From: Actinomycetes bacterium | Lineage (GTDB): Bacteria > Actinomycetota > Acidimicrobiia > Acidimicrobiales > Palsa-688 | Reading direction: 5' to 3' | Assembly: GCA_021809105.1 (NCBI GenBank) | Contig: JAKBAM010000002.1 | Location: 201,025-265,024, forward strand | DNA: 64,000 nt | Shown: positions 1-64,000 of the stretch, one piece after another | How positions within the stretch are numbered: position 1 is the first letter of the stretch | Layout of the letters: the number at the start of each line of letters is the position of its first letter | Position numbers and translations under genes: made by a program | Notes under the pieces: generated by a model | The model's database searches: none | Seen by the model: the letters and a program-made list of their open reading frames with translations, nothing else | What the model was told of the DNA's origin: nothing

Positions 1-3000
1 TCGTCGCATGCGGCGACGACCCGGCCGCCAAGTCGTCGACGCTGGCCTGCGACAGCCAGTACACCTTCGAGGATGCCTGCGTGCCGGTCCTGTACCCAGG
101 CGACCAGCAGGAGGTGCTCGACCTGGGGGTGCACGCCTTTTACATGTCCCGATTCGCCGGGTGCTGGGTCGGTATCAAGATGGTGACTGCCGTCGCCGAC
201 GGCATGGGCACCACCGACCTCGGGGCCGACCGCCATCAGCCGTCGGCCCCTCTCGGTGTGCACGTGGACGGGGAGCCCTGGACCCACCGGCCGCTGACGA
301 CCGTTGGGACCCACGCCGTTCCCGGTCAGGAGATGCTGGTCGCCCACAGCCGGCTGGAGGCGGCCAAGGCCTATGCGCGCCACAACGGGATCGATCGGGT
401 CCTCGGCGCGGCTGCGGGCGCCCGCCTGGGGGTCGTCTGCGCGGGCAAGACCTACTTCGACGTCGTGCAGGCCTTCGCCGACCTGGGTGTGGGACTGGGC
501 GACCTCGAAGGGATCGGGATACGGGTGATGAAGCTCGGCATGACCTGGCCCTTGGTCGAGCAGACCGCCATCGAGTTCGCCTCGTCGGTCGAGGAGATCC
601 TCGTCGTGGAGGAGAAGCGCCCGTTCGTGGAATCGCAGCTGCGGGCGGTGCTCCACGAAGCCGGTTTGCGCACTCCTGTCTCCGGCAAGCGTGACGGCAG
701 CGGGAGCCCGCTGGTGTCGCTTGCCGGCGAGCTCGACCCGTCCGCCGTGCAGAAGGCCATTGTCCGGCTGGTGCCTGAGCTGCAGGCGCCGCCCACCGCC
801 ACCAGGAAGACCATCCCGCTCGTACCGCTGCCTGGCCGGCCGCCCGGCTTCTGCAGCGGGTGTCCTCACAACCGGTCCACCGTCTTCCCCGACGGCGCCC
901 TGGTGGGGGGCGGCGTGGGATGCCACGGAATCATGTACTTCGAGGCCCGGCACCTGGGAATGCGGAGCATGCCGCCGACCCCGATGGGAGCGGAGGGCGT
1001 GCCCTGGATCGGCTTGGCTCCCTTCGTAGAGGAGCCCCATCTGATCCAGAACCTCGGTGACGGCACGCTCAGCCACTCGGGCACGCTGGCTATCAGATCC
1101 AGCGTCGCTGCGGGGGTCGACATCACGTTCAAGATCCTCTACAACACCGCCGTCGCCATGACCGGCGGCCAGGAGGTCACCGGCTTGATGGACGTCCCAT
1201 CGATGACGCGAGCCCTGCAGGCCGAGGGTGTAAGGCGCATCGTGGTCTGCGCAGAGGACCCCGGCCACTACGGCCGTGGAGCCAGTTGGGCAACGGGAGT
1301 CGAAGTCGTGGGGCGGGAGCGGCTGGCGAAAAAGCAGGAGGAGCTACGCCAGGTCCCAGGCGTCACGGTGCTGATCTACGACCAGCGCTGTGCGGCCGAG
1401 GCCCGACGGCTGCGTAAGCGGGGCCTCCTGCCCGAACCTCCGCAACGGGTGGTGATCAACGACGCCGTGTGCGAGGGATGCGGCGACTGCAGTACCAAGA
1501 GCAACTGCCTGTCGGTCCTCCCGTTGGCAACTGAGTTCGGCGAGAAGCGGCAGATCCACGACTCCTCCTGCAACCGCGACTACAGCTGCCTCGAGGGGGA
1601 CTGCCCGTCCTTCGTCACCATCACCCCGATCAAGAAGCAGGAAGGCCGCAAGCCGGCGGGAACCTGGAGGCCGCTGCCGGCCGGGGACCTCCCACTGCCC
1701 CAGGTGCCAGAGGTCGAGTCGCCCTACGGCATCTATTTCACCGGCATCGGCGGGACCGGAGTCGTGACCGCCAACCGCATCCTGGCCAGTGCAGCTCGCG
1801 CCGCCGGTTTCCACGTCGGCGGCCTGGACCAGACCGGACTATCGCAGAAGGCCGGGGCGGTGGTCTCGAATCTGCACCTGGCTCGCCACCGGGAGCAGCT
1901 GGGTTCGGCGACGATCGGTTCCGGCGGCGCCGACCTCTACCTGTCCGGCGACATCCTCCAGGCGGCCGGCGAGAAGCATTTGGACAAGATCGGCGCAGGT
2001 CGGACGGTAGCGGTGGTGGATCGTGACGTCACCCCGACGGCCGCCATGCTGCAAACAGCTTCGGTAGCTCCCGACGTCAACGACCTCGAAGCAGTCATCG
2101 CCGATCGGACAGGCCCCGACCGCGTCGCCTTCGTCGACTCGAAGGTCATGGCGGAGGCCCTCTTCGGCAACCACCTGCTGGCCAACGTCATCCTGGTGGG
2201 CGCCGCTTTCCAGATGGGAGGTCTCCCGTTTGCGCTCGATGACCTGGACCTGGCGATAGGTGAGGTGTCGCCCGGTGGTGCGGAGCAGACCCGGGCGGCC
2301 TTCGCATGGGGTCGCTGGGCCGCCCACGACCCGGCCACCGTCGCCGGGGCAGTCGTCTCGGCGGCCGGCGCCGTTGATGGCGCGGTGCCTGGGGTCCACG
2401 ACCCCACTCCGGCGGCTATGTCGGCGGCGGAATCGCTGGTCGCTTCCCGCGACCTGCCCGACGGGGTCAGGGACCTCGCCACCCGCCGGACGGCGCAGGT
2501 CATCGACTACCAAGACACCCGGCGTGGCGTCCGCTACCTCGAGCTGGTGGCGAAGGCGGCCGCGGTCGACTCGGCCGCCCGGATGTGGGCCCTCACCGGG
2601 GCCGTCGCAGACGCCTGGTTCAAGCTCCTCACCTACAAGGACGAGTACGAGGTGGCCCGCCTGCATCTGGCGTCGGATTACCCCCAGCTTGCCCGACAGC
2701 TCGGTATCGACGGTCCCGTCGAGGTTCGCTACCACCTGCACCCGCCAGCGCTGAGGCGCCTCGGCCTGTCACACAAGCTGGCGATGGGGCGGCCGTACGA
2801 GATGTCGTTCCGGGCGCTGAGGGCGATGAAGCGGCTGCGGGAGACGCCACTCGATCCTTTCGGTCGCGACCCCGATCGTAGGGTAGAGCGGGCTCTGATC
2901 CGGGAGTACGAGCGTCTCTTCGCCTCTCTGGGGGGAGTCGACTACGAGACCGCTGTCCGCCTGGCCCGCTCCCCGATGGCGATCCGCGGATACGGGCCGG

Positions 3001-3089
3001 TCAAGCAGGCAGCGGTGGAGCGATGGCAGCGTGACGTGACCGAGCTGACTGGGGGACACTTCGTGCCTCGCCTGGCCAGATCCCGATGA
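1..3089 (+). CDS. indolepyruvate ferredoxin oxidoreductase family protein (fused IorA/IorB type), 5'-partial; runs off the window start
   Basis: The frame is open from nt 3. GDDPAAKSSTL and DSQYTFEDA match the thiamine-PP/POR family. CEGCGDCSTKSNC is a 4Fe-4S ferredoxin motif. About 150 aa of the usual N-terminus are missing. Confidence 0.85.
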   Translation, partial: VACGDDPAAKSSTLACDSQYTFEDACVPVLYPGDQQEVLDLGVHAFYMSRFAGCWVGIKMVTAVADGMGTTDLGADRHQPSAPLGVHVDGEPWTHRPLTTVGTHAVPGQEMLVAHSRLEAAKAYARHNGIDRVLGAAAGARLGVVCAGKTYFDVVQAFADLGVGLGDLEGIGIRVMKLGMTWPLVEQTAIEFASSVEEILVVEEKRPFVESQLRAVLHEAGLRTPVSGKRDGSGSPLVSLAGELDPSAVQKAIVRLVPELQAPPTATRKTIPLVPLPGRPPGFCSGCPHNRSTVFPDGALVGGGVGCHGIMYFEARHLGMRSMPPTPMGAEGVPWIGLAPFVEEPHLIQNLGDGTLSHSGTLAIRSSVAAGVDITFKILYNTAVAMTGGQEVTGLMDVPSMTRALQAEGVRRIVVCAEDPGHYGRGASWATGVEVVGRERLAKKQEELRQVPGVTVLIYDQRCAAEARRLRKRGLLPEPPQRVVINDAVCEGCGDCSTKSNCLSVLPLATEFGEKRQIHDSSCNRDYSCLEGDCPSFVTITPIKKQEGRKPAGTWRPLPAGDLPLPQVPEVESPYGIYFTGIGGTGVVTANRILASAARAAGFHVGGLDQTGLSQKAGAVVSNLHLARHREQLGSATIGSGGADLYLSGDILQAAGEKHLDKIGAGRTVAVVDRDVTPTAAMLQTASVAPDVNDLEAVIADRTGPDRVAFVDSKVMAEALFGNHLLANVILVGAAFQMGGLPFALDDLDLAIGEVSPGGAEQTRAAFAWGRWAAHDPATVAGAVVSAAGAVDGAVPGVHDPTPAAMSAAESLVASRDLPDGVRDLATRRTAQVIDYQDTRRGVRYLELVAKAAAVDSAARMWALTGAVADAWFKLLTYKDEYEVARLHLASDYPQLARQLGIDGPVEVRYHLHPPALRRLGLSHKLAMGRPYEMSFRALRAMKRLRETPLDPFGRDPDRRVERALIREYERLFASLGGVDYETAVRLARSPMAIRGYGPVKQAAVERWQRDVTELTGGHFVPRLARSR

Positions 3090-3769
3090 TCAAGCGCATC
3101 CGATTCGCCCGGCTCCGGCCGGGCGCCACCCCGGAGGACTGGCGCGACACAATGCGGCGCGAAGCGGAGGGTGGTGTCGGGGCGGCTCCTCTTCGGGTGG
3201 TCGTCTGCGAGGTGCTGAGCGGGGACAGTCCGGACGCGCTCCACGACGGTGTGGGCATCGAATGGTTCACGGATGCAGACCACCTCGCTCGGTGCGACGA
3301 GTGGGCGGCCGGCCGGCGCGACGAGGTGCTCGACGGCGCGAGGAGCCCGTTCCTCCTGGCCGAGGAGTCGGTGATGAGGGGTGCTGACTGGCTGGCCCGG
3401 CGCTGGCGGTCGTCAACCGACGTGCTCAAGCACATGGCTCTCGCCCGCCGGGCGGCCGGCCTGACCTCCGAGGAGTTCTCGGCCAGGTGGCGTAGCCGGG
3501 CGGGCACGCTCGGGTCGGCTGCCGGCCCCGTACTGGTCATACCGGAGAGGGCCAAGGGTCAGGCGTACATACAGAACCACGTCCTTCCCGTCCCTCCCGG
3601 CGGATGGCCCTACGACGCCGTCAACGAGGTGTACTTCGATGACATCGAGTCCCTCCGCTACCGGTTGAGCTGGTTCACCGAGAACATGAGCGCTGGCGCC
3701 GAGAACGATCTCGTGAGCACCGCCACCTTCCTCGCATTACGGGAGAGCCTGGTTCTGCCCTTGCGGTAA
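3086..3769 (+). CDS. EthD-like / hypothetical protein
   Basis: ATGA overlap with the upstream IOR stop. 227 aa with two weak EthD-like halves. No strong motif. Confidence 0.4.
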   Translation: MIKRIRFARLRPGATPEDWRDTMRREAEGGVGAAPLRVVVCEVLSGDSPDALHDGVGIEWFTDADHLARCDEWAAGRRDEVLDGARSPFLLAEESVMRGADWLARRWRSSTDVLKHMALARRAAGLTSEEFSARWRSRAGTLGSAAGPVLVIPERAKGQAYIQNHVLPVPPGGWPYDAVNEVYFDDIESLRYRLSWFTENMSAGAENDLVSTATFLALRESLVLPLR

Positions 3770-3832
3770 TGAGCACTCACTCTTAAGCTCTACGGCGGGA
3801 CCGGCGCCGCCGGCCCATGACGGAGGTGTGAG

Positions 3833-5050
3833 ATGGCTCTTGGGGACCTGGGCGGCGACCGAGGCCTCGGTTACCGTCTCATCGACGCGGACCATCATTA
3901 CTACGAGCCGTACGACGCGTTCAGCCGCTTCATCGAGCCGGACTTCGTGGACCGGGCGATCAACGTCCGGGTCGACGAAAATGGCCTCGGCAAGCTGTAC
4001 TTCGGGGACCGGCAGTTTCGGTTCATGCGGGTGACCCAGACGGACTACATCGGCGCGCCGGGCTCCCTGCGCCGGATGCTCGACGACCCCGACAGCGAAG
4101 ACGGCTTCGTCCACCGCCAGATCATCCGGGGATGGGACTACCCCGACATGATGCAACGGGAGCCCCGAGTGGCCAAGATGGACGAGATGGGCGTCGAGTC
4201 GGGCCTGATGCTCGGGACGATGATGCTGCAGGCGGAGAATGAGCTGCACGACGACGTCCCGGCCCTCTACGCCAACATCCGGGCTTACAACCGCTGGCTG
4301 GACGCCGAGTGGGGTTTCGACCGCGACGGCCGCATCATCACGGCGGCGATGATCTCGTTGGTGGACCCGGATCTGGCCATCGCTGAACTGGCCCGTGTCA
4401 TCGACGTGGGAGCCCGAGCCGTGGTCATGAAGCCGGGTCCCCTTTGGGGGCGGTCCCCGCTGGACCCGGCCTACGACGGGTTCTGGGGACGCCTGCAAGA
4501 TGCGGACGTCAAGCTGGTGTTCCACAGCACCGACCCCCGCTATCTTGCCACCCTGGGAGCTGAGTTCGGTGATCCTCCAACGCCTGCGATGCAGGGCCAG
4601 ACCCCGTTCCAGTGGTACCTGATCTCGGGTAAGCCGGTGGCCGACACGCTGGCTTGCTACGTGTTGAACAACCTTTTCGGTCGGTTCCCCCGGCTCACCG
4701 TGGTAGCACTCGAGTGCGGTATCAACTGGGTGGTGCCGCTCCTCCACGACATCGATCACGCCGCCCACATGGGTCGCGCGGGCCGCTGGCCGGGAGGCAA
4801 GGTCGAGGGCCGCCCGAGCGAGGTTCTCATGCAGCACCTTTACGTCTCTCCTTTCTACGAGGAGGACGTCGTAGGCCTCGTCCGCAGCATCGGCGCCGCC
4901 CGGGTGCTCATGGGATCGGACTACCCTCACCCCGAGGGGGTGGCCGATCCCATCGACTGGCTGCGCAAGCTGGAAGGGCTGAGCGACGCCGAGATCCGGA
5001 TGATCATGCGTGACAACGCCGCCCGCCTGCTCGGCATCGACGCGCGCTGA
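3833..5050 (+). CDS. amidohydrolase family protein (amidohydrolase_2 / ACMSD-LigW-like metal-dependent hydrolase)
   Basis: N-terminal IDADHHYYEP and C-terminal GSDYPHPEG are typical of PF04909. RBS gaggtgtgag upstream. Confidence 0.75.
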   Translation: MALGDLGGDRGLGYRLIDADHHYYEPYDAFSRFIEPDFVDRAINVRVDENGLGKLYFGDRQFRFMRVTQTDYIGAPGSLRRMLDDPDSEDGFVHRQIIRGWDYPDMMQREPRVAKMDEMGVESGLMLGTMMLQAENELHDDVPALYANIRAYNRWLDAEWGFDRDGRIITAAMISLVDPDLAIAELARVIDVGARAVVMKPGPLWGRSPLDPAYDGFWGRLQDADVKLVFHSTDPRYLATLGAEFGDPPTPAMQGQTPFQWYLISGKPVADTLACYVLNNLFGRFPRLTVVALECGINWVVPLLHDIDHAAHMGRAGRWPGGKVEGRPSEVLMQHLYVSPFYEEDVVGLVRSIGAARVLMGSDYPHPEGVADPIDWLRKLEGLSDAEIRMIMRDNAARLLGIDAR

Positions 5051-5102
5051 GCGGACCAGCCGCCACGACAGGCACCGAAGACAGGGACTGAGGAGAGAGA
5101 CC

Positions 5103-6287
5103 GTGGACAAAGAAGCCCTCGATCGCAGCATCGCCCGGCGGCTCATCGATCACATCGAACACAAGACCACCGACATGGTCGACAGTGTTCTCGAGCTACC
5201 GGCTGACATCTACAGCTCCGACGCGCACTACCGGCACGAGGTGCACGTGCTCTTCAGGCAGCGCCCGCTCGTGTTCTGCCTGTCGGGGGCCCTGCCCGGC
5301 CCGAACAGCTACATCACCATCGACGTGCTCGGGGTGCCCCTGTTGATCACGCGCGACGGCGACGCCAAGCTTCACGCCTTCGCCAATGTCTGTCGGCATC
5401 GGGGCGTGAGAATCGTCGACGGCCACGGCGAGAGCCGTCGCTTCACCTGTCCCTTTCATGCGTGGGTCTACGACACGGCCGGCAAGCTGGTCGGCGTCCC
5501 CGTCCCCGAAGGTTTCGAGGGCATGTGCCGGGAGCGTAAAGGCCTGCTGGAGCTGCCGGTGGCCGAGGGGTACGGGCTAGTGCTGGGACGGCTGGAGCCC
5601 GGGCCGGAGGTTGACGTGGATCGCTACCTCGGGCCCGGTCTGGTCGAGGAGCTTTCCCTCCTGGACTTCGCCGATTGGCAGCTGATCGGTGAGCCGCACA
5701 TCCATCCCGTCGAAGCCAACTGGAAGACGACTCTCGACACGTTCCGGGAGAATTACCATTTCAACTACCTGCACCGCACAACGCTGGCCGAGTACGCCTA
5801 CGGCGGGGTGCTGACCTTCGATGCCTTCGGGGACCACGTCCGCAACGCATCCGCCATCCGTAGCATCGACGAGCTGAGGGGTGTACCCGAGGAGGAGTGG
5901 ACGGACCCCTCCCGCCACTTCAGCTATCAGTACGCCCTCTTTCCCAATGTGTGCCTCGCCTTCGACGCCCGCCATGTCGAGTTCTGGCAGATCGTCCCCG
6001 CAGGCCCCCGCCGCTGCGAGGTGCTCCACATGGCTTACGTGCGCACGGGGATCCCTGATGGAGAGGTCAAGACGCTCACCGACATGGCGCCCTGGATCTG
6101 CCGGGCCGTGGTCGACGGCGAGGACTTCTGGGTGGCAGGGCGCACCGAGCCCGGCTTGTCCGCCGGCCTCCTCGACAAGGTTGTGTTCGGTCGCAACGAG
6201 CCGGCCCCCCAGCACCTGCACCGGGGCTTCCTGGCTGCCCTGGAGCAATCGGACGGACCCTCGGCTTCAGCCCCGTCGGGCTTTTGA
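5103..6287 (+). CDS. Rieske (2Fe-2S) aromatic-ring-hydroxylating oxygenase alpha subunit
   Basis: CRHRG...CPFHAW Rieske motif. GTG start at 5103 preceded by gaggagagag. No beta subunit adjacent. Confidence 0.8.
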   Translation: MDKEALDRSIARRLIDHIEHKTTDMVDSVLELPADIYSSDAHYRHEVHVLFRQRPLVFCLSGALPGPNSYITIDVLGVPLLITRDGDAKLHAFANVCRHRGVRIVDGHGESRRFTCPFHAWVYDTAGKLVGVPVPEGFEGMCRERKGLLELPVAEGYGLVLGRLEPGPEVDVDRYLGPGLVEELSLLDFADWQLIGEPHIHPVEANWKTTLDTFRENYHFNYLHRTTLAEYAYGGVLTFDAFGDHVRNASAIRSIDELRGVPEEEWTDPSRHFSYQYALFPNVCLAFDARHVEFWQIVPAGPRRCEVLHMAYVRTGIPDGEVKTLTDMAPWICRAVVDGEDFWVAGRTEPGLSAGLLDKVVFGRNEPAPQHLHRGFLAALEQSDGPSASAPSGF

Positions 6288-6968
6288 CGGTGTGATGGGC
6301 GGGAAGAAGCCCCGGCAGGTCCCCTCGGCGGCCAGGGCCACCGCCCGGTCTCGGTCGAACTTCCGATTGTGATGGCTCTCGAGGGCCAGGACGAGGGCTG
6401 TCCCCAGGACGGCCCTGGCCGAGATGTCCGGCGACTCGAAGTTGAAGCCGTACCTGTCCTCCACCTGCCGCCACGCGTCGGCGAGGCGATCCATGGCCAC
6501 GGAGAGATGCTGCTTGTAGAACCGCCTGGCGACCTGAGGGTCACCGAAGAGCACCAGGCCCAGGAGCGGGAGGACCTCCGTCAAGGTGGCCATGAGCTGC
6601 CGGTACAACCCGTTCATGGTCTCGAGCTGGCGATCGGGCGTGAGCGGCTGGTCCCGGTCGACGACCTCCGAGGCTGCGACCAGCGCATCGACCGCCTCGC
6701 GCAACGGCTCGACAACCGCTTCGTAGAAGAGTTGCTCCTTGCTCTCGAAGTGCCGGTAGATCACCCCCTCGCTGATCTTGCCGTACTCCGCGATGACCTT
6801 GATGGTGGTGCCGTTCACGTCGCCTGTCTCGCTGAACGCGCGACGGGCTGCCTGGAGGATCGAGCTCCTTCGCTCGTCCGCGGTGAGCCGGCGGGCGCGT
6901 GGGGCCTGCTTGGAAGCGACCGGGTTGGACGCGGATCTAGCCACGGGGCCTGACAGGTGCGCTGGCAT
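6267..6968 (-). CDS. TetR/AcrR family transcriptional regulator
   Basis: HTH region SSILQAARRAFSETGDVNGTTIKVIAEYGKISEGVIYRHF. ATG at 6968 chosen; the ORF extends to 7166 but the extension is low-complexity. Confidence 0.7.
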   Translation of the reverse strand: MPAHLSGPVARSASNPVASKQAPRARRLTADERRSSILQAARRAFSETGDVNGTTIKVIAEYGKISEGVIYRHFESKEQLFYEAVVEPLREAVDALVAASEVVDRDQPLTPDRQLETMNGLYRQLMATLTEVLPLLGLVLFGDPQVARRFYKQHLSVAMDRLADAWRQVEDRYGFNFESPDISARAVLGTALVLALESHHNRKFDRDRAVALAAEGTCRGFFPPITPSKARRG

Positions 6969-7061
6969 GGGTATGGGCACGCGGCGACATGCGGTGATCC
7001 TAGGCGAGGCGACTTCGGCGGAATTGACCTCCGGGATGCCGCCCGCGGGACTGGATCCGGC

Positions 7062-7090
7062 TGTCAAGTGAGTGTTTACTGACATTGCCC
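7062..7090. promoter_or_regulatory. AT-rich inverted repeat TGTCA-N14-TGACA in the TetR/ACAD divergent intergenic region; candidate operator/promoter
   Basis: ctgtcaagtgagtgtttactgacattg is AT-rich within about 70% GC DNA. It lies between divergent genes 6968(-) and 7165(+). Confidence 0.3.
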
Positions 7091-7164
7091 GGGTCGGGCG
7101 TGTGGAGCTACGGTTTGACCGACCCGGTCGAGGGGTCTGGACTCGTTGCCGAGGGTGAGGGTGC

Positions 7165-8313
7165 ATGGACTTCGAGATGGGGGTAGAGGTCGAGGCGCTG
7201 CGTCGGGAACTGCGGGACCTCGTCGCGCATCACGTTCCTTCCGATTATCTGGGTGCGTTCACCGACGACCCGGCCGACCTCGAGATGGCGCAGGGGTTCT
7301 GTCGGCTACTGGCGGACCGGGGCCTCTTGTGCCCGGCGTGGCCGGGGGAGTGGGGCGGGCGGGACGCGTCACCTTGGGAGCAGGCTGCGGTCCGCGAGGA
7401 GATGTGGGCGCACCACGAACCGCGAGGTGCGCAGTACATGGGGGTCAACTGGGTGGGCCCGACCATCATGCGTCACGGCACTCGTGAGCAGCAGGGCCTG
7501 CACCTCCCGCCGATCGCTCGAGGGGAGGTCATCTGGTGCCAGGGTTTCAGCGAACCGAACGCCGGCTCGGATCTCGCCTCATTGCAGACGATGGCCCGGC
7601 GTGACGGGGATGGCTGGCGGGTGTCGGGACAGAAGATCTGGACCTCCTATGCCACGATGGCGCAGTGGTGCTTCCTGCTAGCGCGCACCTCGCGCGAGGA
7701 GCGCAAACAACAGGGTCTGACCATCTTCCTCCTCCCGATGGCGGCCGCGGGCATCGACGTCCGCCCCATCGCCACCATGATCGGGCCTCACCACCTGAAC
7801 GAGGTGTTCTTCGATGGGGTCTGGGTCACCGATGCGGACGTGCTCGGTGCGGTGGGAGACGGCTGGAGGGTCGTACAGGAAGTCCTGTCGTTCGAGCGGG
7901 TGGGTATCGCCCGATACGCCCGATGCGAGCGCCTTCTCATCTGGGCTCCGGCCGCCCTCGGGGCCGAGTGGGACGACCTGCCGGAGGACCTGCACGGCCG
8001 TTGGGCGCGGATGGTGATGCATGCCCGGCGCGCCCGGCTGCTCGCATACCGCGTGGTGGACCTGCAGTCGCGCGGTCAGGTCCGGCCCGGGGACGCCGCG
8101 GCGTACCGGATCGCCGTGACCAGGCTGGATCAGGAGAGCGCGCAGGTACTGATGGACATCATCGGGTTCGCTGCGCTGGGCGAGGGTGAGGGCCTCCGGT
8201 TCCGGCGCGCTGTGGAGGATCACTGGCGGTACTCGATCTCCGCGACCGTCGCGTCGGGCAGTATCGAGATGCAGCGGATCCTGCTGGCCAGGGCGCTCAT
8301 GGCGGCGTCGTGA
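7165..8313 (+). CDS. acyl-CoA dehydrogenase family protein (alpha-type subunit)
   Basis: ACAD fold across the N, middle and C domains. 382 aa. Confidence 0.85.
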   Translation: MDFEMGVEVEALRRELRDLVAHHVPSDYLGAFTDDPADLEMAQGFCRLLADRGLLCPAWPGEWGGRDASPWEQAAVREEMWAHHEPRGAQYMGVNWVGPTIMRHGTREQQGLHLPPIARGEVIWCQGFSEPNAGSDLASLQTMARRDGDGWRVSGQKIWTSYATMAQWCFLLARTSREERKQQGLTIFLLPMAAAGIDVRPIATMIGPHHLNEVFFDGVWVTDADVLGAVGDGWRVVQEVLSFERVGIARYARCERLLIWAPAALGAEWDDLPEDLHGRWARMVMHARRARLLAYRVVDLQSRGQVRPGDAAAYRIAVTRLDQESAQVLMDIIGFAALGEGEGLRFRRAVEDHWRYSISATVASGSIEMQRILLARALMAAS

Positions 8314-9290
8314 ACATAGAGCTGTCCGACGAGGCGGAGGAGTACGGACGCCAAGCCCGCCGAGCCCTCGGGTCTGCCGGTGGCGACCGGCTCGCACAAC
8401 AGGCTGAGGCCGATCCCCATGCGCGGGGCGCTCTGGTCGATCCCGTTTTCGAGGCCCTCGGTGCCTGGGAGCTCGATCCGAGAGCAGGATCGGAGGAGCT
8501 CGAGGCGGGGGCGGCTCTGTGCCGCAGCGCGGGCTGGTGGGCCCTGGCCTACCCGGTGGCGGAACGGCTTTGCCGGCCGCGGGACCTAGATGTCGACGGG
8601 CTGGTGGTGATTGGTCCCGGACCGCCCGCTGCGCCGGTCGGCGGTCTTCGGATGGCGTGGGCCGCGGTGTCCCTCGACGGTTGGCGCGCCGTGTGCGCCG
8701 CGAGTCCGCTTCGTGGCCCGGTTCGCAAGTCTGGGTATGTCGTCGGGCTCGAGGTCGGCTCGTTCGAGCGGGGAGGCCAGGGCGATGTCGCGCTCGGGCT
8801 CGTGCTGCCGTGCTGGACGCTGCTCGGCATGCTCGACCGGGCGATGTCGCTCACCCGGGCGCACATCGCGGCCCGCGAGCAGTTCGGCCAGCCTCTCGCC
8901 GCTTTCCAAGGCGTGCAGTTCCAGCTGACAGACGCGGAGGTGGAGCGGCTGGGCTTCGAGGCGTTGGCCACCCACGCACTGTGGAGCATCGAAGCCGGTC
9001 GCGCGGATGCCGTGGACGATGCTCTTGCGCTGCGGCTGGCCGCCATCGAGGCGGCCGACACGGTGTTTCGCGTCTGCCACCAGTTGCACGGAGCGATCGG
9101 GTTCTGTGACGAGACGACTCTCTCATGGGTGTCACGGGCCAGTGTGCCGCTGCGCCGGCTGCCTCTCAACCTGGCGGGCACGGGCGCGGCGCTAACGCGC
9201 CGCCTCGGCCGGCGCGGCCTGTCGGGGCTGTTCGGACCGAATGACGAGCCGTCACCGACTTTGCCGGCCCTGCGCCCGGAGAGGCGCTGA
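8310..9290 (+). CDS. acyl-CoA dehydrogenase family protein (short, beta-type partner)
   Basis: GTGA overlap with the upstream ACAD. 326 aa with ACAD C-terminal-like helices. The pair arrangement matches heteromeric ChsE/FadE enzymes. Confidence 0.7.
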   Translation: MNIELSDEAEEYGRQARRALGSAGGDRLAQQAEADPHARGALVDPVFEALGAWELDPRAGSEELEAGAALCRSAGWWALAYPVAERLCRPRDLDVDGLVVIGPGPPAAPVGGLRMAWAAVSLDGWRAVCAASPLRGPVRKSGYVVGLEVGSFERGGQGDVALGLVLPCWTLLGMLDRAMSLTRAHIAAREQFGQPLAAFQGVQFQLTDAEVERLGFEALATHALWSIEAGRADAVDDALALRLAAIEAADTVFRVCHQLHGAIGFCDETTLSWVSRASVPLRRLPLNLAGTGAALTRRLGRRGLSGLFGPNDEPSPTLPALRPERR

Positions 9291-9291
9291 G

Positions 9292-10494
9292 GTGGCGGTT
9301 CCGGACCGGGATCTGGCCGAGTTCCGCTCCACCGTCGGGGACTGGTGCAGGGCGAACGTGCCGAAGGACTGGCGCCGCGCGCAAGCGGGCGCTCCCGAGG
9401 AACAGTTTGTGGCGTTCCAGAAGGCGTGGTTCCAGGAGCTTCGCCAGGTCGGGTGGGCGGTGCCGCACTGGCCGGCGGAGTGGGGCGGCGGGATGTCGGT
9501 CGCCGAACAGATCGTCCTATACCAGGAGCTTGCCGCAAATGACGCTCCCCGGCTGGTGCTGGCCTTCGTCGCCATCCACCATGCCGCCTCCACCCTGCTC
9601 GTGGCTGGTACCGACGAGCAGCGCCGCTGCCATCTCCCGGCCATCCTGGACGGGGAGCTGTGGGTGCAGGGTTTCTCCGAGCCCGATGCCGGCTCCGATC
9701 TGGCCAGCCTCCGCACGACCGGGCGGCGTGAGGGCGATGTGTTCGTCGTCAACGGCCAGAAGCTGTGGTCGAGCGGCGCCGCACACGCCGATTGGTGCCT
9801 CCTGCTGGTCCGTACCGACCCGGGCGCGCCGAAGCGGGAGGGGATCTCCTACTTCCTCATGGACATGCGCACGCCCGGCATCGATGTGCGCCCGATCAGG
9901 AACGCCAACGGCGAGTCGCACTTCTGTGAGATGTTCCTCGACGATGTGGTGATCCCGGTGTCGGGTCTGGTCGGGCCCGAGCACGGTGGCTGGCGTGTAG
10001 CGCAGGAGACGCTCTCCGCGGAGCGGGGGATGACGATGCTCGAGCTATCAGAACGCCTCGGTAGAGCCGGCTTCACCTGGCTCCTGGAAGCCTGCCGCGT
10101 TCGGGGGCCCTCCGGGGATCGATTGCTCGACGACCCGGTTGTAGCGGACCGGCTCGCGGCGTTCGAGATCGAGGTCGCCGGGCTGCGCTCCCTCTGCCGT
10201 CGCGTGGTGGAGCGCCACGAGGCCGGCGCCTCCGCCCCCGCCGAAGCCTCGATCGCCAAGCTGCTCTACAGCGAGTTGCTGCAGCGGGTGATGGATTTCG
10301 CCACCGAGGTGGTGGGGCTCGAGGCTCACACCCAGCTGACCAAGCCCCTCTCGAGCGGCTGGGAGTCAGGGGCTTGGATGCTCGACTACATCGGCTCCTA
10401 CGAGTGGACGATCCCCGGAGGCACCAGCGAGATACAGCGGACCATCATCGGTGAGCGGGGGCTCGGGTTACCCCGAGAACCCGCGGCGCGCTGA
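9292..10494 (+). CDS. acyl-CoA dehydrogenase family protein (alpha-type subunit)
   Basis: GTG start 1 nt after the previous TGA. The WVQGFSEPDAGSDLASL motif is shared with the gene at 7165 (CQGFSEPNAGSDLASL). Confidence 0.8.
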   Translation: MAVPDRDLAEFRSTVGDWCRANVPKDWRRAQAGAPEEQFVAFQKAWFQELRQVGWAVPHWPAEWGGGMSVAEQIVLYQELAANDAPRLVLAFVAIHHAASTLLVAGTDEQRRCHLPAILDGELWVQGFSEPDAGSDLASLRTTGRREGDVFVVNGQKLWSSGAAHADWCLLLVRTDPGAPKREGISYFLMDMRTPGIDVRPIRNANGESHFCEMFLDDVVIPVSGLVGPEHGGWRVAQETLSAERGMTMLELSERLGRAGFTWLLEACRVRGPSGDRLLDDPVVADRLAAFEIEVAGLRSLCRRVVERHEAGASAPAEASIAKLLYSELLQRVMDFATEVVGLEAHTQLTKPLSSGWESGAWMLDYIGSYEWTIPGGTSEIQRTIIGERGLGLPREPAAR

Positions 10495-11609
10495 TGGATT
10501 CAGACTTTGGCGCGGTGCACGACGAGTTGCGCGGTGTGGCCAGGATGATGCTTGCCAATCACAGCCCGCTCACCACCGCGGGAAGGTCGTTTAAGCCGCT
10601 GGACTGGCAGCTGCTGGCGTCCTCGGGCTGGCTGGGCCTCGAGGTGCCGGCGGCCCAGGGGGGAGCCGGGGCAGGTTTCGCCGAGCTGGCCGTGCTCCTG
10701 ACCGAGTTTGGCCGGGTAGCGGCGGCGGCGCCTTACCTGGGCTCGGTCGTCCTCGGCACCGCCGCCCTGAGCCTGCTCGAGGCAAATACCGGGCGTGACC
10801 ACAGGCTCCAGGAGCTGGCGGCGGGTACCAGGCGCGTCGCTGTCGCACTACCGACCGACCGTCCCGAGGTCGGACAGCCCACCGCCCCCTTCCGGATCCG
10901 GCGAGCTGGCTCGGTGCTCGAGGTATCCGGGCGGGCCGGGTTCGTCCCCGACGTCGTCGGCGCCGATGAGATTCTCCTCCTGGCGGCCGACGATCATCGC
11001 CCGGTCCTCGTCGCCGTCGCACCCTCCGCGCCCGGTCTGCAGATCGACGCCCAGCCCGTCGTCGACGAGACGAGGCACCTGGCGGCGGTCATCGCGGACG
11101 GCGTGGAGATCGACCCGGACTCGCTCTGGAGCTTCACCGGCTCACCGGAGGCGGGCGCCGCCAGGCTCGCTGAGCGGGCGATGCTAGCGGTGGCCTGCGA
11201 CAGTTTGGGCCTTGCCACGATGATGATGGAGGCGACGGTCGCATATGTGACAGACCGCTACCAGTTCGGGCGACCGATCGGGTCCTACCAGGCTGTCAAG
11301 CACGCCTGTGCCGACATGCTCGTCGGGATCAGCATCTGCTCGGAGCTGGTGGGTACCGCGGTCGAGGCTCTGAGCAGTGACGAGCCCGGGTCCTGGGTAC
11401 CGGTCTCCATGGCCAAGGCTCACGTGTCGAGCGTGGCGGTGGAGATCGCCGGCAAGGCGATCCAGCTGCACGGTGGCGTCGGGTACACGTGGGAGCGCGG
11501 GCTGCATGCGTACCTGAAGCGCGCGGCCCTCAACCGTTCGCTCTTCGGGTCGCCGATCGCGCACAGGCGGCGGCTCGCGGCACGCTACGCCGGTGAGGGC
11601 AATTCGTGA
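10494..11609 (+). CDS. acyl-CoA dehydrogenase family protein (beta-type partner)
   Basis: ATGA-type overlap with the upstream gene. 371 aa. ACAD C-terminal domain QFGRPIGSYQAVKH. Confidence 0.8.
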   Translation: MDSDFGAVHDELRGVARMMLANHSPLTTAGRSFKPLDWQLLASSGWLGLEVPAAQGGAGAGFAELAVLLTEFGRVAAAAPYLGSVVLGTAALSLLEANTGRDHRLQELAAGTRRVAVALPTDRPEVGQPTAPFRIRRAGSVLEVSGRAGFVPDVVGADEILLLAADDHRPVLVAVAPSAPGLQIDAQPVVDETRHLAAVIADGVEIDPDSLWSFTGSPEAGAARLAERAMLAVACDSLGLATMMMEATVAYVTDRYQFGRPIGSYQAVKHACADMLVGISICSELVGTAVEALSSDEPGSWVPVSMAKAHVSSVAVEIAGKAIQLHGGVGYTWERGLHAYLKRAALNRSLFGSPIAHRRRLAARYAGEGNS

Positions 11610-11667
11610 TGAGTGACTGCTCACCTTGTTATAGTGGTGGGACATCGAGTCGTCGGTCGGGGGTCAC

Positions 11668-12909
11668 ATGGGACGAACGGATGCAGCAGCTGAAGCCAGC
11701 GAAGCACCGCAGCAGGAATTGGACGACGAGTGGTGCCGCCACCACTTCGACCACCTCTCGCCGGCGCTAGCTGCCGATCTGACGGGGACGCTGGCGCGCA
11801 TGCGGTCCATGTGCCCCGTCGCCCACAGCGACCAGTACGACGGTTTCTGGGTCGCCACCGGCTATGAGGACGTGCTGAAGGTGGCGCAGGACTGGGGCAC
11901 CTACAGCTCCGCACACGGCCTGACCGTGCCGCGGGCGCCGATCGCAGTACGCAACCTCCCGGTGGAGGTCGACCCTCCCCTCCACCGGGAGTACAAGCGC
12001 CTCATCAATGCCTATTTCACGCCAGCCGCCGTCGCCCCTTGGGAGGAGCGCACCCGCCGGCTCGTAACGAGCCTCATCGACGCCTTCATCGGGCGGGGTT
12101 CGTGTGACTTCATGGCTGACTTCGCCAGGCCCTACCCTGCCTTGTCCTTTTTCGATGTGGCGCTGAACGCCCCACCCGATGACGTCGAGAAGGTCGCTTA
12201 CATGGCGTCGAAGTCGTCGATCCCGAACGACCCGGAGGCGGCGGCCTGCTGGACGGGGCTATCCGAGTGGATTCGCAGCTTTGTCGCCGAGCGCAGGGCC
12301 GGGCCGCCGAAGGGCGACGTGGTGGATGGAGTCGTCAACGCGCAGGTCGAGGGGCGTCCGATCACCGAGGACGAGATCATCGGCATCCTCCAGCTACTCA
12401 TCTTGGGAGGTCTCGAGACCACCGCCGGGGCGCTCGGGATGATGATGATCCGTCTTTGCGAGCATCCGGAGGTGGTCGCCCTGCTGCGGGATCAGCCCGA
12501 GCGGATTCCCGAGGCGGTCGAGGAGTTGCTCCGGCTCGATCCGCCGTTCATCGCCATCACCCGCACTGCCATGCACGAGGCAGACCTCGGTGGTCAGCGG
12601 ATCGCAGCTGGGGAGAAGGTGATCGTCTCCTGGGCATCGGCCAATCGCGATGAGGCGCAGTTCGAGGCTGCCGACGCGTTCGACCCCGCCCGAAAGGCGA
12701 ATCGCCATCTGGCGTTCGGTGCGGGTCCACATCGCTGTGCCGGCTCCAACCTGGCCAGGATGAACCTTCGAATCGCCCTATCCGAGTTGGTCACGCGCCT
12801 CGGCGACCTGAGGCTTCAGCCTGGCGCCGACGTTCGCTACCACACCACGTTCACTCGCGCCCCGCTGACGGTGCCGATCACCTTTGCTGCCGGGGCAACG
12901 GCGGGTTGA
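11668..12909 (+). CDS. cytochrome P450
   Basis: Heme-binding loop FGAGPHRCAGSNLAR and ExxR motif EELLRLDPP. Confidence 0.9.
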   Translation: MGRTDAAAEASEAPQQELDDEWCRHHFDHLSPALAADLTGTLARMRSMCPVAHSDQYDGFWVATGYEDVLKVAQDWGTYSSAHGLTVPRAPIAVRNLPVEVDPPLHREYKRLINAYFTPAAVAPWEERTRRLVTSLIDAFIGRGSCDFMADFARPYPALSFFDVALNAPPDDVEKVAYMASKSSIPNDPEAAACWTGLSEWIRSFVAERRAGPPKGDVVDGVVNAQVEGRPITEDEIIGILQLLILGGLETTAGALGMMMIRLCEHPEVVALLRDQPERIPEAVEELLRLDPPFIAITRTAMHEADLGGQRIAAGEKVIVSWASANRDEAQFEAADAFDPARKANRHLAFGAGPHRCAGSNLARMNLRIALSELVTRLGDLRLQPGADVRYHTTFTRAPLTVPITFAAGATAG

Positions 12910-12966
12910 GGTGTCGTCAGAGCCTGCTCCGCCGACCGGTCACGACCCGAACACGAGGATGAGGAA

Positions 12967-13212
12967 ATGAGCGTTCCCGAACCGATGATTGCCGGCGCGT
13001 CGACCGATGCGGCGGCGGGCCCGCTACGGGTCGCGGTCGACCCCGACATCTGCCAGGGGCACGCTCGCTGCTGGCAGGTCTGTCCCGAGATCTTCGGTCT
13101 CGACGAGGAGGGGCACGCTGTGGTCGCCGCGACCGAGGTTCCTCCCGAGTTGGCAGAAAAGGTGCAGGAGGCCATGGACAACTGCCCCGAGCGGGCGATC
13201 ACGCTGAACTAG
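12967..13212 (+). CDS. ferredoxin (single-cluster 3Fe-4S/4Fe-4S type, likely P450 redox partner)
   Basis: VAVDPDICQGHARCWQVCPEIF...NCPERAI. Lies immediately downstream of the P450. Confidence 0.8.
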   Translation: MSVPEPMIAGASTDAAAGPLRVAVDPDICQGHARCWQVCPEIFGLDEEGHAVVAATEVPPELAEKVQEAMDNCPERAITLN

Positions 13213-13337
13213 GGGCTGCGAGGGCCTGAAGTGAGCGTTCATGCAATAGGCGGGGCGGCAGCAGCTAAGGTGGTGCTACGTCGGCGGCTTGAGGGCCGTC
13301 CCGACGGCGAGATGTCGATCGACGAGGGGTTCACACG

Positions 13338-14513
13338 ATGCCGCAGCTAGCTGAAGGTTTGCGAGTGGTAGATGCTGACTCGCACATGACGGAACGCCAC
13401 GATCTCTTCACCGCTCGAGCGCCGAAGGGGTACGAGGACAAGGTGCCCCATGTCGAGACCATCGACGGCGAGGAGATGTGGGTCATCGAAGGTAAGACCT
13501 TCGGCCGCGCCGGCTCAGGAGGGACGATCGACCACGCCGGCAAGAAGCACCCCTTCCGAGACTCTCAGGCCGGCTCCTGGGGGATCGACGACGTGCATCC
13601 GGCGGCGTGGGATGCCGGGTCGCGCCTGCGGCTGATGGACGAGAACGGCATCGACGTCCAGGTGCTCTATCCGAACTCCATCGGGCTGGGTGGCCACAAC
13701 CTGGTCAACTCCGTCAAGAACCCGGAGCTTCTCCGGTTGTGCGTCGAGATCTACAACGATGCATTGGCCGAGGTGCAGGAGCAGTCCGGCAATCGCCTGT
13801 TGCCGATGCCGATCATGCCTGCCTGGGATATCGAGGAGTGTGTCCGCGAGGCGCAGCGATGTGCCGAGCTCGGCTATCGGGGTGTCAACATGACGGCCGA
13901 TCCGCAGGACTCCGGCTCGCCCGATCTGGGCCACCGGGCGTGGGATCCGTTCTGGGAGGTCTGCGCCGGGCTCGACCTGCCTGTGCACTTCCACATCGGC
14001 GCCAGCCAGACGGCGCTTGCGTACTTCGGCACGACCTACTGGCCCAGCCAGGACGATTATGTGAAGCCGGCGATCGGGGGCGCGTCACTCTTCCAGAACA
14101 ACTCTCGTGTGCTGCTCAACAGCGCGTACTCAGGGATGTTCGACCGCCACCCCAACCTCAAGATGGTGTCGGTCGAGAGCGGCATCGGGTGGATCCCGTT
14201 CATGCTCGAAGCTATGGATTACGAGCTCGAAGAGAATGCGCCAGAGCATTTTCAAAAGCTTCAAAAACTGCCGTCGGAATATTTCCGCGATAACTGGTAT
14301 GCCACTCTCTGGTTCGAGACCGGCCGCGGTGACCTGCAGCACCTCATCGACTCGGTCGGCGAGGACAAAGTCATGTTCGAGACTGACTTCCCGCACCCGA
14401 CCTGCCTGCATCCCAAGCCGGTCGAAATGGTGAGCGAAAAGATCTCTGAGCTGCGCCCGGAGACGCAGCGTAAGGTGATGGGGGGCAATGCAGTCGCCCT
14501 CTACCGCCTCTAG
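13338..14513 (+). CDS. amidohydrolase family protein (amidohydrolase_2)
   Basis: VVDADSHMTE N-terminus and FETDFPHP C-terminal motif. Paralogous to the gene at 3833. Confidence 0.8.
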   Translation: MPQLAEGLRVVDADSHMTERHDLFTARAPKGYEDKVPHVETIDGEEMWVIEGKTFGRAGSGGTIDHAGKKHPFRDSQAGSWGIDDVHPAAWDAGSRLRLMDENGIDVQVLYPNSIGLGGHNLVNSVKNPELLRLCVEIYNDALAEVQEQSGNRLLPMPIMPAWDIEECVREAQRCAELGYRGVNMTADPQDSGSPDLGHRAWDPFWEVCAGLDLPVHFHIGASQTALAYFGTTYWPSQDDYVKPAIGGASLFQNNSRVLLNSAYSGMFDRHPNLKMVSVESGIGWIPFMLEAMDYELEENAPEHFQKLQKLPSEYFRDNWYATLWFETGRGDLQHLIDSVGEDKVMFETDFPHPTCLHPKPVEMVSEKISELRPETQRKVMGGNAVALYRL

Positions 14514-14523
14514 CGGTCACCTT

Positions 14524-15075
14524 ATGGCTACGACTCCCGAGGTCACCGACGGTGTGAAGATCTACCGGGCCTCGGCGGCCCCCCCGCTGGAGGAGAGCGG
14601 AGCAGTCAGAAGCGACTTCGGCGACAACACGGAGCTGCGGGACGTGGCTGTGAGGTTGGCCAGCTCCGAGTGCTCGCAGGCCCGGCTGCTCGTGCACCAA
14701 TCGAGCGACGAAGGCGGGATGTCGATCGTGTACCTCTTCTTCAAGCCCAACTTTCCATTGTTCCGTCATGCCCACGACGTCAACAGCCTCTACGTAGTGG
14801 TCTCGGGAACGGTTGTGGGGTTGATGGGCGAGAAGACGCTGCGTCCGGGGGACTGCTTCGCGGTGAAGGCGGGGACGCCTTACTATTATACGGCGGGGCC
14901 GGAGGGGGTCGAGGTGCTTGAGATGTTCCGCGATGCCGACACCGCCACCGTGATCTACACCGACGAGAATGACGGGCGGCTCGAAGAGGCGCAGGACGCG
15001 GTCCGAAGCAATGCAGAGGCATGGAGGCAGATCACCTCGGGTCCTCTCTACCGCGCCAATGCCGGGACATCATGA
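14524..15075 (+). CDS. cupin domain protein
   Basis: Beta-barrel pattern HAHDVNSLYVVVSGTVVG...GDCFAVKAGTPYYY. Start chosen at the second ATG just after the upstream stop; the first ATG is at 14488. Confidence 0.5.
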   Translation: MATTPEVTDGVKIYRASAAPPLEESGAVRSDFGDNTELRDVAVRLASSECSQARLLVHQSSDEGGMSIVYLFFKPNFPLFRHAHDVNSLYVVVSGTVVGLMGEKTLRPGDCFAVKAGTPYYYTAGPEGVEVLEMFRDADTATVIYTDENDGRLEEAQDAVRSNAEAWRQITSGPLYRANAGTS

Positions 15076-15158
15076 TGGTCGTAGCGGGACCGATGCATTG
15101 GCGGCGGACCTGCTATAACAATTGAGATCAGGCGTATCATAAGGCAGGGGGGCCACAC

Positions 15159-16406
15159 ATGACCGGACGCAAGAGCACGCGGCTGGCCGCGACCGCAGCC
15201 GTCGCTACATTGGTAGCAGCGGGGTGCGGCAGCGGCGCGAAGTCGTCGACGAGCAACGGCGGGACTGCGGGTGGCCCGACTTATACCGTGGGTGTCCTCA
15301 CCGACCTCACCGGTCCCGGTTCCAACACGGCAGGGTCGTTCCCTGTAGGCGTAAAGGCGGGGATTGGCGTGGCCGCGAAGGCCGGCTACAACATCAAGTA
15401 TGTGGTGGCCGACACCGGCACGTCGCCGTCGGGGGCTCTGACTGCGGCGCAGAGACTCGTGGACCAGGACCACGTGTTCGCGGTCTTCATGACCTCCGTC
15501 GTGGGCTTCGGGGCAGCGAGCTACCTGACATCCAAGGGGATCCCGGTGGTGGGCGCAGCCGTAGACGGGCCCGAATGGATCACCAGCCCCAACATGTTCT
15601 CGGTCCTCGGCACTCAGGACTACACCAAGGTCGAGAGCACATGGGGGGATTTCTGGAAGCAGCACGGCGTGACAACGCTCGGCTCGGTGGGCTACAGCGT
15701 CGAGCCCAGCTCGGCGGAGGTGGCCAAGGGATACGCGGCTTCAGCGCAGCGGGTGGGCATAAAGGTCGGCTACCTCAATGCCAACTTCCCCCTCGGCAGC
15801 ACCAACGTGACGCCGATCGCCCTCGCCATGAAGGCGGCCGGTGTGGACGGCCTGGGTACGGGCATCCTCACCAACAGCACCTTTGCCATCATCGACGACC
15901 TGCGCCAGGAAGGTGTCAACCTGAAGGCTGCGCTCATCCCGGTCGGCTACGGCGGTGATCTGGCACAGGGCGGCCCGGGTGCCCAGCAGAGTGCGCAGGG
16001 CCTGTACTTCCTCGACGGGTACGAGCCGATCGAGATGCACACCGCGGCGACCGCCCGCCTGCAGAGCGCCATGCAGACCTATGCCGGCGTCAGCGGGGAT
16101 CCGACTTTCAGCGAATACCAGGGCTACACCACGGTCGACGCCTTCACCAAGGGCCTGAAGGCGGCCGGTCGGCAGCCGACCCAGGCCTCCTTCATCAAGG
16201 CCATGCTGGGGATCACGAATTACAACGCCGCCGGACTGTACGGGAGCCATTCGGTGAGCTTCGCCATGAAGGACCGGGGTCTAGTGTCGGGGGCTGACAA
16301 CTGTGTCTGGATAACGCGGTACTCCGGCACCACGTTCCACCTGGTCACCGGCGAGGACCCCATCTGCGGTACGACCATCCCGGGACTCAAGGTCTCCGCG
16401 TCTTGA
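15159..16406 (+). CDS. ABC transporter substrate-binding lipoprotein, branched-chain amino acid (Leu/Ile/Val)-binding family
   Basis: Signal peptide with lipobox LVAAGCGSG. Periplasmic-binding-protein type I fold pattern. No cognate permease or ATPase nearby. Confidence 0.8.
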   Translation: MTGRKSTRLAATAAVATLVAAGCGSGAKSSTSNGGTAGGPTYTVGVLTDLTGPGSNTAGSFPVGVKAGIGVAAKAGYNIKYVVADTGTSPSGALTAAQRLVDQDHVFAVFMTSVVGFGAASYLTSKGIPVVGAAVDGPEWITSPNMFSVLGTQDYTKVESTWGDFWKQHGVTTLGSVGYSVEPSSAEVAKGYAASAQRVGIKVGYLNANFPLGSTNVTPIALAMKAAGVDGLGTGILTNSTFAIIDDLRQEGVNLKAALIPVGYGGDLAQGGPGAQQSAQGLYFLDGYEPIEMHTAATARLQSAMQTYAGVSGDPTFSEYQGYTTVDAFTKGLKAAGRQPTQASFIKAMLGITNYNAAGLYGSHSVSFAMKDRGLVSGADNCVWITRYSGTTFHLVTGEDPICGTTIPGLKVSAS

Positions 16407-16415
16407 GATTCTCGA

Positions 16416-16438
16416 GGCGGCGCGACATACTCGCCGCC
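16416..16438 (+). terminator. GC hairpin GGCGGCG-N9-CGCCGCC downstream of the SBP gene
   Basis: Perfect 7-bp stem 10 nt after the stop at 16406. No U-tract, as is common in actinobacteria. Confidence 0.3.
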
Positions 16439-16478
16439 AGCCTGGCGGCCGGATACCACCGAGCGAACGGAGGACGCC

Positions 16479-17381
16479 GTGCTAGACGGCGAGAAGATCC
16501 TGATCACGGGGGCCAGCGGGAAAATCGCTTTCCCCATCGCCCGTGCCCTGGCGGGGAGCAACGAGGTCTGGGGGGCGGCGCGCCTCACCAGCGCGGCCAG
16601 TCGGGACAAGCTGGCGGCGGCCGGCATCCGGCCTGTGCCCCTCGACGTCTCCCGGGCCGACTTCTCCGCGCTCCCCGACGACTTCACCTACGTCTTCCAT
16701 GCGGCCACGGCCGAGGGGGTCGAGGGTTGGCGCTACACCATCGAAACCAACGCACAGGCGTCGGGCCAGCTACTGCACCACTGCCGTAAGGCCAAGGGTT
16801 TCGTCTACTGCTCCACGGGTTCGATCTACGCCTACCAAGGGCAGCGACCGCTGACCGAGGATGACCCGCCGGGCGTACCCCTCAGGGCTGAATACAGCTT
16901 CTCCAAGGTGGCGGCCGAAGCGGTCTGCACCTGGGTGTCCAGGCAGTTCGGCGTGCCGGTCACGATCATCCGGATCTGCTCGACCTACGGTCCCGAGGGG
17001 GGCGCCCCCGCTGCTCGCCTGGAGAGGATGCTGGAGGGCAAGCCGGTGCTCCTTCACCCAGACAAGCCGAACAACTACAACCCCATCTACGAGGACGACT
17101 ACGTCGAGTTGGGCATACGCGCCCTCGAGGTAGCGTCCACTCCTCCGCTAGTGGTCAACTGGGCGGGCAGCGAGACGGTGAGCGCCGAGGACTACTGCAC
17201 CTATATGGGCGGGCTGGTGGGCGTGGAACCGGTGTTCGAGTACACCTCCGCTGCCCACACACCTCTCTGGCCCGATGTCACCTTGATGCACAAGGTGCTG
17301 GGGGAGACGAAGGTGCATTGGCGCGACGGCTTCCGAAGGATGCTCGAGGCCCGCTACCCGCATACGCTGAGGAAGCAGTAG
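16479..17381 (+). CDS. NAD-dependent epimerase/dehydratase family protein
   Basis: N-terminal Rossmann ILITGASGKIAFPIARAL. GGAGG RBS before the GTG start. Confidence 0.8.
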   Translation: MLDGEKILITGASGKIAFPIARALAGSNEVWGAARLTSAASRDKLAAAGIRPVPLDVSRADFSALPDDFTYVFHAATAEGVEGWRYTIETNAQASGQLLHHCRKAKGFVYCSTGSIYAYQGQRPLTEDDPPGVPLRAEYSFSKVAAEAVCTWVSRQFGVPVTIIRICSTYGPEGGAPAARLERMLEGKPVLLHPDKPNNYNPIYEDDYVELGIRALEVASTPPLVVNWAGSETVSAEDYCTYMGGLVGVEPVFEYTSAAHTPLWPDVTLMHKVLGETKVHWRDGFRRMLEARYPHTLRKQ

Positions 17382-17481
17382 GGCAGCCGCAGCCCGTCGG
17401 CGGGCGCCCGCGCCGTGGCGGAGTGGCTACGCTCCGGGGGACGGTGGTTGGCGCACGCGCGCCGTGGGAGGCATTCGAGCT

Positions 17482-18231
17482 ATGACATGGAGCAAGATCT
17501 TCAAGCGGGCCAACAGCTACGCACAGGCCAGCGCCCAGGCGGCGTTCGACGAACATGCTGATCCGCGGATCCAGCTGGAGCAGGCCATGAGCAGCATGCA
17601 AGCCCACCATCGCGACCTGGAGGCCGCGGCCAGCCAGGTCATCGCCCAGGAGAAGACCGCCAAGATGCGCCTGGCGGACCTCTCGACGCAGGAGGCCCGG
17701 TACACCAAGTCGGCTCTGGCCGCCAAGCAGCAGGGGCAACTGGACGCGGCCCGCACCTTCGCCACCAAGATCGCCGGTTTGCGCGAGCAGCTCCAGTCGC
17801 TGTCGGGCCAGATCCCAGAACTCGAGCAGGCGGCGGCTGACGCCCGAGAGGCGGTGCAGGAGTCGGCTGACCAGCTGCAGCAGAAGTTCAACGAGCGCAG
17901 CACGATCCTGGCCCAGGCCGACCAGGCCCGGATGCAGAAAGAGGTGGCGGCGAGCCTCCAGCAGGTCAGCGATCTGACCCGGAGTGGCGACGTCCCCTCG
18001 TTCGACGAGATCAAGCAGAAGGTCGCCGGGCAGTTCGCGATCGCGCAGGCCTCCACTGAGCTGTCGAGCGAAAGTCCCGAGGTGCAGGAGATGCACGCCC
18101 ATCATGCGGAGCTGACCAGTGAGGCGGACGCCATCCTGGCCGAGCTCGACAGCGGTACTGCCGGCCCGGCCGCGCTCAGCCCCGGGTCCCCGCAGCCTGC
18201 GTCTGCCGTCGAGGGTCAGGCGGCCCGCTGA
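17482..18231 (+). CDS. pspA: PspA/IM30 family protein (phage-shock protein A / Vipp1-like)
   Basis: Coiled-coil PspA N-terminus MTWSKIFKRANSYAQASAQAAFDE...LEQAM. GGGAGG RBS. Confidence 0.85.
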   Translation: MTWSKIFKRANSYAQASAQAAFDEHADPRIQLEQAMSSMQAHHRDLEAAASQVIAQEKTAKMRLADLSTQEARYTKSALAAKQQGQLDAARTFATKIAGLREQLQSLSGQIPELEQAAADAREAVQESADQLQQKFNERSTILAQADQARMQKEVAASLQQVSDLTRSGDVPSFDEIKQKVAGQFAIAQASTELSSESPEVQEMHAHHAELTSEADAILAELDSGTAGPAALSPGSPQPASAVEGQAAR

Positions 18232-19048
18232 GGCTGGCCCCTCTCTGTCCCCGCCCGGGCCCGAAGTACGCGGTGATGACGACGGCCAGGTAGCCGCCGT
18301 ACACGATCAGTTGGAGGATCGTCGGATGGTCGGAGTATCCGAAGAAGCTGTGGACGATGTCACCTGCGGTGCTGCTCTGCTGTAGCAGCCGAGAGGTGCT
18401 CCAGAGCCGGTCGGCGAGCCAGGGCACCCATCCCAGTTCCTGAAGGTTCTGTACCGCATCGACGAGGATGCCGGCCGCGAAGATCATGAGCAGGGCGCCC
18501 ACCACCTTGAAGAAAGCACCGATGTTGAGGCGCCTCCCGAGGTGGTAGATGGCGAAGGCGATCGCCAGCGACACGACGAGGCCGGCGGCGCCCCCGGTGA
18601 GGACACCCTTGGAAGACGACGCGAACACGATGGCCAGCGTGAACACCATGGTCTCAAGCCCCTCCCGACCGACCGCTTGGAAACCGAGGAGTGCCAAACC
18701 CCAGCGGGCGCGGCCGTCGAGCGCGGCATCGGTCCTGGCGCGGAGGTCTTCTGAGAGGGTGCGGGAGTGGTCGCGCATCCAGAACGTCATGTAGGTCAGC
18801 ACGACGGCAGCGAGCAGGTAGGTGCCCGTCTCGAAGATCGTCTGGGTGCGGGAGCCGGCATAGGTCTTGAGCGTCAGGTACGCCGTGACCCCACCAGCCA
18901 GGATCAAGATCATCGCTGCGCCCACGCCGAGGAACACGTCGCGGAAGTGGGCCCGCCGGCCGGTCTGCCTCAGGTAGGCAAGGAGGATGGCGACGATCAT
19001 GCTGGCCTCGATGCCCTCCCGCAGGAAGATGACGAAAGTCGCTACCAC
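18176..19048 (-). CDS. FTR1-family high-affinity iron permease (EfeU-like)
   Basis: Two REXXE motifs (REGIEAS and REGLETM) and 7 predicted TM segments. Confidence 0.8.
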   Translation of the reverse strand: MVATFVIFLREGIEASMIVAILLAYLRQTGRRAHFRDVFLGVGAAMILILAGGVTAYLTLKTYAGSRTQTIFETGTYLLAAVVLTYMTFWMRDHSRTLSEDLRARTDAALDGRARWGLALLGFQAVGREGLETMVFTLAIVFASSSKGVLTGGAAGLVVSLAIAFAIYHLGRRLNIGAFFKVVGALLMIFAAGILVDAVQNLQELGWVPWLADRLWSTSRLLQQSSTAGDIVHSFFGYSDHPTILQLIVYGGYLAVVITAYFGPGRGQRGASLSGPPDPRRQTQAAGTRG

Positions 19049-19051
19049 ACC

Positions 19052-19065
19052 TTAGGTATACCTAA
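19052..19065. promoter_or_regulatory. perfect 14-bp AT-rich palindrome TTAGGTATACCTAA 3 bp upstream of the FTR1 start; candidate metalloregulator (IdeR/DtxR-like) operator
   Basis: The half-sites TTAGGT/ACCTAA resemble the iron-box consensus TTAGGTTAGGCTAACCTAA. It is the only strongly AT-rich spot in the 53-bp intergenic region. Confidence 0.4.
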
Positions 19066-19101
19066 TATCAAGCTGCTGGTCAACCTCTGAGAGTGGGGCG
19101 C

Positions 19102-20067
19102 TCAAAACAAGCCGTCGCCGTCCCCACCGAACCCTCCGCCACCGAACCCTCCACCGCCGAAGCCGCCACCTCCTCCCCAGCCGCCACCCCCTCCACCGAA
19201 TATCTCGTCTGCGATCGCTCCGCCGAGGAGGCCTCCGAGCAGGCCACCACCGATGCCGGAGAACAGCCCACCCCGCCGGCCTTGCCCGATCTGAGGATAG
19301 GACTTGATCATCGAATCGAGGAACGAGGGAGGACGCCCCTGGTCGGGCTCTGTGGCCCGGGAGCGGTGTGGGGCGTCGGCCAAGCTCGGCATGGCGATTA
19401 CCTGGCCTACGTAGAAGTAGGACTCGATGGCGTGCTTCAGGCTCGCCTCGACGGCCTCGTGCAGCTTGGCTGGCGGTGCCCCCTCCCCGGGCCACAGGCC
19501 ATTGGCGTAATCCGCCGCCGAGTTGGCCTCCGCGAACCCCTGCGCTACGACTTCGGTGGCGTGGCGCTGCGTCGGGCCGGGGTCGAACCCCGCCATGACG
19601 GCCTCGGCCTGCTCTCGCAGCCGAGCTGCGGCCTGCCTGAAGGCCAGGAGGTGGGCCTGCGGGCAGGGCTCCACTTCCACCCACTCGGGCATGATCTCCG
19701 GCACGGGAACGTCGAGGCGGTACGAAGGGTTGGCTCTGGCTGCTTGGGCGCGCCCCATCCACGACTGCACCGGCTCGTAGAAGGCCATGGCCTGTTCGGC
19801 TGTGACCCGGGGGAGGTAGTGGGCGGTCGAAGGGTCGATGGCCGCATCGGTGTCGAGCATCTCGTCACCGAGCACCTGCAGGGCGAAGGCCACCCAGCCG
19901 GCGAGCAACGCCGCCTGGATGTTCGGACGGGACGCTTCCGACCTCATCTCGTCCAGCTCCAGGATGTAGCTGTAGACGCCACGGCCGGCCGCTCGGTAGG
20001 GGTCGATGCCCTCGCGCGAGACCTCCCCGTGTGTCGACGCCTTGAGCTTCTCACGCCAGTTGGACAT
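19102..20067 (-). CDS. hypothetical protein with C-terminal glycine-rich tail ([10 protein letters not shown] repeats)
   Basis: GGAGG RBS 7 nt before the ATG at 20067. The tail reads ...GGLFSGIGGGLLGGLLGG...GGGGWGGGGGFGGGGFGGGGFGGDGDGLF and is encoded by tandem nucleotide repeats near 19111-19215. Same strand as FTR1, directly upstream of it. Confidence 0.55.
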   Translation of the reverse strand: MSNWREKLKASTHGEVSREGIDPYRAAGRGVYSYILELDEMRSEASRPNIQAALLAGWVAFALQVLGDEMLDTDAAIDPSTAHYLPRVTAEQAMAFYEPVQSWMGRAQAARANPSYRLDVPVPEIMPEWVEVEPCPQAHLLAFRQAAARLREQAEAVMAGFDPGPTQRHATEVVAQGFAEANSAADYANGLWPGEGAPPAKLHEAVEASLKHAIESYFYVGQVIAMPSLADAPHRSRATEPDQGRPPSFLDSMIKSYPQIGQGRRGGLFSGIGGGLLGGLLGGAIADEIFGGGGGGWGGGGGFGGGGFGGGGFGGDGDGLF

Positions 20068-20138
20068 CAAAGACCTCCGAGCAATGTCATTTGCAGCCAG
20101 GCTACTTCGCATGCGCGCTGGCTAGTGTCGGGTCGGTG

Positions 20139-20522
20139 AAGGACGTTGCGGTACACGCAGACCTCGCAGTGCGCTGGTTGGTGGCTCGCGCCGCCCAGCT
20201 CGTGGACGATCGGGACTTCGACGCGGCGCTGCACCTGTTCGCCGACGACGGCTTGGTGATCCAGGGCGGCGAGCGCCACGCGGGCCGCCAGGCGATCAGG
20301 TCGTGGCTGGAGGCCCGGCCGTCGCCGGCACTGCACCAGGTGACCAACCTGGTCGTCAGCAATGGCTCGCACGATGGAGTGCTGCACGCCGTCAGCGACT
20401 TCGTCGTGCTACGGCCGGCCGATGGTGAGTGGCGAGTGTCCGGGGTGGGCCGCTATCACGACACCCTCGCCGGGATAGGTCGCGAGGTGCATTTCACTCA
20501 ACGGATCGTCACGCTGCGCTGA
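20139..20522 (+). CDS. NTF2-like / SnoaL-like domain protein
   Basis: The small alpha+beta pattern LVDDRDFDAALHLFADDGLV is typical of SnoaL_2/DUF4440. Start uncertain (GTG 20139 chosen; ORF begins at 20091). Confidence 0.45.
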   Translation, partial: KDVAVHADLAVRWLVARAAQLVDDRDFDAALHLFADDGLVIQGGERHAGRQAIRSWLEARPSPALHQVTNLVVSNGSHDGVLHAVSDFVVLRPADGEWRVSGVGRYHDTLAGIGREVHFTQRIVTLR

Positions 20523-20535
20523 GCGCTCGGCTCCT

Positions 20536-21388
20536 CTAAAACTGCTCACGGTGCCGTTGTCGCCGTGAGCGACCGTCGGGGTCGTAGACGGTTCCATACA
20601 GTGCTCGGGCCCAGAGCGGGTCCCTGTGGCCTGCCGCCGGAGGGGGCATGATGCGCAGGCGCCCCGCCGGCCGGGGTCGCATCCGCACCGCCTGGTTGCG
20701 GCCGACCGCGTTGAGGGGAAGCGACAGCACCCCGTCTCGGTCCGGGTGCAGCGGGAGCACAGCGACGAGTAAGAGCCCGGGACGTGACCGCAATGCGTCG
20801 CAGAAGGTCGCCTCTATGTCGCCGACCGCGGGCCCGCGGACTGCCAGCTGAAGGTCGTGCCAGGGCGGTCGGCGGCCGTATACCGTCGCCATCGGTTGGG
20901 ACTGTGGATCGCCATCGTGGTCCCGGTCGTCGCGCCTGCTGTGGCACAGGTCGATGCCCCCGAGGAAGGCCACATCCAACCAGGGGCGTTGCGGGTGGCG
21001 CAGCACGACGAACTTCTGGTGGTGAGAACCACCCGGCCGGACGCGCATGTCGAGCAGGCAGACGCCGCCCGCGGCTTCGATCTCCTCGCCGAGATGGCGG
21101 TTCTCCCGATCCGAGAAGCGCAGCCGGTCCATGTGAGACCGCCAGATCAAACCCCGGACGATCACCCCGCTCCCCCGCTCGGCACAACAGGCCGCCGACG
21201 GTGTCGTCCCCCGCGGCCAGGCGCTCGTCGGGGTCACCGCGCCAGTCCGTGAAGAGGAGGACGTCACCGTCGACTTGTGCCTCGACGGCCTCGGCCAGCG
21301 CTGCGAAGTAAGCGCTCCCATGCACCAGCGGCCGGACGTCGTTCCCAGCCGTCCATCCCGGATCTCCCCGCCGGCGCCGGCCGAGCAT
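20536..21388 (-). pseudogene. phospholipase D-like (HKD) protein, frameshifted
   Basis: The N-terminal PLD-like segment (NDVRPLVHGSAYFAALAEAVE...VLLFTDW) is in one frame. The HKD motif (GGSHHQKFVVL...GGIDL) is in a second frame. The frames switch at a G-run near 21165-21185. Only one HKD is present, and the usual second HKD is absent. Confidence 0.6.
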
Positions 21389-21452
21389 GGTGGCCCCGTT
21401 GGCGCGTTCGCTGGCACTCAGGAACCAGGCAGCGGCCGCCGTCGCCTCCTGC

Positions 21453-22352
21453 TTACCTAAACTTCGCCGGATCCCTTTGGGCGTCCATTCGCTCCGCAAC
21501 CCGCTTGAATCGACCGATGCGGGCGACGGCGCGATCTCGGGCGGACTCGCCCTCGGCGCCCAACCCCTCGACGGTCTCGATGCGCCAATGGTTGATCACC
21601 ACCGGCAAGAGCACCTGCTCGTAATGGACTCCGAAGTCGTACACGCCGGCGGCGGCAATCGCAGCGGCGTGCTGGGCGAAGCCGTCAATGCCGCTCCCCG
21701 GCATCTCGAAGGCGCTGACCTGGCGGTCGATGGCCATCACGGCGTCGTCGGGATCGAGAGCCAGCGCAGCGCTCACCATGTCCCGGTAGAAGAGGAAGTG
21801 GAGGTTCTCGTCGGCTGCGACCCGGCGCAGCACCGCTTGTCCGGTCGGCTCGAGCAACTCACCGGTGTTCCAGTGGGAGATCCTGGTGGCGAGCTCCTGG
21901 AGGGTCAGGTAGACCAAGCCGTCGGTGACGGTGTGGGCCTTCTGCCCTGGGCGGAAGCCGGAACAGAGCTGGCGCATCCGGGCTCGTTCCAGCGCCATCA
22001 AGTCGAGCGTCCGGGTCACACACACCCAGTCTCGGATGACCGTGGCGTGCCGTTGTTCCTCGGCCGCCCACCGCCGGCTCCATTCGCCCATGGCCGAATC
22101 GGGGGGAAAGGCCGTAGCTATGACGTGGAAGTAGTGGGGCAGGTTGTCCTCGGTGAGCAGCCCTACCCACAGGGCGCTAGCAGCTCCTGGCGGTAGCTGC
22201 CCGGCCTCGTCGCCGAGGTCGCTCGGGCTGAAGTCACGCCCGGCTCCCCACGGCACCAGCTGATGGGGGAACCACTCCTTGGCCCGTACGAGGTGTCGCT
22301 CGAGCAGGCCACGAGCGGTGTCCTCGAGCACCTCTGGCAGAGACATGGTCAC
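21453..22352 (-). CDS. acyl-ACP desaturase (DesA-type soluble di-iron desaturase)
   Basis: EEQRH di-iron ligand motif (EENRH-like) and ferritin-like fold signature. Confidence 0.85.
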   Translation of the reverse strand: MTMSLPEVLEDTARGLLERHLVRAKEWFPHQLVPWGAGRDFSPSDLGDEAGQLPPGAASALWVGLLTEDNLPHYFHVIATAFPPDSAMGEWSRRWAAEEQRHATVIRDWVCVTRTLDLMALERARMRQLCSGFRPGQKAHTVTDGLVYLTLQELATRISHWNTGELLEPTGQAVLRRVAADENLHFLFYRDMVSAALALDPDDAVMAIDRQVSAFEMPGSGIDGFAQHAAAIAAAGVYDFGVHYEQVLLPVVINHWRIETVEGLGAEGESARDRAVARIGRFKRVAERMDAQRDPAKFR

Positions 22353-22365
22353 CGGGCGTCGTTCT

Positions 22366-23280
22366 TCATGCGCCGGCCGGGGCAGAACCGTCGACGAGTG
22401 CGTCGGGGCGGCGCTCGAAGCCGAACCTGTACAGCGTGCAGATGCGGCGGTCGAACATCGCCCTCGAAACTCGGAGGTAGCGAAGGTAGCGCCGGTAGGT
22501 ATCGCGGCCGACCATCTCCGTGGCTTCGTCGGCGCTGGCCTCGAGCCGGCGTTGCCACAGCTTCAGGGTTTGCGAATACTGTGCCCCGTCGCTGCGGTAG
22601 GCAACGAGGCGAAAGCGCGTCTCGGCCGCGCTGATGATCTGCCCCAGACGTGGCAGAGACGACTCCGGGAAGATTTCTTCGGTGAAGAACGACGAGACCG
22701 CGCCGGCGGAAGGATCGAAGTCCTCGTAGGCGATGGTTTGCAGTGACATGCCGCCGCCGGGCACCAGCCATCGGGCACACAGGTCGAAAAAATGGGCGTA
22801 GACGCCGGAGCGCGCGGCGTCGTCGAGGTCCTGTCGCGCAAAGTGCTCGAAGGCACCTATCGAGATGATGGCGTCGTACGGACCGTCCGGGCGATGGTCG
22901 CGCCAGTCCTCGAGCCGGATTGCCGTCGTCTCGGCCGGCGCCACCGATGCCGCCTGGTCGGAGCTCAAGGTGAGCCCGGTGACGTGGGCGGCGCGGCGTT
23001 GCTCGGTCAGGTAGCGCAGGTTGGCGCCCCAGCCACATCCGACGTCGAGCACCTTCGTGCCTGCACCTACGCCTGCCGCGCTGGCATGCCAGGCCAGCTT
23101 CGCCTGCTGAGCCGCCTCCAGGTCATCGTCGAGCGGACCGTCCCACAAACCACACGAGTAGACCATGGCTGTGTCGAGCCAGAGGCGGTAGAAGTCGGCG
23201 CCCACGTCGTAGTGATGCTCGATCGCCACTTGAGTGGCTCCGGTAGAAGTCGCCGAGCGGTCGACGCGGGGGCGGGCCAC
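22366..23280 (-). CDS. cyclopropane-fatty-acyl-phospholipid synthase family SAM-dependent methyltransferase
   Basis: HYDVGADFYRLWLDTAMVYSCGLW plus the SAM motif VLDVGCGWGA. Lies 13 bp upstream of the desaturase. Confidence 0.8.
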   Translation of the reverse strand: MARPRVDRSATSTGATQVAIEHHYDVGADFYRLWLDTAMVYSCGLWDGPLDDDLEAAQQAKLAWHASAAGVGAGTKVLDVGCGWGANLRYLTEQRRAAHVTGLTLSSDQAASVAPAETTAIRLEDWRDHRPDGPYDAIISIGAFEHFARQDLDDAARSGVYAHFFDLCARWLVPGGGMSLQTIAYEDFDPSAGAVSSFFTEEIFPESSLPRLGQIISAAETRFRLVAYRSDGAQYSQTLKLWQRRLEASADEATEMVGRDTYRRYLRYLRVSRAMFDRRICTLYRFGFERRPDALVDGSAPAGA

Positions 23281-23359
23281 GCTCGGAACCTAGCGCGATT
23301 GCCTCTCTAGTAGAGTCCGCCCTCCCGGGAAGCGGTTCGGGTTCGGTAGCCGGGAGAGC

Positions 23360-24586
23360 ATGGTGACAGGTGGCGAGGCGACGGTGAAGGGATTGCTCTC
23401 AGAGGCGCGCCTGGCGCCCCCCCACGAGCTGCCCGGCATCCTGAGCCGCCACCTGGCGGCGGTTGGCTGCGCGGAGGCCTTGGCCTACCTCGCCGACCTC
23501 CAACAGAACGTCTTGATCCCCTTTGTGGACCCGGATGAAGTCGAGGGTCAGGCGACGCCGCTAGCAGTGGACTCGACCTTGGCCGGTTGGGTCTTCCAGC
23601 GGATGGAGGTGCAGGTCCAGGAGCTTCCGGGTGGGGCGGCGCGGGTGTGGTTGCCGATCGTCGACGGCGCTGAGCGGCTCGGCGTGCTGGCTGTCAGGGT
23701 GGACGACAGGGCGGTCGTGGCCGGAGAATCCGAACCGCTCCTGGACGAGTTGCACAGCGTGGCATTGCTGCTGGCGGAGTTGATCGTGACCAAGACGCTG
23801 TATGGGGACACGATCGTGCGCCTGAGACGCCAGGCCGACATGGGTTTGGCAGCGGAGATCCAGTGGTCCTTGCTGCCACCGTTGACTTTCGCCAGCACGA
23901 ACCTGGCGATCGCAGCCACCCTCGAGCCTGCCTACGAGGTCGCCGGCGATACGGTGGACTACGCGATCAACTCCGATCGGGCGCACGCCGCCGTGTTCGA
24001 CGCGATGGGACACGGGATGCAAGCCGCACAACTCGCGGTGCTCGCCGTGGCTGCCTACCGGCACGCCCGCCGCCGAGGACGCCCGCTGGCAGAGACGGCC
24101 ACAGCCATCGACGGAGCTGTCAGCGCGGCCTTCGGCGGGGACGCCTTTGCGACCGGCGTCCTGGTCGAGCTGGACACTGCGACCGGCGCCATGCGCTGGC
24201 TCAGCGCTGGTCATCCGGAACCACTTCTCCTGAGGGAGGGCGCGCTCGTCAAGACGCTCCACGTGGAGCCGGTGCTGCCATTCGGGTTGAGCTCGCTGGC
24301 GCCCGGCGTCGGCCCTTCCGTGGGGACCGAGTCCCTCGAACCCGGCGACCGGGTGGTCTTCTACACCGATGGCGCGGTCGAGGCACGTTCGCCGGCGGGG
24401 GAGTTCTTCGGCATCGCGCGACTTACCGATTTGATACTGCGCCACCTGGCCAGCGGCCTGGCCGCTCCGGAGACCATGCGCCGCGTCACCCGAGCCCTCC
24501 TCGAGCACCAGCAGGGCCAGCTCGATGACGATGCGACGCTCCTGCTGGTGGAGTGGCGCTGCGACGAGGGCATGTTCACCTTCTGA
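23360..24586 (+). CDS. GAF domain-containing PP2C-family (SpoIIE/RsbU-like) serine phosphatase
   Basis: C-terminal PP2C motifs AGDTVDY...DAMGHG...VFYTDG. The N-terminal region looks like a GAF. Confidence 0.75.
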   Translation: MVTGGEATVKGLLSEARLAPPHELPGILSRHLAAVGCAEALAYLADLQQNVLIPFVDPDEVEGQATPLAVDSTLAGWVFQRMEVQVQELPGGAARVWLPIVDGAERLGVLAVRVDDRAVVAGESEPLLDELHSVALLLAELIVTKTLYGDTIVRLRRQADMGLAAEIQWSLLPPLTFASTNLAIAATLEPAYEVAGDTVDYAINSDRAHAAVFDAMGHGMQAAQLAVLAVAAYRHARRRGRPLAETATAIDGAVSAAFGGDAFATGVLVELDTATGAMRWLSAGHPEPLLLREGALVKTLHVEPVLPFGLSSLAPGVGPSVGTESLEPGDRVVFYTDGAVEARSPAGEFFGIARLTDLILRHLASGLAAPETMRRVTRALLEHQQGQLDDDATLLLVEWRCDEGMFTF

Positions 24587-24592
24587 ACGGCC

Positions 24593-27460
24593 TCACGTCG
24601 GCAGGTGCTCAGCCAGAAGCTCGGCGAGGTGCTTGGAGCTGCGCCCGGCGAGGTGCTCGAGCTGCGTACGGCACGAGAAGCCGTCGGCGAGGATGGTGCA
24701 GTCGCGACCAGCGGCGGCGACTGCCGGGAGGAGCGCCGTGTTGGCCACCGCGACCGAGACGTCGTAGTGGCCCCGTTCGGCGCCGAAGTTGCCGGCCAAT
24801 CCGCAGCATCCTCCGACAGGGGTGATGCTCGCCCCGCTATCCGCGAGGAGTTGGGCGTCGGGACGCCAGCTCATCACAGCGTTTTGATGGCAGTGTGGCT
24901 GCGCCACGCCGGATGTGGCATCCATGCGGGGCGGCGTCCAACCTTCGGTATCGGTGAGCAGCTCGGCGAGCGTACGGACCCCTTCACGGGCCTTGTGGGC
25001 GCGGGCATCGCCGGGCAGCAGCCGGCTGGCGTCGTGGCGGAGCAATGCAGTGCAGGACGGCTCCAGGCCCACGACCGGGATGCCCCGAGCCAGCGGTGCC
25101 TCGAGGCTGTCGAGGCTCGCCCGGAGGTGGCGCCGAGCGGTGCCGAGCTGCCCGGTGGAGACCCAGGTGAGGCCGCAGCACACCCGCCCCCCGGGGATCG
25201 ATACCCGGTAGCCGGCGTCCTCCAGGACCGCGACGGCGGCTTGTCCGATCCGGGGGGAGAAGTGGTCGGTGAACGTGTCGACCCACAGGACGACGGGACG
25301 CCCGCCGCCAGGCCCCACGTGATCGGCGAACCAACGCCTGAACGTCGTTGGCGCCAGTTGCGGGAGAGGGCGGCGCTGGTCGATGCCACCGAGTCGGGTG
25401 GCGATTGCGCTGAGGCGAGGGGCGCCCGCCAAGGCGTTCGACAGGCGCGGCGCCAAGGCTCCGAGCCGGAGCCAAAGGGGTAACCAGCCTAGGGAGTAGT
25501 GCGCCGGGGGCCGCACTCGGCCCTTGTAGCGCTGGTAAAGAGCTTCCGCCTTGTAGGTCGCCATGTCCACCCCCGCGGGGCAGTCCCGAGCGCACCCTTT
25601 GCATCCCAGGCACAAGTCGAGCGATTCGGCGACAGCGTCGGACCTGAATCCCTCGACCAGGGAGCCGTTGGCCAGGTCCTGCAGCACCCGAGCCCGGGCT
25701 CGGGTCGAATCCTTCTCGTCCCGGGTGGCCAGGTAGGAAGGGCACATGACCCCGCCTGACCCGGTCAGGTCGGACCGGCACTTGCCCACCCCGACGCAGC
25801 GGTGCACCGCCGTCGAGAGATCGTCGGAGTCGTCGGGATAGGCAAATCCCAAACCGGCGGTGAGCGGACGCGTCGCGGGCACCCGCAGGCTGGCGTCGAC
25901 GGGGGCAGGGTCGACCACGACGCCCGGGTTGAGGGACCGGTCCGGATCGAACACGCCTTTGACAGCCGCCATGGCAGCGATGGCGTCGGGCGAGTACATG
26001 AGCGGCAGCAGCGCGCTGCGCGTCCGCCCGTCTCCGTGCTCCCCCGACAATGAGCCGCCGTAGGAGGCGACCAGCCGGGCCGCGTCGGTGACGAAGCCGG
26101 TGTAGGTCGTAGGCTCGGTGGCGAAGGGAAAGTCGATGCGGATGTGGACGCAACCGTCACCGAAGTGGCCATATGTGAGGCCGCTCAGCAGGTATTGATC
26201 CATCAGGCTGCGGAAGTCCCGGAGGTAGTCCGCCAGGCGGTCGGGGGGCACTGCGGCGTCCTCCCAGCCCGGCCACGCCGGGCGGTTGTCGAGGGTCCTG
26301 CCGGCCAGACCTGCTCCGTCTTCCCGTACCCGCCACAAGGCAGCGGCCGCCGGTCCGCTCAGGATCGCACTGCCGAGACCGCCGGCATCAGCTGCGAGCT
26401 TGTCGCCGGCGGAGCGAGCTTCGGCCAAGTCGTCGCCGCCGACCGCGACGAACAACCAGCACCCGCCGGTGGGCATCGGCGGAAGGGCAGCCGAGCCTCG
26501 CCGACGAACGACCTCGACGAGGCTCGCGTCGATGGCCTCGAGGGCGACGGGACGGTGGGGGAGGATCCCCGGCACCGCCTCTGCTGCGGCCGGCAGGTCG
26601 GCGTACCCGACGACCACCAGGGCCTCCACCGCGGGCTGTTCGGTCAAACGCACCGTGGCGCCCACCGTCGTCGCCAGGGTCCCCTCGGTACCGACGAGGA
26701 AGCGGGCCAGGTGGCAGGGATCGCTGGAGAGCAGGTGCTCCAGGGCGTAGCCCGAACCTTGGCGGCTGAAGCGCCCGAACTCCCGCCCGATGACGTCGCG
26801 GTGAGCGTCGATCAGAGCGCGCAGCGGGGCACCGACGGCCTCGGGCGCGGCGGCGAGAGTGGAGGCGGCGAAGCGCACGCCGTCGCCTGTGACCACGTCG
26901 AGCTCCACGACGTTGTCGCTACAGCGGCCGTAGCGCAACGCACGCGACCCGCACGCGTTGTTGCCGAGCGAGCCACCGATTGTCGCTCGAGAATGAGTCG
27001 AGGGGTCGGGACCGAAGCGAAGGCCGTGCGGTGTCGCCGCGGCGGTGACGGCATCCAGGATGGCGCCCGGTTCGACCACCGCCTCCCGCCGATCCGGATC
27101 CACCGACAGCACCCGGTTGAGGTGCCGGGAGAAGTCGATCACGATGCCCGTGCCGACCGCGTTCCCGGCGATGGACGTGCCGGCGCCGCGGGAGGTGACC
27201 GGGACCTCGTGCTCGTGGGCAACGGCGAGGATCGCCATGACGTCGTCGGCGTGGCTGGGGAAGGCCACCACGGCGGGCACGACCCGGTAGTTGGAGGCGT
27301 CCGATGAGTACTCCACCCGCCGGCGGAGACTGGCGTCGGACCCGGCGACCCCGGCTGTTCGCAGCGCCGATGCCAACTCCGTGCTGGTGGCGTGCCTCAC
27401 TGCTCGGTGTCCTTGTCGGTCGGGAAAGGGAGCCATACCGTAGTCGAGGTTCGCCGGCAT
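24593..27460 (-). CDS. FAD-binding (PCMH/GlcD-like) and Fe-S (CCG, GlcF-like) fusion oxidoreductase
   Basis: N-terminal FAD-binding type 4 domain, then 4Fe-4S CxxCxxCxxxCP (CLGCKGCARDCP), then two CCG cysteine-rich domains. 955 aa. Confidence 0.85.
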   Translation of the reverse strand: MPANLDYGMAPFPDRQGHRAVRHATSTELASALRTAGVAGSDASLRRRVEYSSDASNYRVVPAVVAFPSHADDVMAILAVAHEHEVPVTSRGAGTSIAGNAVGTGIVIDFSRHLNRVLSVDPDRREAVVEPGAILDAVTAAATPHGLRFGPDPSTHSRATIGGSLGNNACGSRALRYGRCSDNVVELDVVTGDGVRFAASTLAAAPEAVGAPLRALIDAHRDVIGREFGRFSRQGSGYALEHLLSSDPCHLARFLVGTEGTLATTVGATVRLTEQPAVEALVVVGYADLPAAAEAVPGILPHRPVALEAIDASLVEVVRRRGSAALPPMPTGGCWLFVAVGGDDLAEARSAGDKLAADAGGLGSAILSGPAAAALWRVREDGAGLAGRTLDNRPAWPGWEDAAVPPDRLADYLRDFRSLMDQYLLSGLTYGHFGDGCVHIRIDFPFATEPTTYTGFVTDAARLVASYGGSLSGEHGDGRTRSALLPLMYSPDAIAAMAAVKGVFDPDRSLNPGVVVDPAPVDASLRVPATRPLTAGLGFAYPDDSDDLSTAVHRCVGVGKCRSDLTGSGGVMCPSYLATRDEKDSTRARARVLQDLANGSLVEGFRSDAVAESLDLCLGCKGCARDCPAGVDMATYKAEALYQRYKGRVRPPAHYSLGWLPLWLRLGALAPRLSNALAGAPRLSAIATRLGGIDQRRPLPQLAPTTFRRWFADHVGPGGGRPVVLWVDTFTDHFSPRIGQAAVAVLEDAGYRVSIPGGRVCCGLTWVSTGQLGTARRHLRASLDSLEAPLARGIPVVGLEPSCTALLRHDASRLLPGDARAHKAREGVRTLAELLTDTEGWTPPRMDATSGVAQPHCHQNAVMSWRPDAQLLADSGASITPVGGCCGLAGNFGAERGHYDVSVAVANTALLPAVAAAGRDCTILADGFSCRTQLEHLAGRSSKHLAELLAEHLPT

Positions 27461-27548
27461 CCCTGAGAGGCCCGTTCATCCGGCAACCGACAGGAGTCGG
27501 GCCCCGCGACCGTCGCATCCTGGCTGCCCGAAGGGGTAGGTGGAAGGT

Positions 27549-27656
27549 ATGGCCACCACAACCCGCGTCATCCAAGCACCGGCAGAGGCGGTCTGGGCGA
27601 CGCTGGCTGACCTTTACCTCTGCGCCGGCGGCGTGGTCGCCGCCGAGTCGAGGTGA
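27549..27656 (+). CDS. 35-codon ORF resembling the N-terminus of an SRPBCC (START/Bet v1-like) protein; probable gene remnant or leader ORF
   Basis: Strong RBS GGTGGAAGG before the ATG. The product MATTTRVIQAPAEAVWATLADLYL matches the SRPBCC consensus. Its TGA overlaps the GTG of the downstream oxidoreductase (GGTGA). Confidence 0.25.
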   Translation: MATTTRVIQAPAEAVWATLADLYLCAGGVVAAESR

Positions 27657-29260
27657 GCGCTCGCCTCTCCGGCGCCGATGCCGTCGTGATCGGCGCCGGT
27701 CCCAACGGCCTGGTGGCAGCCAACGTCCTGGCCGACGCCGGCTGGGACGTCACCGTGCTCGAGGCACAGCCCGAGCCCGGCGGAGCGGTCCGCAGCGCTG
27801 AGCTGACGCTGCCCGGGTACACCCACGACATGTTCTCGGCCTTCTACCCCCTGGGAGCGGCGTCGCCCGCGATCGGTGATCTGGGCCTCGAGGAGCACGG
27901 GCTCATCTGGAAGCGGGCGCCGCTCACACTGGCCCACCCAACGCCCGACGGGAACTGCGCGGTGATCGGCGCGGACCGGGAACGGACAGCGGAGAGCCTG
28001 GAGAGCTTCGCCCCAGGCGACGGCGAGGGGTGGGCGTCTCTCATGGCGCCCTTCGACCACCACGGGAAGGACTTCCTGGACGTCCTGCTTCGCCCCTTCC
28101 CGCCGGTGCGCGCCGGCCTACGCCTGGCGACCAAGCTCAAGGTTCGCGGCGGACTCGACATGGCGCGCCTGGCGCTGATCCCGGCTCGCCGCCTCGGAGA
28201 GGAGACCTTTCGCGGCGAGGGCGGTCGGCTGCTGCTCGCCGGGAACGCCTTGCACACCGACCTGGCCCCCGAGGCCGCCGCTTCCGGGCTGTTCGGATGG
28301 CTGATGTGCTGCCTGGCCCAGGGCGTCGGGTTTCCGGTGCCCGAGGGTGGCGCAGGCTCGCTCACCTCGGCGCTGGTCCGGCGGCTCGAGAGGGCCGGGG
28401 GCCAGGTCCACTGCGGCCAGAGCGTCACCGAGATAGTGGTGTCGGCGGGACGGGCGGTCGCGGTGCGAACCGCCGGAGGCACAGAGGTGGCGGCTCGGAG
28501 GGCGGTCCTGGCGGACGTCGTCGCCCCCCATCTCTACCGCCGACTCTTGTCCGGCACGCGGCTGCCGTCCCGCCTGGCCGCCGAGCTTGCCCGCTTCCAA
28601 TGGGATGCTGGCACGGTCAAGATCGACTGGGCTCTCTCCGCCCCCATCCCATGGTCGGCGCCCGACGCCCGGCGGGCCGGAACCGTCCACGTGGCCGACA
28701 GCGTCGACGACCTCACCCGGTGGTCGGCCGACCTGGCGACGGGCACTGTCCCGGCCCGCCCCTTCCTCCTCGTCGGGCAGCAGAGCATGACGGACCCGAC
28801 GCGGATGCCGCCGGGCGCGGAGACGGCGTGGGCCTACACCCACGTGCCGCGCGAGGTGAAACGCGATGCCGGTGAAGGCGTCGCCGGGCGGTGGGACTCC
28901 GACGACGGGCAAGCGATGGCGGAGCGGATCGAGCAGCGGATCGAGGATCTGGCTCCCGGCTTCCGCAATCTGATCCTCAAACGCCACGCACTGACGCCGC
29001 GGGGTCTGTCGGAAGCTGATAGCAACCTGGACGGCGGGGCCATCAACGGGGGGACCTCGCAATTGCATCAGCAATTGTTCTTCCGCCCTTTGCCCGGATC
29101 GGGGCGCCCGGGCACTTTCGTCGACGGCTTGTACCTGGCATCGTCGTCAGCCCACCCTGGGGGCGGGGTGCACGGGGCTTGCGGCGCCAACGCTGCACGA
29201 GCGGCGCTGGCTGCCGCCAGGGCCGGCCGTCTCAGGGCGCGCCGGCCAGCCGGCGGGTGA
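27653..29260 (+). CDS. NAD(P)/FAD-dependent oxidoreductase, phytoene desaturase (CrtI-like) family
   Basis: Dinucleotide-binding VVIGAGPNGLVAANVLADAGWDVTVLE. 535 aa amine-oxidase-type fold. Confidence 0.8.
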   Translation: MSARLSGADAVVIGAGPNGLVAANVLADAGWDVTVLEAQPEPGGAVRSAELTLPGYTHDMFSAFYPLGAASPAIGDLGLEEHGLIWKRAPLTLAHPTPDGNCAVIGADRERTAESLESFAPGDGEGWASLMAPFDHHGKDFLDVLLRPFPPVRAGLRLATKLKVRGGLDMARLALIPARRLGEETFRGEGGRLLLAGNALHTDLAPEAAASGLFGWLMCCLAQGVGFPVPEGGAGSLTSALVRRLERAGGQVHCGQSVTEIVVSAGRAVAVRTAGGTEVAARRAVLADVVAPHLYRRLLSGTRLPSRLAAELARFQWDAGTVKIDWALSAPIPWSAPDARRAGTVHVADSVDDLTRWSADLATGTVPARPFLLVGQQSMTDPTRMPPGAETAWAYTHVPREVKRDAGEGVAGRWDSDDGQAMAERIEQRIEDLAPGFRNLILKRHALTPRGLSEADSNLDGGAINGGTSQLHQQLFFRPLPGSGRPGTFVDGLYLASSSAHPGGGVHGACGANAARAALAAARAGRLRARRPAGG

Positions 29261-29266
29261 AGGGTC

Positions 29267-29869
29267 TTGTCCCCGGAGGAGGCCAGGCCATCCATTACCC
29301 CACAGCCGGTGGAGCGCTGCGGCGAGCGGACGCCCGGCGTTCCCGACATCCTCGGCCCCCAACTCGACGTCCTGTTTTGCGGCATCAACCCGGGAGCGCT
29401 CTCGGGGGCGACGGGCCATCATTTCGCCCGTCCCGGCAACCGGTTCTGGAGCGCGCTGCACGGAGCGGGTTTCACCGACCGCCGCCTGGCGCCCGGCGAA
29501 CAGTACGAGCTCCTGGCTGCGGGGGTGGGTATCACCAATCTGGTCGCCCGTACCACCGCGACGGCGGCCGAGGTCGAGCCGGCCGAGCTGCGTGCAGGCG
29601 CTCAGCGCGTAGCGGCGGTGGCCCTACGCTGGCGCCCTCGCGCGGTGGCCATCCTCGGGATCCAAGCCTACCGTCAGGCCTTCGGGCGCCCTCACGCCAC
29701 CATCGGGCGACAGCCCGAGCCCATCGGCCCTTCCGAACTCTGGGTGCTACCCAACCCGAGCGGCCTGCAAGCTCGTTACCAGCTCCCTGACCTCATCGAG
29801 ATGTTGTCCGCCCTGCGCGCATCGGTGCGCCCGGAAGGCGGCGCCCGGCGGCCACCCCCGCCAGCGTGA
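29267..29869 (+). CDS. mug: G/U mismatch-specific uracil-DNA glycosylase (family 2 UDG, Mug)
   Basis: GINPGALSGATGHHFARPGNRFW and VLPNPSG motifs. TTG start is uncertain (alternative GTG at 29309). Confidence 0.8.
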   Translation: MSPEEARPSITPQPVERCGERTPGVPDILGPQLDVLFCGINPGALSGATGHHFARPGNRFWSALHGAGFTDRRLAPGEQYELLAAGVGITNLVARTTATAAEVEPAELRAGAQRVAAVALRWRPRAVAILGIQAYRQAFGRPHATIGRQPEPIGPSELWVLPNPSGLQARYQLPDLIEMLSALRASVRPEGGARRPPPPA

Positions 29870-31076
29870 CCGTGCACGCCACCGTCGCGCCGAGGAGCAG
29901 GGCGGTGGTGTCGGCTAGGGGAGCGAGGCTGGAGATGACCACGGGTGCAGCGAAGCCGACATAGGTCAGGGCGTAGAACACCGCAGTCACTCGAGCCAAC
30001 GCCTCTGGGTGACTTGCCCGCTGGACCTCGAGTAGGCCCGAGACCAAACACGTCCCGTACCCCGCTCCGAGCAGCATCGCCGCGACGAGCACAAGCGCTG
30101 GCTGGGCGGTGGAAGCGGCGCCGGCCCCCACCGCCATCCCGATGGTCACCAATGCCAGCCCCACCTGGACGCCGCGTGCCTCGGAGCGAGCATCGAGTCG
30201 GCGCGCCCACGGCTGCACCAGGACGCCGACGAGCAACGTGAGCCCGGCGACCACGGCGGCGAAGAGGACCTCGTAGTGCCCGGTGTGGCTGGTCACCTGG
30301 GCCGGGAGGACGGCGAAAGCCACCGACGCGGCTGCGAACACCCAGGGAGCCATGGGGGCGGCCGCGAGCCAGAACCTACGGTCGATCCCGTGCCGGGGCG
30401 AAAGAGGTCTTCTGCGGTGCCCGACCGTCGGGCCCACCGCGGCCGTGGTGTGACGGCCGACGGTTTCCGGCGTGCGCAGGACCCACGGGCAGACGGCCGC
30501 CACCACCATCAGGTGGGCGATGTAGGGCACTACGGTGGGATCGGGAAGCCACTGGGCGAGGAGGCCTGCGACGAGCGGGCCAGCGCCGAAACCGGCAGTC
30601 AGCGCGACTGCGGCGCGCCGGGCACCGAGCTGAGCGTCGCCCACGGCACCCCAGGGTGGCGATGAGAGCTCCTTGACCCATGCCGTGCCGGGGGCGAAGG
30701 CCAGTCCCGACGCGATCCCGGCCAGGAACCGGCCGGCGTAGAGAGCGCCGAGCCCGGTAACGCCCCCGAGCATGAGGATGGACGTCGCCACCGCCGACAG
30801 GCCGACTACCGGGACGACGAGGCGCCGACCGTGCCGGTCGGATAGGCGGCCACCGATCAGCAGTGCCGGGATGAGCCCGACTGCGTATACCCCGAAGAGA
30901 GCGTCGGCCGTCGTCGCACTGAGGTGGGATTGGTGGCGGTAGGCGAGTAGCAGGGAGCTGAACTGGTTTGCGCCCCAACCGACCGCGAAGAGGGCGGCGG
31001 CAGCCCCCAGCCAGGGCTGCGGCGCCCTCTGGCCGCCCGCGGCGGCATGGGCGGCGGCGGCTGGCGCTTGCACCAC
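29793..31076 (-). CDS. MFS transporter
   Basis: 12 predicted TM segments with MFS loop motifs. The 3' end overlaps the mug 3' end by 77 bp (convergent). Confidence 0.75.
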   Translation of the reverse strand: MVQAPAAAAHAAAGGQRAPQPWLGAAAALFAVGWGANQFSSLLLAYRHQSHLSATTADALFGVYAVGLIPALLIGGRLSDRHGRRLVVPVVGLSAVATSILMLGGVTGLGALYAGRFLAGIASGLAFAPGTAWVKELSSPPWGAVGDAQLGARRAAVALTAGFGAGPLVAGLLAQWLPDPTVVPYIAHLMVVAAVCPWVLRTPETVGRHTTAAVGPTVGHRRRPLSPRHGIDRRFWLAAAPMAPWVFAAASVAFAVLPAQVTSHTGHYEVLFAAVVAGLTLLVGVLVQPWARRLDARSEARGVQVGLALVTIGMAVGAGAASTAQPALVLVAAMLLGAGYGTCLVSGLLEVQRASHPEALARVTAVFYALTYVGFAAPVVISSLAPLADTTALLLGATVACTVTLAGVAAGRRLPGAPMRAGRTTSR

Positions 31077-31116
31077 AGAAGTTTACGGAGCACCGGCGGC
31101 TAGGGCAGCTGGCACC

Positions 31117-31365
31117 ATGGAGGCGATGGACATGAGCGATGAAGACGTGACCGGCCGGTCCGGGACGGTGACGACGCGGATCCGGGGAGGGGACCTCCCG
31201 GGCGAGGTCCAAGTGGCGATCCGCGGCGGCACGGAAACCTTCATCGCTTATGCAGAGCAAGAGATCGAGCGTCGCGAGACCGTGCTCGTCTACCGGAGTC
31301 GCGGAGCGCGAGCCGTCGATGTCATTCCTTTTCCCGAAGGTCGCCTGCTTGCCGACGGTCTCTGA
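31117..31365 (+). CDS. NfeD-like OB-fold mini-protein (no membrane anchor)
   Basis: 82 aa. The beta-barrel pattern GRSGTVTTRIRGGDLPGEVQVAIRGGTETFIAY...ETVLVYRSRGARAVDVIPF resembles the NfeD C-terminal domain. Immediately upstream of flotillin. Confidence 0.45.
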   Translation: MEAMDMSDEDVTGRSGTVTTRIRGGDLPGEVQVAIRGGTETFIAYAEQEIERRETVLVYRSRGARAVDVIPFPEGRLLADGL

Positions 31366-31415
31366 CAAGATCGGGGTGTGCCTGCGTTGAACGACGCGGC
31401 GCGTTAGGAGTGACC

Positions 31416-32585
31416 ATGTTCGGCTATCGCATCCCGGATCCGGATGAGGCGATGATCATAAGCGGAGCTAAGTCTCGCGGGGACGAGGGCACGCCGTTTC
31501 GGATCGTGACGGGTCATGGCACGTTCGTCAACCCGATCCGTTCGAAAGTGTCGTTCCTGTCCCTGTCGATGCAGGAGGCAGAGGTGCAGGAGCCGTGCGT
31601 GACGCAGCAGGGGATCACCTTGACGGTGAAGGCGGTGATTGCCTTCAAGGTCGGTGACGACAAGTCCTCCATTGTCAACGCGGCGCGGCGGTTCCTTGCC
31701 GACGAGGACCAGATGCCTCGCCTCACCGGCCGGATCTTCGCCGGGCACCTGCGGTCGATCGTCGGCTCCATGACCGTCGAAGACCTCATCCGTGAGCGTC
31801 AGAAGCTGGCCGAGGAGATCCTCGACGCCTCGAAGCCGGAGATGGCCAAGCTGGGCCTGGTCGTAGATTCCCTTCAGATCGAGAGCATCGACGACCAAGG
31901 GTCAGGTTACATCTTGGCGCTCTCGCAGCCGCACGTCGCTGCTGTCAACCAGGCCGCCCAGATCGCCCAGGCGCAGGCTGAGCAGGCCGCAGCCGAAGCG
32001 CGCCAGGAGAGCGAACGCAACCAGGCGGACTACGTCCGACAGACCTCGATCGCACAGGCCAGATACAAGGCCGAGGTCGATCAAGCTCAGGCGAAGTCGG
32101 GCCAGGCGGGCCCACTGGCGGCCGCTCAGGCCCAGCAGGAGGTCCTCGCCGAGCAAGCGAAGGTGGCGGCGAAGAACGCTGAGCTGCGCAAGCAGCAGCT
32201 GGTAGCCGAGGTCGGAGCCCCGGCCGAGGCTGAAGCAGAGCGCATCCGTACCATCGCCAGGGCCAACGCCGACTCCACCACCTTCGCGGCGGAGGCCGCC
32301 GCTGCCAATGGGCGCGTGGCGCTCGACCAGCAGTTGATCGCCATGCTCCCCCAGATCAGCCAGAACCTTGCCACGGGGCTCGCCAACGCCAACGTCACCA
32401 TCCTCGACGGCGCCTCCGGGTACAACCATGTGGTGGCCGAGCTGGGTGCCCAGGCAGCGGCCATCCTGGGCGCTGTTCGCGGCGCGGCCAATGCCGCTGG
32501 CTCGCCGGCCGGCGGCGGCAACTCCCCCCGAACCGGTAACTCGATCAACGGCGTGCCCGGATCGGCGGTCGAGCAGGCCCGTTGA
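31416..32585 (+). CDS. SPFH/band-7 flotillin-like protein (FloA/YqiK-type)
   Basis: SPFH domain followed by a long A/Q/E-rich coiled-coil. AGGAG RBS 6 nt before the ATG. Confidence 0.85.
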   Translation: MFGYRIPDPDEAMIISGAKSRGDEGTPFRIVTGHGTFVNPIRSKVSFLSLSMQEAEVQEPCVTQQGITLTVKAVIAFKVGDDKSSIVNAARRFLADEDQMPRLTGRIFAGHLRSIVGSMTVEDLIRERQKLAEEILDASKPEMAKLGLVVDSLQIESIDDQGSGYILALSQPHVAAVNQAAQIAQAQAEQAAAEARQESERNQADYVRQTSIAQARYKAEVDQAQAKSGQAGPLAAAQAQQEVLAEQAKVAAKNAELRKQQLVAEVGAPAEAEAERIRTIARANADSTTFAAEAAAANGRVALDQQLIAMLPQISQNLATGLANANVTILDGASGYNHVVAELGAQAAAILGAVRGAANAAGSPAGGGNSPRTGNSINGVPGSAVEQAR

Positions 32586-32646
32586 GGGGTAGACAGGCAA
32601 GTGGCGGCCCGGAGGTCGCCCAACCGACGCCAAGGAGCCTCACCTC

Positions 32647-33418
32647 ATGGAGTACGTAAACCTCCCTGGCTGAGTACGCCAACCGTGACGAGGTGGTCCT
32701 GGCCACCAAGGTTCACGGCGCGACGCGCAAGGGGCCCAATGGCGCTGGTCTGTCACGCAAAGCCGTCCTGAGCGAGATCGACCACAGCCTGCGCCGCCTC
32801 GGTGTCGACTACGTCGACCTGTACCAGATCCACCGCTGGGATCCCCACACTCCCATCGAGGAGACTCTCGAGGCCCTCGACGACGTAGTCCGAGCAGGGA
32901 AGGCCCGATACATCGGCGCCTCGTCGATGTGGGCCTGGCAGTTCGCCAAGGCGCTCCACGCTTCTGCCGCCCACGGATGGGCGCGCTTCGTCACCATGCA
33001 GGACCACTACAACCTGCTCTACCGGGAGGAGGAGCGGGAGATGCTGCCGCTTTGTCGCGACGAGGGTATCGGCGTGATCCCGTGGAGCCCGCTGGCCCGA
33101 GGGCGCCTCACTCGGCCATGGAACTCCACCAGCGCCCGGAGCGAGGCCGATGAGTTCGGCCAGAGCCTGTATAAGGAAGAGGACCGCAGGGTGGTCGAGG
33201 CTGTCGCCCGAGTTGCCGAGGCGCGCGGAGTCCCTGCTGCCGAGGTGGCGCTGGCGTGGATGCTCTCGAAGCCGGGTATCGCCGCCCCGATCGTCGGCGC
33301 GACCAAGATGGCGCACCTCGACGACGCCATTGCTGCCGTCGACCTGAGGCTCACCGACGAGGAGGTGGGGCACTTGGAAGGCCCCTACCTTCCCCACGGG
33401 GTGGCTGGCCACCGCTGA
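32647..33418 (+). pseudogene. aldo/keto reductase with internal 5' deletion (remnant)
   Basis: AAGGAG RBS, then ATG GAG TAC ... TGA (MEYVNLPG-stop), the typical AKR start MEY. The remainder (EYANRDEVVLATKV...) resumes in another frame 25 nt later. About 70 codons carrying the catalytic Asp/Tyr are missing. Confidence 0.5.
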
Positions 33419-33469
33419 GGGTCCCCTTGGATGGCGGAGGGCGTCGAGCGATCAACCTCTCTGGCTCAC

Positions 33470-34264
33470 TCAACCTCTCTGGCCCGGCCGTAGCAAGTGT
33501 TCTTGCACCAGGACCGCGCCGATGGCGCCCTCCCGGTTCCGGAGGGTCCCCGAGTACAAGGACCTCCCTCCCTGGGCCAACCACGCCGAGAGGTCGAGGA
33601 ACACCCAGTCGTCTGCGTCGATGGGCTCGTGGAACCACAACGCATGGTCCAGCGAGGGGCCGCCCCATCCCTCCTTGGCGTACTTGGGGTCGGGGAAAGA
33701 TGCCCCGAAGTCCGACAGGTAGGCCAGCGCACATGCCTGCCGGATCGGGTCGGGGCCAACGGGCTCACGGACCTTCACCCACAGCCGACCGGCCAGATCC
33801 TCGGCTTCGCCCAGCGAGCGGTGCTCGAACAGGCCCCCAGAGCCCCAGTCCTTGGTCGCGGGGGCTAGCCCCTCGGGGTCGGGGGGCGCGTCCAACGGCT
33901 GGCCATCGAAGAGCACCCCGTCCTGCTGGAGCTGGAACGACGCCGACATCGTGAAGATGACCTCGCCGTGCTGCACGGCCTCCACATGGCGGGCCGAGAA
34001 GCTCCGACCATCCCGATCCCGATCGACCCGGATGATGACGGGCCAATCCGGCTTGCCGGCGCGTAGAAAGTAGCCGTGTAGGGAATGGGGACGGCGATCG
34101 GCGGCCACCGTCAGGAACGCAGCCATCAGGCACTGAGCCGCCACCTGCCCTCCGTAAAGCCGGCCTTGCCCACGGTCCGGTTGGTTGCAGCCGCGGTAGA
34201 GGTCGCGGTCGAGGAGCTCCAAGTCGAGTAGCTCGGAAAGGGTGTGAGCCGTGCGCATCGTCAC
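33470..34264 (-). CDS. acyl-CoA thioesterase II (TesB family)
   Basis: Double hot-dog pattern LYGGQVAAQCLMAA...RDGRSFSARHVEAVQHGEVIF. Confidence 0.8.
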   Translation of the reverse strand: MTMRTAHTLSELLDLELLDRDLYRGCNQPDRGQGRLYGGQVAAQCLMAAFLTVAADRRPHSLHGYFLRAGKPDWPVIIRVDRDRDGRSFSARHVEAVQHGEVIFTMSASFQLQQDGVLFDGQPLDAPPDPEGLAPATKDWGSGGLFEHRSLGEAEDLAGRLWVKVREPVGPDPIRQACALAYLSDFGASFPDPKYAKEGWGGPSLDHALWFHEPIDADDWVFLDLSAWLAQGGRSLYSGTLRNREGAIGAVLVQEHLLRPGQRG

Positions 34265-34333
34265 AGTTTGGCCAGCAGGAAGGCCGATGCGGCCGAACGT
34301 GGCCGCCGAGAGCGTTCGCTACCATTGTCTCCC

Positions 34334-35185
34334 ATGGCGGGAAGCGTGCGATGGCGCAGCGTGTTGTTCACACCGGCCACCCGGCCGGACCGTGCGGCCC
34401 GGCTGGCGGCCACGGCTTCGGACGTGACGGTCTTGGACCTCGAGGATGCCGTACCTGTCGAAGGGAAGGACACGGCGCGCGACCAGCTGAAGGGTTTCGC
34501 CGCAGCCGTCCGCGCAGCTGCCCCCCGCCTGGTGGTGCTCGCCCGGGTCAACCCGATCGGAAGCCCTTGGTTCGCCGCTGATGTCGCCGCCGCGGCCGCC
34601 GCCGGGGTGGCTGGTGTGGTGCTTCCCAAGGTGGCCAGCGCCGCAGACGCGGCGACTGTAGGCGAGGCATGGAACGCTGCCGGGGGACATCCTCACCCGG
34701 CGATGATGGCTGGTCTGGAAACCGCGGCGGGGATCCACGCAGCGCCGGATATTCTGCGGCCGGGGCACTTTGCGGCCGCCTATTTCGGGGCTGAAGACTA
34801 CATCGCTGATCTCGGCGGCCGGCGCACCCAGTCCTCTGCCGAGGTGCTCTATGCCCGGTCACGGGTGGCCATGGCTGCCGCTCTCGGGCGGATCGACGCA
34901 GTCGACCAGGTGGTGGTGAGCTATGGCGATGCCAATGCCTTTCGCGCCGACGCTGCGGTCGCGCGCGACCTCGGCTACCGGGGCAAGCTCTGCATCCACC
35001 CCGATCAAGTGGCCCTGGCCCACGCGGCGTTCACCCCGTCGGGCACCGAGGTCACCCGGGCCCGGGCCCTCCTGGATGCGTTGGCCGCAGCCGGCGGTGG
35101 GGTGGCCAGCTTCGAGGGTCAGATGATCGACGCCCCGGCCGTCCTTGCGGCCAACAAGGTCGTGGAGTTGGCCGAGCCCGGCTGA
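34334..35185 (+). CDS. HpcH/HpaI aldolase / citrate-lyase beta-like (CitE-family) acyl-CoA lyase
   Basis: SVLFTPATRPDR...LDLEDAV N-terminus typical of CitE/citramalyl-CoA lyase. Internal ATG chosen; the ORF extends to 34244. Confidence 0.8.
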   Translation: MAGSVRWRSVLFTPATRPDRAARLAATASDVTVLDLEDAVPVEGKDTARDQLKGFAAAVRAAAPRLVVLARVNPIGSPWFAADVAAAAAAGVAGVVLPKVASAADAATVGEAWNAAGGHPHPAMMAGLETAAGIHAAPDILRPGHFAAAYFGAEDYIADLGGRRTQSSAEVLYARSRVAMAAALGRIDAVDQVVVSYGDANAFRADAAVARDLGYRGKLCIHPDQVALAHAAFTPSGTEVTRARALLDALAAAGGGVASFEGQMIDAPAVLAANKVVELAEPG

Positions 35186-35217
35186 GGCTGTCCAAGTGCT
35201 TCGCATGGCGGCCTGGG

Positions 35218-35703
35218 TCAGCTCTCGGGGGTTGCGCGCATGAGAGCTTTACGGTCGGCGACGACAACCTCCTCTCCTCGCTGGTTGTACCCGACGTGGC
35301 GGAAGGTCACGATCCCCTGCGATGGCCTCGAAGACGACGGACGGGAGGCCAGCACCTCGCTCTCCGCCCGGATGGTGTCTCCATGGAAGACGGGGTGGGG
35401 GAAGTCGATCTTCGTGAAGCCGAGGTTGGCCACCGTGGTGCCAAGCGTCAGATCCGCGACGCTCAGTCCGACGACGAGAGCCAGCGTGAAGAGGCTGTTG
35501 ACCAGGCGCTGGCCGAACTCGCTGTTGGAAGCAAACTCCTCGTCGAGGTGCAGGGGCTGAGGGTTCATCGAGAGGCAGGTGAACATGACGTTGTCGGACT
35601 CGGTGACGGTCCGGGCGATCGCGTGGCGGATCCGGTAGCCCACGGGGAGCTCGTCGAGCCACCGGCCCCGCATGGGCGAAGGTTGTGCCATGGCGTTTTC
35701 CAT
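35218..35703 (-). CDS. MaoC-like (R)-specific enoyl-CoA hydratase/dehydratase
   Basis: Hot-dog fold pattern [24 protein letters not shown]...[16 protein letters not shown]. Confidence 0.75.
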
Positions 35704-35756
35704 ACGGGTGTTTCTACCGTGCACACCCGACCCGGGCCAGTACCGCGCCTTCCCTG

Positions 35757-37016
35757 CTATCCGAAGCCTCCGGCCGCGGCCAGTCGGTCCCGCCATCCCG
35801 GTGCAGCTACCGCCACCATCGCGTCGGCTCGCTCCTGGAGGCTGGCTCCTCGCAGCCAGGCCACACCGTGCTCGGTCACCACGGCATCGACGGCGTGGCG
35901 AGGCAGCGAGACGGGAGTCCCGGGGGCCAGGCGCGCCACGATCTTGCTGGCTGCACCGCGGGCATCTGTGGAGCGCAGAGCGACGACGCGCAAGCCTCCG
36001 GTCGACCGGTGGGCCCCCTCGAAGAAGTCCGCCGCCCCACCTATGCCTGAGAGCACCCGGCCACCCGCCGCCTCCAAAGCCACCTGCCCGGTGAGGTCCA
36101 CCTCCAGCGCGGAGTTGATCGACACGAACCGGTTGATCTCACCGATCCATCTCGGGTTGTGCACGTGCTCCGACGACACCACTTCGACGTCGGGGTTGCG
36201 GTCCACGAACGCCATCAGCCGCTCGGTCCCCATCACCTCCACGGCGACCACCGGCGGTGTGTGGGCGCCCCTGCGGAGAGCACCCGTGTCGAGCAGTCGC
36301 ATCACGCCGTCGCCGGCCATACCGACAAGGCGGGCGCCCCCCTCGACGCTGCCCAGCGAATCGGTGACGGCTTCGGGCACCGCTCCGATACCAAGCTGTA
36401 CTGTAGGGGCTCGGGGTAGCAAGCCGAGAACCGCCTCCGCGATGCGGTCGTGGATCTCGGTCCGAATCGCGGGTTGGTGAAGACAGGTCGGAGTGTCGGC
36501 TTCGACCAAAGCGGTGCAGTCGTCGACCGACAAGAGCGTGTCGCCGGTGGTGCGGGGAAGGGCAGCATCTATCTCGGCCAGCACCACCCCACCGGCCGCC
36601 CGCACCGCCCGCAGTCCTGCCAGGGTGTAGCTGCCCGACGGCCCGATGCTGCACAAGCCGGCGGCGTCGGGGGGTGATACCCGCACAACGAGGCTATCTA
36701 CGGTGCCGGGGAGAGATGCCGGGACGTCACCCAACCGGTAGGGAACGTAATCCACGACGCCCGTGTCGGCCAGCCGGCGACCCTCTCCGCTCGGGTGCCA
36801 AGTACGTAGCGACAAGGTGCCGGCGGCGACGGCGTCGAGCCAGGGCAGCGACCCCAGCAGCATTCCTGCGACGACGCCCATGCCGGGCCGCTCGCAGGCC
36901 AGGCGACCCACCGCCGCCAGCAAGGTGGTCGGGGTGGAACAGGAGGGCGACGACAGGATCCGCGCGCCCTCGGGCAGCAGCCGGACGGCGGTGTCGGGGC
37001 GGAGGAGCTTCGTCAT
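35757..37016 (-). CDS. acetyl-CoA hydrolase/transferase family protein (CoA-transferase)
   Basis: 419 aa with two-domain CoA-transferase family architecture. Upstream of MaoC on the same strand. Confidence 0.7.
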
Positions 37017-37025
37017 GCCCGGCGG

Positions 37026-38642
37026 TCAGGCGCCTTCGTGACCGGCAGCCTCTTGGGCCGCGGCGGCGGTCGCAACATCCCGGGGATAGGTGCGCATGGC
37101 CTTCAGCAGCAGGACGCCGTTGGCGGCGAGGGGCAGCAGCATGACCAGGAAGGTGAGCTCGAGGCCAGACCGGCCACCACCGAATACATGGTCGGAGACC
37201 ACCCCGAACAGCAGCGGCGCCAGCGCCTGGGCGCCGGTCCGCAACCCGGTCCTGATGCCTTCGGCTCGCCCCCACAGCGATGACGGGACGATGTCGAGGC
37301 GGGCGGCGTCGATGGGGGGGTTCTGTGCGGATAGGAACAGCGCGGCCAGGACCAGGTAGAAGAGGGCGACGGAGACGGATCGGGTCAGCAGCGCAGGGAC
37401 GAAGAGGCCGGCGGTGGCCAGGGCAGCGATACCCGTGATCAGGATGCGGGCGTTGAGGAAGCCGCGGTGGAGCAGGCCGTCGGAGAGGCGCCCGGCCACC
37501 AGTACCCCCAGGATCGCGCCGGCGCCGAGCACGAGCAGCAGGGCATTGGCGAAGGCCTGGTTTATCCGATACTGCTGCTTGGCGAACTCGACGGCGAATG
37601 TCTCCACCCCAGATAGATAGAAGTAGCCACAGGAGCTGGCCACGATCAGGGTGACGTTGGTCGGGATGCTGATCACGTAGCGAAACGCGGCGACGAAGCC
37701 GAGGCGATCCAGGCGCGGCCCGATGATCAGAGCCTCGTTGGTGATCAGGCCCCGTTGGCGCGCCAGGCGCTGCGCCGCGGTCTCTGCGGCCGGCTCGAAG
37801 GCGCTGGCACCGGAGGCGTACGGAGCGGATGTGCTCGGCTGTGGGGACGCAGCCGGAGACACCGGCTGGCCGGTTGGGCCCGACGCCGGCTTGGTGGACG
37901 GGAGGAGTGGGGCTACGCCCCCCCGCGCCGGCTCGGGCAGGCGCAGCACCTCCCGGGCCAATATGAAGGCCGGGATAGCCAGAACGAGGAAGGCCGCGCG
38001 CCACGAGAGGGCCGCGACGTCGCCAGTGACGGCGAAGCCGATCCCTGCCCCGAGAAGCTCGCCGGTGAGCAGGTAGCCGTAGATCTTCCCCCGCTCTCCG
38101 CTCGGGAAGTAGTCGCCGATCAGTGATGCCACGATCGGCCCTGCCGCTGCGGTGACGATCCCGAGTAGCAGCCGTGTCAGCAGCAGCCGGCCGAAGCTGC
38201 TCGCGGCGGCGCTCAGCGCCATCGCCACGCCCCAGAGGATGATGGCCAGCCCTAGCGTGCGCGTCCGGTTGAAGCGGTCGGCCACCGCGCCGAACGGCAT
38301 GCTCGCCACTGCCGCCACCACCGAGCTGACGGCCACCAGCAGGCCGATGTCGGTGTTGGAGATGTGCAGGGCGCTGCGGAGCTGGGTCGCCGCTGCTCCG
38401 ACGGTCGCGGCGTCCGCCGAGCTCAGGGCCAGCACCGCCCCGAGCAGCACGACCACCCTCGTCCGGTCCGGACCGCCGAGGGTGTGCTCGACGCGCCGGG
38501 CGGTCCAGCGAGCAAAGCGCCGGCTGCCTCTGCGGACTGGCCCCGGTCTTGGCTGCGTCGAGGTGATCTGTTGACCGCTCAGCGCCAAGGGCGGGGATGC
38601 GCCGCCGCCGTCGGTTGGTGGTCCAGCCCCGCATCTACGCAC
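37026..38642 (-). CDS. MFS transporter
   Basis: 12-14 predicted TM segments and MFS signature loops. Start uncertain (low-complexity N-terminus). Confidence 0.7.
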   Translation of the reverse strand: MRRCGAGPPTDGGGASPPLALSGQQITSTQPRPGPVRRGSRRFARWTARRVEHTLGGPDRTRVVVLLGAVLALSSADAATVGAAATQLRSALHISNTDIGLLVAVSSVVAAVASMPFGAVADRFNRTRTLGLAIILWGVAMALSAAASSFGRLLLTRLLLGIVTAAAGPIVASLIGDYFPSGERGKIYGYLLTGELLGAGIGFAVTGDVAALSWRAAFLVLAIPAFILAREVLRLPEPARGGVAPLLPSTKPASGPTGQPVSPAASPQPSTSAPYASGASAFEPAAETAAQRLARQRGLITNEALIIGPRLDRLGFVAAFRYVISIPTNVTLIVASSCGYFYLSGVETFAVEFAKQQYRINQAFANALLLVLGAGAILGVLVAGRLSDGLLHRGFLNARILITGIAALATAGLFVPALLTRSVSVALFYLVLAALFLSAQNPPIDAARLDIVPSSLWGRAEGIRTGLRTGAQALAPLLFGVVSDHVFGGGRSGLELTFLVMLLPLAANGVLLLKAMRTYPRDVATAAAAQEAAGHEGA

Positions 38643-38683
38643 ATGCTGGCGACCCTACTGTGCAGTGAGGGCACACGAGTCGG

Positions 38684-41260
38684 CTAAAGATCCGCACCAT
38701 GGCGCACCTCGGTCGCCGACATCACCGGCTCACCCGCCTCGTCGGAGGCTGTCACGTCTATGTCGAACACCAACGCCCAGTCGTGGTCGCCGGCGGGATC
38801 CTCGAGGACCTGGTGGACCTGCCAGTGGGGGCCTTCGAGACGCCCGGGCGGACCGGCCAGCGGTTCGCGCTCAACCTTCCACCATGTCGCTGAGCGTGCC
38901 TCTGATCCGATCCCGATCGACGGGTGCTGGGCGTGGTAGGGCAGCATCGCTGTGGCCCATGTGGCGCTGTCCCAGCCCCCCGGACCTTCCAAGGCGGCCA
39001 AGGCGGCGTAGTCGCGCCGAGCGGCCAGCTCTACTCGCCGGAAGCAGGCGTTGCGCAGCATGATCGAAAAGGCCCGCTCGTTGGCGCTGAGAGGCGCCAC
39101 CGCGACCTCGCCAGCAGAGGGCGGCCGTAGCTCCACGCCCGCCGCCTGACGGCCGCCGCGCAAGGCCTCCCACTCGTCGAGCAGGCTGGAGTCCACCTGG
39201 CGTACCAGCTCGCCCAGCCAAGCCGTGACGTCGTCGAGACTGTCGGTCTTCAAATCTTCCGGGACGCTTCGTCGCAACGCCTTGTAGACGTCGCTCAGGT
39301 AGCGCAGCACCAGCCCTTCGGAGCGGGTCAATCCGTAGTGGGCGACGTACTCGCTGAAGGTCATGCCTCGCTCGTAGAGATCACGAACCACCGACTTCGG
39401 TCGCACGTTGTGGTCAGCGGCCCAAGCGTGGCGTACGCGGTAATTGTCGAAGAGGTCGTACAAGGGGCCAGCGAGGGGTTTCGGGTGCTCCAGCGTGTCG
39501 AGCACGGCCATCCGGTCTTCGTACTCGACCCCCTCGGACTTCAGCCGGGTCACCGTCTCGCCTCGTAGCTTGTCGAGCTGTGCGGCCAGGATCGGCCCAG
39601 GATCGTCGAGCGTCGCCTCGACCACGCTCAGGACGTCGAGGGTCCACGACGGAAGATCCGCGTCGAGCCGATCTAGAGCCTCGAGCACGAAAGGCCCGAG
39701 CGGTGCATCGAGAGCGAAGTTGCTCTGCAGGTCGGTGGTGACCCGGATGCGCCGTCCCCGCTCGTCGGGACTATCGAGGACCTCCAAGGCGCCGGCCCCG
39801 AGCAGTGACCGGTACATGGCGATGGCGGTGCGGATGTGGCGGCGCTTCGCGGAGCGGGGTTCGTCGTTGTCGAGGAGCAGCCGGCGCAGGCCGGCACATC
39901 CATCGCCGGGGCGGTCCAGCACGTTGAGAAGCATGGAGTGGGAGACGCTGAAGCTCGATCCGAGTGGCTCGGGAGGCGCGGACTGGAGCCGGGTGAAGGT
40001 GTCTTCGGTCCAAGGCACGTAGCCTCGTGGCGGCTTGGCCTTTACCAGCTTCCTCGACTTTTTCGGATCGCCGGCCGCCTTGGCCGCGGCCCGCTCGTTG
40101 TCGATCACGTGCTCGGGGGCCTGGATCACTGCCAGTCCGGCGCTGTCGTAGCCCGCCCGCCCGGCCCGCCCGGCGATCTGATGGAATTCCCGGGCGCTCA
40201 GCAGCCTGGTGGTGGTGCCGTCGTACTTGGCCAGGCCCGTCAGCACCACCGTGCGCAGGGGCAGGTTGACCCCGACACCGAGCGAATCGGTACCGGTCAC
40301 CACCCTCAGCAGATTGGCCTGCGCCAGGCGTTCCACCAGCCGCCGGTACCGGGGGAGCATCCCGCCGTGGTGCACCCCGATGGCGTGGCGAAGCAGGCGG
40401 GAGAGCGTGCGACCGAACCCGGGGGCGAACCGGAAGCCGGCGATGGCTTCGGCTACTGCGTCACGTTGCGCACGGGTGGCGATCTGTGCGCTGGTCAGCG
40501 CCTGGGCGTGTGCTACGGCCGCGGCCTGGGTGAAGTGGACCACGTACACCGGGGCGAGGTCGGCGGCCACCAGCGACTCGATTGTCTCGTGCAGCGGTGT
40601 TCGGCGGTACTCGTAGGCGAGCGGGACCGGTCGGGTGCCCGACGAGATGACCGCGACCTCGCGCGACGTGCGGCGGCGCAGGTCGGCCACGAAGCGACGA
40701 GTGTCTCCCAGGGTGGCCGACAGCAGGATGAACTGGGCGCTGATCATCTCGATGAGGGGCACCTGCCACGCCCAACCCCGCGCAGGGTCGGCATAGAAGT
40801 GGAACTCATCCATGACCACTTGGTCGACATTGATCGCCGCACCGTGGCGCAGCGCCATGTTGGCCAGGACCTCGGCGGTGGCGCAGACGACGGGTGCATC
40901 GGGGTTGATCGCACCGTCACCGGTCAGCATCCCGACTCGCGAAGGGCCCAGGGCACCGCAGAGGTCGAAGAACTTCTCCGACACAAGCGCCTTGATAGGG
41001 GCGGTGTAGAAGCTCCGGCGGCCGCCGGCGAGCGCAGCCACGTGCGCGCCGAGCGCGATCAAGCTCTTCCCCGACCCCGTCGGTGTGGTGACCACAGCGT
41101 GATTGCCCGAGAAGATCTCGAGCAACGCTTCCTCCTGCGCCGGGTACAGCTGCAGCCCCCGCTCGGCGACCCAGCTGCCGAAGGCGTCGAGCGCTTCGTC
41201 GGGCGCGGCCCTGACGGCGCCCAGGGGCATGGGCCCGGGCGGCTGTTCGGGGTCGGTCAC
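38684..41260 (-). CDS. DEAD/DEAH-box helicase with DUF3516-type C-terminal region
   Basis: Walker A TTPTGSGKSL, DEAH-like box VVMDEFH and helicase C motifs. 858 aa. Confidence 0.8.
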   Translation of the reverse strand: MTDPEQPPGPMPLGAVRAAPDEALDAFGSWVAERGLQLYPAQEEALLEIFSGNHAVVTTPTGSGKSLIALGAHVAALAGGRRSFYTAPIKALVSEKFFDLCGALGPSRVGMLTGDGAINPDAPVVCATAEVLANMALRHGAAINVDQVVMDEFHFYADPARGWAWQVPLIEMISAQFILLSATLGDTRRFVADLRRRTSREVAVISSGTRPVPLAYEYRRTPLHETIESLVAADLAPVYVVHFTQAAAVAHAQALTSAQIATRAQRDAVAEAIAGFRFAPGFGRTLSRLLRHAIGVHHGGMLPRYRRLVERLAQANLLRVVTGTDSLGVGVNLPLRTVVLTGLAKYDGTTTRLLSAREFHQIAGRAGRAGYDSAGLAVIQAPEHVIDNERAAAKAAGDPKKSRKLVKAKPPRGYVPWTEDTFTRLQSAPPEPLGSSFSVSHSMLLNVLDRPGDGCAGLRRLLLDNDEPRSAKRRHIRTAIAMYRSLLGAGALEVLDSPDERGRRIRVTTDLQSNFALDAPLGPFVLEALDRLDADLPSWTLDVLSVVEATLDDPGPILAAQLDKLRGETVTRLKSEGVEYEDRMAVLDTLEHPKPLAGPLYDLFDNYRVRHAWAADHNVRPKSVVRDLYERGMTFSEYVAHYGLTRSEGLVLRYLSDVYKALRRSVPEDLKTDSLDDVTAWLGELVRQVDSSLLDEWEALRGGRQAAGVELRPPSAGEVAVAPLSANERAFSIMLRNACFRRVELAARRDYAALAALEGPGGWDSATWATAMLPYHAQHPSIGIGSEARSATWWKVEREPLAGPPGRLEGPHWQVHQVLEDPAGDHDWALVFDIDVTASDEAGEPVMSATEVRHGADL

Positions 41261-41271
41261 GGGGCTCCTAT

Positions 41272-41322
41272 GCTACGGACACAGCGAGGCTACGGACACG
41301 GCGAGGCTACGGAGACACGAGG
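41272..41322. repeat. three tandem copies of a 17-bp direct repeat (GCTACGGACACAGCGAG-like) in the helicase/hydrolase divergent intergenic region
   Basis: The copies are gctacggacacagcgag, gctacggacacggcgag and gctacggagacacgagg. A CCCGGGACCCGGGCC palindromic stretch follows. Confidence 0.7.
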
Positions 41323-41353
41323 CGCCCGGGACCCGGGCCGGGGAGGCGGGCAC

Positions 41354-42193
41354 ATGGCCGGGATCTTCGACATGGAGCTCGAGGAGCGCGACGGTACCTT
41401 TGCCGACGGCCGACTCTTCTACCGGCACTGGCCGGCGCCGGATCCCCTGGCCATCGCCGTGGTTTTGCACGGGTTCGCCGAGCACAGCGGGCGCTACCAC
41501 CATGTGGCGGCCGCCCTGGTCGGCGTTGGCGTCGACGTGTGGGCACCCGATCTCCGCGGCCACGGCAGGTCCAAGGGCGAGCGGGCCAACATCGAGTCCG
41601 TGCTTGCCGCCGTAGAAGACGCGGACCTCTTCATTGATCTGGTGCTCTCCGGACGCACGGGCGATCGGTCATTGCCCCTCTACCTCGTCGGCCATTCCAT
41701 GGGTGGCCTTGTCGCCACCGCCTACGCGGAGGAGCACCAGCCACGGCTGGCTGGCCTGGCGCTCTCTGGCCCCCTGCTCCATGCACCGCCGGAGTTGCTA
41801 GCCCTCGCCGATGCTCCGGAGATACCCGACCTGGGGCTGGCCGACGCGGTCTCGAGCGATCCCGCTGTCGTTGCGGACTACAAGGCCGACCCTCTGAACC
41901 ACCTCGGACCGCCACCGAGGGGCTTCCTGCGGGCGGCAGGTGACCTCGAGGAGGTACGGGGCCGACTCGGGGTCCTCACTCTTCCGCTCCTGGTCATGCA
42001 GGGCTCGGCCGACTTACTGGTAAGCCCCCAAGCTTTACGCGACCTGGTGGGCGCAGTTGCGTCGGAGGATCTCACCGCACGCCTGTGGCCCGGATTGTGG
42101 CACGAGATATTCAACGAGCCTCGGCGACACGAAGTGCTCCGCATGCTCTGTGACTGGATCCTCGAGCGCTCGCCGTCCTCCTCCTCCTCCTGA
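41354..42193 (+). CDS. alpha/beta hydrolase (lysophospholipase / monoacylglycerol-lipase-like)
   Basis: HGFAEHSGRY, nucleophile elbow GHSMGG and catalytic histidine region WHEIFNE. The upstream part of the 785-aa ORF is an artefact. Confidence 0.8.
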   Translation: MAGIFDMELEERDGTFADGRLFYRHWPAPDPLAIAVVLHGFAEHSGRYHHVAAALVGVGVDVWAPDLRGHGRSKGERANIESVLAAVEDADLFIDLVLSGRTGDRSLPLYLVGHSMGGLVATAYAEEHQPRLAGLALSGPLLHAPPELLALADAPEIPDLGLADAVSSDPAVVADYKADPLNHLGPPPRGFLRAAGDLEEVRGRLGVLTLPLLVMQGSADLLVSPQALRDLVGAVASEDLTARLWPGLWHEIFNEPRRHEVLRMLCDWILERSPSSSSS

Positions 42194-42314
42194 AGAGGCG
42201 CCACTTCTTCGTTGCTTTCGCCCCGGGGCCAGAAAGGTTTTGGCGTGCTCCCGGTCAGGGAACAGGTAGATCGGCAGGGTAAAGACCCAGGCCATACTGA
42301 GGGAGCAACTCACG

Positions 42315-42560
42315 ATGGGTGTTGGTACCAGCATCTTCTTGATCGCAGTCGGTGCCGTGCTCGACTTTGCCGTCAAGGTGCACAACAGCAACTTCAACAT
42401 CAATACGATCGGCTTGATCTTGATGATCGTCGGCGCGATAGGACTACTCTTGTCCCTGATGTTCTGGGGCTCTTGGGGTGGATTCGGCAACTACCGCCGG
42501 ACGCAGCGGGTCGTGCGCGACGGCAACCAGACCGTCGTCGACGAGCGCGGTCGCTACTAA
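42315..42560 (+). CDS. small membrane protein (2 TM)
   Basis: 81 aa with two hydrophobic helices, IFLIAVGAVLDFAV and IGLILMIVGAIGLLLSLMF. Confidence 0.45.
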   Translation: MGVGTSIFLIAVGAVLDFAVKVHNSNFNINTIGLILMIVGAIGLLLSLMFWGSWGGFGNYRRTQRVVRDGNQTVVDERGRY

Positions 42561-42574
42561 GAGAGGGGCTGACC

Positions 42575-43066
42575 TCAGCGCTGGCTGGCGCGCTCCAACA
42601 GCCGCTCGCGGCACTGTTCCACGGCTGCTTCGGCCTCCTCGCGGGAGCGCCAGCCGACTATCTCGACGTTCTTGTCCGGCTCCAAGGCCTTGTAGATCTC
42701 GAAGAAGTGGGCGATCTCGTCCAGCTCGTGGACGGGCACGTCCTCCAACTCCAATATCTCAGCGCTGCGGGGATCGCTGGCGGCCACGCAGAGGATCTTG
42801 GCGTCGGTGCCCTCCTCGTCGCTCATGAGGAACATGCCCACCGGGCGCGCCCTTATGTGGCAGCCGGGAAAAGTCTTCTCCCTGAGGACGACCATAGCGT
42901 CGAGGGGATCGCCATCGGCGGCCAGCGTGTGGGGCACGTACCCGTAGTCCTCGGGATACTGCGTCGAGGTGAACAGGGTCCGGTCGAGCCAGATGACCCC
43001 CGCTTCGTCTGCCTCGTACTTGTTGCGAGTGCCCTTCGGGATCTCGACTACGACCTCCATCTCCAT
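42575..43066 (-). CDS. ppa: inorganic pyrophosphatase
   Basis: EIPKGTRNKYE and DGDPLDAMVV family I PPase signatures. Confidence 0.9.
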   Translation of the reverse strand: MEMEVVVEIPKGTRNKYEADEAGVIWLDRTLFTSTQYPEDYGYVPHTLAADGDPLDAMVVLREKTFPGCHIRARPVGMFLMSDEEGTDAKILCVAASDPRSAEILELEDVPVHELDEIAHFFEIYKALEPDKNVEIVGWRSREEAEAAVEQCRERLLERASQR

Positions 43067-43141
43067 GACTCGATTGGTACCACGGCATGGCGCTCGGCGC
43101 ACCCCAGCCTTGGACCGACTCGCGCCGGCTGGGGCCTGCAG

Positions 43142-43408
43142 CTAGCGGCGGGCGCTCAGCTGGCGCCGGCTGCGGTCCGTGGCGGACCGGTGGCCGGCCC
43201 GGCGGGCGACGGCCAGGACGGCGAAGAGCACGACGGCGACCGTCACCACGGTGCGGGTGCGCCAGCCGGCCATGGCACCGAGCGCCTCGACGGCGCCGCC
43301 GACAGCGAGCGGGAGGCCCCACCAGTGGTGCCTACGGCCTCGGAACCCGATCACTGCCACGATCACCCCGGCCAGCGCGAAGACGAGGGGCCCGAGTCCT
43401 AGCGCCAT
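43142..43408 (-). CDS. putative small membrane protein (2 TM)
   Basis: 88 aa starting at an ATG. Hydrophobic segments LGLGPLVFALAGVIVAVIGF and TVVTVAVVLFAVLAV. Weak support only. Confidence 0.3.
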   Translation of the reverse strand: MALGLGPLVFALAGVIVAVIGFRGRRHHWWGLPLAVGGAVEALGAMAGWRTRTVVTVAVVLFAVLAVARRAGHRSATDRSRRQLSARR

Positions 43409-43549
43409 GGCGCAGAACAACGAGACGACGCCACTTAGGATGTAGAAGATCACGATGCGCAGGTCCGGTCCGGGAGGGCAGCTGGCTGCACAGACGATAC
43501 CCCTCGGTGGTGGCCTCCGAGGGGACCCGGAGCCGGAGGAGCAAACATA

Positions 43550-44938
43550 GTGCCGCTGCACCGTCCTGCGAAGTCGAGCTCGGATGTCGTCGCCCTGCAC
43601 CCGCTCTACAGCGGGCGAGCTGGCACGACGACCATACCGGCCTATCGGATGCCCGACGGCGAGATGGAACCCGACGCCGCGGACCGCCTGATCCGCGACG
43701 AGTTGCTCCTCGACGGCAGCTCCCGTCTCAACCTGGCCACGTTCGTCACCACATGGATGGAGCCGACGGCTGCCGCCCTGATGGCCGACTGTGCCGACAA
43801 GAACATGATCGACCGCGACGAGTATCCCCAAACGGCCGAGCTCGAGAGCCGATGCATCCACATGATCGCCAGGCTCTGGCACGTGCCGAGCCATCAGGCC
43901 GTGGGATGCTCCACGACTGGATCCTCGGAGGCGGCGATGCTTGCGGGCCTAGCCCTCAAGTGGAGGTGGAGGTCGCGGCGGGCGGCGGTCGGGGCCGACA
44001 CCACCAGGCCCAATATGGTGATGGGCACCAACGTTCAGGTGTGCTGGGAAAAGTTCTGCCGCTACTGGGACGTCGAGCCCCGTTACGTCCCCATGGCGCC
44101 GGGGCGTCTCCATCTCACCTCTGAGGAGGCGGTGAAGCGCTGCGATGACAACACGATCGGCGTCGTGGCGATCCTCGGCTCTACACAGGACGGAAGCTAC
44201 GAGCCCGTCGCCGAGATCGCCGCTGCGCTGGACCGGCTGGCCGACGGGGGAGGGCCAGACGTGCCCGTCCACGTGGACGCGGCCTCCGGCGGGTTCGTGG
44301 CGCCCTTCATCGACCAGGACCTGGTCTGGGACTTCCGGCTGCCGCGGGTAGCGTCGATCAACTCCTCGGGGCACAAGTACGGGCTGGTATACCCGGGTGT
44401 GGGTTGGGTGCTCTGGAGAGACGCGGAAGCCTTGCCCGACGACCTGATTTTCCGGGTCAACTACCTGGGCGGCAGCATGCCGACCTTCGCCCTCAACTTC
44501 TCGCGTCCGGGGGCCGAGGTCGTGGCGCAGTACTACCAGTTCATCCGCTTGGGTTTCGACGGGTACCGGCGGGTGCAGCTGGCGTGCCGGTCGGTGGCCC
44601 ACCACCTGGCGCACGAGATCGCGCAGATCGGACCCTTCGATCTGTTGAGCGATGGTGGCGAGCTCCCAGTCGTCGCCTTCACCCTCCACGACGGCGCGGG
44701 GCATTACACCGTGTTCGATGTCTCCGACGGGCTGCGCCGGCGGGGGTGGCAGGTCCCGGCCTACACTCTGCCCGCGGACCTGACGCACGTGGCAGTGCTG
44801 AGAATCGTGGTGCGTAACGGGTTCAGCCGAGACATGGCCGATCGGCTCCTGTCGGACCTGCGGGCCGTGGTGCGGCGGCTCGGCAAGCTGACCGCCGCCC
44901 TACCGGAGGAGGAGGGCCAGGAGAGCTTCCACCACTAG
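43550..44938 (+). CDS. gadB: glutamate decarboxylase (PLP-dependent)
   Basis: Family motifs LNLATFVTTWMEP and SINSSGHKYGLVYPGVGW (PLP-lysine). GGAGGA RBS. Confidence 0.85.
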   Translation: MPLHRPAKSSSDVVALHPLYSGRAGTTTIPAYRMPDGEMEPDAADRLIRDELLLDGSSRLNLATFVTTWMEPTAAALMADCADKNMIDRDEYPQTAELESRCIHMIARLWHVPSHQAVGCSTTGSSEAAMLAGLALKWRWRSRRAAVGADTTRPNMVMGTNVQVCWEKFCRYWDVEPRYVPMAPGRLHLTSEEAVKRCDDNTIGVVAILGSTQDGSYEPVAEIAAALDRLADGGGPDVPVHVDAASGGFVAPFIDQDLVWDFRLPRVASINSSGHKYGLVYPGVGWVLWRDAEALPDDLIFRVNYLGGSMPTFALNFSRPGAEVVAQYYQFIRLGFDGYRRVQLACRSVAHHLAHEIAQIGPFDLLSDGGELPVVAFTLHDGAGHYTVFDVSDGLRRRGWQVPAYTLPADLTHVAVLRIVVRNGFSRDMADRLLSDLRAVVRRLGKLTAALPEEEGQESFHH

Positions 44939-44962
44939 AGCCGCCGCTCGCAGGCCGCTTTG

Positions 44963-46525
44963 TCACCGGGACGGGTAGAGGGAGTAGTCGGGGAAGTTGC
45001 CGTTGAGCCGCTCGGCGGCGCCTTCTGGTCCGTAGGTGACCGCATCAACCAGTAGGTCGCCACCCACGAAAGCTCCCTTCCAAGAAGCTCCGAGGCCGCC
45101 GAACACCTCTTCGCGGTCGCCCCGGCTGCGGGGCTTGTTGACCCCGACCTTGAACGACTGAAGCTGCTCGCTGACCCGGGCGGCGAATGCCTCGTCGTCG
45201 GTGGCGAGGGAGCCGACCAGCGATCCGTTCGAGGCGTTCATGGCGGCGAGGAGCTCCGCCTCGGTATCGACGACCACCACCGAGTCGAGTGGCCCGAACG
45301 GCTCGGCGTGGTGCAGCGACCAGTTGGCCGGCGGCGAGAGGACGCACGCCGGTGCCGTGTAGGCCGAGGTGTCCATGGCGTCGAGGAAGGTGCCCTCCCC
45401 GACGGAGCGCCGAGCCAAGGGGATGCCGCCGCCACGAACAGCCTCATCCAGCGCCGCCGACAGCTCGGCGGCCTTGGTGGCGTGGATCACCGGCCCGAAG
45501 TCGAGGTCGGGGAAAGGTGCATCGGCGGCCTCCACCGCCAGCGGGTGACCGAAGCGGATGCCCGCGACCACGGGTAGGTACATTGCCAGGAACGCCGGGA
45601 ACAGCCGGCGCTGGACGACATAGCGGGGGTAGGCGGTGCAGCGCTGCTTGGCGTATTCGAACCCCTTCCGCAGGTGCTGGGCGAGCAGTGCCCACTGGGA
45701 GAAGTCCCAGATCCCCCAACAGTTGAGGCCCTCTTGCTCGAGCATGTGGCGGCGTCCCGTGTCCGCCAGGGAGATCGCCACCTGCCGGCCATTGGCCCGC
45801 CCACCGACAAAGGCAAGGGCCCCGAGGCCATCTGAGCGCACCAGCACGTCGCCGAGCTGGCTGCCAACGCCGGAGATCAATGTGACGGGAAGACCGGTGC
45901 GGCGCATGAGGGCGTGGGCCAGGGTCAGGCAGTGGAAGCCGCCCTGGGAGGGGGTCTTGGCCACGACGGCATTGCCTGCCAGTAGCTGGACGAGCTCGCC
46001 GTGGACCTGCACGCTCATCGGGTAGTTCCAGGATGCGATGTTGGAGACCGGCCCCGGCAGCGGCCTGCGCTCGGTGTCCGTGCCGATCCGCAGCTGGCGC
46101 TCGATCTGCCCGACGTACCAGCGAGCACCGTCCAAGCAACGGTCGACGTCGGCCATCGCCAGGCGCCACGGCTTCCCGATCTCCCAGACGAGGAGCAGGG
46201 CCAGGAGGTCGCGGTGCTCGGTCAAGGCGTCCACTGCGTCGGTCACCCGGCTGCGGCGCTCGTCGAGATCGACCTGAGCCCACTCTCCGTGCTCCTTCAA
46301 TGCGAACGCCACCGCCTCCTCCGCCTGGGCATACGACAACCGGGGCGGTCCCGGGATCGGGCTCCCATCCACCGGCGTCACATGGTCCCCCGGGATGCCG
46401 GTGCGCTGCCACTCGCCCCCCGCCAGGTTCCGCAACCGATCCGAGTCGAACGCCTCGGGGGCGGCAGCAACGCAACGGCCGTACGTCTCCCACCAAGACG
46501 TTCCCGGCTTCAGCAGTCTTGCCAT
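44963..46525 (-). CDS. aldehyde dehydrogenase family protein
   Basis: Catalytic Cys region AKQRCTA and ALDH fold. 520 aa. Convergent with the GAD gene. Confidence 0.85.
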   Translation of the reverse strand: MARLLKPGTSWWETYGRCVAAAPEAFDSDRLRNLAGGEWQRTGIPGDHVTPVDGSPIPGPPRLSYAQAEEAVAFALKEHGEWAQVDLDERRSRVTDAVDALTEHRDLLALLLVWEIGKPWRLAMADVDRCLDGARWYVGQIERQLRIGTDTERRPLPGPVSNIASWNYPMSVQVHGELVQLLAGNAVVAKTPSQGGFHCLTLAHALMRRTGLPVTLISGVGSQLGDVLVRSDGLGALAFVGGRANGRQVAISLADTGRRHMLEQEGLNCWGIWDFSQWALLAQHLRKGFEYAKQRCTAYPRYVVQRRLFPAFLAMYLPVVAGIRFGHPLAVEAADAPFPDLDFGPVIHATKAAELSAALDEAVRGGGIPLARRSVGEGTFLDAMDTSAYTAPACVLSPPANWSLHHAEPFGPLDSVVVVDTEAELLAAMNASNGSLVGSLATDDEAFAARVSEQLQSFKVGVNKPRSRGDREEVFGGLGASWKGAFVGGDLLVDAVTYGPEGAAERLNGNFPDYSLYPSR

Positions 46526-46770
46526 CTTGATCTCCTCACCATTTTTCGATCACAGGTTGTCACAGCTCGCAGGCCCAGGCCGTGATTGCCCCGTGGCTGA
46601 GCAAAACGCCCCCTGGCGACAGTGCGCCAATGTTGCGGTCTCACTGCGCTACCCTGAAGGAGTCGCCACCGCTACGCAGCAGTGTGGGAATGGATCGGGG
46701 CGACGAGCGGTTGGCGCATAGGGGAGCAAAGGCGCCCCAATAGGCGCCCGAGCGGGATGCCATCGCCCCG

Positions 46771-49700
46771 ATGGCGGTCCCGAATGCTCGACGCCGGCTG
46801 CGGTCCGCCGCCGGTATGCAGACGAAGTGGAGCAGAGCACTGGACCGGATCACCCTGGAGGCAGCGGCCGTCGCAGAGGCGACCGGCTATGCCTCGACCG
46901 ACGAGAGAGCCGCCCTGGAGGCGTCACCGCTGGCATGGGTCGGCGCGTTACGGCGCCTCATCTTCGAGACAGATGAGGCACTTAGCAGCGCGGCCCGCCT
47001 GCTTGGCGAGGAACGCGCCCAGGTCCTCGCCGACCTCAGCGCGGAGCGGCGGGCCCTGGCGACAGCCCTCGAGCGTCTGACCGGCGAAGTCCCCGCCGGT
47101 ACCGATGTTCGCAGGCCCCCTGCGCTCGAGCCCGAAGTCGAGCTGCCGGCCCCGCCACGCCTCCAAGCCTCCTGGGCCGACGGCCGAGTCGTGGTATGGG
47201 CGGCGGGGAGGGGCAGCTCGCCCCTCCCCGCCGACGAGCTCGACTCGATGCTCAAAGCGGCGGACGCCGGCGGGATCGACTGGGAGCACCACGCCTCGGT
47301 TGCTCTGCCGACGGGCCAGCGCGCCGATGCCCGCTCTGCGGCGATCGCGCAAACGCTCGGATGGTTGGTCGGCGTGGGAGCAGGCCAGGTCGGCAGCCGC
47401 GCGACTCTAGGGGCCAGCCTGGCGTGGATGGGCGAGATCGCGGTGTGGGGGGCGGAGCTTGTCGCGTCGGGCCGGATGGTCCCGGTCCTGCGAGGAAGCA
47501 CCGGGACCGGCGGTCCCCGCTCCGGGACCGCCCGGCACCGTATCCGGTGGGTTCCCGCGCTGCTGGCCCGGGACCGGCTGACCGACCTGGTCGACCGCAT
47601 GCCCGGCGCGGTGGTGGCTCTGCAGACCTCACCCCAACCCGAGGGCGTCTGCCGCTCGGTCCTTAGCGCGGTCGTCGATGCGGTGTCGCGCGCCGGAGCC
47701 GACCGCCTGGTCACGCCGGCCACCGTGCCCCAGGCCTCAAGCCGGGTCGAGATCTCCGAGGCGGTCCTCTCAGGCCTCGACGGCCGACCTTTCAGCGCCG
47801 AGGCCGAGCCGGCAGCCCGGCTCGCCGAGGATCTGAAGCGCTGGGCTGCTCCTGTGACCGTCGGCACCAAGATCGGATTGACGGTCCGGTTGGATCCGCC
47901 CGTCGATGACGGCGGGTGGTTGCTACGGGTGGAGGCCACGGGGGTCGACAAGGGGCCACTACCCGTGGAGCATGCCTTGGTCGTCGCGTCCGGCTCGAAG
48001 TCTCAACAAGTCGAGACCCAGCTGAGGCGCCTGGAGCGCCTCCTGCCGGTGCTGCGCCGGCCGAGCACCCGCCGAGGACAAGTCATCCTCGACGCGGAGG
48101 AGGCCGGCGAGCTGATGTTCAACCTCGGGTCGATCGTTGCGGCCGCTGGCTTCGAAGTGCTGCTACCAGTGGTATCCCGTAGGCGTCCGTCGCCACAGCT
48201 GAGGCTCTTCGCCGAGGCCATGGGCGGCCAGTCCCAGGTCGGCGTGGCACAGCTTTCCAACGTCCGCTGGTCCGTTCTCTTCGACGATCTCGAGCTCGAT
48301 GCCGCGGGCATCGCCAAGCTGGCCAGCGAAGCCCGGCCCTTGGTCCAGGTCAAGGGCCGCTGGGTCCGTATCGACCGGGCCGATCTGGCCGCCGCGGCCG
48401 CCGCGTTGGCCGAACGAGCTTCGATCACCCAGCTCGCCGGCGCCGCGCTGCTGCGGCACGCTGTAGGGCTCGAAGGCAACGCCCTCGGTGGTGCGGTGCG
48501 AGTCGAGGGCCACGGCTGGGCTGTGGACCTGGTGCAGGGTGCGACGACCCATCCCCCCGAACCACTCCAGGCGCCTTCGGGGTTCGAGGGTCACCTGCGC
48601 CACTACCAGGCGGAGGCGGCGGGGTGGCTCGGCTTCCTCGACCGAGCAAGACTTGGTGGCTGCCTGGCCATGGACATGGGCCTCGGCAAGACGCCCACCC
48701 TCCTCGCCCACCTCCTGGCCACGAGGGGCGACGGGCCGGCTCTGATCGTCTGCCCGCCCGCAGTGCTGAGCAACTGGGCCCGTGAAGCCGCCCGCTTCAC
48801 GCCGGGACTATCGGTGGCCCTGCACCACGGTCCGCGACGCGCGGATGCTGAGGGCTTGGTCCGCCTGTCGGCGAGCCACGATGTGGTGCTCACTACCTAC
48901 GCCACCGCCGTCCGAGACATCGATGCGCTGGCCCGGATCGATTGGCGTCGACTGGCGATAGACGAGGCCCAGGCCATCAAGAACCACACCAGCGACACCG
49001 CCCAGGCCCTCCGGCGGGTCCCCGCTCAGAGTCGCCTCGCCTTGACCGGGACTCCGGTCGAGAACGGCCTCGGGGACCTGTGGGCGATCTTGGACTTCAC
49101 CAACCCAGGACTGGTCGGGGGCCGGACTTCTTTCATCGAGCACTTGTCGCGCAACGGCGAAGGGCGCGCCGGCACGGAGGAAGGCGCCTTGCGGGCCCTG
49201 AACGGCCTCCTGGTCTTCCGCCGCACGAAGACCGAACCCGAGATCGCCGCCGAGCTGCCCGACAAGGTCGACAAGCTCGACTCGTGCGGGATGACCGCTG
49301 AGCAGGTCGGCTTGTACCAAGCCGTCGTCGACCGGTTGCTGGCCGAGGATCTCGATCAGGACAGCACCAAGCGCAAGGGTCAAGTGCTCGCCGCTATCAC
49401 TGCCCTCAAGCAGATCTGCGATCATCCGGCGGCCTACCTGGGTGATCACGACGCGGGAGCCGCCCTCGACGGACGCTCGGGCAAGTTGACCCGCCTCGAC
49501 GAGATCGTCGACGACGTGTTCGCGGCCGGGGAGCGTGTCCTCATCTTCACGCACTTCGCCCGCTGGGGCGAGAAGCTGGCTCGGTACCTGAGCGCCCGCA
49601 CGGGGACCGATGTCGGCTGCTATCACGGCGGCCTGTCCCGGACGGTGCGTGATGATCTCGTCGCCGAGTTCCAGCACGGCAAGGGCCCCGGCGCCCTCGT

Positions 49701-50052
49701 GCTGTCGATCAAGGCTGGTGGGTCGGGGCTCAACCTGACCGCCGCCCGCCATGTGGTCCTGTACGACCGGTGGTGGAACCCTGCGGTCGAGGATCAGGCC
49801 AGGGACCGTGCGTGGCGGATAGGCCAGACCAGCACCGTGCTGTCACACCGGTTGGTCTGCCCGGGGACGGTAGACGAACGGGTAGAGGAGATAGTCGCCG
49901 GCAAGCGGGAGGTGGCCGGCATGGTGCTACCCGCCCGCAGCTCTCTGGGAGACCTCGACGCAGCCCAGCTGCGTGCCGCGCTGGGCCTGGCGGTGGACGA
50001 GATCATCGAGGAGGAGTCGCCCCCCGCTGACAGCGAGGAGGAAGCCGCATGA
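46771..50052 (+). CDS. SNF2-family helicase (HelZ-like) with long N-terminal non-helicase region
   Basis: SNF2_N motif I LAMDMGLGKT, DEAQ box IDEAQAIKN and C-terminal helicase domain. Alternative start at 46816. Confidence 0.85.
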   Translation: MAVPNARRRLRSAAGMQTKWSRALDRITLEAAAVAEATGYASTDERAALEASPLAWVGALRRLIFETDEALSSAARLLGEERAQVLADLSAERRALATALERLTGEVPAGTDVRRPPALEPEVELPAPPRLQASWADGRVVVWAAGRGSSPLPADELDSMLKAADAGGIDWEHHASVALPTGQRADARSAAIAQTLGWLVGVGAGQVGSRATLGASLAWMGEIAVWGAELVASGRMVPVLRGSTGTGGPRSGTARHRIRWVPALLARDRLTDLVDRMPGAVVALQTSPQPEGVCRSVLSAVVDAVSRAGADRLVTPATVPQASSRVEISEAVLSGLDGRPFSAEAEPAARLAEDLKRWAAPVTVGTKIGLTVRLDPPVDDGGWLLRVEATGVDKGPLPVEHALVVASGSKSQQVETQLRRLERLLPVLRRPSTRRGQVILDAEEAGELMFNLGSIVAAAGFEVLLPVVSRRRPSPQLRLFAEAMGGQSQVGVAQLSNVRWSVLFDDLELDAAGIAKLASEARPLVQVKGRWVRIDRADLAAAAAALAERASITQLAGAALLRHAVGLEGNALGGAVRVEGHGWAVDLVQGATTHPPEPLQAPSGFEGHLRHYQAEAAGWLGFLDRARLGGCLAMDMGLGKTPTLLAHLLATRGDGPALIVCPPAVLSNWAREAARFTPGLSVALHHGPRRADAEGLVRLSASHDVVLTTYATAVRDIDALARIDWRRLAIDEAQAIKNHTSDTAQALRRVPAQSRLALTGTPVENGLGDLWAILDFTNPGLVGGRTSFIEHLSRNGEGRAGTEEGALRALNGLLVFRRTKTEPEIAAELPDKVDKLDSCGMTAEQVGLYQAVVDRLLAEDLDQDSTKRKGQVLAAITALKQICDHPAAYLGDHDAGAALDGRSGKLTRLDEIVDDVFAAGERVLIFTHFARWGEKLARYLSARTGTDVGCYHGGLSRTVRDDLVAEFQHGKGPGALVLSIKAGGSGLNLTAARHVVLYDRWWNPAVEDQARDRAWRIGQTSTVLSHRLVCPGTVDERVEEIVAGKREVAGMVLPARSSLGDLDAAQLRAALGLAVDEIIEEESPPADSEEEAA

Positions 50053-50065
50053 AAGGGATCTCGAC

Positions 50066-50326
50066 GTGAGCAAGAGAAGGCGACCCACCGCCAGTAAGCG
50101 CGTGGTGGACGCGAAGTTCTGGGGGCCCGATGAGGTGCCAGAGATCGTGCCGCCCCTGCTCGAGCCGACACCGGATCCTGCCGCGGTCGTTCGTTCCCTC
50201 GGGGCGCCCCCCTTGGCGGTGGACGCCTCTGTCGCAGAGCGGCACCTCACCGCCGTCTACGAGGAGGCGGTGCGGGCGGCCACCGCATTGGCTGCTGCCA
50301 ACGGGCTGCTCGCCCCTACCGACTGA
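50066..50326 (+). CDS. hypothetical small protein downstream of the SNF2 helicase
   Basis: GTG start 14 nt after the helicase stop with AAGGGA upstream. 86 aa, no recognisable domain. Confidence 0.35.
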   Translation: MSKRRRPTASKRVVDAKFWGPDEVPEIVPPLLEPTPDPAAVVRSLGAPPLAVDASVAERHLTAVYEEAVRAATALAAANGLLAPTD

Positions 50327-50399
50327 CTGTTCCTTCAGCGACGGGAACGTCACTCCGCCGGTACCGCGACGCGCCATGCGGGCCACCGCGAGGTGCGGC

Positions 50400-50624
50400 C
50401 TACTTGTACCGGTAGGTGATCCGACCGCGGGTCAGGTCATAGGGGCTGATCTCGACTTGCACCTTGTCGCCGGGCAGCACCCGGATACGGTTCATGCGCA
50501 TCTTGCCGGAGTTGTGGGCTAGCACTTCGTGTCCGTTGGCCAGCTCGACTTTGAACATGGCGTTCTTCAGCGCCTCGCTCACCGTGCCCTCCAGCACGAT
50601 TGCGTCTTCCTTCCCTTGGGGCAG
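50400..50624 (-). CDS. infA: translation initiation factor IF-1
   Basis: [55 protein letters not shown]. No in-frame AUG is close to the conserved N-terminus; probable CTG/non-AUG start 5 nt after GAGAGGAG. Confidence 0.8.
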
Positions 50625-50807
50625 GACTGCTCCTCTCGTTCGTGCCGACGCCGCGCCGGCCGCCCTCAGTCTGGCGCATAGGAGGCCTCTAGCGCCACGG
50701 TTCCAGACAGCGACGGGTGGCTCTTGGTCCGCGAGGCGCCGGCCCGGGGATGCCACGCCGTAGGCTCATCGGGGTGGAAACCGGACGGGGGTCGGGGAGG
50801 TAGGACA

Positions 50808-51698
50808 ATGACTGTCGTCCTCGCCCTCCTGTCCGCCGCCTTGTTCGGCTCTGGTGTAGGCCTCCAGCAGCGCCCGGCGCGTGACGTCCCCGACACCTAC
50901 GCGGCCAGGCCAGGTCTCCTCGCGAAGGTGGCCCTCCGACCGCTTTGGCTGGCTGGGATCGTCGCCGAGATCGCCGGCTTCGCCCTGCAGGTCGTCGCCC
51001 TCCGCGACGGATCCCTGGTGGTCGTGCAGCCCCTCATCACCACCTCACTCCTCTTCACCCTCGCCCTTTCTGGGATGTGGTCGGGTGATTCGATCACCGC
51101 CCGGGAGTGGGTCGGGGTGGTTGCGGTGATCGCCGGTCTCTCGGCGTTCATGGTGCTGGCGGCGCCGAGCGAGCACAGCAGCGGCGTCGCCAGCCAGTCC
51201 GACTGGATCATCCTCGGAGCCACGATGGCCGGCGGGGTCGGCGCCTTGATGGTCAGCGGCTTTCGCCTGGGTGGCCGCAGTCGAGCCGCGCTCTTCGGCC
51301 TGGCGGCCGGCCTTGGCGACGCCGTGATGGCTGTGCTGACCAAGGCGCTGGCCCACTCGCTCGGTGGCGGGGTGGGGCACGCGGTGCACACGTGGTCTCC
51401 CTACGCCCTGTGCGTAGCTGGCATCGGTTCGCTCTTGCTCAGCCAAACCGCCTATCAGACCGGGCGCCCCACCGTGTCACTGCCCCTGATCACCGTCACC
51501 GACCCGATCATCAGCTCGGTCATCGGGATCGCACTCTTCGGCGAGGTGCTACGCCTAGACGGCCTGAGGGCGCCGGCTGTCGTCCTCGCCGCGGCAGTGA
51601 TGATCGTCGGTCTCGTCGCCCTCACGAGATCCACTGCGGTGATCGAGCGCCACGCCGAGGCGACCGCCGTCGACGAGCCGGCGTCTGATCCGGCATGA
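50808..51698 (+). CDS. DMT-superfamily (EamA-like) membrane transporter
   Basis: About 10 TM helices with duplicated 4-5 TM halves. First gene of a four-gene overlapping operon. Confidence 0.6.
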   Translation: MTVVLALLSAALFGSGVGLQQRPARDVPDTYAARPGLLAKVALRPLWLAGIVAEIAGFALQVVALRDGSLVVVQPLITTSLLFTLALSGMWSGDSITAREWVGVVAVIAGLSAFMVLAAPSEHSSGVASQSDWIILGATMAGGVGALMVSGFRLGGRSRAALFGLAAGLGDAVMAVLTKALAHSLGGGVGHAVHTWSPYALCVAGIGSLLLSQTAYQTGRPTVSLPLITVTDPIISSVIGIALFGEVLRLDGLRAPAVVLAAAVMIVGLVALTRSTAVIERHAEATAVDEPASDPA

Positions 51699-52834
51699 GC
51701 GAGCCGAGGGACCTGCGCGTCCCGCCCGCGCGGGTGGTGTTCAGCGCCGAGGACCGGGTCCGGGTCCTGGACCTGATCGACCAGTCGCTGCGGACCGGCT
51801 CCCTCACCCTCGGTCCGGTAGGGGCCGCCTTCGAGGAGGCGTTTGCTGCCAGCCATCGAGCCCCCCACGCCATCGCTACCTCTTCGGGCACCAGCGCCCT
51901 CGAGATCGCGCTGCGCTCCCTCGGCGTCACCGGCGAAGTGATCGTGCCCGCCAATACCTTCTTCGCTACAGCCGCCGCCGTCATCCATGCAGGCGCCCGA
52001 CCCCGCTTCGCGGACGTCGAGCGTGCCACGTTGTCGCTGTCGGCCGCCACGATCGAGGCGGCGCTGACCCCTGCGAGCACCGCGGTGGTCGCGGTCCACA
52101 TCGGCGGCCTGATCAGCTCCGAGATGGACTCAATCGCCCAGCTGTGCGCGGCGAAAGGTTTGGTGCTGATCGAGGATGCCGCTCACGCCCACGGCTCGAC
52201 CCTCGGGGGGCGCCACGCCGGCTCGTGGGGAAGGGCTGCGACCTTCTCGTTCTATCCGACCAAGGTCGTGGCCGGTGCAGAGGGCGGCATGATCCTCACT
52301 GGCGAGGCTGAGCTGGCAGCGGAAGCTCGAATATTTCGTGACCAGGGAAAGGCCGGGTTCCATGGTGGTGCCCACGTGCGGCTGGGATCCGCTTGGCGGA
52401 TGAGCGAGGTTCACGCGGCGGTCGGCTTGGTGCACCACGGGCGGCTCGACGCAGCCGTCGCCACCCGCCGGCGTGTCGCGGCTTTTTACCACTCGGAGCT
52501 GGCCGATCTGGACGGCATTACCGGCCAGGCCGAGCCGTCCGGCGCCAGGAGCTGCCACTACAAGTACGTCGCCTTCCTGGAGGTGGGCGTGGACCGGGAG
52601 CGATTGCGGACCGTGCTCCGGGAAGATCACGGCGTGGCGCTGTCGGGCGAGGTGTATCCCCGCCCTCTCCATCACGAGCCGGTTTTCGCAGATGTCCTCC
52701 ACGGCGGCCTCCCCGAGACAGAAGACGTCTGCGCCCGCCACGTCTGCCTACCTGTGTACTCCGATATGACCGACGAAGAAGCTGGCATCGTCGTGTCAGC
52801 CCTTCGCTCGGCGCTCCCACGGGCCCGGCAATGA
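51695..52834 (+). CDS. DegT/DnrJ/EryC1/StrS-family PLP-dependent aminotransferase
   Basis: ATGA overlap with the DMT gene. Family fold with the conserved region GTSALEIALRSLG...VIVPANTFFAT. 379 aa. Confidence 0.85.
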   Translation: MSEPRDLRVPPARVVFSAEDRVRVLDLIDQSLRTGSLTLGPVGAAFEEAFAASHRAPHAIATSSGTSALEIALRSLGVTGEVIVPANTFFATAAAVIHAGARPRFADVERATLSLSAATIEAALTPASTAVVAVHIGGLISSEMDSIAQLCAAKGLVLIEDAAHAHGSTLGGRHAGSWGRAATFSFYPTKVVAGAEGGMILTGEAELAAEARIFRDQGKAGFHGGAHVRLGSAWRMSEVHAAVGLVHHGRLDAAVATRRRVAAFYHSELADLDGITGQAEPSGARSCHYKYVAFLEVGVDRERLRTVLREDHGVALSGEVYPRPLHHEPVFADVLHGGLPETEDVCARHVCLPVYSDMTDEEAGIVVSALRSALPRARQ

Positions 52835-53571
52835 CCGGGAGCGCATCCCGTCGCCTCGGCGCTGCGAGTGCGGGTTTCGCCGGCATGTTCGCCGCCATCC
52901 AGTGGGTGCCGAGCGTCGTCAGCCTCGGTCAATGGCTGCCTGTTCGGTCGCTCCCATCGGGATGGTGCAGTTGGCGTGGGCGCCCTGGCACCACAGTGGC
53001 GCTCACCTTCGACGACGGTCCCGACCCCGCGACCACCCCCCGCATCCTCGACGCCCTCGATCGGCTGGGCCTGGTAGCCACCTTCTTCTGCACCGGCGCG
53101 CACGTCGAACGCCACCCTGGCTTGGCCTGCGAGCTACGAGACCGGGGGCACGCAGTCGGATCTCACGGCTATGCCCACGAGCACCACCTCTTACATGGCC
53201 CCGGCTGGATTGCCCGGGATCTCGACGCGGCCCTGAGGGTGTCGGCAGCGGCGGGGCTCAGCCCCCGGTGGTACCGGCCTCCTTACGGGCAGTGCAGCGG
53301 CCCGACCCTCTTCGCGGCGCGCCGGAGGGGCCTGAGTACGGTCCTGTGGTCGGCATGGGGACGGGAGTGGGCTGCACCCGACGCCGGAGCGGTGGCCGCT
53401 CGCGTCGGTGCGGCGCTGGCGCCCGGAGCGGTCGTGCTACTCCATGACAGCGACGCCTTCTCGCCACCCGGGTCGGTCGAGCGCACCCTGGTTGCGCTCG
53501 AGTCTGTTGCCGCTGACCTGGCCGACCGCGGTCTGCGCGCCGCCACCCTCGACGAGGTAATGGCGGAGTGA
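52831..53571 (+). CDS. polysaccharide deacetylase (NodB-homology, CE4) family protein
   Basis: ATGA overlap. NodB motifs TFDDGP and HGYAHEH. Hydrophobic N-terminus. Confidence 0.8.
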   Translation: MTGSASRRLGAASAGFAGMFAAIQWVPSVVSLGQWLPVRSLPSGWCSWRGRPGTTVALTFDDGPDPATTPRILDALDRLGLVATFFCTGAHVERHPGLACELRDRGHAVGSHGYAHEHHLLHGPGWIARDLDAALRVSAAAGLSPRWYRPPYGQCSGPTLFAARRRGLSTVLWSAWGREWAAPDAGAVAARVGAALAPGAVVLLHDSDAFSPPGSVERTLVALESVAADLADRGLRAATLDEVMAE

Positions 53572-54716
53572 GACTGCGGCGGGTGATGTTCCTCTCCGGC
53601 TCTTTGGGCAAGGGGCACGATGTGGTCGCCGAGGCCTGCGCCGCAGCCCTGGCGCCCTACAGCGTGGAGTCGACGGTGCTCGATTCGATGCGGCTCCTCG
53701 GTGGCGGCGCGGCCGCTGCCGGCGACTGGGCCTTCAAGCGGCTGCTGTCGGTGACCGCCATCTACGACGCCTTCCATTTCTCCCAGCTGCGTGACGACGG
53801 CCGCCTCGGCCGAGCGGCCGACCGGGCGGCTGTGGACAAGATGCACCGGGCTTTGAGCCGGGAGATCGACCGCTTCGGACCGCAGCTGGTCGTCCCGGTG
53901 TTCGCCACCGGTGCGGGGGCCGCGATCCGGCTCAAGCGGGAAGGTGGCACTTTCTCCACCATGGTCGTCATGACCGACTCCTTTGCTCATCGGATGTGGG
54001 TTCACGAGGGCACCGACGCCTTCCTCGTGACTTCTGCCGCTGCGGCCGAATCCGTGCGCCGGTACTGGCCGGAAGCGCCTGTGTCGGTCGTCGCGGCCCC
54101 GGTGCGGCCCGAGTTCTACGAGGCTCCCCCCCGGGCCGAAGCCCGTTCGCGCCTCGGGGTGCCCCCCGATGTCAGCTGCGTGCTGTTGATGTCGGGCGCG
54201 TGGGGGCTCGGGCCGCTGGACGAGGCGTCTGAAGCGCTGTCAGCCGACGGTACCTGGGTGCTGGCGGTGGCGGGGACGAACACCACCATGGAGCGCTCCC
54301 TCCGCCGCCTTGCGGACCGCCAGCCGAACATCGTGGCCTTCGGCTACACCGACCGGGTGCCTGAGCTCATGTCGGCGTGCGACGTGGTAGTCACCAGCTC
54401 CGGCGACACCTGCAGCGAAGCCCGTACTCTCGGTCGGGGGATCATCCTCATCGACGTCGTGCCGGGTCACGGACGTGAGAACTTGATGCATGAGCTGGAG
54501 TTGGGTGGCGCCACCGCCTGCCTCCCGAACGCGGGGTCGATCGCCAGGGCGGTGCGCAGTTTCCTCGGTGACCCGCAGAGGTCGAAGGTGGCGCCGGCGG
54601 CCGATCCCAGGGCCGCCGAGAAGCAGTTCCTGGATGCCGTGAGGGCGATAGGGTTCGAGCTACCGGAGAACCAGCTGTCAGCCAACCGGATGGGTGGTTC
54701 ACGAAAGACGGTCTGA
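53568..54716 (+). CDS. MGDG-synthase-family (GT28, UgtP-like) glycosyltransferase
   Basis: ATGA overlap. N-terminal LSGSLGKGHDVVAEA matches the MGDG_synth domain. GT28 C-terminal domain. Confidence 0.8.
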   Translation: MRLRRVMFLSGSLGKGHDVVAEACAAALAPYSVESTVLDSMRLLGGGAAAAGDWAFKRLLSVTAIYDAFHFSQLRDDGRLGRAADRAAVDKMHRALSREIDRFGPQLVVPVFATGAGAAIRLKREGGTFSTMVVMTDSFAHRMWVHEGTDAFLVTSAAAAESVRRYWPEAPVSVVAAPVRPEFYEAPPRAEARSRLGVPPDVSCVLLMSGAWGLGPLDEASEALSADGTWVLAVAGTNTTMERSLRRLADRQPNIVAFGYTDRVPELMSACDVVVTSSGDTCSEARTLGRGIILIDVVPGHGRENLMHELELGGATACLPNAGSIARAVRSFLGDPQRSKVAPAADPRAAEKQFLDAVRAIGFELPENQLSANRMGGSRKTV

Positions 54717-55487
54717 GAGCATCCGGTAGGCGTTGGGGAGCACCCGCCGGATCCTCACGGGCAGGCCGAGCCATCCGGGCACGACCCGGTCGGGGCAGCC
54801 GTGCGCAAGGCAGTAGAGGATGGCTTCAGCCACCTCAGAGGCCGGTATGGGGCTCGGCCAGGCCCGCGCATAGGGTTGGTTGCGCCGTCGGAAGAAGTCG
54901 GTGGCGACGACACCGGGGTTGACGACCGACACCTTGACGCCGCGGGGGCGCAGCTCGACTCGCAAGGCTTCGCCCAGCGCCGCCAGGCCCGCCTTCGACG
55001 CGGAGTAAGCGGCCTCGCCGCCCAAGGGGAGCAGCCCGGTGATGGATCCCACCAGAACGATCTGGCCTCCGCCCCCGGCGATCAGGTGGGGGAGAGCAGA
55101 GCGTAGCAGGTGGGCGCCGGCGCGTAGGTTGATGTCGAGCACGGCGTCGAGCTCGCCGGCGGTCATGGTCTGGAAGGGGCCGGCCCAGCCGGCGCCGGCG
55201 TTGGAGATGACGATGTCGAGCCGGCCGAGTGCGGCGACGGCCTGGGCCACTGCCTCCGAAGGACCGGTGGATGTCGCAAGATCGGCCTGAATCGTCACCG
55301 GCCCGGTGAAGTCACGGGCTACGTCTACGAGGGCGGTGAGGTCTCGGCCCACTACAGCGACTCGGATCCCTTCGGCATCGAGCAGCCTGGCCGTCGCCGC
55401 GCCGATCCCGCTCGACGCCCCGGTGACCAAGGCCGTGCGCCCCGGCGGGAGGCGTGCGCGGCGGCGGCCGGGATCAGCTCGGCTCAC
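54699..55487 (-). CDS. classical short-chain dehydrogenase/reductase (SDR), translationally coupled to hpnH
   Basis: TGASSGIG cofactor motif and YSASK catalytic motif. GTG start forms a GTGA overlap with the hpnH stop. Confidence 0.7.
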   Translation of the reverse strand: MSRADPGRRRARLPPGRTALVTGASSGIGAATARLLDAEGIRVAVVGRDLTALVDVARDFTGPVTIQADLATSTGPSEAVAQAVAALGRLDIVISNAGAGWAGPFQTMTAGELDAVLDINLRAGAHLLRSALPHLIAGGGGQIVLVGSITGLLPLGGEAAYSASKAGLAALGEALRVELRPRGVKVSVVNPGVVATDFFRRRNQPYARAWPSPIPASEVAEAILYCLAHGCPDRVVPGWLGLPVRIRRVLPNAYRMLSDRLS

Positions 55488-56488
55488 GACCCTACAGCGG
55501 CTCGCAATGATTGCTTGAGGGACTTCGTCGTCGCCAGCACGGCGCTGGGCTCGTAGCCGCAGTGGGCCATGCAGTTGGCGCAGCGTGGGTCCTTGCCCCG
55601 CCCGTAGCGGTCCCAATCTGTGGTCGCGATCAGCTCCTCGTAGGTCTCGGTGTAGCCATCGGACATCAGGTAGCAGGGCTTCTGCCAGCCGAGCACCGAA
55701 TAGCTCGGGATGCCCCACGGGGTGCAATCGAAGTCGACCTTTCCCTCGAGGAAATCGAGGAAGAGAGGGCTGTGGTTCAGCCGCCATCTCTTGCGCCGGC
55801 CGTCGGCGAAGGCGTCGGCGAAGAGCTTCGTCGAGGACTTAGTGCTGAGGAAGTTGACCTGGTCAGGCGCCTTCTCGTAGGCATAGCCGGGAGAGATCAT
55901 CATCTGGTCGACCTGGAGCTCGTCGTTCAGGTAGTCCAACACCTCCCGCACCGTTCTCACCGAGTCGGTGTTGAAGAACGTCGTGTTGGTGTTGACCGTG
56001 AACCCCCGCTCCTTGGCCTTGCGGATGGCGGCGACTGCCTTGTCGAAGGTGCCGTCCCTGCTCACCGACTCGTCGTGACGATCCCGGAGGCCGTCGATGT
56101 GGACCACCCAGCTGAAGCGGGGGTTCGGCTCGAACTTTTCCAGCTTCCGCTCGAGTAGCAAGGCGTTGGTGCAGAGGTAGACGAATTTCTTGCGGGCGAG
56201 GAGCTCGGCGACGATCTTGTCGATCTCCGGGTGCAGCAGCGGCTCCCCGCCGGCGATGGACACCATCGGGGCCCGGCTCTCCTCGATTGCGCCCACCGCC
56301 TGCTCGACGGTGAGGCGCCTGCGCAGGATGTCGGTGGGATACTGGATCTTGCCGCATCCGTTGCACGACAAGTTGCAGGCGAAGAGGGGCTCGAGCTCGA
56401 CGATCAGGGGGAACTTGTCGCGCCCGGCCAGCTTTTGCTTGGCCATGTAGGTGCCGACCTGGACACTTTGACGGAGGGGTACACCCAT
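55484..56488 (-). CDS. hpnH: adenosylhopane synthase, hopanoid-associated radical SAM protein HpnH
   Basis: CNLSCNGC radical-SAM cysteine triad. N-terminus ...FPLIVELEPLFACNLSCNGCGKIQYP closely matches the HpnH family. Confidence 0.9.
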   Translation of the reverse strand: MGVPLRQSVQVGTYMAKQKLAGRDKFPLIVELEPLFACNLSCNGCGKIQYPTDILRRRLTVEQAVGAIEESRAPMVSIAGGEPLLHPEIDKIVAELLARKKFVYLCTNALLLERKLEKFEPNPRFSWVVHIDGLRDRHDESVSRDGTFDKAVAAIRKAKERGFTVNTNTTFFNTDSVRTVREVLDYLNDELQVDQMMISPGYAYEKAPDQVNFLSTKSSTKLFADAFADGRRKRWRLNHSPLFLDFLEGKVDFDCTPWGIPSYSVLGWQKPCYLMSDGYTETYEELIATTDWDRYGRGKDPRCANCMAHCGYEPSAVLATTKSLKQSLRAAVGS

Positions 56489-56491
56489 GAT

Positions 56492-58030
56492 CTATCGGAC
56501 CTCCGGAGGTAGGGAGAAGGAGACATTTTCGGTGTGGACCGTTCGCTCGGAGACCTTCACCGGTCCCAGGCCTCGGAGCGCGTCGACCACCCGCGCCACG
56601 ACGGACTCCGGCGTAGACGCTGCTGCGGTGAGGCCGATATTGCCCACACCTGTCAACCATGCCAGGTCGAGGGCTTCCGGGTCGTCGACCAGCTCCGCCG
56701 CGGCACCTGCACTCCGGGCGGCTTCGACCAGCCTGGCTGCGTTGGACGAGTTGGACGAGCCGACGACCAGCACCAGGTCGGTGTCGGCCGCGACGGCCCG
56801 CACGGCATCCTGGCGGTTGTGGGTGGCGTAGCAGATGTCCCCCGCGTGGGGACCGATCAGGGTCGGGTAGCGGCGGCGCAGCGCCTCCACCACCGAGGAG
56901 GTCTCGTCGGGCGAGAGGGTGGTCTGAGTGACGTAGGCGACGCGGGCCCCGTCGACGGTTTCCAGGGCGTCCACCTGTTCGGGAGTGGAGACCAGGTGCA
57001 TTGCCGGAGCCTCGCCCATGGATCCCTCCACCTCGTCGTGGCCGGCGTGGCCGACGAGCACCACTTCGTAGCCCCGCTCGTTGAAGCGGCGGATCTCGGT
57101 GTGGACCTTGGCGACCAGGGGGCAGGTGGCATCGACGACTGTTATACGCCGGGCGGCGGCATCCGCCCTCACCGACGGCGCGACTCCGTGGGCGGAGAAC
57201 ACGACCGTGGCCCCGTCGGGGACCTCTTCGAGCTCCTGGACGAACACCGCCCCCCGACCTTCGAGCTCGGTGACCACGTGGGAGTTGTGGACGATCTGGC
57301 GCCGCACGTAGACCGGTGCACCATATCGGCCGATGGCACGCTCGACGGTCTCGATAGCTCGCGATACGCCGGCACAGAACGAACGTGGGCCGGCCATCAA
57401 CACGCGGCGTGGCTCTGTCGCTGCGGCCCACGCAACCAGGACCGGGGCGGCAGCCCTGAGCGCTCGCAGGGCGGCGATGCCTCCGCTGACGGTGCTCAAC
57501 GAGATGAGGTCCCGACCGGGGGTGTCGGCGATAGCACGCACCACGGCAACGGGTCGCTCCCAAGGATGGCGCAGGATCGCCGCCGACTCCATATCGACTG
57601 CGGCTGCCCCGAGAGCGGCCAACGCGTCCCGTGCGGGCCGACCCCGGACCAAGCTGTCGGTGCTGGCGATGGTCCCGGTTCGTGCTTGAAGGCCCGCCCG
57701 GCGCAGGGCGGAGGCCAACAGGGTCGCAGACGGCAGGTCGGTCACGAGCTGCCCATGGTCGTCCACCACTCGATCGGCGACTACGAGGTCGCCTGGGTGC
57801 AGGTCGTTCACCAACGCACCAGCCACGCCCGCCACGACCATGGCCTTCCCGGGCAAGCTCGCCATGCGGGCGGCGGCCGCGGCCGCGCGGGCGGGACCTG
57901 CGCCGGTGCGCTCCACTCGTAGGCCCGACGCGCCTCGGCCCACCGCTCGCGCCTCGACGCGCAGCGGCACCAGTGCCAGCAGCGCGCCGCTGGTCGCAGG
58001 TGCCGGGCGTGGCTCCGCTCGACCTTGCAT
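56492..58030 (-). CDS. fusion protein: HpnG-like nucleoside phosphorylase (PNP/MTAN family) N-terminal domain plus IspH (4-hydroxy-3-methylbut-2-enyl diphosphate reductase) C-terminal domain
   Basis: N-terminal PNP_UDP_1 motifs AAVDMESAAIL and VAVVRAIADTPG. The C-terminus from RVLMAGPRSFCAGVSRAIE to YVTQTTLS is IspH/LytB. No stop codon separates the two domains in the 512-codon ORF. Confidence 0.8.
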   Translation of the reverse strand: MQGRAEPRPAPATSGALLALVPLRVEARAVGRGASGLRVERTGAGPARAAAAAARMASLPGKAMVVAGVAGALVNDLHPGDLVVADRVVDDHGQLVTDLPSATLLASALRRAGLQARTGTIASTDSLVRGRPARDALAALGAAAVDMESAAILRHPWERPVAVVRAIADTPGRDLISLSTVSGGIAALRALRAAAPVLVAWAAATEPRRVLMAGPRSFCAGVSRAIETVERAIGRYGAPVYVRRQIVHNSHVVTELEGRGAVFVQELEEVPDGATVVFSAHGVAPSVRADAAARRITVVDATCPLVAKVHTEIRRFNERGYEVVLVGHAGHDEVEGSMGEAPAMHLVSTPEQVDALETVDGARVAYVTQTTLSPDETSSVVEALRRRYPTLIGPHAGDICYATHNRQDAVRAVAADTDLVLVVGSSNSSNAARLVEAARSAGAAAELVDDPEALDLAWLTGVGNIGLTAAASTPESVVARVVDALRGLGPVKVSERTVHTENVSFSLPPEVR

Positions 58031-60001
58031 TCAGCGATCTCCAGATGCGTAGCGCCCGAGCGCCGTCAGCGGGAAGACCAGTCGGTAGAGGTGGTAGTTG
58101 ATGTTGAAGTCCCACGGGAAGCCGGTGCCCGTGTACTGAGGCTCGTCCCATGTCCCGTCGGGCCGCTGGGTCCCGACGAGGAACGCCACACCCGCCCTGG
58201 TCGCGGCGCTCTCGCGCTCTCCGGCGGCCAGCAGGGCGAGGAGGGCCCAGGCCGTCTGTGACGGTGTCGAATCGCCTCGTCCCCTCCACTGCTCGTCGAC
58301 GTAGGAGCGCATGTCCTCACCCCAGCCCCCGTCGGGGTTCTGGTGTGCCTCCAGCCACGCGACCGCCCGGCGCACCCGCTCGTCGCCTGGCGCCACCCCG
58401 GCGTCGATGAGTGCCGGGATGGCCGCGCCGGTGCCGTAGACGTAGTTGCTGCCCCAGCGACCGAACCAGGAGCCGTCATCCTCCTGCTGGCTGCCGAGCC
58501 AGTCGACGGCGCGAGCTACCGTCTCGTGCGGCACGCCAGGCTCACCCGCGAGCATCTCGATGACATGGGCGGTGACGTCGGCTGACGGGGGGTCGGTCAC
58601 ACGTCCGAAGTCGCAAAACGGCAGGGCCGCACACAGCTCGCTGTCGTTGTCGACGTCGAAGGCGCCCCACCCCCCGTCCCTGCACTGCATGCCGAGGGTC
58701 CAGGCCACCCCCCGCTCTACTGCCGCGCAGCGGGGACCCGTGTCACCTGCGGCCACCCCTGCCCGGCGTAACGCCATGATCACCTCGGCGGTGTCGTCGA
58801 TGTCGGGATAGAGATCGTTGGCGAACTCGAACGCCCAGCCGCCCGGCTCGAGCTCGGGGCGGCGCACCGCCCAGTCGCCCTTGATGCGAACCTCCTCTGC
58901 CACCAGCCAACCGGCGGCCGCCTGCATGGCTGGATCGTCGGGGGCGACCCCTGCATCGGCCAAGGCCACCACCGCCAGGGCGGTGTCCCACACCGGGGAC
59001 TGGCAGGCCTCGACGTGGCGCCCACGGTGGTCATCGAGCACGAAGCCGTCGATGCCGGCGAGCGCTGCCTTCATCACCGGGTGCTCAATGGAGTAGCCCT
59101 GGAGGTGCAAGGCGATCACGGAGTAGACGATCGGCGGCTGGATACCCCCCCAGCAGCCGTCGGCCTCCTGCCGCGAGAGGATCCAGCGTTCTGCCCGGGA
59201 GAGGCAGGCGCGGCGCACCGCGGCCCGGGGCAGGACCCAGCGAGGTAGGCGCTCGTAGCGGTGAAGTAGCCGGTCGAGCGCCTGGAAGGCGAGGGCGGTA
59301 GGGGTGCGGGAAGCTGGCTTGGACGCGGCCGGCGGCGATGCCAGCTCGTCTAGGGCGAAGGGCAGCGGGCGAGCGGGACGGTGGGCCATCACGACGCTCA
59401 GCGCGACGATCGTCTGGCGGGCCCAGCACCCGAAGTCGTAGATGTTGAGCGGTGCCCACTTCGGCAGCAACATGATCTCGGCCGGAAGTACCGGGAGCTC
59501 CTCCCACGGCCAAGCGCCGACCATCGCCATCCAGATCCGGGTGAAGACCCGGGTTCGGGCGAGACCGCCGTGGGATCGGATCCACGTCGCGGCTGCCACC
59601 ATGTGCGCTTCCCGGGCGTCATGGCCCGAGAGGCGCAGCGCCACGTAGGCCTCGACCGTGGTGGAGAGATCTCCTGGGCCGGCGAAGTATGTCGCCCACG
59701 CCCCGTCCTGACGTTGGTGGGAGGCAATCCAGCGCCCGGCGGCGGCCCTCGTGGCATCGTCGAGGATCCCGAGGAAGTGGCGCAACAGGAGGTCCTCGGC
59801 ATCCATGGTGACGTTGGTCTCGAGCTCCCCCTTCCACCATCCACCGGGGTGTTGGAGCTGCAGGAGGTGCTCGCAGGCGCGGTCGCGCGCATCGACTGCT
59901 CCCGCCACATCCTCTGCCCCGACGACCACGAGGCGGTCGGCTTCGTGGGGTGCTGGCGATGTGGGTTCTTCGTCGACGGGCCGCTCGGCGAGCGAGGTCA
60001 C
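58031..60001 (-). CDS. shc: squalene-hopene cyclase
   Basis: Catalytic DIDDTA (DXDDTA) motif and several QW motifs (DGGWG, DGSWFGRWG). GTG start forms a GTGA overlap with the FPP synthase stop. Stop abuts the next gene (TGAATG). Confidence 0.9.
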   Translation of the reverse strand: MTSLAERPVDEEPTSPAPHEADRLVVVGAEDVAGAVDARDRACEHLLQLQHPGGWWKGELETNVTMDAEDLLLRHFLGILDDATRAAAGRWIASHQRQDGAWATYFAGPGDLSTTVEAYVALRLSGHDAREAHMVAAATWIRSHGGLARTRVFTRIWMAMVGAWPWEELPVLPAEIMLLPKWAPLNIYDFGCWARQTIVALSVVMAHRPARPLPFALDELASPPAASKPASRTPTALAFQALDRLLHRYERLPRWVLPRAAVRRACLSRAERWILSRQEADGCWGGIQPPIVYSVIALHLQGYSIEHPVMKAALAGIDGFVLDDHRGRHVEACQSPVWDTALAVVALADAGVAPDDPAMQAAAGWLVAEEVRIKGDWAVRRPELEPGGWAFEFANDLYPDIDDTAEVIMALRRAGVAAGDTGPRCAAVERGVAWTLGMQCRDGGWGAFDVDNDSELCAALPFCDFGRVTDPPSADVTAHVIEMLAGEPGVPHETVARAVDWLGSQQEDDGSWFGRWGSNYVYGTGAAIPALIDAGVAPGDERVRRAVAWLEAHQNPDGGWGEDMRSYVDEQWRGRGDSTPSQTAWALLALLAAGERESAATRAGVAFLVGTQRPDGTWDEPQYTGTGFPWDFNINYHLYRLVFPLTALGRYASGDR

Positions 60002-61041
60002 GATTCCCGATCCACCACGAAGGCAGCGAGGTCGGCGAGCGTACGGTGGGGCACAGGGGAGAGACGCACCCGCTCCAGGGCTCCGAGGGCGCCGTCTAGG
60101 TGCGACTTGGCCCGCGTCCGGGCCCATTCCCTGCCCCCGCACGCTTCGACCAGGTAGGCGGCACGAGTGACTTGCGCCTCATCGAGAACTGGTGCGCCCG
60201 GGGTTCCGACGACCAGCGCTCTCAGCTCGTCGGACTCGTCGCCCCCCGCCGCCAGTGCGGCCACGACCGGCAGCGACTTCTTGCGGCGCCGGAGATCGTT
60301 GCCCGCCGGCTTTCCGGTGCGCGCCGGGTTGCCCCAGATCCCGAGCAGGTCGTCGACGGCCTGGAAGGCGAGCCCCAGGTGTCCCCCGTAGTCGCGGAGG
60401 GCACCGATGGTGGCGGGGGGTGCGCCGGCCAGGACTGCCCCGATCGATGCCGCTGCGCCGAGGAGAGCGCCGGTTTTGGCCGCGCACATGGCGACACAAT
60501 CGTCGACCGACACGGTGGATTGCCTCTCGAACGCGATGTCGTCGGCCTGTCCGGCGATCATCGCGGCAGTGGCGTCCGCCAGCAGCTCAGCCGCCGCGGA
60601 GCCGTGCGCCTCGCACTCGAGGAGCACCTGCTGGGCCGCCACTGCCAGCGCGTCGCCGGCGATTATCGCCGGCCCGATCCCGAAGACGGACCACACCGTG
60701 GGGCGGTGGTGGCGCTCGGTGTCACCGTCGATGATGTCGTCGTGGATCAGGGAGTAGTTGTGGACCAGCTCAACCGCCACCCCACCGGGCACGCCGATCT
60801 CGGGCTCGGCCCATGCCGCCGCGGCGGAGAGGAGGGCCAGGGCGGGGCGCACCAGCTTGCCGCCCGGGGCGTCGAGCGGGCGGCCATCAGTATCGGTCCA
60901 GCCGAGGTGGTAGGAGGCCATCCTGGCTATGTCGGGGTTCATGCGCCTCACGGCGTGTTCCATCGCAGGTTGGATCGCGCTCCGGGTCCGAGCCAGGGCA
61001 TCGGGCAGGCTGCCGCCGTTGGAGGAAGGAAGTTGGGTCAT
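59998..61041 (-). CDS. polyprenyl (farnesyl) diphosphate synthase
   Basis: First DDxxD motif DDIIDGD and second motif FQAVDDLLG. Confidence 0.85.
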   Translation of the reverse strand: MTQLPSSNGGSLPDALARTRSAIQPAMEHAVRRMNPDIARMASYHLGWTDTDGRPLDAPGGKLVRPALALLSAAAAWAEPEIGVPGGVAVELVHNYSLIHDDIIDGDTERHHRPTVWSVFGIGPAIIAGDALAVAAQQVLLECEAHGSAAAELLADATAAMIAGQADDIAFERQSTVSVDDCVAMCAAKTGALLGAAASIGAVLAGAPPATIGALRDYGGHLGLAFQAVDDLLGIWGNPARTGKPAGNDLRRRKKSLPVVAALAAGGDESDELRALVVGTPGAPVLDEAQVTRAAYLVEACGGREWARTRAKSHLDGALGALERVRLSPVPHRTLADLAAFVVDRES

Positions 61042-61063
61042 GCGGTCACTCGCTCGCATTCGG

Positions 61064-62470
61064 TCAGGTCACCTCCTGGGGTAGGTGCCGGGTGACGCCG
61101 GCGCCTACGAGCGCAGCGCGGGCGGCTCGCCGCCCGCTGCGTAAGGCGCCTTCCATCGTCGCCGGCCATCCGGTGTCGGTCCACGCTCCGGCCAGGTACA
61201 GCCCCGGCAAACGGGTCAAGGCGCTCGGCCTCAGGGCGCCGCTGCCGGGGACGGCCCTGAAGGTGGCGTGTCGCTCCTTCGTCACGACGGCATCGAGGAC
61301 CGTAGCGTGGCGCGACGCAGGCAAGATCCGGTGGATCTCTTCGGCCATCGTGGTGGCGAGGGTCTCGGGTCTTGTGCCGAGGTGGTCGTCGGCCGCAGAC
61401 AGGGACAAGGCAAGGTGCTGTGGCTCTCCCGGACCGCCCGGCGCCAGCCCTGAAGAGCTCGTGCGGTCGAACACCCACTGCACCGGAGAGTCCAGCGCCG
61501 CCAGCAGCGGCAGATCGGTGACACGCCGGTCGTAGAGGAGGTGCACGTCGACGATCGGAGACAGGCCCAGCTGACCGATCCGGCTCAAACCAGGCAGCGC
61601 CCAGTCAGGCACCAGCCCAGGCAATTCGGTGTGAGGGAGCGCGACGATGACGGAGTCGGCGTGTAGATCCTTGCCTCCGGCGACGACCCGAAGCGCCGTG
61701 GGTGCATCGGCCCCGCCGTCCACCGCCGTGACGCGAGTCTCGGTCCGCACCTCGACGCGTGCCTTGGCCAGGGCCGACAGCGAACGCTCACCGTGGAGCT
61801 GCGCCAACGGTATCCGGGACCACCCGATGTCTGCGGCCCGCCGATCGGTCAGCAGGCCGGTCTGGAACACTTTTGCGCCCATCGCCAGGGAGGCTTCGCT
61901 GGCTGGAAGGTTGATCGTCGCCACTGTGATCAGGTCCCACAGCGCCGCGATGGTCGACGGCCGCTGGCCGTGGCGGGCCAGCCATGCACCGAAGGTCTCC
62001 CGGTCGAGGCGTGGGTCGTCCAAGTCGATGTGGCGCAGCGGGAGGACGGCGCGCCCGAGGCGCAGGCGGTCGGCGACGGACAGGTGGCGGTACTGGAGGA
62101 GCGCCCGAGCGAGGTGAAGCGGCGCAGGGACGTCGTCGCGGCGAAGGCGCGCGCTGAGCGGGGGCCGACCTCGGCTCGCCGCCCTTATGACAGTGATGTC
62201 GAGGTGGTCCTGGATCTCGACGTCGCCGGCCGAACCGATCCGGTCCAGGAACTCGAGATATGCGTGGCAGCAGCGGAGGAACACGTGCTGGCCGTTGTCG
62301 AGCCAGCGGCCCTGGTGCTCGAAGGACCAGGTGAGGCCACCGAGGCGCCGGCGCCGCTCGAGCAGGGTCACCCGAGCACCCGCGTCTGCGCAGTCGAGCG
62401 CCGCTCCCAACCCGGCGAGCCCTGCGCCCACCACCACGACATGGGGGCGGTCGCGGGCGGCGGGTGTCAT
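61064..62470 (-). CDS. hpnE: hydroxysqualene dehydroxylase (squalene-associated FAD-dependent desaturase HpnE)
   Basis: FAD-binding VVVVGAGLAGLGAALDCADAG. Amine-oxidase/phytoene-desaturase fold. ATG forms an ATGA overlap with the hpnD stop. Confidence 0.85.
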   Translation of the reverse strand: MTPAARDRPHVVVVGAGLAGLGAALDCADAGARVTLLERRRRLGGLTWSFEHQGRWLDNGQHVFLRCCHAYLEFLDRIGSAGDVEIQDHLDITVIRAASRGRPPLSARLRRDDVPAPLHLARALLQYRHLSVADRLRLGRAVLPLRHIDLDDPRLDRETFGAWLARHGQRPSTIAALWDLITVATINLPASEASLAMGAKVFQTGLLTDRRAADIGWSRIPLAQLHGERSLSALAKARVEVRTETRVTAVDGGADAPTALRVVAGGKDLHADSVIVALPHTELPGLVPDWALPGLSRIGQLGLSPIVDVHLLYDRRVTDLPLLAALDSPVQWVFDRTSSSGLAPGGPGEPQHLALSLSAADDHLGTRPETLATTMAEEIHRILPASRHATVLDAVVTKERHATFRAVPGSGALRPSALTRLPGLYLAGAWTDTGWPATMEGALRSGRRAARAALVGAGVTRHLPQEVT

Positions 62471-63339
62471 GCCCGGCCCACCGTAAGGGCTCGCGCCGCA
62501 ACCGCAGCCTTCTCCCAACCCGGCAACGAAAGCCGGCCTCGCGTGACCGCGAGCGGGTCGCGCTGGATCCGGTCGAGCAATCGCCGGTAGATGCCAGCCA
62601 TGGCGGCGGTGCATGCCCGGGAGCGCCGGTCCAGTCTCGGCAGGAGTGCCAGGCCCCGGTCGTACCACTCAGCCGCACGAGATGCCTCGAAGCTCACCAG
62701 GGCGGCGAGAGCGTCATCGCCCCCGCGCACCTCGGAGTCAACGTCGAAGCGGGCCAGGTCATCGGCGGGCAGGTAGACCCGCCCCATGGTTTCGCGATCC
62801 TCGACGATGTCACGCAGGATATTGGTCAGCTGGAGGGCGACCCCCAGGGCGTCGGCCAGGGGATCCGCTCGGGCCCGGTCCGGTGTGCGGTATACCGCCA
62901 GCGACAGCCGACCGACCGTGCCTGCCACCCGCAGGCAGTAGCCGATCAGGTCCTCGATCGTGTTGTAGGTGACCCCCTCCACGTCCATCTCGCAACCCGC
63001 GATGAGCTCGTCGAGCGCCGACAAGGGGAGGTCATAGCGCCGGGCGGTGTCTCCCAGCGCGATCAACACGGGGTCCCCTCCGGCCGCCGCCGGATCGTCG
63101 GCAACGGCCATGACTGCGTGGCGGGTCGCGGCCAGGGCGGCGAGCTTGTCGTCGGATCCGGCCCCGCCATCGCCGATGTCGTCAATCCTCCTGGCTATCG
63201 CATACAGGGCGCTCATAGCGGCTCGCTCCGGTGGTCGCAGCAGCCTTATCCCGTAAGAGAAGTTGCGGGCTTCGCTCCTCGTGATCTCCTCGCAGCGTCG
63301 GTAGGCGTCCTCCAGATCCGTGGCGGCGGGCAAGCTCAC
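62467..63339 (-). CDS. hpnD: presqualene diphosphate synthase (squalene/phytoene synthase family)
   Basis: SQS/PSY family motifs YGIRLL and ARRIDDIGD. GTG start forms a GTGA overlap with the hpnC stop; the exact start is uncertain. Confidence 0.75.
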   Translation of the reverse strand: MSLPAATDLEDAYRRCEEITRSEARNFSYGIRLLRPPERAAMSALYAIARRIDDIGDGGAGSDDKLAALAATRHAVMAVADDPAAAGGDPVLIALGDTARRYDLPLSALDELIAGCEMDVEGVTYNTIEDLIGYCLRVAGTVGRLSLAVYRTPDRARADPLADALGVALQLTNILRDIVEDRETMGRVYLPADDLARFDVDSEVRGGDDALAALVSFEASRAAEWYDRGLALLPRLDRRSRACTAAMAGIYRRLLDRIQRDPLAVTRGRLSLPGWEKAAVAARALTVGRA

Positions 63340-64000
63340 CTCCGTGCTCCGAGGAGACCGATGGTGTGGGAGGCGACCCGAGAGGCTCGAGGCTGTGGTG
63401 TTCGTGTCAGCGGGTCGAAGCCCCCCGCAGCGAGAGCGTCCAGCGCGGCGTGACCACCGGCGACGAATCCAGCGACGGCGAGGCGCGATCGTCCCCCGAG
63501 GCTGTGCACGAGTGGTGCTCCCGACCGCAGCAGGCGCCGGGCCCGCCATGCCTCGAAAGCCATGAGCCCGCGCAACGCCGTCCCCGCCGGCGCGGCTGAG
63601 CGACTCAGGTCGGCACTCGACACCCCGAACCGATCGAGGTCGTCCAGCGGCAGGTAGATCCGGCCGGCGGCGTGGTCCTCAGCCACATCCTGCCAGTGCT
63701 CGGCCAGCTGCAGGGCGGTACAGACCATATCGGACCAGGCCACCCGCTCCGGCGTGGCCGCTCCGAAGGCGGCCAGCACCAGCCTGCCGATCGGGGCCGC
63801 GGACAGGGCGCAGTAGCCGACGAGGTCGTCGAAGCTCTGGTAGCGGGTGACGGCCTGATCCTGCCGGTTGGCTGCCACTAGGTCGCGCATCGGCGCCGGA
63901 TCGGCACCGAGCCGGAGGAGGCAGGCAGCCGCCCGCGACACCAGCGGATCGAGCCCGTCCTGGCTGGGATCTTTCAAAGCCGCGCTGAGCTGCTCGTCGA
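63336..64000 (-). CDS. hpnC: hydroxysqualene synthase (squalene/phytoene synthase family), 5'-partial; continues beyond the window end
   Basis: SQS/PSY C-terminal region YCALSAAPIGRLVL and YLPLDDL. The reading frame is open to nt 64000. Confidence 0.8.
   Translation of the reverse strand, partial: DEQLSAALKDPSQDGLDPLVSRAAACLLRLGADPAPMRDLVAANRQDQAVTRYQSFDDLVGYCALSAAPIGRLVLAAFGAATPERVAWSDMVCTALQLAEHWQDVAEDHAAGRIYLPLDDLDRFGVSSADLSRSAAPAGTALRGLMAFEAWRARRLLRSGAPLVHSLGGRSRLAVAGFVAGGHAALDALAAGGFDPLTRTPQPRASRVASHTIGLLGARR

What the first reader, a model, noticed from the sequence alone, without database searches (positions are those of the whole stretch)
54699..55487. SDR translationally coupled to hpnH: candidate for the missing ribosylhopane-to-bacteriohopanetetrol reductase
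Seen in sequence: the GTG start of this classical SDR (TGASSGIG, YxxxK) overlaps the hpnH stop as GTGA. It is therefore the last cistron of the hpnC-hpnD-hpnE-fpps-shc-hpnG/ispH-hpnH operon.

Established knowledge: HpnH makes adenosylhopane and HpnG releases ribosylhopane. The NAD(P)H-dependent reduction of the ribosylhopane open-chain aldehyde to BHT has no assigned enzyme.

Inference: a co-operonic SDR is a plausible candidate for that step.
Basis: partly seen in the sequence, partly recalled or inferred. Interest (0 to 1): 0.7.

Follow-up and report, generated by a model that had tools for sequence, protein, structure and literature searches.

The report
Hopanoid-linked SDR, candidate tetrol-forming reductase
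A small NADP-type dehydrogenase gene fused onto the end of a hopanoid-lipid operon belongs to an unnamed enzyme family that nearly always sits beside hopanoid side-chain genes, which makes it a testable candidate for the still-missing enzyme that turns ribosylhopane into bacteriohopanetetrol.

Summary
On the minus strand a 262-aa classical SDR (54699-55487) starts at a GTG that overlaps the hpnH stop as GTGA. It closes a tightly packed hpnC-D-E / prenyl synthase / shc / hpnG-ispH / hpnH operon.

The SDR belongs to a distinct, uncharacterised subfamily with a conserved C-terminal motif and an NADP-type Arg after beta2. All 12 homologues whose contigs I looked up lie in a hopanoid or hopanoid-glycoside context:
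- 7 directly after hpnH
- 3 with HpnJ and/or HpnR, a DMT transporter and a GT28-like glycosyltransferase
- 2 (Streptomyces) with DMT, a CE4 deacetylase and a GT28-like glycosyltransferase

In sister Acidimicrobiia the slot after hpnH holds either this SDR or hpnO, never both. HpnO is the known ribosylhopane-consuming aminotransferase. The closest solved structure is clavaldehyde dehydrogenase, an NADPH aldehyde reductase.

Papers from 2025-26 still list no enzyme for ribosylhopane to BHT. The family is not universal: it is absent from all 56 Streptomyces/Kitasatospora hpnH loci and from many other hpnH loci. No biochemistry exists.

Probability of a ribosylhopane reductase: about 0.5. Probability of a hopanoid-pathway enzyme of some kind: about 0.85.

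The parts
54699..55487 (-). Classical SDR, 262 aa. TGASSGIG at residues 22-29; catalytic N120-S148-Y161-K165; Arg48 after beta2 (NADP type); family-specific C-terminal motif. Candidate ribosylhopane reductase.
55484..55487 (-). GTGA start/stop overlap between hpnH and the SDR (translational coupling).
   Evidence: The same overlap occurs in L083, L084 and L170.
55484..56488 (-). hpnH, radical-SAM adenosylhopane synthase.
   Evidence: TIGR03470, 521 bits.
56492..58030 (-). hpnG-ispH fusion: nucleoside phosphorylase domain plus HMBPP reductase.
58031..60001 (-). shc, squalene-hopene cyclase. The GTG start overlaps the prenyl synthase stop as GTGA.
   Evidence: TIGR01507, 746 bits.
59998..61059 (-). 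Polyprenyl diphosphate synthase.
61064..62470 (-). hpnE.
   Evidence: TIGR03467, 407 bits.
62467..63339 (-). hpnD.
   Evidence: 270 bits, just under the 278.6-bit cutoff.
63336..64000 (-). hpnC; its 5' part runs off the window.
53568..54716 (+). MGDG_synth/GT28-like glycosyltransferase, convergent with the SDR (18-nt 3' overlap). Recurrent partner of the SDR family; adjacent to hpnJ in L166, L171 and L172.
52831..53571 (+). CE4 polysaccharide deacetylase. Its ATG overlaps the DegT stop.
51695..52834 (+). DegT/DnrJ/EryC1-type sugar aminotransferase.
50808..51698 (+). DMT-family transporter (NF038012). Adjacent to the SDR in L165, L166, L171, L172 and L175.

Best explanation
The gene encodes a member of a previously unnamed, hopanoid-associated subfamily of classical NADP(H)-type short-chain dehydrogenases/reductases. 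It is co-translated with HpnH.

**Proposed reaction (inferred).** It reduces the C-35 aldehyde of open-chain ribosylhopane, the HpnG product, to the primary alcohol with NADPH. The product is bacteriohopanetetrol (BHT).

**Proposed place in the pathway (inferred).**
- BHT then serves as acceptor for the convergently encoded GT28-like glycosyltransferase and CE4 deacetylase. These would be a non-orthologous counterpart of HpnI/HpnK.
- In sister lineages the same operon slot holds HpnO, which sends the same aldehyde to aminobacteriohopanetriol instead.

**Shown:** gene, family, motifs, fold, operon position, conserved neighbourhoods.
**Inferred:** substrate, direction of the reaction, the roles of the neighbouring genes.
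For: 1. **Family definition.** Homologues down to about 42% identity share a C-terminal motif (PGVVDT.FF.RRN.PY.R..P.P ... VPGWL..P.R....P..Y..L..RF). They also share invariant W101, R202, Y206, R208 and W239. In a neighbour-joining tree they group apart from 75 other SDRs.

2. **Context of homologues, chosen without regard to neighbours (12 look-ups).**
   - hpnH lies directly upstream in 7.
   - Three lie with a DMT transporter, a GT28-like glycosyltransferase and HpnJ and/or HpnR. HpnR scores 810 bits (TIGR04367) and HpnJ 762 bits (TIGR03471).
   - Two Streptomyces homologues lie with DMT, CE4 and GT.
   - At least five different gene orders occur.
   - Family members also lie next to hpnH in an Actinomycetota MAG (L014) and a Chloroflexota MAG (L020).

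3. **Independence from the GT module.** In L009, L167 and L173 the operon ends hpnH-SDR and is followed by glgC plus a GT4 gene, which I read as housekeeping genes. The SDR therefore goes with the hpn operon even where the GT28/CE4/DegT set is absent.

4. **Alternation with hpnO.**
   - In L001-L005, L007 and L008 (HpnH 78-84% identical) hpnH is followed, with gaps of about -1 to +45 nt, by an HpnO-like class-III aminotransferase.
   - None of 10 hpnH-SDR loci carries hpnO, and none of 9 non-Streptomyces hpnO loci carries the SDR.
   - The two locus types interleave on an HpnH tree.

5. **Chemistry.**
   - Arg48 after beta2 aligns with the first of the two Arg after beta2 in the NADPH enzyme clavaldehyde dehydrogenase.
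   - That enzyme is the best fold match for a pLDDT-94 model and among the top three sequence matches.
   - The SDR is a classical, not an extended (nucleotide-sugar), type. Its Epimerase score is below cutoff.

6. **The gap is real.** No enzyme is assigned in papers from 2025-26. Actinomycetota are said to lack known enzymes downstream of HpnH. Cell-free ribosylhopane reduction was shown by Bodlenner 2015 (title cited). Its NADPH dependence is from my own recollection of that paper.
Against: - There is no biochemical or genetic data. SDR substrates cannot be read from sequence.
- The family is missing near hpnH in 56 of 56 Streptomyces/Kitasatospora loci and in 20 of 24 other hpnH loci of the genome survey. 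No member was seen outside Actinomycetota and Chloroflexota among named hits. At best it is a lineage-specific solution.
- The Streptomyces copies have no canonical hopanoid gene within 8-10 kb. Their hopanoid link rests on the GT/CE4/DMT association.
- The conserved Arg-rich loop (R201, R202, R208) would also suit an anionic or sugar substrate.
- Clavaldehyde dehydrogenase is only marginally ahead of dozens of other SDRs in the fold search.
- The trees are neighbour-joining without support values.
- Whole genomes could not be scanned, so hpnO or other reductases may lie elsewhere in these genomes.
Confidence: 0.5

Rival explanations
1. The SDR is a hopanoid side-chain or head-group tailoring oxidoreductase, but for a different step. 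Examples: oxidising a hydroxyl of BHT or of a BHT-hexosamine to a ketone that the DegT aminotransferase then aminates; oxidising the ribosylhopane lactol to ribonolactone-hopane; or epimerising a side-chain carbinol.
For: - In the window, L081, L083 and L170 the SDR faces an operon with a DegT-type aminotransferase. That enzyme needs a keto substrate, and no other oxidoreductase is encoded nearby.
- The SDR's tightest partners in several lineages are DMT, GT and CE4 rather than hpnH.
- A ribonolactone/ribonylhopane species has been reported in some mutants.
- Glucose 1-dehydrogenase-type SDRs are among the sequence matches.
Against: - DegT occurs without the SDR (L001, L005, which carry hpnO instead).
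- The SDR occurs without DegT in most contexts (L009, L165-L167, L171-L175).
- An NADP-type cofactor site points to a reductive role rather than an oxidative one.
- The alternation with hpnO fits competition for the same aldehyde.
- Oxidoreductases that prepare amino-sugar precursors are usually extended SDRs or Gfo/Idh/MocA proteins (own knowledge).
- The HpnJ ring contraction is redox-neutral on paper, so it needs no reductase (inference).
Confidence: 0.3
2. The SDR belongs to a glycolipid module (GT28-like glycosyltransferase, CE4 deacetylase, DMT transporter) that acts on a non-hopanoid lipid such as diacylglycerol. It lies beside hopanoid genes only because membrane-lipid genes are co-regulated.
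For: - In two Streptomyces genomes the module stands alone, with no hpn gene within 8-10 kb.
- The glycosyltransferase resembles diglucosyl-diacylglycerol/MGDG synthases.
Against: - Seven of 12 look-ups have hpnH directly upstream, four loci with a 4-nt overlap, and three loci lack any GT28 module.
- The glycosyltransferase itself sits in an operon with or next to HpnJ in L166, L171 and L172.
Confidence: 0.1
3. The SDR is a generic SDR that happens to lie at the operon end and has no role in the pathway.
For: SDRs are very numerous in high-GC Gram-positive genomes. An unrelated SDR (28% identity) also lies after hpnH in L006.
Against: The subfamily stays linked to hopanoid genes across at least five gene orders and two phyla. 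Translational coupling is conserved.
Confidence: 0.05

Closest known systems
HpnA ('hopanoid-associated sugar epimerase', TIGR03466), an extended SDR found in proteobacterial and acidobacterial hpn clusters
   Same: It is an SDR-superfamily protein encoded in hopanoid clusters. Its function is unknown, and it has been suggested as the ribosylhopane-to-BHT enzyme.
   Different: - HpnA is an extended, nucleotide-sugar-type SDR. It is longer, at about 330 aa (own knowledge).
- The window protein is a 262-aa classical SDR. Its Epimerase-family score is below cutoff, and TIGR03466 is not among its 25 best NCBIfam matches.
- HpnA was reported as not essential for BHT in Burkholderia and is absent from Rhodopseudomonas.
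Clavaldehyde (clavulanic acid) dehydrogenase CAD of Streptomyces clavuligerus, PDB 2jah
   Same: It is the best fold match (34-35% identity, TM about 0.8) and among the top three sequence matches. It is a classical SDR with the same TGASSGIG motif and Arg after beta2. It is an NADPH-dependent aldehyde-to-primary-alcohol reductase, the same chemistry as proposed here.
   Different: - Its substrate is a small beta-lactam.
- It lacks the family's C-terminal VPGWL...RF helices and the RRN.PY.R loop.
- Its lead over other SDR structures is small.
HpnO (class-III aminotransferase that makes aminobacteriohopanetriol from ribosylhopane)
   Same: It occupies the same position, directly after and coupled to hpnH, in sister Acidimicrobiia. 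It presumably takes the same substrate (function).
   Different: It has an unrelated fold and unrelated chemistry (PLP transamination rather than hydride reduction), and it gives a different product.
HpnI/HpnK (GT2 glycosyltransferase and YdjC-type deacetylase that make BHT-glucosamine)
   Same: The SDR's recurrent partners are a glycosyltransferase and a deacetylase, found beside hpnJ and hpnH. This is the same logical pair of steps.
   Different: The protein families differ: GT28/MGDG_synth-like and CE4. Their activity on BHT is not shown.
DprE2 (mycobacterial SDR that reduces decaprenylphosphoryl-2-keto-ribose)
   Same: It is a classical SDR acting on a lipid-linked ribose (own knowledge; offered as a lead only).
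   Different: It was not compared here. It works with the FAD oxidase DprE1, and no such partner is present in any of these loci.

Membership tests
Classical SDR (Pfam PF00106 adh_short) | TGxxxGxG cofactor motif near the N-terminus | tested here: met
   TGASSGIG at residues 22-29. It is invariant or nearly so in 86 homologues.
Classical SDR (Pfam PF00106 adh_short) | NAG motif and catalytic tetrad Asn-Ser-Tyr-Lys | tested here: met
   NAGAG at residues 96-100; N120, S148, Y161, K165. S148, Y161 and K165 are invariant.
Classical SDR (Pfam PF00106 adh_short) | Profile score above the curated cutoff, length about 250 aa, Rossmann fold | tested here: met
   163 bits against a cutoff of 26.6. The AF2 model has pLDDT 94 with alternating beta/alpha elements. 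TM is about 0.8 to SDR structures.
NADP(H)-preferring classical SDR (basic residue directly after strand beta2) | Arg or Lys at the first position after beta2, and no acidic residue at the strand end | tested here: met
   V43-G47 are followed by R48, which is at least 90% conserved. R48 aligns with the first Arg after beta2 (AARR) of CAD, an NADPH enzyme. Actual cofactor use cannot be tested here.
HpnA (TIGR03466, extended SDR) | Extended-SDR architecture (Epimerase/NAD-dependent dehydratase domain, about 330 aa) and a score above the family cutoff | tested here: not met
   PF01370 Epimerase scores 19.9 bits, below its 20.9 cutoff. The protein is 262 aa. TIGR03466 is not among the 25 best NCBIfam matches, and no NCBIfam model reaches its cutoff.
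Hopanoid-associated SDR subfamily (defined here) | C-terminal motif PGVVDT.FF.RRN.PY.R..P.P ... VPGWL..P.R....P..Y..L..RF with invariant W101, R202, Y206, R208 and W239 | tested here: met
   The motif is absent from SDRs with 41% identity or less taken from metagenome loci.
Hopanoid-associated SDR subfamily (defined here) | Encoded next to hopanoid side-chain genes (hpnH, hpnJ, hpnR) or next to the GT28-like/CE4/DMT set | tested here: met
   12 of 12 look-ups, plus L009, L011, L014, L020, L085, L086 and L088.
Ribosylhopane reductase (an activity; no sequence family defined) | NADPH-dependent conversion of ribosylhopane to bacteriohopanetetrol | not testable with these tools
   This needs an enzyme assay or mutant lipid analysis.
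Ribosylhopane reductase (an activity; no sequence family defined) | Present only in genomes with hpnH and hpnG, and present in all BHT producers of the lineage | tested here: inconclusive
   Linkage to hpnH is strong. The family was not seen next to hpnH in most hpnH loci.

The most novel reading that the evidence does not exclude
This SDR family is the long-sought ribosylhopane reductase (BHT synthase) of Actinomycetota and Chloroflexota. Together with the GT28-like glycosyltransferase, the CE4 deacetylase and the DMT transporter, it forms a non-orthologous actinobacterial route from ribosylhopane to BHT-hexosamine and cyclitol-ether hopanoids. The alternative cistron hpnO sets the branch point between tetrol-type and amino-type hopanoids.
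Probability: 0.45. Interest if true: 0.75.

Novelty: new member of a known kind. Interest (0 to 1): 0.66.

Why it matters
Bacteriohopanepolyols are major bacterial membrane lipids and the source of the geohopane biomarkers. BHT is the central C35 product.

- **A pathway gap.** The step that makes BHT from ribosylhopane has had no gene assigned for years (Bodlenner 2015). A named candidate family would let that step be tested by one enzyme assay or one knockout.
- **Genome-based prediction.** It would improve prediction of tetrol-type versus amino-type hopanoids from genomes and MAGs.
- **Actinomycetota.** It would explain how these bacteria elaborate hopanoids. They are described as lacking known enzymes downstream of HpnH.
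- **Fallback value.** Even if the exact substrate is different, the family and its partner genes (glycosyltransferase, deacetylase, transporter) mark an undescribed hopanoid-tailoring module.

Tried and rejected
- **Metagenome scan.** Only 5 of its 80 loci (L085-L089) share at least 44% identity; by the C-terminal motif L085, L086, L088 and L089 are family members. The remaining 75 served as outgroups.
- **DegT partnership.** I considered that the SDR supplies a keto substrate to the DegT aminotransferase. I rejected it as the main reading because DegT and the SDR occur without each other.
- **HpnJ partnership.** I considered that the SDR reduces an intermediate of the HpnJ ring contraction. 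That rearrangement is redox-neutral on paper, and most SDR loci have no hpnJ nearby.
- **HpnA.** I considered that the SDR is HpnA. It is a classical SDR, not an extended one.
- **Literature.** Searches for a named ribosylhopane reductase, for an SDR linked to hpnH, and for hopanoid data on Acidimicrobiia found nothing relevant. Liu et al. 2014 is not in the held library.
- **Source organism.** The closest named relative is Acidiferrimicrobium sp. IK.
- **Promoter/terminator scan.** It found nothing informative.
Full report
**1. What is in the sequence**

All relevant genes are on the minus strand. Plus-strand bases 55484-55487 read tcac. On the coding strand this is GTGA: TGA ends the upstream gene and GTG begins a 262-aa ORF that runs to 54699.

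The product carries the following features:
- TGASSGIG at residues 22-29
- an NAG motif
- the catalytic set N120, S148, Y161, K165
- a match to PF00106 adh_short at E 6e-48

No curated NCBIfam model reaches its cutoff, so the protein has no specific name.

GTG 55487 is the only sensible start. The next in-frame start upstream is 133 nt inside the neighbouring gene. Orthologues have N-termini of similar length. Codon-position GC is 0.75/0.57/0.83, which is typical of a real gene in this 69% GC sequence.

The upstream genes are:

| Gene | Evidence |
|---|---|
| HpnH | TIGR03470, 521 bits against a cutoff of 225 |
| HpnG-IspH fusion | PNP_UDP_1 plus LYTB |
| Squalene-hopene cyclase | 746 bits |
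| Polyprenyl synthase | profile match |
| HpnE | 407 bits |
| HpnD | 270 bits, just under its 278.6-bit cutoff |
| HpnC | cut by the window end; 207 bits against a cutoff of 250 |

These genes are packed with -4 to +4 nt between them. No promoter- or terminator-like site separates hpnH from the SDR.

The SDR's 3' end overlaps by 18 nt the 3' end of a convergent plus-strand operon. That operon is also linked by 4-nt overlaps. It encodes a DMT transporter (50808), a DegT-type aminotransferase (51695), a CE4 deacetylase (52831) and an MGDG_synth/GT28-like glycosyltransferase (53568-54716).

**2. Is the linkage conserved?**

*Sample anchored on hpnH.* I took 80 loci, one per GTDB species, all encoding HpnH at 69-84% identity. 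A tblastn survey with the window's proteins gave these results:
- None of the 56 Streptomyces/Kitasatospora loci has a related SDR next to hpnH.
- Four of the 24 other loci have a related SDR within about 1.3 kb downstream of hpnH.
- L009 and L011 carry it on the same strand (54% and 51% identity).
- L014 and L020 carry it on the convergent strand (42% identity). L020 is a Chloroflexota MAG.

*Sample anchored on the SDR.* The picture is much sharper here. I looked up the contigs of 12 homologues (47-69% identity), chosen from the hit list for contig length and spread of identity.

| Context | Homologues |
|---|---|
| hpnH directly upstream | P0002 (Acidiferrimicrobium sp. IK), P0005, P0006, P0008, P0021, P0041, P0062 |
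| DMT transporter, GT28-like glycosyltransferase, HpnJ and/or HpnR | P0013, P0017, P0043 (Trebonia) |
| SDR-DMT-CE4 operon facing an MGDG_synth-like glycosyltransferase; no canonical hpn gene within 8-10 kb | P0075, P0045 (Streptomyces) |

In the second group HpnR scores 810 bits (TIGR04367) and HpnJ 762 bits (TIGR03471). In Trebonia the order is DMT-SDR-GT-HpnJ.

Three short metagenome contigs add to this: GT divergent from the SDR (L085), HpnR then SDR (L086), and SDR then GT (L088).

The 4-nt start/stop overlap with hpnH recurs in L083, L084 and L170. Gaps of 17-31 nt occur in L081, L167 and L173.

In L009, L167 and L173 the operon ends hpnH-SDR and is followed by glgC and a GT4 gene, which I read as housekeeping genes. 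The SDR therefore goes with the hpn operon even where the glycosyltransferase set is absent.

In L174 insertion sequences have cut the operon, yet a remnant of shc, then hpnG, hpnH and the SDR remain together.

**3. A definable subfamily**

Homologues down to about 42% identity share a C-terminal signature: PGVVDT.FF.RRN.PY.R..P.P ... VPGWL..P.R....P..Y..L..RF. They also share invariant W101, R202, Y206, R208 and W239. SDRs of 41% identity or less from unrelated metagenome contigs lack the signature.

In a neighbour-joining tree the family groups apart from 75 such outgroups. Its sub-branches match the context classes. No support values were computed.

A 250-aa branch, the L014/L020 type, is widespread in Chloroflexota and in Actinomycetes such as Rhizomonospora and Streptosporangiaceae.

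**4. The slot after hpnH**

In the Acidimicrobiia loci that lack the SDR (L001-L005, L007, L008; HpnH 78-84% identical to the window's), hpnH is followed on the same strand by a roughly 460-aa class-III aminotransferase. The gaps are about -1 to +45 nt. This protein is like the Kitasatospora and Streptomyces HpnO. HpnO converts ribosylhopane to aminobacteriohopanetriol.

The two gene types exclude each other at the locus level:
- None of 10 hpnH-SDR loci contains an hpnO homologue in the fetched DNA.
- None of 9 non-Streptomyces hpnO loci contains a family SDR.
- The 64-kb window has no hpnO, hpnJ or hpnR.

On a neighbour-joining tree of HpnH the two locus types interleave within the Acidimicrobiia clade, which implies at least two switches (no support values).

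L001 and L005 combine hpnO with the GT28-like, DegT and DMT genes but lack both the SDR and the CE4 gene. DegT therefore does not depend on the SDR.

**5. What it most likely does**

The canonical pathway has one redox step with no gene: reduction of the open-chain aldehyde of ribosylhopane to BHT.

The SDR family fits that step on several counts:
- It is tied to hopanoid side-chain genes in every context examined.
- It is most often coupled to hpnH.
- It alternates with the one enzyme known to consume ribosylhopane.
- Where it is not beside hpnH, it travels with a glycosyltransferase and HpnJ. These need a BHT-type acceptor, and they occur in lineages whose core cluster carries hpnO (Streptomyces; for Trebonia this is assumed from its relatives).

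Its cofactor site is of the NADP type. R48 follows strand beta2, is at least 90% conserved, and aligns with the first of the two Arg after beta2 in clavaldehyde dehydrogenase, an NADPH enzyme. This points to a reductive role.

A pLDDT-94 model matches clavaldehyde dehydrogenase best. That enzyme is an NADPH aldehyde-to-alcohol reductase. Its margin over other SDRs is small.

The protein is a classical SDR, not the extended type that works on nucleotide sugars.

I infer, but have not shown, two structural points:
- The polar, Arg-rich loop binds the triol-aldehyde side chain.
- The amphipathic C-terminal helices sit at the membrane surface, where the hopane rings stay embedded.

I put this reading at about 0.5. 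The weaker statement, that this is a hopanoid-pathway enzyme of some kind, I put at about 0.85.

**6. Rivals**

- **Different hopanoid redox step (about 0.3).** Candidates are making a ketone for DegT, oxidising the lactol to ribonolactone-hopane, or epimerisation. Against this stand the independence from DegT, the NADP-type site and the alternation with hpnO.
- **Non-hopanoid glycolipid module (about 0.1).** The hpnH coupling and the adjacency of the glycosyltransferase to HpnJ speak against it.
- **Chance neighbour (about 0.05).** The conservation across gene orders and phyla speaks against it.

**7. Comparison with what is known**

The idea that an SDR-superfamily protein fills this gap is not new. 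HpnA, an extended SDR, was proposed for the step. It was then doubted, because evidence was reported that it is not essential in Burkholderia and because Rhodopseudomonas lacks it.

The window protein is not HpnA. I found no paper linking a classical SDR to hpnH, and none naming a ribosylhopane reductase. A 2025 preprint notes that some Actinomycetota can make ribosylhopane but lack known downstream enzymes.

The finding is thus a new member of a known enzyme kind, with a specific and testable proposed role.

**8. Limits**

- The family is lineage-restricted and absent near hpnH in most loci surveyed.
- Whole genomes could not be scanned.
- The trees lack support values.
- The hopanoid link of the Streptomyces module is indirect.
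- Nothing here is biochemical.

The decisive experiments are a ribosylhopane/NADPH assay and a knockout or heterologous expression with hopanoid LC-MS.

Noticed in passing
window 50808-54716 (+); also L081, L083, L170, L005, L014, L165, L175: A convergent operon linked by 4-nt overlaps encodes a DMT transporter, a DegT aminotransferase, a CE4 deacetylase and a GT28/MGDG_synth-like glycosyltransferase. It recurs beside hopanoid clusters. A related glycosyltransferase lies next to or in an operon with HpnJ in L166, L171 and L172. The pair may be a non-orthologous counterpart of HpnI/HpnK for hopanoid glycosides in Actinomycetota.
   Followed up: partly
L001-L005, L007, L008 (about 0-45 nt after hpnH): In sister Acidimicrobiia an HpnO-like class-III aminotransferase occupies the cistron after hpnH in place of the SDR. 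L001 and L005 combine it with the GT28-like and DegT genes (L005 also with DMT; the L001 contig ends inside DegT). They have no CE4 deacetylase.
   Followed up: yes
window 56492-58030 (-); L002-L010, L014, L017, L024, L066, L079, L081, L167, L170, L173: HpnG (nucleoside phosphorylase domain) is fused to IspH in one 500-510-aa protein in many Acidimicrobiia and other actinobacterial loci. L083, L084 and L174 have a separate HpnG of roughly 190-230 aa. Streptomyces matches cover only the HpnG part.
   Followed up: partly
L174 3900-8700: This hopanoid operon is cut by transposase genes. Only a 71-residue remnant of shc is left, followed by intact hpnG, hpnH and the SDR.
   Followed up: partly
SDR residues 196-211 and 237-262 (window about 54699-54902): The family-specific loop is rich in arginine (R201, R202, R208, with Y206). 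Two amphipathic C-terminal helices follow. The loop could bind a polyol, an anionic group or lipid head groups. No explanation was tested.
   Followed up: no
P0121-P0240 (hits to the L020 SDR): A 250-aa branch of the same SDR family is common in Chloroflexota and in several Actinomycetes (Rhizomonospora, Streptosporangiaceae, Mycobacteriales MAGs). Only two of its contexts are known (L014, L020). Both are convergent with hpnH.
   Followed up: partly
L166 6305-7504 and L171 5195-6274: In L166 the public gene call puts a 326-aa ORF with no Pfam hit on the minus strand. tblastn shows a GT28-like glycosyltransferase on the plus strand (62% identity to the Trebonia one). This is probably a wrong-strand call in high-GC DNA.
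   Followed up: partly
window 54699-54716: The stop-proximal 18 nt of the SDR gene and of the convergent glycosyltransferase gene overlap. This leaves no room for a terminator between the two operons.
   Followed up: no
L006 9945-10631 (-): An unrelated 228-aa SDR (28% identity, lacking the family motif) lies convergent right after hpnH in one Acidimicrobiales MAG. An SDR beside hpnH is therefore not by itself diagnostic.
   Followed up: partly

Follow-up and report, generated by a model that had tools for sequence, protein, structure and literature searches.

A short-chain dehydrogenase in the HpnO slot of an Acidimicrobiia hopanoid operon is a candidate bacteriohopanetetrol-forming reductase

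Results

The window analyzed here, 64,000 nucleotides of an Actinomycetes bacterium (GCA_021809105.1, JAKBAM010000002.1:201025-265024), ends in a tightly packed hopanoid membrane-lipid operon (positions 54699 to 64000), whose host is an uncultured Acidimicrobiia bacterium. Eight genes lie head-to-tail on the minus strand, in the order hpnC (partial), hpnD, hpnE, a polyprenyl-diphosphate synthase gene, shc, an hpnG::ispH fusion, hpnH, and a gene for a classical short-chain dehydrogenase/reductase (SDR). Profile searches (NCBIfam bits against curated cutoffs, plus Pfam) bear out the gene identities, order, and strand proposed in a first-pass annotation made from the sequence alone. The order hpnC-D-E-synthase-shc-hpnG-ispH-hpnH is conserved across other Actinomycetota genomes, and as a hopanoid cluster the operon is ordinary; three points extend the first reading, namely, the SDR, the hpnG::ispH fusion, and a convergent gene cassette.

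The core genes encode a route to squalene and its cyclization product. The window holds the 3' 220 codons and stop of hpnC (squalene synthase HpnC; 63336 to 64000), the first 76 codons lying outside it; these 220 residues score 208 bits on TIGR03464, whereas the entire 296-amino-acid product, as read on the parent contig (L002:3805-4692), reaches 271 (cutoff, 250). The best match of the presqualene diphosphate synthase HpnD (62467 to 63339) is TIGR03465, at 270.3 bits, marginally under the cutoff of 278.6, and its gene is syntenic. With the hydroxysqualene dehydroxylase HpnE (61064 to 62470; TIGR03467, 407 bits against a cutoff of 283), all three enzymes of squalene synthesis are present, HpnD marginally below its cutoff. 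The next gene (59998 to 61059) belongs to the polyprenyl synthetase family (PF00348, 173 bits) and is probably a farnesyl diphosphate (FPP) synthase; the first-pass call of an FPP synthase is thus borne out at the family level only, the best NCBIfam matches being below cutoff (NF041169, 387 bits against 450; IdsB, 304). The translation has a Tyr at -5 before the DDIID motif, which, by the usual chain-length rule, suggests an FPP-type short-chain product. The squalene-hopene cyclase SHC (58031 to 60001) scores 746 bits on TIGR01507 (cutoff, 431) and contains the DXDDTA motif as DIDDTA with at least four QW-type repeats, and the radical-SAM adenosylhopane synthase HpnH (55484 to 56488; TIGR03470, 521 bits against 225) has its CxxxCxxC motif as CNLSCNGC.

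Read base by base, every junction in the operon is of 4 nt or less. GTGA overlaps join hpnC to hpnD (63339-63336), the synthase gene to shc (60001-59998), and hpnH to the SDR gene (55487-55484), and an ATGA overlap joins hpnD to hpnE (62470-62467). What had been counted as a fifth overlap, TGAATG at 58033-58028, is an abutment of the shc stop and the hpnG::ispH start, and short gaps separate hpnE from the synthase gene (4 nt) and ispH from hpnH (3 nt). The public gene call begins hpnD with a TTG (at 63333), 6 nt downstream of the GTG; since relatives retain the 4-nt hpnC/hpnD overlap, the GTG start is favored. Tight coupling here is a property of the operon: three further 4-nt overlaps occur in the convergent cassette, and by an approximate count they are rare in the rest of the window.

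The hpnG::ispH fusion (56492 to 58030, minus strand) encodes 512 amino acids in one frame. The N-terminal part carries a PNP/MTAN-type domain (PF01048, residues 39 to 172), probably an adenosylhopane nucleosidase/phosphorylase, and the C-terminal part is the HMBPP reductase IspH (PF02401, residues 210 to 485); the IspH domain (residues 203 to 512) scores 296 to 415 bits, with TIGR00216 at 296. The HpnG-like domain (residues 19 to 176) scores 83 bits on TIGR03468, under the cutoff of 187, as does the in-cluster, syntenic HpnG of Streptomyces, which reaches just 72 bits and is 37 to 44% identical to it. The three cluster cysteines of IspH and the DMES and RAIAD motifs, of HpnG catalytic type, are present in the translation. 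An uninterrupted fusion frame occurs at 19 hpnH-anchored loci, or 15 once duplicates of the window sequence are set aside. Four further loci also have the fusion, which is thus common among the hopanoid operons of actinobacteria. Among "Rosetta stone" fusions of IspH to a second enzyme, IspH-RPS1 and IspH-UbiA have been described, along with a "UDP/PNP phosphorylase"-IspH hybrid listed for a single species and considered possibly random (PMC4746011). Here, in contrast, the partner is probably HpnG, and the fusion is found in many loci rather than in one species.

The hopanoid loci of about 60 Streptomyces and related genomes share with the window the one-strand order hpnC-hpnD-hpnE-polyprenyl synthase-shc-hpnG-hpnH and an embedded MEP-pathway gene, with protein identities ranging from 37 to 44% (HpnG domain) to about 70% (HpnH). 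The Streptomyces cluster is of the S. coelicolor SCO6759-6771 type and carries ispG and dxs in place of ispH. Unlike the window, Streptomyces has an unfused hpnG, with no ispH detected within 10 kb, and of 65 loci compared, most of them from Streptomyces (L021-L085), 47 have a gene for a class-III aminotransferase (HpnO) downstream. The window shows neither hpnO nor dxs among the ORFs scanned, and instead has within the locus an SDR whose subfamily is encoded elsewhere in Streptomyces. The closest relatives are HpnO-type operons of Acidimicrobiales (L006-L010, L012, and L013), in which HpnH is 78 to 84% identical and the core genes, the hpnG::ispH fusion among them, stand in the same order. 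In these operons, hpnH is followed by a gene for a 460- to 472-amino-acid class-III aminotransferase, as opposed to the 262-amino-acid SDR of the window; L010 and L006 share the convergent glycosyltransferase gene, and L010 additionally has the DegT and DMT genes of the cassette.

The earlier statement that hpnO, hpnN, and dxs are absent from the window agrees with our searches: the window ORFs that were scanned include no class-III aminotransferase, RND/MMPL transporter, DXS, HpnA, or HpnJ. The HpnO search covered PF00202 proteins among these ORFs, and tblastn with the HpnO-like protein of a relative found nothing in the window; for HpnN (RND, TIGR03480), none of the scanned ORFs encodes an RND/MMPL-type protein. 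A neighboring MMPL protein in the relative L086 scores only 33 bits on TIGR03480 as opposed to 227 on MmpL3. Past nt 64000, the parent contig continues upstream with the other 76 codons of hpnC, followed in turn by genes for a MerR/TetR-type regulator, Pirin, a protein of metallo-beta-lactamase fold, and an acyl-CoA dehydrogenase; in these 4 kb there is no hpnA, hpnB, hpnN, or hpnO, and nothing else related to hopanoids. The operon had been called complete, which is slightly generous, as hpnC is cut by the window and genes can be demonstrated only for the steps up to ribosylhopane.

Convergent with the operon is a plus-strand, putative aminoglycolipid module of four genes. The first encodes a DMT (EamA-like) membrane transporter (50724 to 51698; NF038012 DMT_1, 142 bits against a cutoff of 50), with an uncertain start (the public call gives 296 amino acids). 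It is followed by genes for a DegT/DnrJ/EryC1-family sugar aminotransferase (51695 to 52834; PF01041, 331 bits; best NCBIfam matches, PseC at 227 and ArnB at 170, both below cutoff) and a NodB-type polysaccharide deacetylase (52831 to 53571; PF01522, 93 bits; best NCBIfam match, NodB at 116, below cutoff), the latter joined by ATGA upstream and GTGA downstream. The last gene (53568 to 54716; PF06925) encodes an MGDG-synthase-like (GT28-type) lipid glycosyltransferase; among solved structures, it is closest to a processive diacylglycerol beta-glucosyltransferase (9wde) and to plant MGD1. Homologues of the glycosyltransferase, with 44 to 47% identity, are encoded immediately upstream of bona fide HpnJ (TIGR03471, 762 to 782 bits) in L090 and L093, and DMT homologues adjoin the SDR in L090, L093, and L094. 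In L176 and L177, by contrast, the 10 kb around the cassette contain no hopanoid gene.

The terminal gene of the operon (54699 to 55487, minus strand; PF00106, 163 bits) overlaps the glycosyltransferase gene by 18 nt at its 3' end and encodes a classical SDR of 262 amino acids, in which TGASSGIG, S148, and Y161-K165 are invariant in both alignments (A1 and A2). Its AlphaFold model (pLDDT, 89) has a Rossmann fold. The protein is a member of a sharply delimited, hopanoid-linked subfamily, in which TGxSSGIG, G-R after beta-2, NAGxGWxG, and S...YxxxK are invariant and a C-terminal tail, FFxRR..PY.R..P...VPGW...YR.L..R, is conserved. On the subfamily profile, members score at least 273 bits and generic SDRs at most 188, and the best 120 database homologues all score at least 309. 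Protein P0002 of Acidiferrimicrobium sp. IK is 69% identical to the window SDR. The top structural neighbor of the window SDR is the clavaldehyde reductase 2jah, an NADPH-dependent enzyme; the likeness is weak evidence for a reductase role. The solved relatives by sequence include glucose/ribitol dehydrogenases and an L-xylulose reductase, the latter also among the fold matches, and aldehyde reductases resemble the SDR no more closely, in sequence or fold, than many other SDRs do. The Arg after beta-2 is consistent with a preference for NADP(H), by the usual SDR cofactor rule.

Among 15 orthologues of at least 49% identity, 12 have a hopanoid gene (hpnH, hpnJ, or hpnR) beside the SDR gene. In nine (the window, L086, L088, L089, L091, L014, L096, L095, and L016), the SDR gene is preceded by hpnH on the same strand; in three (L093, L090, and L098), the neighbor encodes HpnJ (782 and 762 bits) or HpnR (810 bits); in the remaining three, a glycosyltransferase partner alone is visible. 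L178 is an additional hpnH-linked case; in L019 and the Chloroflexota MAG L025, the gene of a more distant subfamily member adjoins hpnH but lies on the other strand. The 4-nt hpnH/SDR overlap is kept in L088 and L089, four loci (L091, L014, L096, and L095) have the SDR gene after hpnH with no cassette within the sequence covered, and in L095 hpnG, hpnH, and the SDR gene form an isolated set next to transposases.

Among the nearest relatives of the HpnO type, hpnH is directly followed by the class-III aminotransferase gene, exactly in the slot of the SDR. Of the hpnH loci tallied, 11 carry the SDR without HpnO, 13 carry HpnO without the SDR, 8 carry neither, and no locus carries both (one-sided Fisher p = 6e-4, kinship ignored), and the two genes never occur together in 10-kb neighborhoods. 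SDR-type and HpnO-type loci interleave on a neighbor-joining HpnH tree, indicating repeated swaps. The exclusivity applies per locus and not per genome, since S. albogriseolus carries both an in-cluster hpnO and a subfamily gene, which in Streptomyces lies outside the hopanoid cluster. The first-pass suggestion that hpnO may be replaced by the convergent operon is more aptly recast with the SDR, which occupies that slot, as the replacement.

Discussion

By homology, the core pathway from FPP to ribosylhopane is almost certainly as follows. The in-operon prenyl synthase would supply FPP, which HpnD, HpnC, and HpnE would turn into squalene; SHC would cyclize squalene to diploptene, HpnH would add 5'-deoxyadenosyl to give adenosylhopane, and the HpnG domain would remove adenine to leave ribosylhopane, while the fused IspH domain would raise the supply of IPP and DMAPP. 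No enzyme has been assigned in the literature to the following step, from ribosylhopane to bacteriohopanetetrol (BHT) (PMC5462960; PMC4263297), and the step has been called "nonenzymatic" (PMC13459092).

Our best guess, and a tentative one, is that the SDR, coupled to hpnH by GTGA, would reduce the open-chain aldehyde of ribosylhopane with NADPH to BHT, whereas HpnO in sister lineages, from the same operon slot, would transaminate the same aldehyde. Placed in the HpnO slot, the SDR would make this operon a tetrol-branch variant, the known Streptomyces type being the amine-branch variant. Taken whole, a translationally coupled operon with an SDR tetrol branch is the best explanation, if still somewhat short of probable. 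Genomic association cannot fix the substrate of the SDR, which is a candidate reductase. Away from hpnH, the SDR gene is also found together with those for the GT28-like enzyme and the DMT protein (L090, L093, and L094), so that the SDR could act on the sugar and not on ribosylhopane.

It is unlikely, although with several loci in its favor, that the SDR serves the glycolipid cassette, carrying out redox chemistry at the sugar or cyclitol of a glycosylated lipid or its donor, for example, by making the keto group for amination by DegT or by assisting HpnJ-type cyclitol formation. A co-directional DMT-SDR-glycosyltransferase module is conserved in L090 and L093; Streptomyces L094 has SDR-DMT-deacetylase with a convergent glycosyltransferase; SDR-glycosyltransferase pairs occur in L097 and L100; L019 combines SDR, DMT, glycosyltransferase, and deacetylase; and L177 has an extended SDR inside a DegT-deacetylase-glycosyltransferase cassette. 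However, at the four loci named above, the SDR gene comes after hpnH and the sequence covered contains no such cassette, the cassette occurs without this SDR in L010, L176, and L177, L090, L093, and L094 lack DegT, and the alternation of SDR and HpnO in one slot is left unexplained.

Less probable is action at another side-chain step, either oxidation of the ribosylhopane lactol to the lactone (ribonylhopane) or a hydroxyl/keto interconversion. The linkage to hopanoid genes fits this equally well, the solved relatives include the glucose/ribitol dehydrogenases and L-xylulose reductase, and mutants of R. palustris are reported to contain ribonylhopane (PMC4263297), but the Arg after beta-2 suggests NADPH and the reductive direction, and a lactone branch offers no obvious cause for the exclusion of HpnO from the locus. 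That the SDR and cassette are neighbors by descent only, with the operon ending functionally at hpnH and any BHT coming from an unlinked or nonspecific reductase, is improbable: SDRs are ubiquitous, L176 and L177 have the cassette without hopanoid genes, and synteny with SNF2 helicase and IF-1 genes is likewise conserved, yet the linkage recurs in three gene contexts (hpnH, hpnJ, and hpnR) and two phyla, outlives rearrangement (as in L095), and includes the overlap conserved in L088 and L089.

The SDR is distinct from HpnA (TIGR03466, "hopanoid-associated sugar epimerase"), an extended SDR. Both are of the NAD(P)-dependent Rossmann-fold type, but HpnA is described as a sugar epimerase and the window protein is a classical SDR, matching adh_short, adh_short_C2, and KR only and not PF01370; the sole Epimerase-family ORF found in the window (16479-17378) has no HpnA match. 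HpnA, which is linked to hpnG/hpnH, has been suspected of converting ribosylhopane to BHT; B. cenocepacia reportedly does not need it for BHT, and R. palustris lacks it (PMC5462960).

The cassette may decorate hopanoids. In a more speculative scheme, which we hold as a possibility short of our best guess for the SDR, the GT28-like enzyme would add an N-acetyl-amino sugar to the operon product, the NodB-type enzyme would de-N-acetylate it, and the DMT protein would flip or export it, a functional analogue of HpnI plus HpnK built from unrelated protein families. The proteobacterial HpnI/HpnK/HpnJ system (Burkholderia and Rhodopseudomonas) likewise sets a glycosyltransferase and a de-N-acetylase on a lipid, and the HpnJ-adjacent glycosyltransferase relatives in L090 and L093 add to the likeness. 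As differences, the window glycosyltransferase is GT28/MGDG-synthase-like and not GT2, its deacetylase is NodB-type whereas HpnK belongs to a YdjC-like family, DegT and DMT are extra, and the lipid acceptor is putative. By these protein families, and with no HpnJ match in the window, the locus falls outside the composite-hopanoid group, a matter of membership that does not bear on functional analogy. In the Arn (PmrHFIJKLM) aminoarabinose pathway, ArnB is an aminotransferase, ArnD a deacylase, and ArnE/F DMT-superfamily proteins. The cassette resembles it in having DegT (ArnB-like, 170 bits), NodB-family (ArnD type), and DMT-superfamily (ArnE/F type) proteins with a lipid glycosyltransferase; in contrast, all scores are below the family cutoffs, the glycosyltransferase is GT28-like and not ArnC/ArnT, and there is no ArnA, so that the resemblance serves as working logic only.

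No orthologue from BHT-producing Proteobacteria appears among the best 120 matches, which makes the SDR at best a lineage-specific solution. For the lineages that carry it, the SDR is a testable candidate for the enzyme that makes bacteriohopanetetrol, a step without a known enzyme.

Core hopanoid operon

Eight open reading frames lie head-to-tail on the minus strand at positions 54699 to 64000, and NCBIfam and Pfam scans bear out the gene identities, order, and strand proposed in the first-pass annotation. hpnE (TIGR03467, 407 bits; cutoff, 283), shc (TIGR01507, 746 bits; cutoff, 431), hpnH (TIGR03470, 521 bits; cutoff, 225), the polyprenyl synthetase (PF00348, 173 bits; cutoff, 27), and the terminal short-chain reductase (SDR; PF00106, 163 bits; cutoff, 27) all exceed their cutoffs. 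The 220 hpnC residues within the window score 208 bits with TIGR03464 (cutoff, 250), and the full-length protein from the parent contig scores 271 bits; hpnD has TIGR03465 as its top match, marginally under the cutoff (270.3 versus 278.6 bits). In a 512-amino-acid fusion protein, residues 203 to 512 match IspH (TIGR00216, 296 bits; cutoff, 188) and residues 19 to 176 are HpnG-like (TIGR03468, 83 bits; cutoff, 187). Low scores with TIGR03468 are normal for the phylum: the syntenic Streptomyces HpnG attains only 72 bits.

Of five junctions originally described as overlapping, four are true 4-nt overlaps (GTGA at 63339-63336, ATGA at 62470-62467, and GTGA at 60001-59998 and 55487-55484), but the fifth, between shc and hpnG::ispH (TGAATG at 58033-58028), merely abuts. 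The two remaining junctions have gaps of 4 nt and 3 nt. The public gene call starts hpnD at a TTG located 6 nt downstream, and the 4-nt hpnC/hpnD overlap is kept in relatives. An automated tally of overlapping junctions in the window, which missed some genes, is indicative only. As an annotation of a hopanoid operon, the submitted finding is correct and fairly ordinary.

The polyprenyl synthase (59998-61059, minus strand) has as its top NCBIfam match the family-2 encapsulin cargo polyprenyl transferase (387 bits; cutoff, 450), and its IdsB score (304 bits) is also under the cutoff. Since the best named matches all fall below cutoff, the predicted assignment as farnesyl diphosphate (FPP) synthase is only plausible; it is supported by a tyrosine five residues N-terminal of DDIID, a sign of short-chain synthases.

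The hpnG::ispH fusion

HpnG and IspH form one uninterrupted frame in 19 loci of the HpnH-anchored set, in which the two genes were never seen adjacent yet separate. Four of these loci are copies of the window sequence, and 15 belong to other genomes, of Acidimicrobiales, Actinomadura, Streptosporangiaceae, Solirubrobacteraceae, and unclassified Actinomycetota; further fused cases occur in the compared loci L086 (Acidiferrimicrobium sp. IK), L091, L096, and L178. In contrast, hpnG of the Streptomyces cluster is unfused, with no ispH match within 10 kb. Among IspH hybrids, a 2015 survey recorded a "UDP/PNP phosphorylase" fusion in one species and suspected chance (PMC4746011), and the placement of ispH beside hpnH was already known in Proteobacteria and Acidobacteria (PMC4263297, PMC5462960). 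Here IspH has HpnG as its identified partner and the fusion extends across the lineage, which recasts a dismissed hybrid as a meaningful tie between precursor supply and hopanoid tailoring.

Surroundings of the operon

Beyond position 64000, the parent contig carries, in order, the remaining 76 hpnC codons, a MerR/TetR-type regulator, a Pirin, a metallo-beta-lactamase-fold protein, and an acyl-CoA dehydrogenase. None of hpnA, hpnB, hpnN, and hpnO, for which the first-pass annotation had pointed to this region, occurs in the stretch directly past the window. When most of the other sizeable open reading frames of the window were scanned against Pfam and NCBIfam, no class-III aminotransferase, RND/MMPL transporter, DXS, or HpnA was detected, in agreement with the reported lack of hpnO, hpnN, and dxs, and tblastn found no HpnJ or HpnR in the window.

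The closest genomes by HpnH identity (81 to 84%) are Acidimicrobiales and Acidimicrobiaceae metagenome-assembled genomes (MAGs); Acidiferrimicrobium sp. IK has the same locus, with an HpnH that is 95% identical. The fusion protein also occurs on MAG contig DAHWEV010000033.1 (GCA_027326245.1), which over 17.5 kb shows 4 mismatches to the window.

The regulator-type gene (positions 2803-3729 of the parent contig locus, L002) has MerR_1 and TetR_N Pfam matches and matches no NCBIfam model. Proteins of this kind (264 to 308 amino acids) are kept near hpnC in the Acidimicrobiia loci L002, L086, L089, L091, and L178, usually directly upstream and on the same strand, and may regulate the hopanoid operon. 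At L089:9402-10004, hpnH is called at only 200 amino acids and tblastn covers 41% of the query, likely reflecting a frameshift, assembly error, or pseudogene in an otherwise intact operon. Window positions 43550-50049 encode a PLP-dependent decarboxylase, an aldehyde dehydrogenase, and a DUF3670/SNF2 helicase, which are syntenic with the hopanoid locus in L086, L088, and L178 and are probably unrelated to hopanoids; in the matching part of the parent contig, the helicase is separated from the convergent glycolipid cassette by a small IF-1 gene. A further membrane-lipid-modifying gene, encoding a CMAS-family (cyclopropane/mycolic-acid-synthase-like) methyltransferase (22369-23280, minus strand; PF02353, 199 bits), lies about 31 kb from the operon.

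A hopanoid-linked SDR subfamily

In the closest relatives, which have HpnO-type Acidimicrobiales operons, the gene directly after hpnH encodes a class-III aminotransferase (460 to 472 amino acids in L006, L008, L010, and L013; detected by tblastn in L007, L009, and L012) that is 57 to 59% identical to the in-cluster Streptomyces enzyme. In the window, this slot is occupied instead by the 262-amino-acid SDR (54699-55487, minus strand). Database homologues with 69, 60, and 57% identity each directly follow hpnH in a hopanoid operon. Among those with 49 to 55% identity, the ones in L091, L014, L096, L016, and L095 also follow hpnH, the last adjoined by transposases. In L091 and L014, the SDR is followed by NTP-transferase and GT4 genes that were considered for hopanoid glycosylation but proved to be glgC/glgA-type glycogen genes (TIGR02149, 540 bits).

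Other homologues in the 49 to 55% range lie in a DMT transporter-SDR-glycosyltransferase module followed by a true HpnJ (782 and 762 bits; cutoff, 578). HpnR also adjoins the homologue in L090 (810 bits; cutoff, 650), and in L098 another homologue follows HpnR. The L090 region (2773-8916, JGI metagenome contig Ga0669144_0001906) forms a compact hopanoid tailoring set, with DMT-SDR, the convergent C-3 methylase HpnR, a GT28-like glycosyltransferase whose public gene call is apparently on the wrong strand, and the 762-bit HpnJ, and has no core operon in the sequence examined.

A profile built from 11 orthologues scores members at 273 bits or more and every other SDR in the fetched DNA at 188 or less; the best 120 database homologues all reach at least 309 bits. 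The profile further picks up SDRs that lie beside hpnH but on the other strand in L019 and in L025 (Chloroflexota MAG). A metagenome scan with the SDR alignment returned mostly generic SDRs, with true orthologues in 6 of 80 loci. Members conserve TGASSGIG, Gly-Arg after beta-2 (which we take to denote an NADP(H)-type enzyme), Ser-Tyr-Lys, and a distinctive basic/aromatic C-terminal tail. The existence of a hopanoid-linked, apparently undescribed subfamily is well supported.

Among the hpnH loci tallied, 11 contain only the SDR, 13 only HpnO, and 8 neither, and the two never share a 10-kb locus (P = 6e-4, Fisher exact test, uncorrected for phylogeny). SDR-type and HpnO-type loci interleave on a neighbor-joining HpnH tree. 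The Streptomyces albogriseolus genome has both a subfamily member and HpnO, so coexistence is possible at the genome level.

Proposed function of the SDR

The aldehyde form of ribosylhopane is the substrate that HpnO transaminates, and a reductase acting on this aldehyde would give bacteriohopanetetrol (BHT), a conversion for which an NADPH-dependent cell-free activity has reportedly been seen. The published literature assigns no enzyme to this step (PMC5462960, PMC4263297, PMC13459092): a 2017 study held the enzyme to be unknown and HpnA unproven (PMC5462960), and a 2026 review terms the step nonenzymatic (PMC13459092). According to a 2025 survey, some Actinomycetota can make ribosylhopane without having the downstream enzymes (PMC12324291). 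We tentatively propose the SDR as the candidate NADPH-type reductase converting ribosylhopane aldehyde to BHT, the reading that best fits a predicted NADPH-type SDR that recurrently takes the place of HpnO behind hpnH and is found with glycosylating and HpnJ-type enzymes that need a tetrol acceptor. HpnA, sought among the other open reading frames scanned in the window, was not found.

One member, in Streptomyces locus L094 and also of 49 to 55% identity, belongs to an SDR-DMT-deacetylase/glycosyltransferase module whose 10-kb surroundings hold no hopanoid gene. Action on the sugar of a glycolipid is a less probable role for the SDR. Clavaldehyde reductase ranks first in sequence and fold searches against solved structures (AlphaFold model, pLDDT 89; closest fold, clavaldehyde dehydrogenase 2jah, barely above many other SDRs), and these matches do not discriminate substrates. 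A different side-chain redox step, such as lactone formation, is improbable, and that the SDR is a passenger gene is very unlikely.

Convergent glycolipid cassette

Facing the operon on the plus strand (50724-54716) are genes for a DMT transporter, a DegT aminotransferase, a NodB deacetylase, and an MGDG-synthase-like glycosyltransferase, linked by three junctions at which start and stop codons overlap by 4 nt (at 51695, 52831, and 53568). The glycosyltransferase gene runs 18 nt into the 3' end of the SDR gene (54699-54716), so that no terminator would fit between the operons. The nearest solved relatives of the glycosyltransferase use a lipid acceptor, and the kinds of protein encoded resemble HpnI and HpnK as well as the Arn pathway; the cassette is therefore a predicted aminoglycolipid synthesis and export module.

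In L086, L088, and L178, the cassette occurs together with the hopanoid operon; it is partial in the HpnO-type loci L010 and L006 and absent from L007, L008, L012, and L013. A transporter (DMT, MFS, or MMPL) adjoins the cassette of the window and those of L086, L010, L178, and L176, whereas in L088 and L177 none does. Strict hopanoid specificity is weakened by L176 and L177, where the cassette has no hopanoid gene within 10 kb. In L177, it contains an extended SDR. BHT is a possible, if doubtful, acceptor. DegT is not favored as a direct HpnO substitute, since L010 has both.

Just past the cassette in L086 (15171-18687) are an MmpL3-like MMPL, which scores only 33 bits as HpnN (TIGR03480), and an LPG_synthase_TM/flippase-like protein, of the family to which HpnL belongs; both are missing at the matching place in the window. 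In L176 (GCA_963757175.1, 2.46-Mb contig), DegT-deacetylase-glycosyltransferase genes with a divergent split MMPL have Pirin and Lactamase_B genes nearby, whereas in the genome of the window the hopanoid operon stands between the cassette and those two genes. The difference resembles an indel, between related genomes, that took in the entire operon and the SDR.

Implications

Bacteriohopanepolyols rank among the major membrane lipids and serve as geological biomarkers, and BHT is the parent of most composite hopanoids. Beyond ordinary annotation, the analysis adds the SDR subfamily, the reinterpreted IspH fusion, and the neighboring glycolipid cassette. More speculatively, the subfamily might be the missing BHT enzyme of Actinomycetota and Chloroflexota, encoded as an alternative to HpnO at a shared pathway branch point; the neighboring GT28-like, NodB, DegT, and DMT genes would then constitute a new actinobacterial amino-sugar-hopanoid route nonhomologous to HpnI/HpnK. 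The subfamily supplies a concrete, clonable candidate and a sequence profile that make the long-open BHT question directly testable, with Acidiferrimicrobium sp. IK as a named relative carrying the same operon, and the alternation of SDR and HpnO would allow genome sequences to predict whether a hopanoid producer is of the tetrol or the amino type.

Follow-up and report, generated by a model that had tools for sequence, protein, structure and literature searches.

In Rhodomicrobium udaipurense, ispH, hpnH, hpnG and shc are adjacent but separate genes, and this proteobacterial type of hopanoid cluster brings together the same gene set as the locus described here, with ispH as the only gene of the MEP pathway recruited to it (PMC4263297). 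It differs from the present locus in keeping hpnG and ispH separate and in its gene order. Proteobacterial HpnG also defines the family TIGR03468, to which the corresponding actinobacterial domain has only a weak match (83 bits).

The Streptomyces-type cluster, made of shc, a stand-alone hpnG-like gene and hpnH, has the same order upstream of hpnH as the window, by which we mean the whole 64,000-nucleotide stretch of DNA that was analysed. The Streptomyces HpnG-like protein is homologous to the N-terminal domain of the window protein (38-46% identity), and no IspH domain was found within 6 kb in 29 of 29 sampled Streptomyces loci. Deletion of this stand-alone gene reportedly leads to accumulation of adenosylhopane, a result said to be that of Liu and co-workers in 2014. 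More generally, reviews state that adenosylhopane accumulates in hpnG knockouts; the phosphorylated form of the HpnG product has never been observed according to one review, and HpnG may cleave its substrate by hydrolysis or by phosphorolysis.

Other fusions of MEP-pathway enzymes with a partner have been described (IspDF, IspH-RPS1, IspH-UbiA), of which IspDF joins non-consecutive steps. In the RPS1 and UbiA fusions IspH is N-terminal, whereas the window protein has another partner and carries IspH at its C-terminus. The profile for bifunctional IspH/ribosomal protein S1 (NF000907) is matched by the window protein over its IspH part only (profile positions 3-285 of 671; 212 bits versus 624), and no S1 repeats are present.

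The architecture itself is already known: a UDP/PNP phosphorylase-IspH fusion was presented for Frankia sp. QA3, EUN1f and EAN1pec by authors who held that it might have arisen at random (Rao et al., 2015, Chem Sci, PMC4746011, Fig. 2d). That fusion and the window protein are alike in having an N-terminal PNP_UDP_1 and a C-terminal IspH domain, and a Frankia locus in our sample (L068) carries the N-terminal and full C-terminal profiles in one frame and belongs to the same family. However, the earlier report concerned one genus only and did not tie the partner to HpnG or to a hopanoid cluster, whereas the window protein comes from an Acidimicrobiia-like metagenomic contig. The Frankia fusion came to light through the literature on IspH structure, while a search of the hopanoid, HpnG and IspH fusion literature returned no description of an HpnG-IspH fusion. 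The first-pass annotation of the window had held that ispH and hpnG are separate genes in all hopanoid loci known to date; this is true of hopanoid papers such as that on Rhodomicrobium (PMC4263297) but not of the Frankia fusion (PMC4746011), and the novelty that it implied was overstated.

A fused gene within a hopanoid cluster

The fusion gene is part of a full hopanoid cluster, where it is flanked by shc and hpnH in the order shc, fusion, hpnH. The genes and signals of this part of the window are as follows.

54699..55487, minus strand: short-chain dehydrogenase (SDR; PF00106, 162 bits; gene call), overlapping the hpnH stop by 4 nt
55484..56488, minus strand: hpnH, radical-SAM adenosylhopane synthase (TIGR03470, 521.1 bits versus 225.05)
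56492..58030, minus strand: hpnG-ispH fusion gene, 512 codons plus TAG stop (ORF list, sequence, Pfam PNP_UDP_1 and LYTB)
58039..58042, minus strand: GGAG ribosome-binding motif in the upstream sequence, 8 nt 5' of the fusion ATG and within the 3' end of shc
58031..60001, minus strand: shc, squalene-hopene cyclase (TIGR01507, 745.5 bits versus 431.1), whose TGA stop abuts the fusion ATG
59998..61059, minus strand: polyprenyl diphosphate synthase (PF00348, 173 bits)
61064..62470, minus strand: hpnE-type desaturase of the FAD amine-oxidase family (PF01593, 172 bits; gene call)
62467..63333, minus strand: squalene/phytoene-synthase-family gene of hpnD or hpnC type (PF00494, 230 bits; gene call)
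63336..64000, minus strand: second squalene/phytoene-synthase-family gene (PF00494, 143.5 bits), continuing beyond the window end and 296 aa long in the parent contig

The first-pass annotation, which gave no strand for the open reading frame at 56492-58030, had proposed that an HpnG-type domain and IspH are fused in one 512-aa polypeptide with no stop codon between them. Both points hold: the frame, on the minus strand, runs from an ATG to the TAG at 56492-56494, is free of in-frame stops over its 512 codons, and matches Pfam and NCBIfam profiles for the two domains. An independent gene call (ENA ERZ27233573) yields an identical 512-aa product. The GC content of the window is 68.7%, at which long open reading frames arise by chance, and a spurious one of 808 aa indeed overlaps the fusion gene in another frame; the reading frame of the fusion is proven by its matches to the PF02401 and PF01048 profiles. 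GC3 stays between 0.63 and 0.97 along the whole frame, and the start codon is supported by the GGAG motif 8 nt upstream. The motifs that had been quoted are also in place, with AAVDMESAAIL at residues 142-152, VAVVRAIADTPG at residues 161-172 and MAGPRSFCAGV starting at Met212. These data confirm that one gene of the hopanoid cluster encodes an HpnG-like domain joined end to end with IspH.

The surrounding genes are tightly packed. The gene call for shc is 656 aa long, although the open reading frame itself reaches 60142, and hpnH begins 3 nt past the fusion stop and is preceded by GGAGG. No second ispH was found in the window, nor within 6-10 kb in 86 loci. We considered whether the SDR, glycosyltransferase, deacetylase, aminotransferase and transporter genes that flank the cluster form a conserved accessory module. 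This was ruled out, since they lack general conservation among the loci of the sample, with the SDR present in 2 of 20 fused and 4 of 46 unfused loci and the glycosyltransferase in 1 of 20.

The two domains and their junction

The product of the fusion gene can be divided as follows.

57410..58030, minus strand: HpnG-like nucleosidase/phosphorylase domain, residues 1-207, of which residues 1-14 are predicted to be disordered
57374..57430, minus strand: fusion junction, W201 to C219 (19 residues), leading from the HpnG C-terminal helix into the first IspH beta-strand
56495..57409, minus strand: complete IspH/LytB domain (EC 1.17.7.4 family), residues 208-512 (PF02401, TIGR00216, NF002190)
57395..57397, minus strand: codon of Met212, the 'internal Met' of the first-pass annotation, at the start of MAGPRSFCAGV

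The assignment of PNP/MTAN-family motifs of HpnG type to the N-terminal 215 or so residues is borne out for residues 1-207, with a match to PF01048 (PNP_UDP_1) over residues 39-172 (61.9 bits; cut-off 25.1). Among nucleosidase-type NCBIfam models, TIGR03468 (HpnG) gives the best match (83.4 bits, as opposed to 51 for MTAN), although this is under its curated cut-off of 187.1. Scores are similarly low (67-103 bits; 67-71 for Streptomyces) for the stand-alone proteins that occupy this slot in Streptomyces, Streptosporangium, Gandjariella, Ca. Poriferisocius and Micromonospora, and the shortfall is therefore a trait of the actinobacterial clade. Stand-alone relatives of 190-230 aa align with residues 15-205 of the fusion. 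The domain has a PNP/MTAN-superfamily fold, its model superposing on MTAN and futalosine hydrolase structures with a TM of 0.65-0.70 (Foldseek), and the nucleosidase-type residues are conserved in fused homologues (E26 in 137/141, E148 in 139/141, R165 and D169 both in 141/141) as well as in unfused relatives. We take these four residues to be the equivalents of MTAN E12, E174, R193 and D197, a numbering that draws on PDB entry titles.

The remainder of the protein had been described as a complete IspH/LytB, and the domain is indeed complete: PF02401 (LYTB) matches residues 210-485 over profile positions 1-266 of 267 (298.3 bits; cut-off 24.5; E 6e-89). The window protein also exceeds the cut-offs of TIGR00216 (295.8 versus 187.85) and of the subfamily model NF002190 (394.5 versus 389), but does not reach the equivalog-level models NF002189 (415.5; cut-off 444) and NF002188 (406.6; cut-off 420), just under which a Plantactinospora fusion also falls (428.1 and 407.1, respectively). 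A profile of the fused family, built from an alignment headed by the window sequence, matches E. coli IspH over its full length with 442 bits. In the AF2 model, the IspH half is predicted to form the trefoil of three alpha/beta lobes and superposes on E. coli IspH structures with a TM of 0.90-0.91 over about 308 columns, at 49-50% identity (Foldseek). The cluster-ligand cysteines C219, C303 and C400 (C12, C96 and C197 in E. coli) are present and are kept in 141/141 fused homologues. The same is true of the substrate-binding and proton-relay positions, whose roles, like those of the cluster ligands, have been described (PMC9745026): H248, H281, H331, E333, T370, T371, S428, S429, N430 and S472 are all found in the window protein, and in E. 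coli numbering H41, H74, H124, E126, T167, T168, S225, S226 and N227 are kept in 141/141 homologues and S269 in 140/141.

The two domains adjoin without a linker (residues 207/208), R208 aligning with Met1 of E. coli IspH. The AF2 model (pLDDT 88.4, pTM 0.83) places a helix at residues 178-203 followed by a strand at 208-212, and the segment from W201 to C219 is exactly 19 residues long in 141 of 141 fused proteins. Unfused HpnG-like proteins stop 5-25 residues past the W201 column. W201 was also considered as a fusion-specific interface residue, which is ruled out by its presence in 114 of 141 unfused relatives.

Distribution, proposed function and alternatives

Fused homologues are not confined to this contig. 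The best 120 database matches are all proteins of about 450-545 aa that align over 85-100% of the length of the window protein, 119 of them recorded with both Pfam domains, which answers the doubt raised in the first-pass annotation that no fused homologues might exist. The at least 141 fused homologues that we compared come from Acidimicrobiia, MAGs of Solirubrobacterales/Conexibacteraceae, Frankia, Actinomadura and Micromonosporaceae. Among isolates, the fusion occurs in Frankia, Actinomadura, Plantactinospora, Dactylosporangium and Micromonospora, and the complete genomes of Plantactinospora sp. KBS50 (CP022961.1) and Dactylosporangium sp. AC04546 (CP139171.1) carry it. In a sample, not a census, of at least 80 genome loci collected by a scan with a 6-sequence N-domain alignment, an HpnG homologue lies directly upstream of hpnH in 80/80, 22 of the 80 are fused, and none has a separate ispH beside hpnG. 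By this comparison, many Actinomycetota, from at least three actinobacterial classes, have kept the fusion. Moreover, the two halves co-vary (Mantel r 0.77, a value reached by 0 of 2000 permutations), which indicates that HpnG and IspH co-evolve and are inherited as a unit.

The gene probably encodes a bifunctional polypeptide that arose when two adjacent genes of the hopanoid cluster were joined end to end, and that retains two independent canonical active sites. The N-terminal half would be the actinobacterial HpnG, stripping adenine from adenosylhopane, the product of the HpnH encoded downstream, and so forming ribosylhopane or its phosphate. At the C-terminus, a catalytically intact [4Fe-4S] IspH would reduce HMBPP to IPP and DMAPP, from which the squalene cyclised by Shc is made. 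Like those of IspDF, the two sites would each work on their own, at steps that are not consecutive, and since their reactions are many steps apart there is no rationale for channelling; the probable gain would be that a cluster-linked IspH is always expressed together with the side-chain enzymes. What we infer are the activities of the two enzymes, the independence of their sites, the selective benefit and translation as one chain. That the fusion physically links side-chain processing with isoprenoid precursor supply, as had been suggested, follows from the architecture. The fusion would be old, common to Acidimicrobiia, Thermoleophilia-type MAGs (Solirubrobacterales, Conexibacteraceae) and Actinomycetes, passed on as a unit and repeatedly lost or decayed. 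For the MEP pathway, a fusion set aside in 2015 as perhaps a chance event in a single genus would then be an old and conserved Rosetta-stone link of IspH to hopanoid side-chain synthesis.

Several other explanations have to be weighed against this one. The window derives from a metagenome assembly, and two MAG loci (L013 and L029) carry frameshifted versions of the gene, as might be expected if a lost stop or a frameshift had merged two genes artificially; however, a stop-free frame with an identical 19-residue junction in 141 independent sequences, complete isolate genomes included, and a uniform GC3 across the frame make such a sequencing or assembly artefact hardly conceivable. Translation might also, or mainly, begin within the gene close to the junction, at Met212, at Val210 or slightly upstream of W201, and so yield free IspH, giving the cell separate enzymes in effect. 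In-frame GTG, TTG and ATG codons do occur at residues 210-212, the first-pass annotation had pointed to an internal Met at the IspH boundary, and NCBI annotation picks a start of this kind in several Micromonosporaceae genomes. Met212 is indeed present, but of the 141 fused homologues 128 have Leu at this position and only 6 have Met, and it is therefore not a conserved start; nor does any GGAG/GAGG/AGGA-type motif lie within 25 nt 5' of its codon in the window, or any Shine-Dalgarno-like motif before residues 210-212, in contrast to the GGAGG of hpnH. A scan of the junction for such 4-mers does find them in 16 of 22 fused loci, but they arise from the R-E-V codons themselves and have no spacing to a start, while in the truncated calls an intact HpnG domain in the same frame goes unannotated, which looks like model-guided start picking. 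We thus regard a functional internal start as improbable.

The remaining alternatives concern what the halves do. The closest solved structures of the N-terminal domain are MTANs and its score is below the TIGR03468 cut-off, which would suit a general MTA/SAH or 5'-deoxyadenosine nucleosidase clearing radical-SAM by-products of HpnH rather than an adenosylhopane-specific HpnG. Yet HpnG is still its best nucleosidase-type match, it fills the same shc-X-hpnH slot as the stand-alone Streptomyces gene, and adenosylhopane accumulates in hpnG knockouts and, reportedly, on deletion of the Streptomyces gene, so that a general nucleosidase seems quite improbable. We give very little credence to the idea that the IspH half now serves hopanoid side-chain chemistry, for instance the reduction of ribosylhopane to bacteriohopanetetrol, instead of HMBPP reduction. 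IspH is fused to HpnG and adjoins hpnH, and according to reviews no enzyme has been assigned to the step after HpnG; against this stand the residues binding the diphosphate and hydroxyl of HMBPP and ligating the cluster, kept in 140-141 of 141 homologues, and the close sequence and structural likeness to E. coli IspH. Moreover, some Micromonospora have deleted the catalytic lobes and kept HpnG, indicating that any such role is dispensable there.

Decayed descendants and annotation pitfalls

In the Micromonosporaceae, forms of the gene can be arranged in a decay series, from the full fusion through HpnG with the last IspH lobe to HpnG alone, which offers a natural experiment on fused domains becoming interdependent. 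Some Micromonospora, M. zhanjiangensis (P0285) among them, have decayed descendants with HpnG and only the last IspH lobe: lobes 1 and 2 and all three cluster cysteines are gone, while the first beta-strand and the third lobe are kept. The Foldseek top 50 for a model of such a remnant are MTAN/PNP matches only, with no IspH, and for this reason the IspH origin of the tail rests on sequence profiles.

A dependence of HpnG on the third lobe would explain why the remnants keep just these parts, as a dead 'pseudo-IspH' appendage. We put forward, as a doubtful possibility, that the fusion serves as a functional unit and not simply for convenient co-expression, that actinobacterial HpnG depends structurally on the third (C-terminal) IspH lobe, and that the intact IspH is a hopanoid-dedicated copy; a structural partnership of this lobe with HpnG is a suggestion drawn from the lobe's retention in the remnants and from AF2 confidence. 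If so, one complex would tie IPP/DMAPP supply to side-chain maturation.

Hundreds of such fused proteins are present in public databases, named only "IspH". Owing to this name, to the score below cut-off and to an N-terminal half that is sometimes left uncalled, HpnG will go unnoticed in many Actinomycetota, both in surveys based on TIGR03468/IPR017831 and in some NCBI annotations. Inferences on the makers of extended C35 bacteriohopanepolyols, which serve as geological biomarkers, could be biased as a result with respect to soil Acidimicrobiia, Solirubrobacterales, Frankia and Micromonosporaceae.

The uncalled N-terminal halves are found in several Micromonosporaceae genomes, where the NCBI annotation calls an internal start (M-x-E-W-A-A-A...) and leaves HpnG unannotated. 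When the IspH half of the Plantactinospora fusion was used as query, 'IspH-only' proteins of 306-323 aa were retrieved that resemble second copies of ispH; every one checked is a fusion gene with an internal start called. For example, P0416 corresponds to residues 198-514 of P0293, and P0392 to residues 177-493 of P0394. In two loci (L085 and L086), the shc-X-hpnH slot is annotated with IspH alone next to a gap of about 580 nt that has no gene call, and the gap in L085 encodes an intact in-frame HpnG domain.

Reading frame and genomic context of the fusion gene

The fusion gene is embedded in a complete hopanoid cluster, all on the minus strand, whose order is two squalene/phytoene-synthase genes, hpnE-type, polyprenyl synthase, shc, fusion, hpnH and short-chain dehydrogenase (SDR).

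Features of the cluster and its surroundings
minus strand: two squalene/phytoene-synthase-family genes
minus strand: hpnE-type desaturase gene
minus strand: polyprenyl synthase gene
minus strand: shc (TIGR01507, 745 bits)
58030 down to 56492, minus strand: hpnG-ispH fusion ORF (ATG start, TAG stop, 512 codons, no internal stops)
55863-58289, minus strand, other frame: 808-aa ORF overlapping the fusion
56534-57922, plus strand: 462-aa ORF overlapping the fusion on the opposite strand
minus strand: hpnH (TIGR03470, 521 bits)
54699-55487, minus strand: short-chain dehydrogenase, overlapping the hpnH stop by 4 nt
50808-54716, plus strand, divergent from the cluster: EamA-type transporter, DegT-family aminotransferase, polysaccharide deacetylase and MGDG-synthase-like glycosyltransferase

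The first-pass annotation had read here one HpnG-IspH polypeptide with no stop between the domains. This is borne out: the ORF is real, and Pfam matches above cut-off cover both halves, PNP_UDP_1 at residues 39-172 (61.9 bits) and the whole LYTB profile at residues 210-485 (298 bits). The two N-half motifs that it quoted lie at residues 142-152 and 161-172. Long ORFs are cheap at the window GC content of 68.7%, and it is therefore profile evidence that establishes the fusion frame. Both the spurious 808-aa ORF and the 462-aa ORF have low-complexity Arg/Pro/Gly-rich translations, as is typical when high-GC DNA gives rise to spurious ORFs, and the strong Pfam matches identify the 56492-58030 frame as the coding one. 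GC3 is high and uniform along the fusion ORF, and the same 512-aa product was called independently in ENA on the parent contig of 266 kb.

The ATG of the fusion directly adjoins the shc stop codon, with a GGAG 8 nt upstream, and its own stop lies 3 nt from the hpnH start. Speculatively, the divergent flanking module and the SDR may be candidate genes for hopanoid head-group synthesis or ribosylhopane reduction, not orthologues of HpnI/J/K. Similar glycosyltransferase, deacetylase and SDR genes also flank four Micromonosporaceae clusters (L081, L083, L084 and L086), but they are not conserved across the wider locus sample.

Two complete domains and their junction

The C-terminal half is an IspH of canonical type. 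A profile built from the fused family, with the window protein as first sequence, matches E. coli IspH over its full length (442 bits), placing E. coli Met1 opposite R208. The AF2 model of the fusion (pLDDT 88.4, pTM 0.83) can be laid over E. coli IspH with a TM-score of 0.90-0.91 and 49-50% identity. All three cluster cysteines and every substrate-binding or proton-relay residue (roles as in PMC9745026) are present. Equivalents of C12, H41, H74, C96, H124, E126, T167, T168, C197, S225, S226 and N227 are kept in all 141 fused sequences, and that of S269 in 140; since the residues that bind the diphosphate are completely conserved, a new substrate for this half is unlikely. A Foldseek match, PDB entry 9ql0 (released April 2026), is E. 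coli IspH 'crystallized in the presence of adenosine hemisulfate'. The coincidence is curious, since the partner of IspH in the fusion has an adenosyl compound as its substrate.

The N-terminal half is a full-length PNP/MTAN-superfamily domain, and its top nucleosidase-type NCBIfam match is HpnG (TIGR03468), although its score of 83 bits falls short of the cut-off of 187. The sub-cut-off score is a trait of the whole actinobacterial clade: scores of 67-103 bits are also obtained for stand-alone proteins encoded between shc and hpnH in Streptomyces, Streptosporangium, Gandjariella, Ca. Poriferisocius and Micromonospora. Among the best 150 relatives of this half in a library of 1.84 billion proteins, 94 are stand-alone (most ~190-230 aa) and align over residues 15-205, so that the N-half represents a complete unit. 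R165 and D169 are present in 141/141 fused sequences, E148 in 139 and E26 in 137.

HpnG-like domains also occur in other combinations. The 820-aa protein P0269 consists of an amine oxidase of HpnE type, an HpnG-like domain and part of an IspH, while HpnE and HpnG-like domains share one stop-free frame in a Solirubrobacterales MAG (L077:3553-6618), as do Shc and an HpnG-like domain in an Acidimicrobiales MAG (L070:3685-6708). Each of the two MAG arrangements was seen only once and may be an assembly error.

Since unfused relatives end 5-25 residues past the W201 column and IspH begins at R208, the junction directly connects the natural C-terminus of one protein with the natural N-terminus of the other, without any linker. 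In the AF2 model, helix 178-203 continues into strand 208-212, and W201 to C219 spans 19 residues in 141/141 fused sequences. The internal Met noted at the IspH boundary is present (Met212), but the position is Leu in 128/141 sequences and Met in 6, and no SD-like motif precedes residues 210-212 in the window, in contrast to the GGAGG of hpnH. An internal start is not a conserved feature, although one may still be used.

Most likely, one chain carries two independent canonical activities: the HpnG half would remove adenine from adenosylhopane, the product of HpnH, and the IspH half would supply IPP and DMAPP. Adenosylhopane accumulates in hpnG knockouts (reviews, including PMC4263297). The benefit of the fusion is probably enforced co-expression, as in IspDF, which likewise joins non-consecutive steps.

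Distribution, inheritance and earlier records

Fused homologues, which the first-pass annotation had proposed to seek by BLASTP, are abundant: the best 120 matches of the full-length protein all have ~450-545 residues, and both Pfam domains are recorded for 119. The fusion is real and conserved. A genome scan with the N-domain alignment (one genome per species) yielded at least 80 loci. Among the 80 listed, the HpnG-like gene lies directly upstream of hpnH in every case, runs on in the same frame through a complete IspH in 22, and never has a separate ispH beside it. Fused forms occur in MAGs of Acidimicrobiaceae/Acidimicrobiales, Solirubrobacterales/Conexibacteraceae and one Mycobacteriales, in the isolates Actinomadura physcomitrii and Frankia sp., and also in Plantactinospora, Dactylosporangium, Micromonospora, Rhizomonospora, Asanoa, Modestobacter, Actinopolymorpha and Prauserella; for Plantactinospora sp. 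KBS50 and Dactylosporangium sp. AC04546 the loci themselves were examined. All 29 Streptomyces loci are unfused, as are Streptosporangium, Ca. Poriferisocius and some Solirubrobacterales. Two further MAG loci carry a frameshifted fusion (L013:5968-7522 and L029:5650-7526, the latter with several other cluster genes likewise fragmented), through either pseudogenisation or long-read indel errors.

Distance matrices of the two halves are correlated (Mantel r 0.77, reached by 0/2000 permutations) and their trees yield the same clades, indicating that the halves travelled together. The N-domain tree mixes fused and unfused forms, with Actinomadura (fused) beside Streptosporangium (unfused) and Frankia (fused) beside Gandjariella (unfused). 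Such a pattern fits an old fusion that was lost repeatedly; transfer of the fusion between lineages is possible as well, the trees being neighbour-joining ones. Actinobacterial-type hpnG(-ispH)-hpnH modules were also seen in non-actinobacterial bins: L032 ('Spirochaetales'), L036 ('delta proteobacterium') and L076 (CAZZVR010000155.1, 'Burkholderia sp. PAMC 26561'). The last has 71% GC and both halves group with Solirubrobacterales fusions, and it is probably mis-binned rather than horizontally transferred.

In the hopanoid literature examined, hpnG and ispH appear as separate genes, as in the Rhodomicrobium cluster (PMC4263297), or the fusion goes without mention. However, a survey of IspH fusions lists "UDP/PNP phosphorylase" + IspH in Frankia sp. 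QA3, EUN1f and EAN1pec (Rao et al., 2015; PMC4746011), and the architecture is therefore already on record; the first-pass interpretation is supported in substance, but it put the novelty too high. The Rosetta-stone fusion is real and conserved, and had been noted before but under-interpreted. Our analysis adds to it that the partner is HpnG, that the hopanoid context is invariant, that the family extends over at least three classes and that the junction is rigid.

Remnants and internally called starts in Micromonosporaceae

In Micromonosporaceae isolates, full fusion, remnant and stand-alone forms are found side by side. Around 20 cluster representatives, 255-360 aa long, have retained the HpnG domain together with the junction and the first beta-strand of IspH (W-A-A-x-x-x-R-x-V-L-L-A-x-P). 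They lack window residues ~217-405, all three cysteines included, and resume at ~D418 through to the F-x-LPKEVR terminus (the last ~100 IspH residues). The retained IspH part corresponds exactly to the third lobe (E. coli residues 1-13 plus ~195 to the end).

Remnants lacking lobes 1-2 (the P-numbered database proteins are about 290-337 aa)
P0135, P0154, P0157, P0167, P0183, P0206, P0223: remnant proteins
P0233, P0240, P0266, P0281-P0283, P0285: further remnant proteins
L081:8001-8960: remnant gene of Micromonospora zhanjiangensis, between shc and hpnH

The remnants are decayed descendants of the fusion. They occur in M. zhanjiangensis and Micromonospora sp. NPDC050397; in other Micromonospora, either the complete fusion or a stand-alone HpnG of 220-230 aa is found. 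Their lack of lobes 1-2 and of the cysteines shows that some lineages can do without IspH catalysis at this locus, implying another ispH elsewhere in those genomes. AF2 predicts two packed domains with a confident fold (pLDDT 88.8, pTM 0.87), and the retention of the third lobe suggests a structural reason.

'IspH-only' proteins of 306-323 aa in Dactylosporangium, Planosporangium and Micromonospora were considered as a second ispH, and those compared turned out to be the fusion gene called from an internal start: P0416 matches residues 198-514 of P0293 (99.7% identity). P0392 and P0394 form a second pair with inconsistent start annotation. Some NCBI records call the fusion as a 317-318-aa IspH, leaving a ~580-nt 'intergenic' gap.

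Example of a fusion locus called from an internal start
L086:6414-7954: Dactylosporangium sp. CA-139114

In Micromonospora sp. NPDC004704 (L085:6423-7957), the uncalled ~580-nt gap encodes an intact in-frame HpnG domain, so that HpnG would seem absent from genomes annotated in this way.
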